Shown piece after piece: positions 1-17,425 of a stretch of 17,425 nucleotides of DNA; the stretch's first letter is position 1, and the number at the start of each line of letters is the position of its first letter. Made by a program: the position numbers and the translations under genes. The notes beneath the pieces are model-generated. The model made no database searches. It was given only the letters and a program-made list of their open reading frames with translations, and was not told where the DNA came from. The DNA is from Granulicella sp. (GTDB taxonomy: Bacteria > Acidobacteriota > Terriglobia > Terriglobales > Acidobacteriaceae): assembly GCA_027339965.1 (NCBI GenBank), contig DAHWNL010000074.1, forward strand, positions 1-17,425, in the 5' to 3' direction.

Positions 1-1
1 G

Positions 2-1984
2 GTGATGGCGGTGAAGATTGTGCCTGCGGCGCTGGGCGTGAGCGCTGCGCCGCTGCTGATCAGCGATGCCGCCTGGAAGGCGAGCATGCAGCTCACTCCT
101 GGGTGGCAAAATCCAGGGTTCAACGACAGCGGCTGGAGCGCAGCCGACAGCCTGGGCGGCGTGGAAAGCTCCTACGAGTTCTTCCAGTGGAACGCGGATG
201 CCGGGATGTACGCCTGGCCGGGCTATGACGGCATCTCGGCGTTCCTGGGTCACTATTCCTTGAATCCGGAGAGCTTGCAGGATGTCTCCAACGGCGCCGG
301 GCGGATCATGCACCCTGAGGCCCTGACGCTGGGCGGGCCGAACTTCCAGGTGGAGTTGCCCAAGGCGCGCTTGAGTAGCTTTGACGCGCCTTCGATGCTG
401 CTCGATTTCGGGCGCGAGGTGGCCGGACGCCTGGAGTTGGACTCCAGTTCCTCTGCGCCGATGGATGTGACGGTGCAGTACGGCGAGTCCGAGATGGAGG
501 CGCTGCACGATCCTTACCTGGGCGTTGACCCGGTCCACGTGGCTGCGCATGGCACAGCCTATGGCCCCAAGAGCGCCTTCCGTTATGCGCTGGTGCGCTT
601 TGTGGGCGGCAGGCAGATGAGCTTCAAGGCTATCCGGCTGGATGGCATCGCCTATCCGGTCACCTATCAGGGCTACTTTGACTCCTCAGACAAGCAGTTG
701 AACCTGATGTGGGCGATCGGCGCCTACACGGCGCATCTGTGCATGCAGGACGACATCTGGGATGCGCCCAAGCGTGACCGCGGCCGCTGGATGGGCGACC
801 TTGACGTCAGTGGGCGCACCATCGAGGACGCCTTCGGCGGCAACTTCCTGATGGATGACACGCTCGATCACCTGCTGGGAGCCAATCCCGTACACAGCGA
901 TGTCAATGGCATCCCCGGGTACTCCGCCTTCTGGCTGACCGGCGAGAAGGAGTATTTCCTGCACACCGGCTCGATGAAGCAGTTGCAGCAGACCCATGCG
1001 CGCATGGTGCAACTGCTGAACTACATGGAGCTGGAGATGAACCGCCGCAACCTGTTTGCGGACAAGAACCACGCGTGGACCTTTGTGGACTGGTCTCCGG
1101 AGATGAGCGGAGACACGCCGCTGACCCGGATGGCGACGCAGTTCGAGTTCTACGCCGCCTTCAAGGATGGAGCCTATCTGCTGCGGCAGTTGAAGGACGA
1201 GGCCAATGCGCAGAAGTTTGCCGCCGAAGCGCAGAAGCTGAAGGCAGCGTCGCGGCAGTATCTGCAGGACGCATCAGGATCCTATGGGAACCGGTGGCAG
1301 ACCAACGCCTATGCGGTGCTCTCCGGGGTGGCGGACCCGGCGCAGTATCCGGCCATCTGGAAGGACGCGCTCTCCAGCGTGGGACACATCCAGTACAACG
1401 CGTTTATCATTACGCCCTACTACAACTATTATGTGGTGAGCGCGATGGCGAAGATGGGACATCGGCAATCGGCGCTGAACTGGATACGGCAGTACTGGGG
1501 CGGGATGACGCAGGAGGGAGCGACGAGCTTCTGGGAGGGATATGACCCGGCGTGGTACAAGGGCGTTGACTTTCATGCCTCCCTGCAGGCCGACAACATG
1601 TCCGGCTTCCGGGTGAGCCTGGCGCACGGATGGTCCAGCGGGGTGACGCCGTGGCTGATGGAGCAGGTGATCGGCATCCAGGCCACCGGGCCGGGATTCT
1701 CCACGGTCAACATCCGTCCGGACCTGCTCGATCTCTCCTGGGCCAAGGGTGGAGAGCCGACGCCGCGCGGGATGCTGAAGGTGAGCATCCGCAAGCAGGA
1801 TGGCTATACCACGGAGGTGGATCTTCCCCCGGCGACCACGGCGACGGTCTCTGTGCCAGTGTCGTCTGCAACCTCCCAGGTGGAGGTGAACGGCAAGCCC
1901 ATGAGCGCCCGCTCCGCGGAGGGCGGAGCGAGGGCGGTGCTGGTGTTGAACGCCAGTGGGCAATACCTGATCCACAGCCGGTGA
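2..1984 (+). CDS. Alpha-L-rhamnosidase, glycoside hydrolase family 78 (5'-truncated by window edge)
   Basis: 660-aa ORF open from the window start. GH78 motifs: LLDFGREVAG, AFRYA, WDAPKRDRGRWMGD (acid region), FVDW, GATSFWE (base region), SLAHGWS, and C-terminal PTPRG beta-sandwich. Stop TGA at 1982-1984. Confidence 0.88.
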   Translation: MMAVKIVPAALGVSAAPLLISDAAWKASMQLTPGWQNPGFNDSGWSAADSLGGVESSYEFFQWNADAGMYAWPGYDGISAFLGHYSLNPESLQDVSNGAGRIMHPEALTLGGPNFQVELPKARLSSFDAPSMLLDFGREVAGRLELDSSSSAPMDVTVQYGESEMEALHDPYLGVDPVHVAAHGTAYGPKSAFRYALVRFVGGRQMSFKAIRLDGIAYPVTYQGYFDSSDKQLNLMWAIGAYTAHLCMQDDIWDAPKRDRGRWMGDLDVSGRTIEDAFGGNFLMDDTLDHLLGANPVHSDVNGIPGYSAFWLTGEKEYFLHTGSMKQLQQTHARMVQLLNYMELEMNRRNLFADKNHAWTFVDWSPEMSGDTPLTRMATQFEFYAAFKDGAYLLRQLKDEANAQKFAAEAQKLKAASRQYLQDASGSYGNRWQTNAYAVLSGVADPAQYPAIWKDALSSVGHIQYNAFIITPYYNYYVVSAMAKMGHRQSALNWIRQYWGGMTQEGATSFWEGYDPAWYKGVDFHASLQADNMSGFRVSLAHGWSSGVTPWLMEQVIGIQATGPGFSTVNIRPDLLDLSWAKGGEPTPRGMLKVSIRKQDGYTTEVDLPPATTATVSVPVSSATSQVEVNGKPMSARSAEGGARAVLVLNASGQYLIHSR

Positions 1985-2206
1985 ACCGACTTCGCCAGGC
2001 CTGCTTGTGGATGGATGGATCGGATGCATCTCTGGATGCGGACTTGTGGTGGCGCTTTCTTTGGTCCTCAGCCGGCAGACCCGACGGGGACTGAGAGATT
2101 TTCGACCCCGGCAGAGGCAGGCCTGCCTTAGAAGGTCGTGACGACGTTCCTAAACGTCCAGTCCTCGCACTCCGGTTCCAGGCGAGATGCTTTCGCCTGC
2201 GGCGGT

Positions 2207-2809
2207 TTAGTTCGCCGTGGCAGGCGTTTCGTCCCGGAGGCTCTGCTCTTCGATCCTCTGGCGCAGCGCCAGCAGCAGCTTTTGCGTTCCTGTGTGCTTG
2301 TGACGCCAAGGCTGTTGATCGGCCCAGAGAACGTCTGAGGTTTTTGGATCAACCACCTGCATCAGGGTTGAGATACGCGTGGTGATGGAAGGGCCATCCG
2401 GAATTGAGCCGTAGGTATACGCATTGCTCTTGGAGTTGTACAGGGAGACAAACCCGGAGCCGCTTCGTTGCCGGTGAGACTCGGTGAGCGCGAAGACGAG
2501 AAGCACGTCGGCGTGCTCTTTAGAGTCCACAATCTGATAGCGCCCCCAGTTTTTGAGCTGGGTATAGGCTTTATCCGCTATGCCTGGATCGTTCGTCTGG
2601 TTCTGGATATAGATCGTCGTCGCCTGCATGACCTTGGCGGGAAGCGGGGCGTGCTGTATCGGCTGCTTGTTCCTGCCCAGAGCCATGGCCGGAAGAGCAC
2701 AGAGCGTGAGGAGCACGGCGAGAAGTGGAGTATGGAGGTGCGGACGAAGGATGAGCCGCCACCCGCCGCTTCGCTGTAGCTGCACCGGCCACGCTTGGTT
2801 GTTGCTCAT
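2207..2809 (-). CDS. Exported hypothetical protein (about 200 aa) with signal peptide
   Basis: ATG at 2809 preceded on the minus strand by AGGAGGAAGAGCG (strong RBS). Hydrophobic h-region LLAVLLTLCALPAMA with AMA cleavage site. Protein-like body (TIYIQNQT...WGRYQIVD...ADVLLVF...VVDPKTSDVLW). Alternative ATG at 2827. Confidence 0.7.
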   Translation of the reverse strand: MSNNQAWPVQLQRSGGWRLILRPHLHTPLLAVLLTLCALPAMALGRNKQPIQHAPLPAKVMQATTIYIQNQTNDPGIADKAYTQLKNWGRYQIVDSKEHADVLLVFALTESHRQRSGSGFVSLYNSKSNAYTYGSIPDGPSITTRISTLMQVVDPKTSDVLWADQQPWRHKHTGTQKLLLALRQRIEEQSLRDETPATAN

Positions 2810-3001
2810 CGCTCTTCCTCCTGTCATGAGGGTTATCGTCAGTTGGTGGCAAAGGATGAGTGGAAAGCGTGGGGCTTAACCGCTTCATTCCGTGAGCGGC
2901 TGCCCCCCCCCGATTCGTCGACGGAGGTGGGCATTCCGTCAAAGAAGCGTGCGCGAGGGAGATGCTGGTCGTCGGGGGGGAGCACTCGCTGCCGGTGCTG
3001 C

Positions 3002-3216
3002 TCAGAGCCTAATGCGGGAGAGAATCTCGCCAGAGGACTTGCTCGACACGCCAGCCGGTTCCGCAAACTCTGGCCATTTCGCAACCGCACTCCGGACTCT
3101 CGTCAGAATCTCTGGAACATGTTTGAGCCGGTGGCGCTTGCCCAGGGCTTGCAACTCCGCGGTGGTCGGATCTTTGCCTTCGCCCATCAGGAGCATGCTC
3201 TGTTCGCCGCCGGGCA
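3002..3216 (-). pseudogene. hipA: HipA-family (type II TA toxin kinase) C-terminal remnant
   Basis: Translation PGGEQSMLLMGEGKDPTTAELQALGKRHRLKHVPEILTRVRSAVAKWPEFAEPAGVS resembles the HipA tail that follows the 'LSPAYD' motif. No kinase core, no good start and no hipB antitoxin upstream. Confidence 0.65.
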
Positions 3217-3538
3217 AGGCTTGACCAGGAAGATTACCGTCACAGTCCAACGAATCTCGCCGAAGTGTGGCGATAGTCTCAGGTCACGGATCTGGCGTTG
3301 CCGGGAGGTAGGTATCCAAGCGCCAAGATTCTTGCGCCAATGTTATGTCTGGGTGGATTGTGGCTTGCCGAGGCCGAGGTGAGCCTTGGTCACTCCGTTC
3401 CTCGCTCACGCCGGGGCGCTTTTCCCAGGTTGGGGGCCGATTGTGGCCGTCGAGAGGTAGGCCGACGAAATGAACAATCCCGTCAAAGCTGATACTCCGT
3501 GGAGCCCGGATCTAGTGATTCGATTGCCGAGGCTGGCA

Positions 3539-3583
3539 TCCTGCGAACTCAAATCTCGAAGAGGCCGGGATGTGGGGCACCCG
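3539..3583 (+). repeat. REP-like 45-bp repeat, copy 1 (degenerate hairpin)
   Basis: tcctgcgaactcaaatctcgaagaggccgggatgtggggcacccg; 37/45 identical, ungapped and in the same orientation, to 5074-5118. Confidence 0.75.
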
Positions 3584-3661
3584 GCGCCCGCACCTGGGAT
3601 GGTCAGGAGAAGCGAGATCTGGGGTCGCGGGAGCAGAGCCGGACGGGTCGATGGTCCCGAC

Positions 3662-3691
3662 TTGGTGGCGTCTGGAGCGGATGGGTATACT
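3662..3691 (+). promoter_or_regulatory. Possible sigma70 promoter for the K+ channel gene
   Basis: TTGGTG (3662-3667), 18-nt spacer, TATACT (3686-3691), about 125 nt upstream of the ATG. The -10 is good and the -35 is weak. Confidence 0.3.
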
Positions 3692-3816
3692 GCCTTTGCC
3701 GAGATCCTCAGGTGCGTGTGTACGGCTCGATGCGCAACAAAGCTTATCGACATGCTGGTTCCGCCCTGGCCGTCGCAAAAGCTATGCCGAACCCTGCCGG
3801 GTAGCCGTGGGAGCGA

Positions 3817-5049
3817 ATGAAGTATCCAGAGATCATCAACTCGCGCATGGAACGCCTTCGCATCAAGCTCGAAGGCGTTTCCAAGCGATTGCGTGAACCG
3901 GTCTGGTTTCCCCACGTTCCTCTGGCCCTGATGCTGTGGCTGGCGGGCTTCTGGGTCTTGCAGGGAGACTGGGGCAACCACTGGTTTGCGGGGCTTCGCT
4001 CGCTGGCGAATGGAGATTTTTATTTCAATCTCCAGATGCACAAGCTGCCGTCCTTGTTCATCGGCAGCGGCATGCTCATCATGGGGTTCGCTCTGCTGTG
4101 GCGCTCCCGTCTGGCATGGATAGTGGCCTTGCTGCTGGCGGTGACGGCAACCACCAACACGGTGCTGGGCAGACACGCCCACGCGGGGCCTTTATCTACT
4201 TACTTCCTGCTGATCGTGGTTGCGCTGCTGGTTACTTGGCGGAGCTTTGACCGATCAAGCGTAGCGGCTAGCACGCTCTTCGCCGTCACCTCCGGCTTGA
4301 TGCTGCTGCTGTACGCTACCTTTGGCGCGTACTACCTTGGAGCGGGGTTCACGCCGCCGATCAACAATCTGGTGACCGCCCTCTACTACTCCATGGTCAC
4401 CATGAGCACGGTGGGGTATGGAGACATCGTCCCGAGAACCGATGAGGCGCGGCTGTTTACGGTCTCGGTGATCATTCTCGGCGTGGCCGTCTTTGCCACG
4501 TCACTCACGGCGGTGATTGCTCCTTTGGTGAGCCGAAGCCTGCTGCGTATCGTTAACCGGAGGAGTCCCCAGATGAAACGGCATCACCACTATGTTGTCG
4601 TGGGTAACACGTCGCTGGCTATCAATACCGCGCAAGAACTGGAAAAGCGCGGCCTGGTTGTGGTGCGCATCCTGAGGGAAGCGGTCGACGCGGCAGAGGC
4701 CAAGGGCTCGAAGGTCGTGCTGGGAGATCCCAGCACGGCGGAGACACTGCGTCAGGCGGACGCCGAGCAGGCCACTGCCGTATTGGCCATGCTGGACGAT
4801 GATGCGGAGAACGCGTTTGTGACGCTGGCCATGCGAGAGCTCGCTCCCGGCGTTCGCATCGTTGCCGCCGTGAATGACGCCCGTCAGTTGAACAAGGTCA
4901 AGCTTGCTCAGCCGGATGTGGTGATTGCCCCCCAGGTGCTGGGTGGGGAGCTCACGGCTATGCTGTTGGCCGGTGAGACGATCACCTCTGACTTTGTGAT
5001 GCAGCACGTCTTCCAGAATCTCAAAACGGGGACCTCGACCGGGGACTGA
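3817..5049 (+). CDS. kch: Kch-type potassium channel (6TM plus RCK/TrkA-N domain)
   Basis: 410 aa with several TM helices. Pore helix and filter ALYYSMVTMSTVGYGDIVP, followed by ARLFTVSVIILG. C-terminal RCK domain (HHYVVVG, GDPS...TLRQA, DDDAENAF, PDVVIAPQVLGGE). RBS GGAG at 3809-3812. Confidence 0.9.
   Translation: MKYPEIINSRMERLRIKLEGVSKRLREPVWFPHVPLALMLWLAGFWVLQGDWGNHWFAGLRSLANGDFYFNLQMHKLPSLFIGSGMLIMGFALLWRSRLAWIVALLLAVTATTNTVLGRHAHAGPLSTYFLLIVVALLVTWRSFDRSSVAASTLFAVTSGLMLLLYATFGAYYLGAGFTPPINNLVTALYYSMVTMSTVGYGDIVPRTDEARLFTVSVIILGVAVFATSLTAVIAPLVSRSLLRIVNRRSPQMKRHHHYVVVGNTSLAINTAQELEKRGLVVVRILREAVDAAEAKGSKVVLGDPSTAETLRQADAEQATAVLAMLDDDAENAFVTLAMRELAPGVRIVAAVNDARQLNKVKLAQPDVVIAPQVLGGELTAMLLAGETITSDFVMQHVFQNLKTGTSTGD
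4559..4575 (+). promoter_or_regulatory. Internal RBS plus in-frame ATG (Met253), likely start of a free RCK subunit
   Basis: GGAGGAG (4559-4565), 7 nt, ATG (4573-4575), in frame and immediately before the RCK domain. Confidence 0.65.
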
Positions 5050-5073
5050 TGCAGCTTTGTGTCTGGATGAGCG

Positions 5074-5118
5074 TCCTGCGAACCCACATCTCTGAAAAAC
5101 CGAGATGTGGGGCACCCG
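5074..5118 (+). repeat. REP-like 45-bp repeat, copy 2 (intact hairpin) between convergent genes
   Basis: Stem cccacatctc (5083-5092) / gagatgtggg (5102-5111), 9-nt loop, then gcacccg. Lies between the convergent stops at 5049 and 5148. Confidence 0.8.
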
Positions 5119-5147
5119 CGTCGTCCTGCCAAAGAGCTTCCGGTGCG

Positions 5148-8100
5148 CTACTCGTAGAGCAGGTAGAGGCCGCGGGCGGCGAGGTATGTATTGAGCGCGG
5201 GCTGCCAGGATTTTGCGATGAGGCGGGGATCTTCGCCGCGCTCGATGGCGTCCAGCGTGGCTCGGCTGCCCAGCAGCCGCAAGGTCTTTGCAAGCTGGAA
5301 CTGCTGCGGGTAGAGGCGGTGCAGGATGCTCAGGATCTCTACGCCCATCTCCGGGGAGTCCAGGGCGCGGCGGTCTGTGAGGGTCATCCGTACTGCCGGG
5401 ATCGTCTGGCCGCGAAAGGGATAGCGATTGGCGGAGTCGGTGACCGTCGCGGTGGTGGCCGTGAAGGTGACGCCCGGGATCTGTCGCCGGTTCAATGCCC
5501 GCGCGACCTCCGCAGCGTTCATCCAAGAGGCTCCGAAGAGGGAAAAGGAGGAATCCGTGCCGCGTCCGGCTGAGACGCCCGTGAAGTCCAGAAGGCCAAG
5601 ACCTGGGTAGAGTGTGGCCGCTGTCACTGAAGGCAGGTTGGGGCTGGGGTTGACCCAGGGCAGGCCGGTCTGGTCAAAGTACTCGTCACGCGACCAGTGC
5701 TGCAGCGGGACGACCGTGAGGTCGGAGTCGAGGTGCTTGACGCCAACGATGTACTCGGCCAGCTCTCCCAGCGTCATGCCGTTGCGAACCGGCAGCGGCA
5801 TGAAGTCGATGTAGTCTCCCGGCCCGGTGGTGAAGGCGGCGTCCGAGATCGGTCCCTGCACCTGAGAGCCGTCGATGAGGGCCGGGCGGTCAAGCACGAT
5901 GATCTTCAGGTCATGGTGATACTCGTTCTGCTCCTGCGCGGCGGCTTCAAGGAAGTATCCGGTGACCGTCTCATAGGTGTAGAAGCGCACGCCGACGTCC
6001 TGAAGGTCAATCACGACGGCGTCGAGGTTCTTCAACTGCTCGTGGGAGGGCCGTTTGTCCGCCTCCGTGGGGCCGTAGAGGCTGGTGACAGGCAGGCCGG
6101 TGATGGGTTCGACCTCGGCGCGCAGGTGGGTGGTGTCCTGCTTGCCGAAGATGCCGTGCTCGGGAGAGAAGACGGTCGCCAGCTTCGCTCCCGGAACCGT
6201 TCGGGGCAAATCGTTGGCCAGGATGGCGATGGTCGAGCGGCGGTTGCTGTCGATGCCGGTTTGATTAGTGAGCACGCCTAGCACCGGGGGATGGCCAATC
6301 TCCGTGGCCAGGGTGACGAAGGGAGCGAAGTGCTGCTGCTCGACAATGTCGATTCCGATGAGGGTGCGGCCTGTGGCCGCAGCCTGCGCTGCTGCGCTGG
6401 ACGCGGACGCGCAGAAGAGGTTGGGGTCGCCGCACTCGGTCGGAGCGGTGGAGTCAGGCGGGTGATAGAGTCCCAGAGCCTCTGCCGCGGCGGTGGCTAC
6501 CTGACCGCGCAGGTTGGAGATGGGAGGGTTGCCGCGGGGATGAATCGCGTTGGCCAGCAGAACGATGTAGGTGTCTGAGCCGGGATCGATCCACAGCGTG
6601 GTGCCGGTGTAGCCGGTATGGCCGAAGCTGCCGACGGGGAAGACCACGCCGCGCGGCTTGGAGAAGCTGCTGTCAATGTCCCAGCCATAGCCGCGCAGGT
6701 CCTGATGTTTGACGGAGGGATAGTGCGGTGCCAGGCCGGGCGCGGCGGGGGCTTCGCCGGCGGCGATGGCCGCGCGCTGGGCCTGATTGGCCTCCGCGAG
6801 CTGGTCCGACGTATGGCCGGGCTGCTCCGGCGTGACCATCAGTTCCAGCGTGGAGCGCTTGAGGGGAAAGCGGCTGGGCCGGCCGGCGAGGCGATCCAGC
6901 AGCGCCTGGGCGAAGAGGGCGACGTCCTGGGCGGTGGAGAAGACGCCGGCGTGGCCGGCGACGCCGCCCATGCGGCGGGTGGAGGGATCATCCACCGAGC
7001 CCCACAGCATCCGGTTGTAGTCCGGGTTGTTCTGCGCGTTGCCCTCGTCATCGTGGGCGGTGGGCGCAATCTTCTGAAGCAGAGAGACGTTCCAGTCTCC
7101 GGGCTTGCAGGGGTGGGAGGGGCTGGAGCCGGGAGCGAGTCCGATGGCCGCTCCATAGACCTGGTACGCTCCGCAGGCGCGGGCCAGGGGGAGATAGCTG
7201 GTGTGGGTCATGCCCAGAGGCGTGAAGATGTGCTGCTGGGCGTAGACCTCCAGCGGCTCCCCGCTGAGGCGTTGCACCATGTACCCGAGCAGGATGAAGT
7301 TGATGTCCGAGTAGCGAAAGACGGCTCCGGGAGCGGAGACCAGCGGCGTGGTAAAGGCCCGGCGGAGGCCTGCGGCGAAGTCGGGTTTGGCCAGCCCCCA
7401 GGGGGATCTCATGGTGATGTCGCCGGGCTCACCGGAGGTGTGGGTGAGGAGCATGCGGATGGTGACCTGGGCGCGAACGGGATCGTGCTGAGCGTTGAAC
7501 TCGGGAAGGTACTTCTCTACCGGATCGTCAAAGCGCAGCTTGCCCTGCTCGTAGAGCTGCATGATGGCGGTTGCGGTGCTGAGGCACTTGCTGAGCGACG
7601 CCATGTCGAAGACGGTGTCCATGGTCATGGGCAGAGCGGGGGAAGGCCGTCCGTCCAGCCCGGGCTCGCCAGCCAGCTTGCGGTCTCCGTAGGCGTGCTC
7701 AAAGACCACTTGCCCGTTGTGCCCGATGAGCAGCGCGACTCCCGGCGGCTGGTGCGTAACGACGGCATCAAGGATCAGACGGGAGACGAGGCTGAAGTCC
7801 GGAACGTGGGAGTGGGTAGCTGCGTTGGCGGATAGCGATTGCGCGTGGCCGGCGCGCGCGCTGAGCAGAGGCAGGGAGAGCAATGTGGCTGTGAGCGCGA
7901 TCAAGCCGACGGCGGAGCTGGAGACGGAGTGGACCGTCTTCCGGCGGGAGGGTGAGCTGCCCGAGAGCAGGCTGACCAGCGCCCCGACGAAGAAGGTGGC
8001 GGCTGCGCCGATGAGGACATACCAGGTCCAGGCGATGGGCGGTAGGGTGATGGGACCGAGGTGCATGGGGAAGACTCCTTGCCAAAGCCAGAGGTTGAGG

Positions 8101-9494
8101 AGAAGGCCGAAGATCATGCCTGTGATCGCGCCGTTCTGCGTGGCGAACCGGGTGAGCGTTCCGAGCAGAAAGACGCCGAGCAGAGAGCCATAGGCAACGG
8201 AAGCGATCGAGAGGCCGATCACGACCACGTGGCCCTTGCCGCCGACCAGAGATGCGTAGGACGCGATGGCGTAGAGCACCAGCGCCCAGAGGACGGTGGA
8301 GGATTTGCTGACCAGAGCGCGCTCCCGGTCATCGGCCTCTGGCCGCAGAGGCGCGTAGAAGTCCACGACGGTGGTTGAGGAGAGGCTGTTCAAGGCGGCG
8401 GAGAGATTGGACATGGCCGCGGCGAGGATGGCCGCGACAAGCAGGCCGGCGATGCCGGGGGGCATCTCCCGGACGATGAAGGTGGGGAAGATCCGGTCGG
8501 CGCTGGAGAACACCGCCGGGTGTTGCGCGTAGAAGACGTAGAGCCCCGCGCCGATGAGCAGGAAGAGAGCGAACTGCACGAAGATCACCACCCCGGAGCT
8601 GAGCAGAGCGAGCTGGGATTCGCGCAGCTTGCGCGCGGCCAGCATGCGCTGCACCATCAACTGATCAGTGCCGTGCGAGGCCATGGTGAGGAAGGCTCCG
8701 CCGAGGAGACCAGCCCAGAAGGTGTAGGCGGTGGTGAGGTTGAAGGTGAAGTTGAACATGTGAAAGCGGCCGGCGGCGGAGGCTACGGCGTGGATGGCGC
8801 TCCAGCCGCCGTGGACGTGGGAGCCGAGTGTGAGCAGCGCGACCAGCGTGCCGCCGAAGTAGATGGCCATCTGCACAACGTCGGTCCAGATGACGGCGGC
8901 CATGCCGCCCTCGAACGTGTAGAGCAGGGTCAGGGCGGAGATGATGCCGATGGAGAGCAGGTCGCGGGTTCCGATGGCGATGCCGACAACGATGGAGACG
9001 GCGAAGACGCGCACGCCCTCAGCAGCCGCTCGCATGACGAGGAACAGGCCGGCGGTAACCTTGTAGAGGGATGGTCCAAAGCGCTGATCGATGAGCTGAT
9101 AGGCGGTGAGCATCCGGCCGGCGAAGTAGCGGGGCAGAAAGAGAATGGCGACCACGATGCGGCCGATCATGTAGCCGATGACGACCTGGAGGAAACTGAA
9201 GTTCCCGGAGAAGGCGACACCGGGGATGGAGATGATGGTGAGCGTGGAGGTCTCCGCGGAGACGATGGAGAGCGAGATGGCCCACCAGGGGACGGTGTTG
9301 TTGGCCAGAAAGTAGCTGCGCAGCGAGCGGTCCGCGGGGGTGCCCGAGCCGGAGAGCTTGCGGAAGCGCAGACCAAAGAGGGTGATTCCCACCAGGTAAA
9401 CGGCGATCAGAGCGAGGTCAAAGGCTCGCAGGCGATGCGGGCCGGAAGGTTGCAGAAGGGTTGCTGCCAGGGATGAGACGTGGATGCCGGGCAA
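5148..9494 (-). CDS. Triple fusion: sodium:solute symporter (SSS) + beta-lactamase-fold serine hydrolase (AmiE-like) + DUF1343/NamZ-like exo-beta-N-acetylmuramidase
   Basis: TTG start at 9494 with AGGAG RBS 6 nt upstream (9501-9505). aa ~24-510 SSS: YFLA, SIVSAETSTLT, GGMAAVIWTDVVQ, HGTDQLMVQR, AAAMSNLSAALNSLSS. aa ~565-1010 serine hydrolase: FDMASLSK (SxxK), LLTHTSG, FRYSDINF, GVAGHAGVFS, FGHTGYTGT. aa ~1040-1448 DUF1343: TNQTG, FSPEHG, SLYG, DLQDVGVRFYTY, LDRP, PSPNLP, YPG, GRGT. One uninterrupted frame. Confidence 0.88.
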   Translation of the reverse strand: MPGIHVSSLAATLLQPSGPHRLRAFDLALIAVYLVGITLFGLRFRKLSGSGTPADRSLRSYFLANNTVPWWAISLSIVSAETSTLTIISIPGVAFSGNFSFLQVVIGYMIGRIVVAILFLPRYFAGRMLTAYQLIDQRFGPSLYKVTAGLFLVMRAAAEGVRVFAVSIVVGIAIGTRDLLSIGIISALTLLYTFEGGMAAVIWTDVVQMAIYFGGTLVALLTLGSHVHGGWSAIHAVASAAGRFHMFNFTFNLTTAYTFWAGLLGGAFLTMASHGTDQLMVQRMLAARKLRESQLALLSSGVVIFVQFALFLLIGAGLYVFYAQHPAVFSSADRIFPTFIVREMPPGIAGLLVAAILAAAMSNLSAALNSLSSTTVVDFYAPLRPEADDRERALVSKSSTVLWALVLYAIASYASLVGGKGHVVVIGLSIASVAYGSLLGVFLLGTLTRFATQNGAITGMIFGLLLNLWLWQGVFPMHLGPITLPPIAWTWYVLIGAAATFFVGALVSLLSGSSPSRRKTVHSVSSSAVGLIALTATLLSLPLLSARAGHAQSLSANAATHSHVPDFSLVSRLILDAVVTHQPPGVALLIGHNGQVVFEHAYGDRKLAGEPGLDGRPSPALPMTMDTVFDMASLSKCLSTATAIMQLYEQGKLRFDDPVEKYLPEFNAQHDPVRAQVTIRMLLTHTSGEPGDITMRSPWGLAKPDFAAGLRRAFTTPLVSAPGAVFRYSDINFILLGYMVQRLSGEPLEVYAQQHIFTPLGMTHTSYLPLARACGAYQVYGAAIGLAPGSSPSHPCKPGDWNVSLLQKIAPTAHDDEGNAQNNPDYNRMLWGSVDDPSTRRMGGVAGHAGVFSTAQDVALFAQALLDRLAGRPSRFPLKRSTLELMVTPEQPGHTSDQLAEANQAQRAAIAAGEAPAAPGLAPHYPSVKHQDLRGYGWDIDSSFSKPRGVVFPVGSFGHTGYTGTTLWIDPGSDTYIVLLANAIHPRGNPPISNLRGQVATAAAEALGLYHPPDSTAPTECGDPNLFCASASSAAAQAAATGRTLIGIDIVEQQHFAPFVTLATEIGHPPVLGVLTNQTGIDSNRRSTIAILANDLPRTVPGAKLATVFSPEHGIFGKQDTTHLRAEVEPITGLPVTSLYGPTEADKRPSHEQLKNLDAVVIDLQDVGVRFYTYETVTGYFLEAAAQEQNEYHHDLKIIVLDRPALIDGSQVQGPISDAAFTTGPGDYIDFMPLPVRNGMTLGELAEYIVGVKHLDSDLTVVPLQHWSRDEYFDQTGLPWVNPSPNLPSVTAATLYPGLGLLDFTGVSAGRGTDSSFSLFGASWMNAAEVARALNRRQIPGVTFTATTATVTDSANRYPFRGQTIPAVRMTLTDRRALDSPEMGVEILSILHRLYPQQFQLAKTLRLLGSRATLDAIERGEDPRLIAKSWQPALNTYLAARGLYLLYE

Positions 9495-9506
9495 GGGGAT
9501 CTCCTG

Positions 9507-11804
9507 CTAGTGGGTTGGCGCGGAGCCTGGCGGGGCCGGGATCTGGGCCGGGATCTGGGCTGGAGTTGGGGATGGAGTTGGACCGGGGGATGGGGATGGG
9601 GTTGGGGACTGCGTTGGAGCGGGCTGCGGCTGCGGGGGTGGTGGAATGCCAAGGTCGGCGGCTGGAGGCAACGTTTTGGAATGACTCCACTGGCGCTGGG
9701 CGCTGCGTACCTTGTCGACGCGGGCATACCACTCTCCGATGGTGTAGTCGTAGTGTTCGAGTACGGGCCGAAGTCCATCCGGCTGGTAGGTTTTGTTCCA
9801 CTGTTCGGCGTACATGTCGCGCAGCCGGGAGTAGGTGGCGATGAGGTCCTGGAGGCGGCCGTTTACGCCGTTGATATCAGAGAGCAGAGCGGGGACGGAG
9901 GGTCTGGGCCGGGGAGCGTTCGGGTTGGTCTGCAAGGTTTGCATCTCAGCCTGCGCCTGGGCATACTCGGTGGCCATCTCATCGGCGAGCTGGAACTTGA
10001 GGCCCAGAAAGTCGATTCTGCGCGCGCCGAACTCCATCGCCGAGATCGCATCCGGCTGGCGCAGGTTCGGTTCCTGTGCCTTGGCCTGCGCGATGAGGGT
10101 CAGCGCGTGCTCCGCGTAAAGCCGCAGGGCGGAGTTGATGGGCCGCATGCGCGCGGCGACCACCTGCCCATCGCCGGACCAGGGATCGAGCCAGAACAAG
10201 CCGTCGGAGCCCTCCGTGGCGGCGATCACTTTGTTGTCATGCAGCAGCGTCATGGCGTTGGTCAGCTCATCCTTTGCCTGGTTCAGCAGCCCCAGCGGAT
10301 CTCCGAAGAAGACCTGGGCAAAGCTGTCCTGAAAGGCGGAGATGGAGGATGTGCCGCGCTGCCAGGCGGCGGCTGCGCCAAAGAGGATCCCATACCAGTT
10401 CATGTTGGCCAGCGATTCCCCGTCGTCGTTCCAAAGGGTGTTGAGCTGTCCTGTGGCGCCGTAGCGCTGGCCGTCGCGGGTGAACTGCTGGATATCTTCA
10501 AGCGCCAACTGCTGGTTGGGCCAGACCTGGCGGTAGTTGTTGATGGCGGGCGCGACCCAGACGGGAATTCCGGCCTGGGTGTAGGGGCGGAGGATGCGCA
10601 GGAATCCGTGAGGGTTGGGAGAGTATCCCCAGGCGACGGCGATGAGCTGATGCTTGATCTGCGCAGGGAGAGCCTTCAATAACTGGGGATCGCTCTGGGC
10701 GATGTCTCCCCAGAAGAGAATCCTGCGATGCAGCGGCTCCAGGCTGGTGACGATCTGCTTGAGGTAATCGATGTAGACGGCGCCCAGGCCTTGCGCGTCC
10801 ACCTGAGCGCGGGTGCGTCCGATGCCCAGGTCATAGGTCTCGTCGCCGCCGATATGCAGGAAGGGGCCGGGGTAGAGCAGGGCAAGCTCCTGGAAGATCT
10901 GGTCGATCAGCGGAATGGATCCAGGTTGGCCGGGGGCGAGGACGGCCCCATGGGGCGTCTCGGCGACATTGGCGTAGGTCTCCCAGAGGAGCAGGTTGTT
11001 GAGGTGGCCGATGGCCTCCTGCTCGGGGATCACCGTGATGTGGTACTTCTGCGCGTAGGCCACCAGTTGGCGAGCATCGGCGGCGGAGATGCTGCCCTGC
11101 GGCGGCGCGGGAAGGGGGTTGGAGGCATACTGCTGGGCGTCTTCAAAGTAGGGCGAATAGACGTTGATTTTGTAGGCGGCCAGGGTGCGGATCAACTTCA
11201 TCTGAAAGGCCAGGGTATCCACCGGGCCACGGGAGAGATCATCGTGCAGGCCACGGTAGCGCATCGCAGGCCAGTCGCGGATCTCCGCGGCGTGCAGCAC
11301 CATGCCGGAGGGCAGGCGCTCGAACATCTGCTTGGCGGTTTGCGCCGCATAGAACAGGCCGGCGCTGCTGGCTCCGGTCAAGGTCAGCGTGCGGTGCGCG
11401 TAGCGGATCGTGTAGCCTTCCGCGCGCATCTCCGCAGTGAAGCTGGAGTCCGGGTAGTGGGAGAGCCGATGCAGGACGATACGCAGTCCGCGGCCTGTCG
11501 GGACGCCGCGGTCTTGAAGGGTCTGGCTCAGGTCGTCGGCGGTGAACGCGTCCGGGGAGGAACAGGCGGGACAGAGGACTGTGACTGAGCCGACCGGTAT
11601 CGCCTGGACGTTGGCCACCTGCCGCGGCATCGGGATCAGGCGCAGGGCGAGCTGGGCAGCGGCCAGGGGCGGCGCTGAGGCCGCCGATAAAAGCGCTGCG
11701 GGCACCCATAAAAGCACCGCGGGCACCCAGAGCAGCGCCGCGCGGAGTGCGGCTGTGGCTGAACCAAGAGAGGAACCAAGAGATGGCATAAAGTTACGGT
11801 ACAT
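9507..11804 (-). CDS. Secreted beta-N-acetylhexosaminidase, glycoside hydrolase family 20, with Pro-rich C-terminal tail
   Basis: GH20b/GH20 motifs LIPMPR, EGYTI, GLFYAAQT, IRDWPAMRYRGLHDDLSRG, catalytic HIGGDE. Signal-peptide-like N-terminus after ATG 11804 (alternative ATG 11789). The track's extension to 12959 is treated as a shadow frame. Stop is 12 nt from the next gene's start. Confidence 0.88.
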   Translation of the reverse strand: MYRNFMPSLGSSLGSATAALRAALLWVPAVLLWVPAALLSAASAPPLAAAQLALRLIPMPRQVANVQAIPVGSVTVLCPACSSPDAFTADDLSQTLQDRGVPTGRGLRIVLHRLSHYPDSSFTAEMRAEGYTIRYAHRTLTLTGASSAGLFYAAQTAKQMFERLPSGMVLHAAEIRDWPAMRYRGLHDDLSRGPVDTLAFQMKLIRTLAAYKINVYSPYFEDAQQYASNPLPAPPQGSISAADARQLVAYAQKYHITVIPEQEAIGHLNNLLLWETYANVAETPHGAVLAPGQPGSIPLIDQIFQELALLYPGPFLHIGGDETYDLGIGRTRAQVDAQGLGAVYIDYLKQIVTSLEPLHRRILFWGDIAQSDPQLLKALPAQIKHQLIAVAWGYSPNPHGFLRILRPYTQAGIPVWVAPAINNYRQVWPNQQLALEDIQQFTRDGQRYGATGQLNTLWNDDGESLANMNWYGILFGAAAAWQRGTSSISAFQDSFAQVFFGDPLGLLNQAKDELTNAMTLLHDNKVIAATEGSDGLFWLDPWSGDGQVVAARMRPINSALRLYAEHALTLIAQAKAQEPNLRQPDAISAMEFGARRIDFLGLKFQLADEMATEYAQAQAEMQTLQTNPNAPRPRPSVPALLSDINGVNGRLQDLIATYSRLRDMYAEQWNKTYQPDGLRPVLEHYDYTIGEWYARVDKVRSAQRQWSHSKTLPPAADLGIPPPPQPQPAPTQSPTPSPSPGPTPSPTPAQIPAQIPAPPGSAPTH
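9510..9645 (-). repeat. Low-complexity Pro/Ser/Thr/Gln repeat tail (PPPQPQPAPTQSPTPSPSPGPTPSPTPAQIPAQIPAPP)
   Basis: 12-bp tandem unit gggccgggatct twice (9532-9555) and ggggat/ggagtt-type hexamer repeats on the + strand. Confidence 0.8.
11687..11784 (-). repeat. In-frame tandem microduplications in the GH20 signal region
   Basis: 21-bp units ataaaagcgctgcgggcaccc (11687-11707) and ataaaagcaccgcgggcaccc (11708-11728) plus a partial third, encoding repeated A[A/V]LLWVP. 12-bp units gaaccaagagag/gaaccaagagat (11761-11784) encoding SLGS twice. Confidence 0.8.
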
Positions 11805-11990
11805 CACCGCGCCGGATGGCAGAATGGCTTGGAGGCCGGTGGCGCAGCCCGGTGCCCCGCCGCTCCAGAAGCGCAGGACGAAGGATCGCGCCAAGGTCCG
11901 TGCGCCGCAGGCTTCGGGAAGGGTTTGTGGATCGGGTGTGAATCTGGGATAGACTCCAGGCAGAGAAATTGGAGGGGAGGGTTCCGAACC

Positions 11991-12857
11991 ATGCGCAAGG
12001 GACGGGATGACGAGGATGGCCAAGCGGTTTTGACGATCGATGCTCATCACCATCTTTGGCGGTACCGTGCGCCTGAGTACGGCTGGATTAGTGATGCGAT
12101 GGCTTCGCTGCGGCGGGATTTTCTCCCTGCCGAGTTGGAGCAGGAACTCAGAGCTGCAGGGGTCCAGGGAACAGTTGCCGTGCAGGCCAGGGAGACCGTG
12201 GAAGAGACGAACTGGCTGTTGGAGTGTGCGCGCTCTTTGCCGGCGATACGGGGGGTGGTGGGGTGGGCGCCGCTGGCGTCTGACAATCTTGCCGCGGTGC
12301 TGGACGGCTGGAGCGAGGAGCGGCGGCTGGTGGGTCTTCGGGAGATTGCTCAAGGCAAGCCGGCCGGATTTCTGGACGATGAGCTGTTCAACCGTGGCGT
12401 GCGGCAGCTCGCGGAGCGAAACCTGACCTACGATGTGCTGATCTTTCAGAACCAGTTGCCGGAAGCCATCCGGTTTGTGGATGCGCATCCCCGGCAGCGA
12501 TTTGTGCTGGACCACGCGGCCAAGCCACGCATCGCCGCTGCTGAGCTGGAGCCATGGAGAACCCATATGCACGAGCTGGCCCGGCGCGTGAACGTTGTCT
12601 GCAAGGTCTCCGGCATGGTGACGGAGGCTGACTGGGAGCGCTGGACGCCGGAGGCTCTGCGCCCCTATCTGGATGTCTGCGTGGAAGCCTTCGGACCGAG
12701 GCGTCTGATGGTTGGATCCGACTGGCCGGTGTGCCTGGTGGCGGCGAACTACTCCCGTTGGTGGGAGGTGCTGCGGCAGTACTTTGCCGCGTTTGGCGCG
12801 GAGGAGAAGCGGAGGATCTTTGGCGGCAATGCCGTGGAGTTCTACGCGCTGCCATGA
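11991..12857 (+). CDS. Amidohydrolase family (Amidohydro_2/COG3618), probable L-fucono/L-rhamnono-lactonase
   Basis: IDAHHHLW, RRDFLP, TVAVQA, ETNWLL, GVVGW, VLDHAAKP, CKVSGMVTEADW, FGPRRLMVGSDWPVC, IFGGNA. ATG 11991 follows GGAGGGGAGG (11971-11980); TTG 12030 is an alternative start. Confidence 0.85.
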   Translation: MRKGRDDEDGQAVLTIDAHHHLWRYRAPEYGWISDAMASLRRDFLPAELEQELRAAGVQGTVAVQARETVEETNWLLECARSLPAIRGVVGWAPLASDNLAAVLDGWSEERRLVGLREIAQGKPAGFLDDELFNRGVRQLAERNLTYDVLIFQNQLPEAIRFVDAHPRQRFVLDHAAKPRIAAAELEPWRTHMHELARRVNVVCKVSGMVTEADWERWTPEALRPYLDVCVEAFGPRRLMVGSDWPVCLVAANYSRWWEVLRQYFAAFGAEEKRRIFGGNAVEFYALP

Positions 12858-12910
12858 ATCAGATTTGGTTCGGATATCCACCGAATTTATGAAATCCACA
12901 TGGAAAAGCC

Positions 12911-12939
12911 TTGATAGAAGCAGGAGCGCGAAGGATACT
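12911..12939 (+). promoter_or_regulatory. Probable sigma70 promoter for the MerR-TPR gene
   Basis: TTGATA (12911-12916), 17-nt spacer, GATACT (12934-12939), in a comparatively AT-rich intergenic stretch about 50 nt upstream of the ATG. Confidence 0.45.
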
Positions 12940-12991
12940 CGCCGTAGGGCATGCCACAACCCGTGGTAGCTATTGACGCCGAGTACTTGAG

Positions 12992-13909
12992 ATGAGCGCC
13001 GTGAGCCAATACTGCCGGAAAGATGTACTGCGTATTCTCAGAGTTCCTGCTCGCAAGCTGGCTACCTGGGAGAGGGCAGGGCTGATCGCCTCCACGGAGA
13101 TTTACTCCTTTGATGAACTGGTGCAACTGAGAAAGCTGCGCGATCTGGCCGCAACGCGGATCTCCGTGCGCAGTATTCGCCAGTCCGTGGATGCCATGCA
13201 GAAGGTCTCGGGCATGAGGAACCCGCTGCTGGAGTCGGTAGCGGTGCTGCATGGCTCCCGGGTGGCATTTCGGCAGTGGGGCGCTCTGGTGGATCCCATG
13301 ACCCGCCAGATGGCTTTCGATTTTGAACTGGCGCCGCGCAGCGGTCTGGCCGTGGTGCGCAGGAACACCGCAGAGCAGGGCGTGCCCGGCTCCGATCTGC
13401 AGGAGATGTTTCTGCGCGCGGTCCGTCTGGAGGAGATCCCAGGCCGGATGGACGAGGCGAAGAACGTCTATGAGACGATCCTGGAGATCCAGCCGGATCA
13501 CGCCGCGTCGGCCATCAACCTGGGGACCATCCTCTACAACGAGCGGGAGTTTGCCGAAGCGGAGCGGAGGTATCGCCAGGCGGTGCAGGCGGATCCCGAG
13601 TATGCCCTGGCGCACTTTGACCTGGGCAATGCGCTGGATGAGCAGCAGCGCATGGCCGAGGCGATCCAGGCCTATCAACAGGCTCTGGCCCTGGTGCCCC
13701 AGTATGCGGATGCGCACTACAACCTGGCGCTGGCCTATGAGCGCATCCAGGAGCCGCGCAAGGCGCTGAAGCACTGGATGACCTACTCGCGGCTGGATCC
13801 GGCGGGGCCATGGTCCAGCCATGCGCGCAGCCAGGCGCGAAGGATTCTGGGCGATGAGCGCCTGACGATCGTGGCGCGTCATGGGCGCACGATGCGAATC
13901 GCCGGATAG
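12992..13909 (+). CDS. Tetratricopeptide-repeat protein with N-terminal MerR-type helix-turn-helix
   Basis: N-terminus YCRKDVLRILRVPARKLATWERAGLI...YSFDELVQLR fits a MerR wHTH pattern. About four TPRs (AAINLGTILY, AHFDLGNALDE, AHYNLALAYE). Confidence 0.8.
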   Translation: MSAVSQYCRKDVLRILRVPARKLATWERAGLIASTEIYSFDELVQLRKLRDLAATRISVRSIRQSVDAMQKVSGMRNPLLESVAVLHGSRVAFRQWGALVDPMTRQMAFDFELAPRSGLAVVRRNTAEQGVPGSDLQEMFLRAVRLEEIPGRMDEAKNVYETILEIQPDHAASAINLGTILYNEREFAEAERRYRQAVQADPEYALAHFDLGNALDEQQRMAEAIQAYQQALALVPQYADAHYNLALAYERIQEPRKALKHWMTYSRLDPAGPWSSHARSQARRILGDERLTIVARHGRTMRIAG

Positions 13910-14167
13910 AGCCTCAAGCCTGGTCTGAACTCACTCCCCAGGCGAGCCGCGGAGATAAGCCCATCGTTGCGCCCGATCGCTTCGGACTCACGGATTTGCT
14001 CACCGTCGAGTAGACTGACGCAGTGCCATCATTTCTGGAACAGCTGCTGGGAGCGCTGCTGAGGTCGCTGCGGAGAACTGCTCTGGTATCCATTCTGGGA
14101 GCCATTTCGGAATGATGGGCGCCAGGGATGGCTCTGCCTTTGCGACCATCCGCAGGAGACCCGCCTG

Positions 14168-16420
14168 ATGCCGGAAACTACCACCTTTCGCCCGTTTGTT
14201 CCAGCCAGTGAAGATCGACGGGAGCTGTCGCTGCGGGCGCTGTTACTGGGCTCGATCTTTGGCGTGATCTTCGGAGCTGTCACCGTCTATGTGGGGCTGC
14301 GGGCCGGTCTTACCGTGGCCGCCAGCATCCCGATCTCCGTGCTGTCGATCTCCATCCTCAGGGCCTTTGGCCGCGCCTCGATTCTGGAGAACAACATCGT
14401 GCAGACGACCGGCAACGCCGGTCAGTCGATCGCCTCCGGGGTGATCTTTACCCTGCCGGCGCTGATCTTTCTGGGGTTCGACCTGGAGAGCTCGAGGATC
14501 TTTGCGCTGGCCCTGTTCGGTGGCTGGCTGGGCGTGCTGTTTATGATACCGCTGCGGCGGCAGTTGATCGTGGAGGAGCACGGAGCGCTCACCTATCCGG
14601 AGGGGACGGCCTGCGCGGATGTGCTGCAAGCTGGGGAGCGCGGCGGCTCGTTTGCCGGCCGGGTATTTCTGGGGCTGGGCTTGGGTGGTCTGTACACGCT
14701 GCTGCAGAACGAGAATCTGCTGCGGCTGTTTCCAGCCACGCCGAACTGGTCGCCGGACTTTGATCCGCAGGGGGCGCAGATTCTGAAGGGGGCGGCGATC
14801 CGCGCCGATGTGACGCCGGAGTATCTCGGCGTGGGGTACATCATCGGGGCGCGGGTGGCGGCGGTGATGCTGGCCGGAGGGGTGTTCAGTTGGCTGGTGC
14901 TGATGCCGGCCATCATGTTCTTCGGCAAGCACCTGGCGACGCCGCTGTATCCCGGAGTGACGCCGATTGCGCAGATGAGCCCGAGCGACCTGTGGGCCAC
15001 CTATGTGCGGCCGATGGGCGCGGGCGCGGTGGCGGCCAGCGGGTTGATTACCCTGCTGCGGACGATGCCGACGATCGTGAGCGCGCTGACCGCGGGGTTC
15101 GTGAAGATGGGGTTCGGCAAGGGCGCGGAGAGAGGCAAGCTGCTGCGCACGGAGATTGATATTCCCATGACGGTGGTGGTGGGTGGCAGTCTGGTGCTGA
15201 TTCTGCTGATGTTCCTGTTTCTGGAACTGAAGCCGATTCCAGGCGCGCAGGTAGGTTGGCTGGCCAACCTCGCGGCCTCGCTGCTGGTGGTGGGCTTCGG
15301 TTTCCTGTTTGTCACCGTCTCCTCGCGGATTGTGGGCATCATGGGATCCAGCGCTAACCCGGTGAGCGGCATGACGATCGCTACGCTGATGGCGGTGGCG
15401 GCGATCTTCCTGGTCAAGGGATGGACCGCGCCCGCCTTTGGCGCCCTGGCCATCACCGTGGGAGGCATGGTGTGCATCGCCTCGGCCAACGCCGGGGATA
15501 CCAGCCAGGATCTCAAGACCGGGTTCCTGATTGGGGCGACGCCCTGGAAGCAACAAGTGGCGGTGATGGTAGGGGTGATCGTGTCGGTGTTCTCCATTGG
15601 AGCGACGCTGAACGCCATGAACAAGGGCCTGGAGAGCTTCAAGGAACTCCCGGCGGCGAGGGCCATCTCGCTGGCTTCCCTGCCCGAGGGAGTGACCAAT
15701 CAGGGGGCGTTCCAGCGGAACCGGGTGACGGTGCTGTTCCCTTCGCACGCGGGAGGCGCAACTCGGAAGGATCTGACCGGCGCCAATCGTTATGTGGTGC
15801 TGAACTCCATCGGGTCGTCCACCCTGGAGGATGGAAAGTATCTGTACAATCCGGCGACAGGAAAGATTGAAGTGCAGTGGATAGAGGGTATCGGCAGCGA
15901 GAAGGCGGCCGCGCCGCAGGGCCGGCTGATGGCCACCGTGATCAACGGGATCCTCAGCCGCCGGTTGCCCTGGAGCCTGGTTCTGCTGGGCGTAGCGCTG
16001 GTGCTCGGCATCGAACTCCTGGGAGTGCGTTCGCTGACCTTTGCCGTGGGAGCGTACCTGTCCATTGGGACCACGCTGGCGATCTTCTGTGGCGGCGTGG
16101 TGCGCTGGATGGTGGATCGAGCTGCGGCCCGCAGCGGTGAGATGGCCGGCTCCGGGGCGGAGACCGAAATCTCTTCGGGCAGTCTCTACGCCTCTGGACT
16201 GATTGCGGCCGGCGGCATCATGGGACTGCTGGGAGTGTGCTTGAACCTGTATGAGGCGGCTACGGGCAAGACGGCACCGCAGTTTCCCGTCAGCAATCCG
16301 TTCTACAAGGATTGGGTGAGTATGGTCAGCTTCCTGGCGCTGGCCTTCAGTTTGTATCATTTTGCTAGAACGCCTCTGGATTCAGAGAAGATGATGGACG
16401 AGATTGAAAGCGAGGAATAG
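14168..16420 (+). CDS. OPT-family oligopeptide transporter
   Basis: RBS AGGAG 14154-14158. Motifs ELSLRALLLG, YVGLRAGLTVAASIP, ENNIVQT, YPEGTACA, SANPVSGMTIATL, GDTSQDLKTGFLIGATPWKQQ, AAPQGRLMA, ASGLIAAG; many TM helices. Confidence 0.93.
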   Translation: MPETTTFRPFVPASEDRRELSLRALLLGSIFGVIFGAVTVYVGLRAGLTVAASIPISVLSISILRAFGRASILENNIVQTTGNAGQSIASGVIFTLPALIFLGFDLESSRIFALALFGGWLGVLFMIPLRRQLIVEEHGALTYPEGTACADVLQAGERGGSFAGRVFLGLGLGGLYTLLQNENLLRLFPATPNWSPDFDPQGAQILKGAAIRADVTPEYLGVGYIIGARVAAVMLAGGVFSWLVLMPAIMFFGKHLATPLYPGVTPIAQMSPSDLWATYVRPMGAGAVAASGLITLLRTMPTIVSALTAGFVKMGFGKGAERGKLLRTEIDIPMTVVVGGSLVLILLMFLFLELKPIPGAQVGWLANLAASLLVVGFGFLFVTVSSRIVGIMGSSANPVSGMTIATLMAVAAIFLVKGWTAPAFGALAITVGGMVCIASANAGDTSQDLKTGFLIGATPWKQQVAVMVGVIVSVFSIGATLNAMNKGLESFKELPAARAISLASLPEGVTNQGAFQRNRVTVLFPSHAGGATRKDLTGANRYVVLNSIGSSTLEDGKYLYNPATGKIEVQWIEGIGSEKAAAPQGRLMATVINGILSRRLPWSLVLLGVALVLGIELLGVRSLTFAVGAYLSIGTTLAIFCGGVVRWMVDRAAARSGEMAGSGAETEISSGSLYASGLIAAGGIMGLLGVCLNLYEAATGKTAPQFPVSNPFYKDWVSMVSFLALAFSLYHFARTPLDSEKMMDEIESEE

Positions 16421-16424
16421 CTTG

Positions 16425-16949
16425 ATGAAGCGATGGATGGCAAGGCTGACGGTGACCCTGACGGTGACGCTGACAGCAGCGCTCACGATGGCGCCCAAGG
16501 AGGCACGTGCCGAGGAGGCCTCCAAGCAGGCTAAGGTAAAGGAACTCTTTGCGGTGATGCACATGGAGCGCAATCTGGATGAAATGATGCAATCAATGCG
16601 CATCCAAGTGAAGATGGTTGCCGAGAATGGGGAAGGTTCGCGCCCGATGACGCCGGCGCAGAAGAAGATCGAGCAGAATTTTATCAACAACGCATTGCAG
16701 GTCGTGAACCAGTCGTTCTCCTGGCCGGTGCTGGAGCCGGCCTACGTCAAGCTGTATATGGGGACGTATACCGAGTCCGAACTGGACGGCATCCTGGCGT
16801 TTTACAAGTCACCGGCGGGACAGGCGATGCTGAACAACGATTCCCACCTGAAGGCCGGCGTAATGCAGATTGTGCATAGTCACATGGGAGACTTTGAAGC
16901 GAAGATTCAAGCGCTCGAGCAGCAGTACAAGCAAAAGATGGGGCATTGA
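16425..16949 (+). CDS. DUF2059-domain exported protein
   Basis: ATG 16425 with GAGGA at 16412-16416, 4 nt after the OPT stop. Signal peptide ending ARA. Motif YxxTYTESELDGILAFYKSPAGQAML typical of DUF2059. Confidence 0.82.
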   Translation: MKRWMARLTVTLTVTLTAALTMAPKEARAEEASKQAKVKELFAVMHMERNLDEMMQSMRIQVKMVAENGEGSRPMTPAQKKIEQNFINNALQVVNQSFSWPVLEPAYVKLYMGTYTESELDGILAFYKSPAGQAMLNNDSHLKAGVMQIVHSHMGDFEAKIQALEQQYKQKMGH

Positions 16950-16983
16950 TTCCCTGGCGGGGGACTCGGAAGCCGAGAGTAGC

Positions 16984-17023
16984 AGCAGGCCACGGGCGGC
17001 CCCAGGGCCGCCCGTGGCCTGCT
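16984..17023. repeat. Perfect 19-bp inverted repeat (possible terminator or REP-like hairpin)
   Basis: agcaggccacgggcggccc (16984-17002), ca, gggccgcccgtggcctgct (17005-17023); 34 nt downstream of the DUF2059 stop. No clear U-tract. Confidence 0.75.
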
Positions 17024-17147
17024 TGTGCGGCCCTCGATCTCGCTCGACGACGGTTGACTCGCACGTGAGCTGTTCGCCGATGACCGCTTGGAGGCGCAGA
17101 TTCTCTTCCCGGCAGGCAGTGGGGTCGATCTCTTCGTTCAGCAATCT

Positions 17148-17264
17148 CTATAGCATTTTCAGTGTTGCTCGGTGCACCGGACGGGGTTTACAGTGGCGTT
17201 TTCACTGGGGAAAACGCCCGTAGAAGTCGAAGCATTGGGTGCACCTGCACTGAAACTGCTTTAG
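17148..17264. mobile_element. Palindromic MITE, IS630-like (TA target duplication in CTAG)
   Basis: Terminal IRs ctatagcattttcagtg (17148-17164) and cactgaaactgctttag (17248-17264), 15/17 complementary. Nested ggtgcacc at 17171-17178 and 17238-17245. Central hairpin ggcgttttc/gaaaacgcc (17195-17218). Flanks read C-TA[...]TA-G. Confidence 0.7.
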
Positions 17265-17280
17265 CGCGCCTCTGAGGCAG

Positions 17281-17425
17281 AGAGCATTCTGCAAAATACG
17301 ATAGATCTGTGGCGCAGAGCCGGAACCATCCCCTGGCATCTTCCGGGGTGATGAGTTTCAGCGCCTCGCCCGTGGCTTGATCGAGCAGCTCTTCGCTTCT
17401 TGCCTTGGCTTTGCGCAGGATGTGC
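17281..17425 (-). mobile_element. IS630-family transposase 3' end and probable element end (truncated by window edge, likely degenerate)
   Basis: Minus-strand frame from 17424 reads HILRKAKARSEELLDQATGEALKLITPEDARGWFRLC, matching the IS630 C-terminal pattern LRKAxART...AL..ITP.DA.GWF.HC. IR-like agagcattctgcaaaa at 17281. Not in the ORF track because the start is outside the window. Confidence 0.75.

Follow-up and report, generated by a model that had tools for sequence, protein, structure and literature searches.

A fused symporter, serine hydrolase and NamZ gene of Acidobacteriaceae with a signal-peptide-like joint and a proposed role in peptidoglycan-sugar salvage

A single gene of a Granulicella-like soil bacterium of the Acidobacteriaceae encodes, in one chain, a sodium/solute symporter (SSS) permease, a serine hydrolase of β-lactamase fold and a NamZ (GH171, DUF1343) protein, and the segment that joins permease to enzymes is the enzymes' own former signal peptide, kept inside the fused product. 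This joint is the new point of the analysis. The gene lies in a window of 17,425 nucleotides, the whole stretch of DNA that was analyzed (contig DAHWNL010000074.1; all features given below are on the minus strand). The favored reading, to which sequence features lend a probability of roughly 0.55, is that the gene specifies a polyprotein cut by signal peptidase and serving the salvage of peptidoglycan sugars. If the chain is cleaved, its products are an importer and a free periplasmic enzyme, not one tethered machine.

The fused gene is genuine. Its single reading frame (5148..9494) comprises 1448 codons plus a stop, begins with TTG and is free of internal stops, as a preliminary description of this DNA had claimed. 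An AGGAG motif resembling a ribosome-binding site can be read from the sequence 6 nt ahead of the TTG (9501..9505), and the start lies 12 nt beyond the TAG stop (9507-9509) of an upstream GH20 gene. Four Pfam families are found in the 1448-residue protein (SSF, Beta-lactamase, NamZ_N and NamZ_C); all four recur, at full length, in every one of the best 120 relatives listed (62-100% identity, 1299-1540 residues), and the fusion is present in 84 of 111 classified loci, including closed-chromosome isolates such as Tunturiibacter strains. In some relatives a stop does fall exactly at the joint, as might be expected had a sequencing or assembly error erased a stop or shifted the frame between two genes, but these counts make such an artefact vanishingly improbable. 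Further evidence against it comes from run X6, whose study is not that of the best holder. Its contigs cover 29 of 30 bins, and one of them crosses the joint (7711-8189) with zero differences and no reported insertions or deletions. The other stretch singled out in the preliminary description, 6370-6470, is covered only partly in the rows shown, by an X6 piece (6220-6439) and an X10 piece (6453-7337). The literature search found no paper on an SSS-hydrolase-NamZ fusion of this kind, in agreement with the earlier statement that no characterized example was known.

The permease core (residues 20-512; 7959..9437) is recognized by Pfam, NCBIfam, AlphaFold2 (AF2) and Foldseek. The SSF match spans residues 61-463 and the entire profile (1-406 of 406) at 129.9 bits against a cut-off of 22.8, TIGR00813 (sss) scores 209.2 bits against 184, the AF2 model contains 13 confident permease helices with helix pLDDT mostly above 90, and the top structural matches are SMCT1 (TM 0.86) and SiaT (TM 0.84, both normalized to the target). 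SiaT is described as having 13 transmembrane (TM) helices, a periplasmic N-terminus and a cytoplasmic C-terminus (PMC5931594), and the same N-out/C-in topology is predicted here; predicted inner loops carry 18 lysines and arginines as compared with 9 on outer segments. In the aligned permease, SiaT Ser60, Thr63, Phe78 and Gly81 correspond to the invariant S83, T86, F101 and G107, and the Na-site residues Ala339, Ser342, Asp182 and Ser345 to A359, S362, D205 and S365. By contrast, Thr58, Gln82, the carboxylate-binding Arg135, the Na2 residue Ser343 and Ser346 are replaced by E81, Y108, A158, N363 and A366, and the only invariant arginines near A158 are R155 and R162. Coupling to sodium is presumed.

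The joint (residues 517-551; 7842..7946) has the make-up of a signal peptide, with an n-region R517-R518-K519, a hydrophobic core at about 528-546, and the motifs A546-R-A548 and G549-H-A551 followed by Q552. In contrast to the permease helices, the helix that AF2 places here (529-548) is of low confidence (pLDDT <50). The segment has its homologue in the signal peptide at the N-terminus of the unfused enzyme; most of the eight stand-alone β-lactamase-NamZ proteins inspected have such a peptide, usually with Ala before Gln at its end. A short hydrophobic core followed by small-x-Ala/Ser and then Gln/Glu is kept, together with the basic n-region, in 116 of 119 fused proteins; the pattern of core and c-region occurs in 7% of shuffled segments. 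The uncharged run at the joint has a median of 15 residues, short for a membrane anchor, and is 12 residues in 31 of the 119. The same pattern is present in separately arisen fusions (L116, L117 and L118), and one further fusion (f34, locus L017) has no clean cleavage motif after its hydrophobic core. These features mark the joint as the former signal peptide of the enzymes and set it apart from an ordinary transmembrane tether, although its motif could persist partly through descent rather than selection.

The origin of the joint can be seen in seven sampled genomes (L109-L115), in which the SSS gene ends in a stop and, about 0-12 codons further on in the same frame, Met and the enzyme signal peptide begin. 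The fusion thus arose, more than once, when two adjoining genes that shared a frame lost the stop codon separating them. An SSS tree of 103 rows requires at least six changes between fused and unfused state and at least three separate origins of the fusion. The two states alternate between closely related genomes, and the fused form is persistent through a large clade of Granulicella, Edaphobacter, Tunturiibacter and Terriglobus.

The hydrolase domain (residues 576-986; 6537..7769; Pfam Beta-lactamase, 207.4 bits, 4.1e-61) carries the motifs S633-L-S-K636 (7587..7598), Y728-S-D730 (7305..7313) and H959-T-G961 (6612..6620), all conserved across an alignment of 119 fused relatives; together with the Pfam and NCBIfam matches, they bear out the domain content first read from this gene. 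The domain is 29% identical to E. coli PBP4B (YfeW) over 426 columns (E 3e-43) and scores far under the PBP4B equivalog cut-off (143.7 versus 385). Foldseek matches it to EstG, family VIII esterases, the R61 DD-peptidase and AmpC, the solved structures closest in fold being the esterases EstG and EH7. It probably takes the stem peptide off N-acetylmuramic acid (MurNAc), with an esterase or peptidase role also left open by the nearest folds. Two cysteine pairs had been cited in favor of a periplasmic location. C774 and C796, conserved in 100% and 98% of the 119 rows, bound an insert loop (7107..7175) that is a gap against YfeW, and may form a disulfide bond; C1021 and C1028, on the other hand, lie where the variable interdomain linker (residues 1001-1072; 6279..6494) is mostly gap and are kept in 15% and 3% of the rows. 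Beyond the linker follow the catalytic N-terminal domain of NamZ (residues 1073-1290; 5625..6278; NamZ_N, 212 bits) and its C-terminal domain (residues 1295-1447; 5154..5612; NamZ_C, 122.3 bits), with a fold matching BF0371 (Foldseek TM 0.89). Two invariant residues, E1112 within FSPEHG just past the second β-strand of the model (codon 6159-6161) and R1311 in the C-terminal domain (codon 5562-5564), match Glu92 and Arg279 described for Bacillus subtilis NamZ.

Gene neighborhoods provide the functional context. The upstream gene (9507..11804; Pfam GH20 and GH20b; probable ATG at 11804) encodes a β-N-acetylhexosaminidase whose N-terminus has a hydrophobic segment resembling a signal peptide, with AAA as its last residues ahead of Q, and is likely in the same operon as the fused gene. 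Within 6 kb of 77 related loci, mostly fused, GH20 is present at 50, a kinase at 35 and NagA at 32; no murQ-type or GH3 homologues of the queries were found at any of the 77, nor does murK or murQ adjoin the fused gene in the window. A rhamnosidase-like gene lies near the fused gene in the window. The window's own genome encodes one NamZ, one BcrAD_BadFG kinase, NagA and two MurQ proteins over the NCBIfam cut-off (369.6 and 340 versus 302 bits), one of them 50% identical to E. coli MurQ. In unfused Acidobacteriota, the orthologous SSS lies among murK-like, murQ-like, nagZ/GH20, nagA and secreted β-lactamase-NamZ genes: two loci (L018, L025) have an SIS protein, a BcrAD_BadFG kinase, the SSS, β-lactamase-NamZ and an outer-membrane barrel, and three others (L026, with the same gene set in L023 and L024) have a kinase, a MurQ-type SIS protein, HAD, the SSS, GH3 and then β-lactamase-NamZ. 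In another locus, L022, a GH3-β-lactamase gene (991 residues) adjoins a MurQ-type gene. These neighborhoods support the role in MurNAc salvage with periplasmic enzymes that was first suggested for this gene. Because the orthologous SSS sits with murK-like, murQ-like, nagZ and namZ genes across Acidobacteriota, the permease is most likely an inner-membrane importer of free MurNAc, the job of Tannerella MurT.

Under the favored polyprotein reading, residues 20-512 would form a 13-TM permease with its N-terminus outside and C-terminus inside, after which residues 517-551, the retained Sec signal peptide of the former next gene, would take the remaining chain into the periplasm, in line with the location predicted earlier for the enzymes. 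Signal peptidase I would cut after G549-H-A551 (before Q552) or A546-R-A548 (before G549); it is conservation of the signal-peptide motif that suggests this cleavage. The mature products, permease and soluble periplasmic bifunctional enzyme, would be made one-to-one at the same site. The hydrolase, a relative of PBP4B with a function comparable to that of B. subtilis AmiE, would strip the stem peptide from MurNAc, the NamZ part would free terminal MurNAc, and the co-operonic periplasmic GH20 would remove GlcNAc, the fragments being dismantled from the non-reducing end. Import of the MurNAc would follow, and it would be passed on to the MurK-like kinase, MurQ and NagA, all encoded elsewhere in the genome.

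A lasting tether between enzymes and importer, as the preliminary description held, is not established. In such an arrangement the joint would stay uncut and serve as a signal-anchor (TM helix 14), keeping the enzymes on the permease's periplasmic side, where they would pass MurNAc to it directly. This is a tentative possibility, favored by the hydrophobic stretch of the window's own protein, which at ~19 residues (A528-A546) is enough to anchor, by the short distance of only about 11 residues (median of the fused proteins) from predicted cut site to hydrolase domain, and by the persistence and repeated origin of the fused form, which would fit a benefit of physical linkage. The near-universal c-region of signal-peptidase type and the usually shorter uncharged run argue against it, as does the lack of confident packing of the AF2 helix; alternation of fused and unfused forms among close relatives is what would be expected if the mature products are identical.

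An unlikely reading assigns the system to a different substrate, another acidic or N-acetylated sugar polymer (fungal or exopolysaccharide, for example), with the hydrolase an esterase and the SSS importing a compound other than MurNAc. The esterases nearest in fold (EstG, EH7, family VIII) are in its favor, as are the rhamnosidase-like gene, the unmatched Arg135 of SiaT, and the fact that GH20 and NagA, the immediate partners in fused loci, also serve the use of chitin-type GlcNAc. Characterized NamZ enzymes, however, are described as exo-muramidases (PMC8054146; bioRxiv 2021.12.02.470905). In unfused relatives, moreover, the orthologous SSS has MurQ-type etherase and MurK-type kinase genes on its flanks, and two MurQ are retained in the window's own genome.

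Known systems parallel different parts of this arrangement. The cytochrome b-c1 polyprotein FbcH of Bradyrhizobium japonicum is cut at an internal signal peptide, a processing that has been shown experimentally. As in the product proposed here, one reading frame runs from a polytopic membrane protein through a signal peptide into a periplasmic protein, and two products result; its function is unrelated, and processing of the fused gene here is by comparison only proposed. The hydrolase has its counterpart in E. coli K-12 YfeW, a β-lactamase-fold protein of a MurNAc catabolic operon (murQ-murP-yfeW), from which it differs in its equivalog score, in carrying two inserts (one of them enclosed by the conserved cysteines) and in being fused.

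In the murQ-murR-murP-amiE-nagZ-namZ operon of B. subtilis, secreted exo-enzymes are described as removing GlcNAc, then peptide, then MurNAc, and there too a β-lactamase-fold hydrolase gene adjoins namZ, with a MurNAc importer and MurQ to follow (PMC5061867, PMC8054146). Its genes are separate, its importer is of PTS type (MurP) and its glucosaminidase is GH3 (same sources), whereas the window has an SSS importer, a GH20 partner, and hydrolase and NamZ in one chain fused to the importer; AmiE is likened to the hydrolase by fold and function, not sequence. The GH3 NagZ of Rhodothermus marinus, RmNag3, which has a signal peptide and a C-terminal β-lactamase domain, likewise joins a peptidoglycan exo-glycosidase to this fold, but with GH3 in place of GH171, the reverse domain order and no transporter (PMC6987092). 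The permease resembles Proteus mirabilis SiaT (PDB 5NV9/5NVA; PMC5931594), whose substrate is a carboxylate sugar, in its 13-TM LeuT fold and topology; the two are 25% identical in structural alignment, and SiaT is without appended domains.

An SSS protein as MurNAc carrier has a precedent, MurT of Tannerella forsythia being placed in the sodium symporter superfamily in the introduction of PMC5790795 and called an MFS member in its discussion; the permease is likened to it by superfamily description and gene company, not sequence. The Tannerella genes (murT-murK-murQ with periplasmic NamZ1 and NamZ2) are separate, and no periplasmic amidase is assigned in the accounts cited (PMC5790795, PMC7670621, bioRxiv 2021.12.02.470905). 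Its NamZ enzymes also bear signal peptides with Ala-Gln cleavage sites (same sources), and as in the pathway proposed here, a non-PTS MurNAc importer is combined with a BcrAD/BadFG-type MurNAc kinase and a MurQ etherase (PMC5790795), the kinase in the window's genome belonging to the same family as Tf_MurK (BcrAD_BadFG).

The fused gene occupies a single open frame of 1448 codons (5148-9494, minus strand), and it begins with a TTG, located 6 nt downstream of an AGGAG motif and 12 nt downstream of the stop codon of the preceding GH20 gene. Pfam assigns to its product SSF (61-463), Beta-lactamase (576-986), NamZ_N (1073-1290) and NamZ_C (1295-1447), all far over their cut-offs; these matches, with the open frame itself and the TIGR00813 family, confirm the preliminary description of one frame joining an SSS permease, a serine hydrolase and a DUF1343 domain. 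A protein search found 1750 proteins at E <= 0.001 among 8000 candidates scored, and in the best 120 listed all four families are present without exception (120/120), at 62-100% identity and lengths of 1299-1540 aa. The named relatives among these 120 are Acidobacteriaceae proteins annotated “sodium/solute symporter” or “SSS family transporter,” so that public annotation names only the transporter and thereby hides two enzymes. A one-genome-per-species scan retained 77 loci, and full-length single-frame copies occur in Granulicella sp. S156, Tunturiibacter empetritectus M8UP27, T. psychrotolerans X4BP1, Edaphobacter aggregans DSM 19364, Edaphobacter sp. HDX4, Terriglobus sp. ADX1 and strains KBS 89, KBS 146 and dw_441. 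The architecture, a count of which across genomes had been suggested earlier, recurs both among the best relatives listed and in named isolates. The genome from which the window comes (3.82 Mb in 88 contigs, 98.9% complete) has one NamZ gene.

In the enzyme part of the protein, an AlphaFold2 model of residues 551-1448 (mean pLDDT 78.9, pTM 0.52) shows two well folded domains, with the inserts and the interdomain linker poorly defined. The C-terminal domain matches NamZ_N at 212 bits and NamZ_C at 122.3 bits, both over the Pfam cut-off, and resembles the DUF1343 structures BF0371 and BF0379 (Foldseek 4k05 and 4jja; target-normalised TM 0.89 and 0.86). E1112 lies within an invariant FxPEHG motif directly past the second β-strand of the model, and R1311 is likewise invariant. 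In NamZ of Bacillus subtilis, a conserved Glu92 at the tip of β-strand 2 and Arg279 of the C-terminal domain are described in PMC8054146; E1112 and R1311 match these two residues, an equivalence by position rather than by alignment to the Bacillus protein.

The serine-hydrolase motifs of the preceding domain (S633xxK636, Y728-S-D730 and H959-T-G961) are conserved. Its best NCBIfam family is PBP4B (YfeW; NF002968), matched at 143.7 bits against an equivalog cut-off of 385, and its identity to Escherichia coli YfeW is 29% over 426 columns (E 3e-43); by sequence, the domain is classed as a relative of PBP4B and not as its equivalog. In the E. coli K-12 record, yfeW directly follows murQ and murP. 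Two inserts in the domain have no counterpart in YfeW, and one of them is bounded by C774 and C796. The closest structural folds found by Foldseek are EstG, family VIII esterases, the R61 DD-peptidase and AmpC; because these are esterases, a DD-peptidase and AmpC, the chemistry could be that of an amidase, a peptidase or an esterase. Two pairs of cysteines had earlier been read as signs of a periplasmic location. In 119 fused relatives, C774 and C796 are kept in 100% and 98%, respectively, and this pair stands, but C1021 and C1028, which lie within the gap-rich linker, are kept in only 15% and 3%, and their significance as a pair has been dropped.

The permease part covers the whole SSF profile (1-406 of 406, PF00474) at 129.9 bits versus a cut-off of 22.8, and reaches 209.2 bits versus 184 for TIGR00813 (sss). 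A model of residues 1-600 from a 22-row alignment (mean pLDDT 82.5) has 13 confident helices, including two broken helices as typical for the LeuT fold. Among solved structures, the closest by Foldseek as well as by sequence are SMCT1, the sialic acid transporter SiaT and NIS (target-normalised TM 0.84-0.86 to 5nva and 7sl9), all of which are SSS members carrying anions or carboxylates. The 13 helices of SiaT run from a periplasmic N-terminus to a cytoplasmic C-terminus (PMC5931594); here, lysines and arginines on alternate connecting segments number 18 on the predicted inner side versus 9 on the outer. Residue equivalences were taken from a HMMER alignment to 5NV9, read against the residue list in the same paper. 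Ser60 and Thr63, which bind the carboxylate in SiaT, correspond to S83 and T86, and Phe78 and Gly81, which line the acetamido pocket, to F101 and G107, all four invariant. Thr58 and Gln82, which bind Neu5Ac, are replaced by E81 and Y108, and Arg135, which forms the carboxylate salt bridge, is replaced by A158; on that helix, R155 and R162 are invariant. Of the sodium ligands, Ala339 and Ser342 of the Na2 site (A359, S362) and Asp182 and Ser345 of the Na3 site (D205, S365) are kept, and Ser343 and Ser346 of these respective sites are replaced by N363 and A366. Judged from residues, the pattern fits, without proving, a sodium-coupled carrier of a sugar acid. A complex prediction for the permease core (20-512) with the NamZ part (1042-1448) scored 0.00, with no verdict given.

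The gene context of these proteins provides further information about their probable role. Among 13 loci whose open frames were surveyed with Pfam, L018 and L025 carry genes for a SIS protein, a BcrAD_BadFG kinase, the SSS permease, a β-lactamase-NamZ protein and a large outer-membrane barrel. L026 has a LysR regulator, a kinase, a MurQ-type SIS protein, a HAD hydrolase, the SSS permease, GH3 and then β-lactamase-NamZ; L023 and L024 share this set and add NagA and TonB, and L021 has SSS, GH3, an unknown gene and β-lactamase-NamZ. The HAD-family gene of L026 (4437-5141, plus strand, genome G271) lies between the MurQ-type and SSS genes; Pseudomonas has a HAD-type MurNAc-6-phosphate phosphatase, MupP, and by analogy the L026 gene might belong to an anabolic branch. 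At another locus, L022 of genome G014, a 991-aa protein joining GH3 (NagZ-type) to a β-lactamase domain (12707-15679, plus strand) adjoins a MurQ-type gene, lies opposite a β-lactamase-NamZ gene and has the same architecture as RmNag3, the GH3-β-lactamase fusion described in PMC6987092.

In a survey of genes within 6 kb of the 77 related loci, most of them fused, a GH20 homologue was present in 50 (upstream on the same strand in 49), NagA in 32 and a BcrAD_BadFG kinase in 35; homologues of the MurQ-type query and of the GH3 query were each found within that distance at none of the 77. It seems that in the genera with the fused form GH20 takes the place of the GH3 NagZ. On other contigs, the window's genome encodes a BcrAD_BadFG kinase, NagA and two MurQ proteins over the NCBIfam cut-off, of which one shares 50% identity with E. 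coli MurQ. One of its contigs (G000:C79, 5531-12200) has NagA, a SIS-domain protein and a BcrAD_BadFG kinase within 7 kb of each other, a cluster that might constitute the pathway's cytoplasmic half.

Within the window, the upstream GH20 gene probably spans 9507-11804, and its product ends, directly before the fused gene, in a tail of ~45 residues rich in Pro, Thr, Ser and Gln with short repeats (9507-9650, minus strand). A scan of 4900-13100 for promoters and terminators found one site resembling a promoter and four resembling terminators, numbers that do not exceed those in shuffled sequences. The other neighbors are a Kch-like potassium channel (3817-5049, plus strand; NF007828 at 413.7 bits, just below the cut-off of 425), a six-hairpin glycosidase of rhamnosidase-like type that is truncated by the start of the window (2-1984, plus strand) and a TPR protein (12992-13909, plus strand) that matches MerR weakly; none of the three is conserved beside the fusion. 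An OPT oligopeptide transporter gene (14168-16420, plus strand) was rejected as part of the system, being within 6 kb at only 1 of the 77 related loci; a 705-aa open frame that overlaps it on the opposite strand (14243-16360) has no Pfam match and is probably a spurious high-GC frame.

How the permease and the enzymes came to be joined is indicated by the segment between them. Most stand-alone β-lactamase-NamZ proteins (eight inspected) start with a signal-peptide-like stretch, usually with Ala before Gln at its end. A 300-residue query across the joint matched 354 of 401 genomes of the family, a tally that includes five unpublished genomes; the figures that follow are lower bounds because they come from the 150 matches listed, beyond which there were 520 more. 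The match runs unbroken across the joint in at least 15 genomes, both halves lie within one long open frame in at least 4 more, and in-frame stop codons break it in at least 7 (L109-L115). In all seven of these, the SSS stop is followed in the same frame, within about 0-12 codons, by the Met and signal peptide of the enzyme gene; in one, the stop is directly followed by Met, Arg, Ala and a hydrophobic core. This arrangement implies that fusion amounts to the loss of one stop codon.

Sequence comparison accordingly identifies the joint as the old signal peptide of the enzyme gene, homologous to the N-terminal signal of unfused orthologues. By a custom rule-based script (not SignalP), a hydrophobic core followed by small-x-Ala/Ser and then Gln/Glu was found in 116 of 119 fused proteins versus 7% of shuffled segments, and a looser scan with a basic residue required before the core found 118 of 119. 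Across the 119, the longest uncharged run at the joint has a median of 15 residues (range 11-24), and the predicted cut precedes the start of the hydrolase domain by a median of 11. The window's protein has R517-R518-K519, a core of about A528-A546, and then A546-R-A548 and G549-H-A551 before Q552; the model places a helix at 529-548, after those of the permease, with pLDDT < 50. The signal-peptide features are clean in the fused loci L116, L117 and L118 but not in L017.

Classification by frame and stops of 111 loci, a few of them from the same genome counted under two identifiers, gave 84 fused; 10 with in-frame stops at the joint (10) or same-frame intervening DNA (2); 12 with separate genes; 2 with the enzyme gene on the opposite strand; and 3 with one half only. 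On an unrooted FastTree permease tree of 103 rows (81 fused, 22 unfused; rows with fewer than about 430 aligned residues left out), at least 6 changes of state are needed, versus a mean of 20.3 in shuffles. Fused forms occur in three places: in one genome of another family (L017); in a small clade (L116, L098, L099, L101) adjoining forms with in-frame stops; and in a large clade of Granulicella, Edaphobacter, Tunturiibacter and Terriglobus that includes the window. An unfused group sits inside the large clade: in Terriglobus albidus and its relatives the two genes are kept apart by an additional one that encodes a small secreted protein; in L120 (about 3520-4230, minus strand) and L107 (T. albidus DSM 26559) the interposed open frame is of ~270 aa with its own signal peptide, and sister Terriglobus genomes are fused. 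Each of two further changes depends on a single MAG locus (L047, L076) and may reflect a frame error or misclassification. As all more distant families but one are unfused, the unfused state is inferred to be ancestral.

Some part of the protein is matched in 343 of 401 sampled Acidobacteriota genomes, a tally that includes three unpublished ones, and in this sample the halves are separate genes outside a few genera. Against 1.84 billion cluster representatives, a junction query found about ten junction-spanning sequences, of taxa not given there, among its best 150, and this scarcity fits a narrow distribution. Acidobacterial-type loci were also seen in MAGs labelled Janthinobacterium lividum, Novosphingobium, Lichenicola, Sphingomonas and Verrucomicrobia (L085, L092, L096, L095, L051, L056, L105). 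These nest inside the Terriglobus or Granulicella clades, except for the Sphingomonas-labelled L051, which has only the permease part (79% identical) and is absent from the tree. Occurrence outside Acidobacteriota was rejected on the ground of this nesting, and the foreign labels are probably due to mis-binned contigs or are themselves wrong. The fused homologue in L014 (5486-10891, minus strand; genome G199, the same record as L088) is 1802 aa long and contains large insertions; its SSF match is cut off at profile position 326, and both its hydrolase domain and its NamZ_N domain are greatly stretched.

We conclude that the fused gene encodes a salvage module with periplasmic enzymes. In the proposed scheme, a periplasmic GH20 would remove GlcNAc, the β-lactamase-fold domain would remove the stem peptide, NamZ would then release MurNAc and the SSS part would import it, after which a MurK-like kinase, MurQ and NagA would continue in the cytoplasm. 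Our preferred reading of the joint, to which we give a probability of roughly 55% on the strength of its sequence, is that signal peptidase I cleaves it, so that the gene encodes a polyprotein. Cleavage would leave mature products equal to those of the unfused relatives, which would explain the easy alternation of fused and unfused states. Bradyrhizobium FbcH is a precedent, in which a polytopic membrane protein and a periplasmic one are made as a single chain and then processed. The preliminary description had proposed a tethered digest-and-import machine for MurNAc; its salvage context is upheld, but that the enzymes stay tethered is not established, the presumed tether being the old signal peptide. 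An uncleaved anchor, and with it a real tether of the enzymes to the permease, is the less probable alternative; in its favor are the rather long core of the window's protein and the length of time for which the fused state has persisted. Tentatively, the internal signal may stay uncut at least in long-core forms like that of the window, giving a single 155-kDa chain with an amidase-like enzyme and an exo-muramidase over the permease entrance. Such a chain would be a one-chain digest-and-import device for a cell-wall sugar, and natural fused/unfused pairs, one stop codon apart, would show what a tether adds.

Two other explanations are given lower probabilities. That a sequencing or assembly error lies behind the fusion has a negligible probability. 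In a run belonging to another study, contigs reach 29 of the 30 bins across 5100-9600 with zero insertions or deletions, a coverage by assembled contigs and not raw reads; two further runs (X1, X4) are listed with 0.96 of the sequence words but match only as 18-21-letter pieces. None of the runs listed for the stretch is of RNA. Of two stretches singled out earlier for verification, 7800-8000 is supported by a contig (7711-8189) with no difference and 6370-6470 is partially covered in the rows shown. Relatives with separate genes throughout and an indel at the joint, which had been named as the finding that would overturn the fusion, were not seen; the best 120 are fused, and the contigs have no indel. 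A different substrate for the module is improbable: Arg135 of SiaT has no match at its position in the permease, but orthologous SSS genes are linked to the BcrAD/BadFG kinase and the MurQ etherase in L018, L023, L024, L025 and L026.

All parts of the fused protein belong to known kinds; what is new here is the signal-peptide origin of the joint, the series of stop codons and the repeated origin of the fusion. In the main texts of the open-access papers searched, no report of a permease-hydrolase-NamZ gene was found, and the open-access literature found does not cover cell-wall recycling in Acidobacteria. The NamZ family is described as mainly from Bacteroidetes in the available text of PMC8054146, in which the words “symporter” and “Acidobacteria” do not occur. 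For Acidobacteria, which are abundant in soil, GH20, the amidase-like domain, NamZ, the SSS permease, the MurK-like kinase, MurQ and NagA make up a concrete candidate route of MurNAc salvage. Fused and unfused pairs further offer a natural series for studying how the Sec machinery and signal peptidase deal with an internal signal peptide that follows a 13-TM domain, and bear on whether the gain from fusion is stoichiometry, co-localisation or nothing.

Known systems of MurNAc recycling offer comparisons for these loci. The β-lactamase fold is repeatedly joined to NamZ and elsewhere to NagZ, which points to peptide removal as the task of this fold; the periplasmic amidase of Tannerella is called unidentified in bioRxiv 2021.12.02.470905. 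In the Tannerella murT-murK-murQ cluster, as described in PMC5790795, the kinase MurK is of the BcrAD/BadFG type and MurT is assigned to the sodium symporter superfamily, but the discussion of the same paper labels MurT as a member of the MFS. The surveyed SSS loci of Acidobacteriota have the same gene set as this cluster and as the B. subtilis operon murQRP-amiE-nagZ-namZ, as given in PMC5061867.
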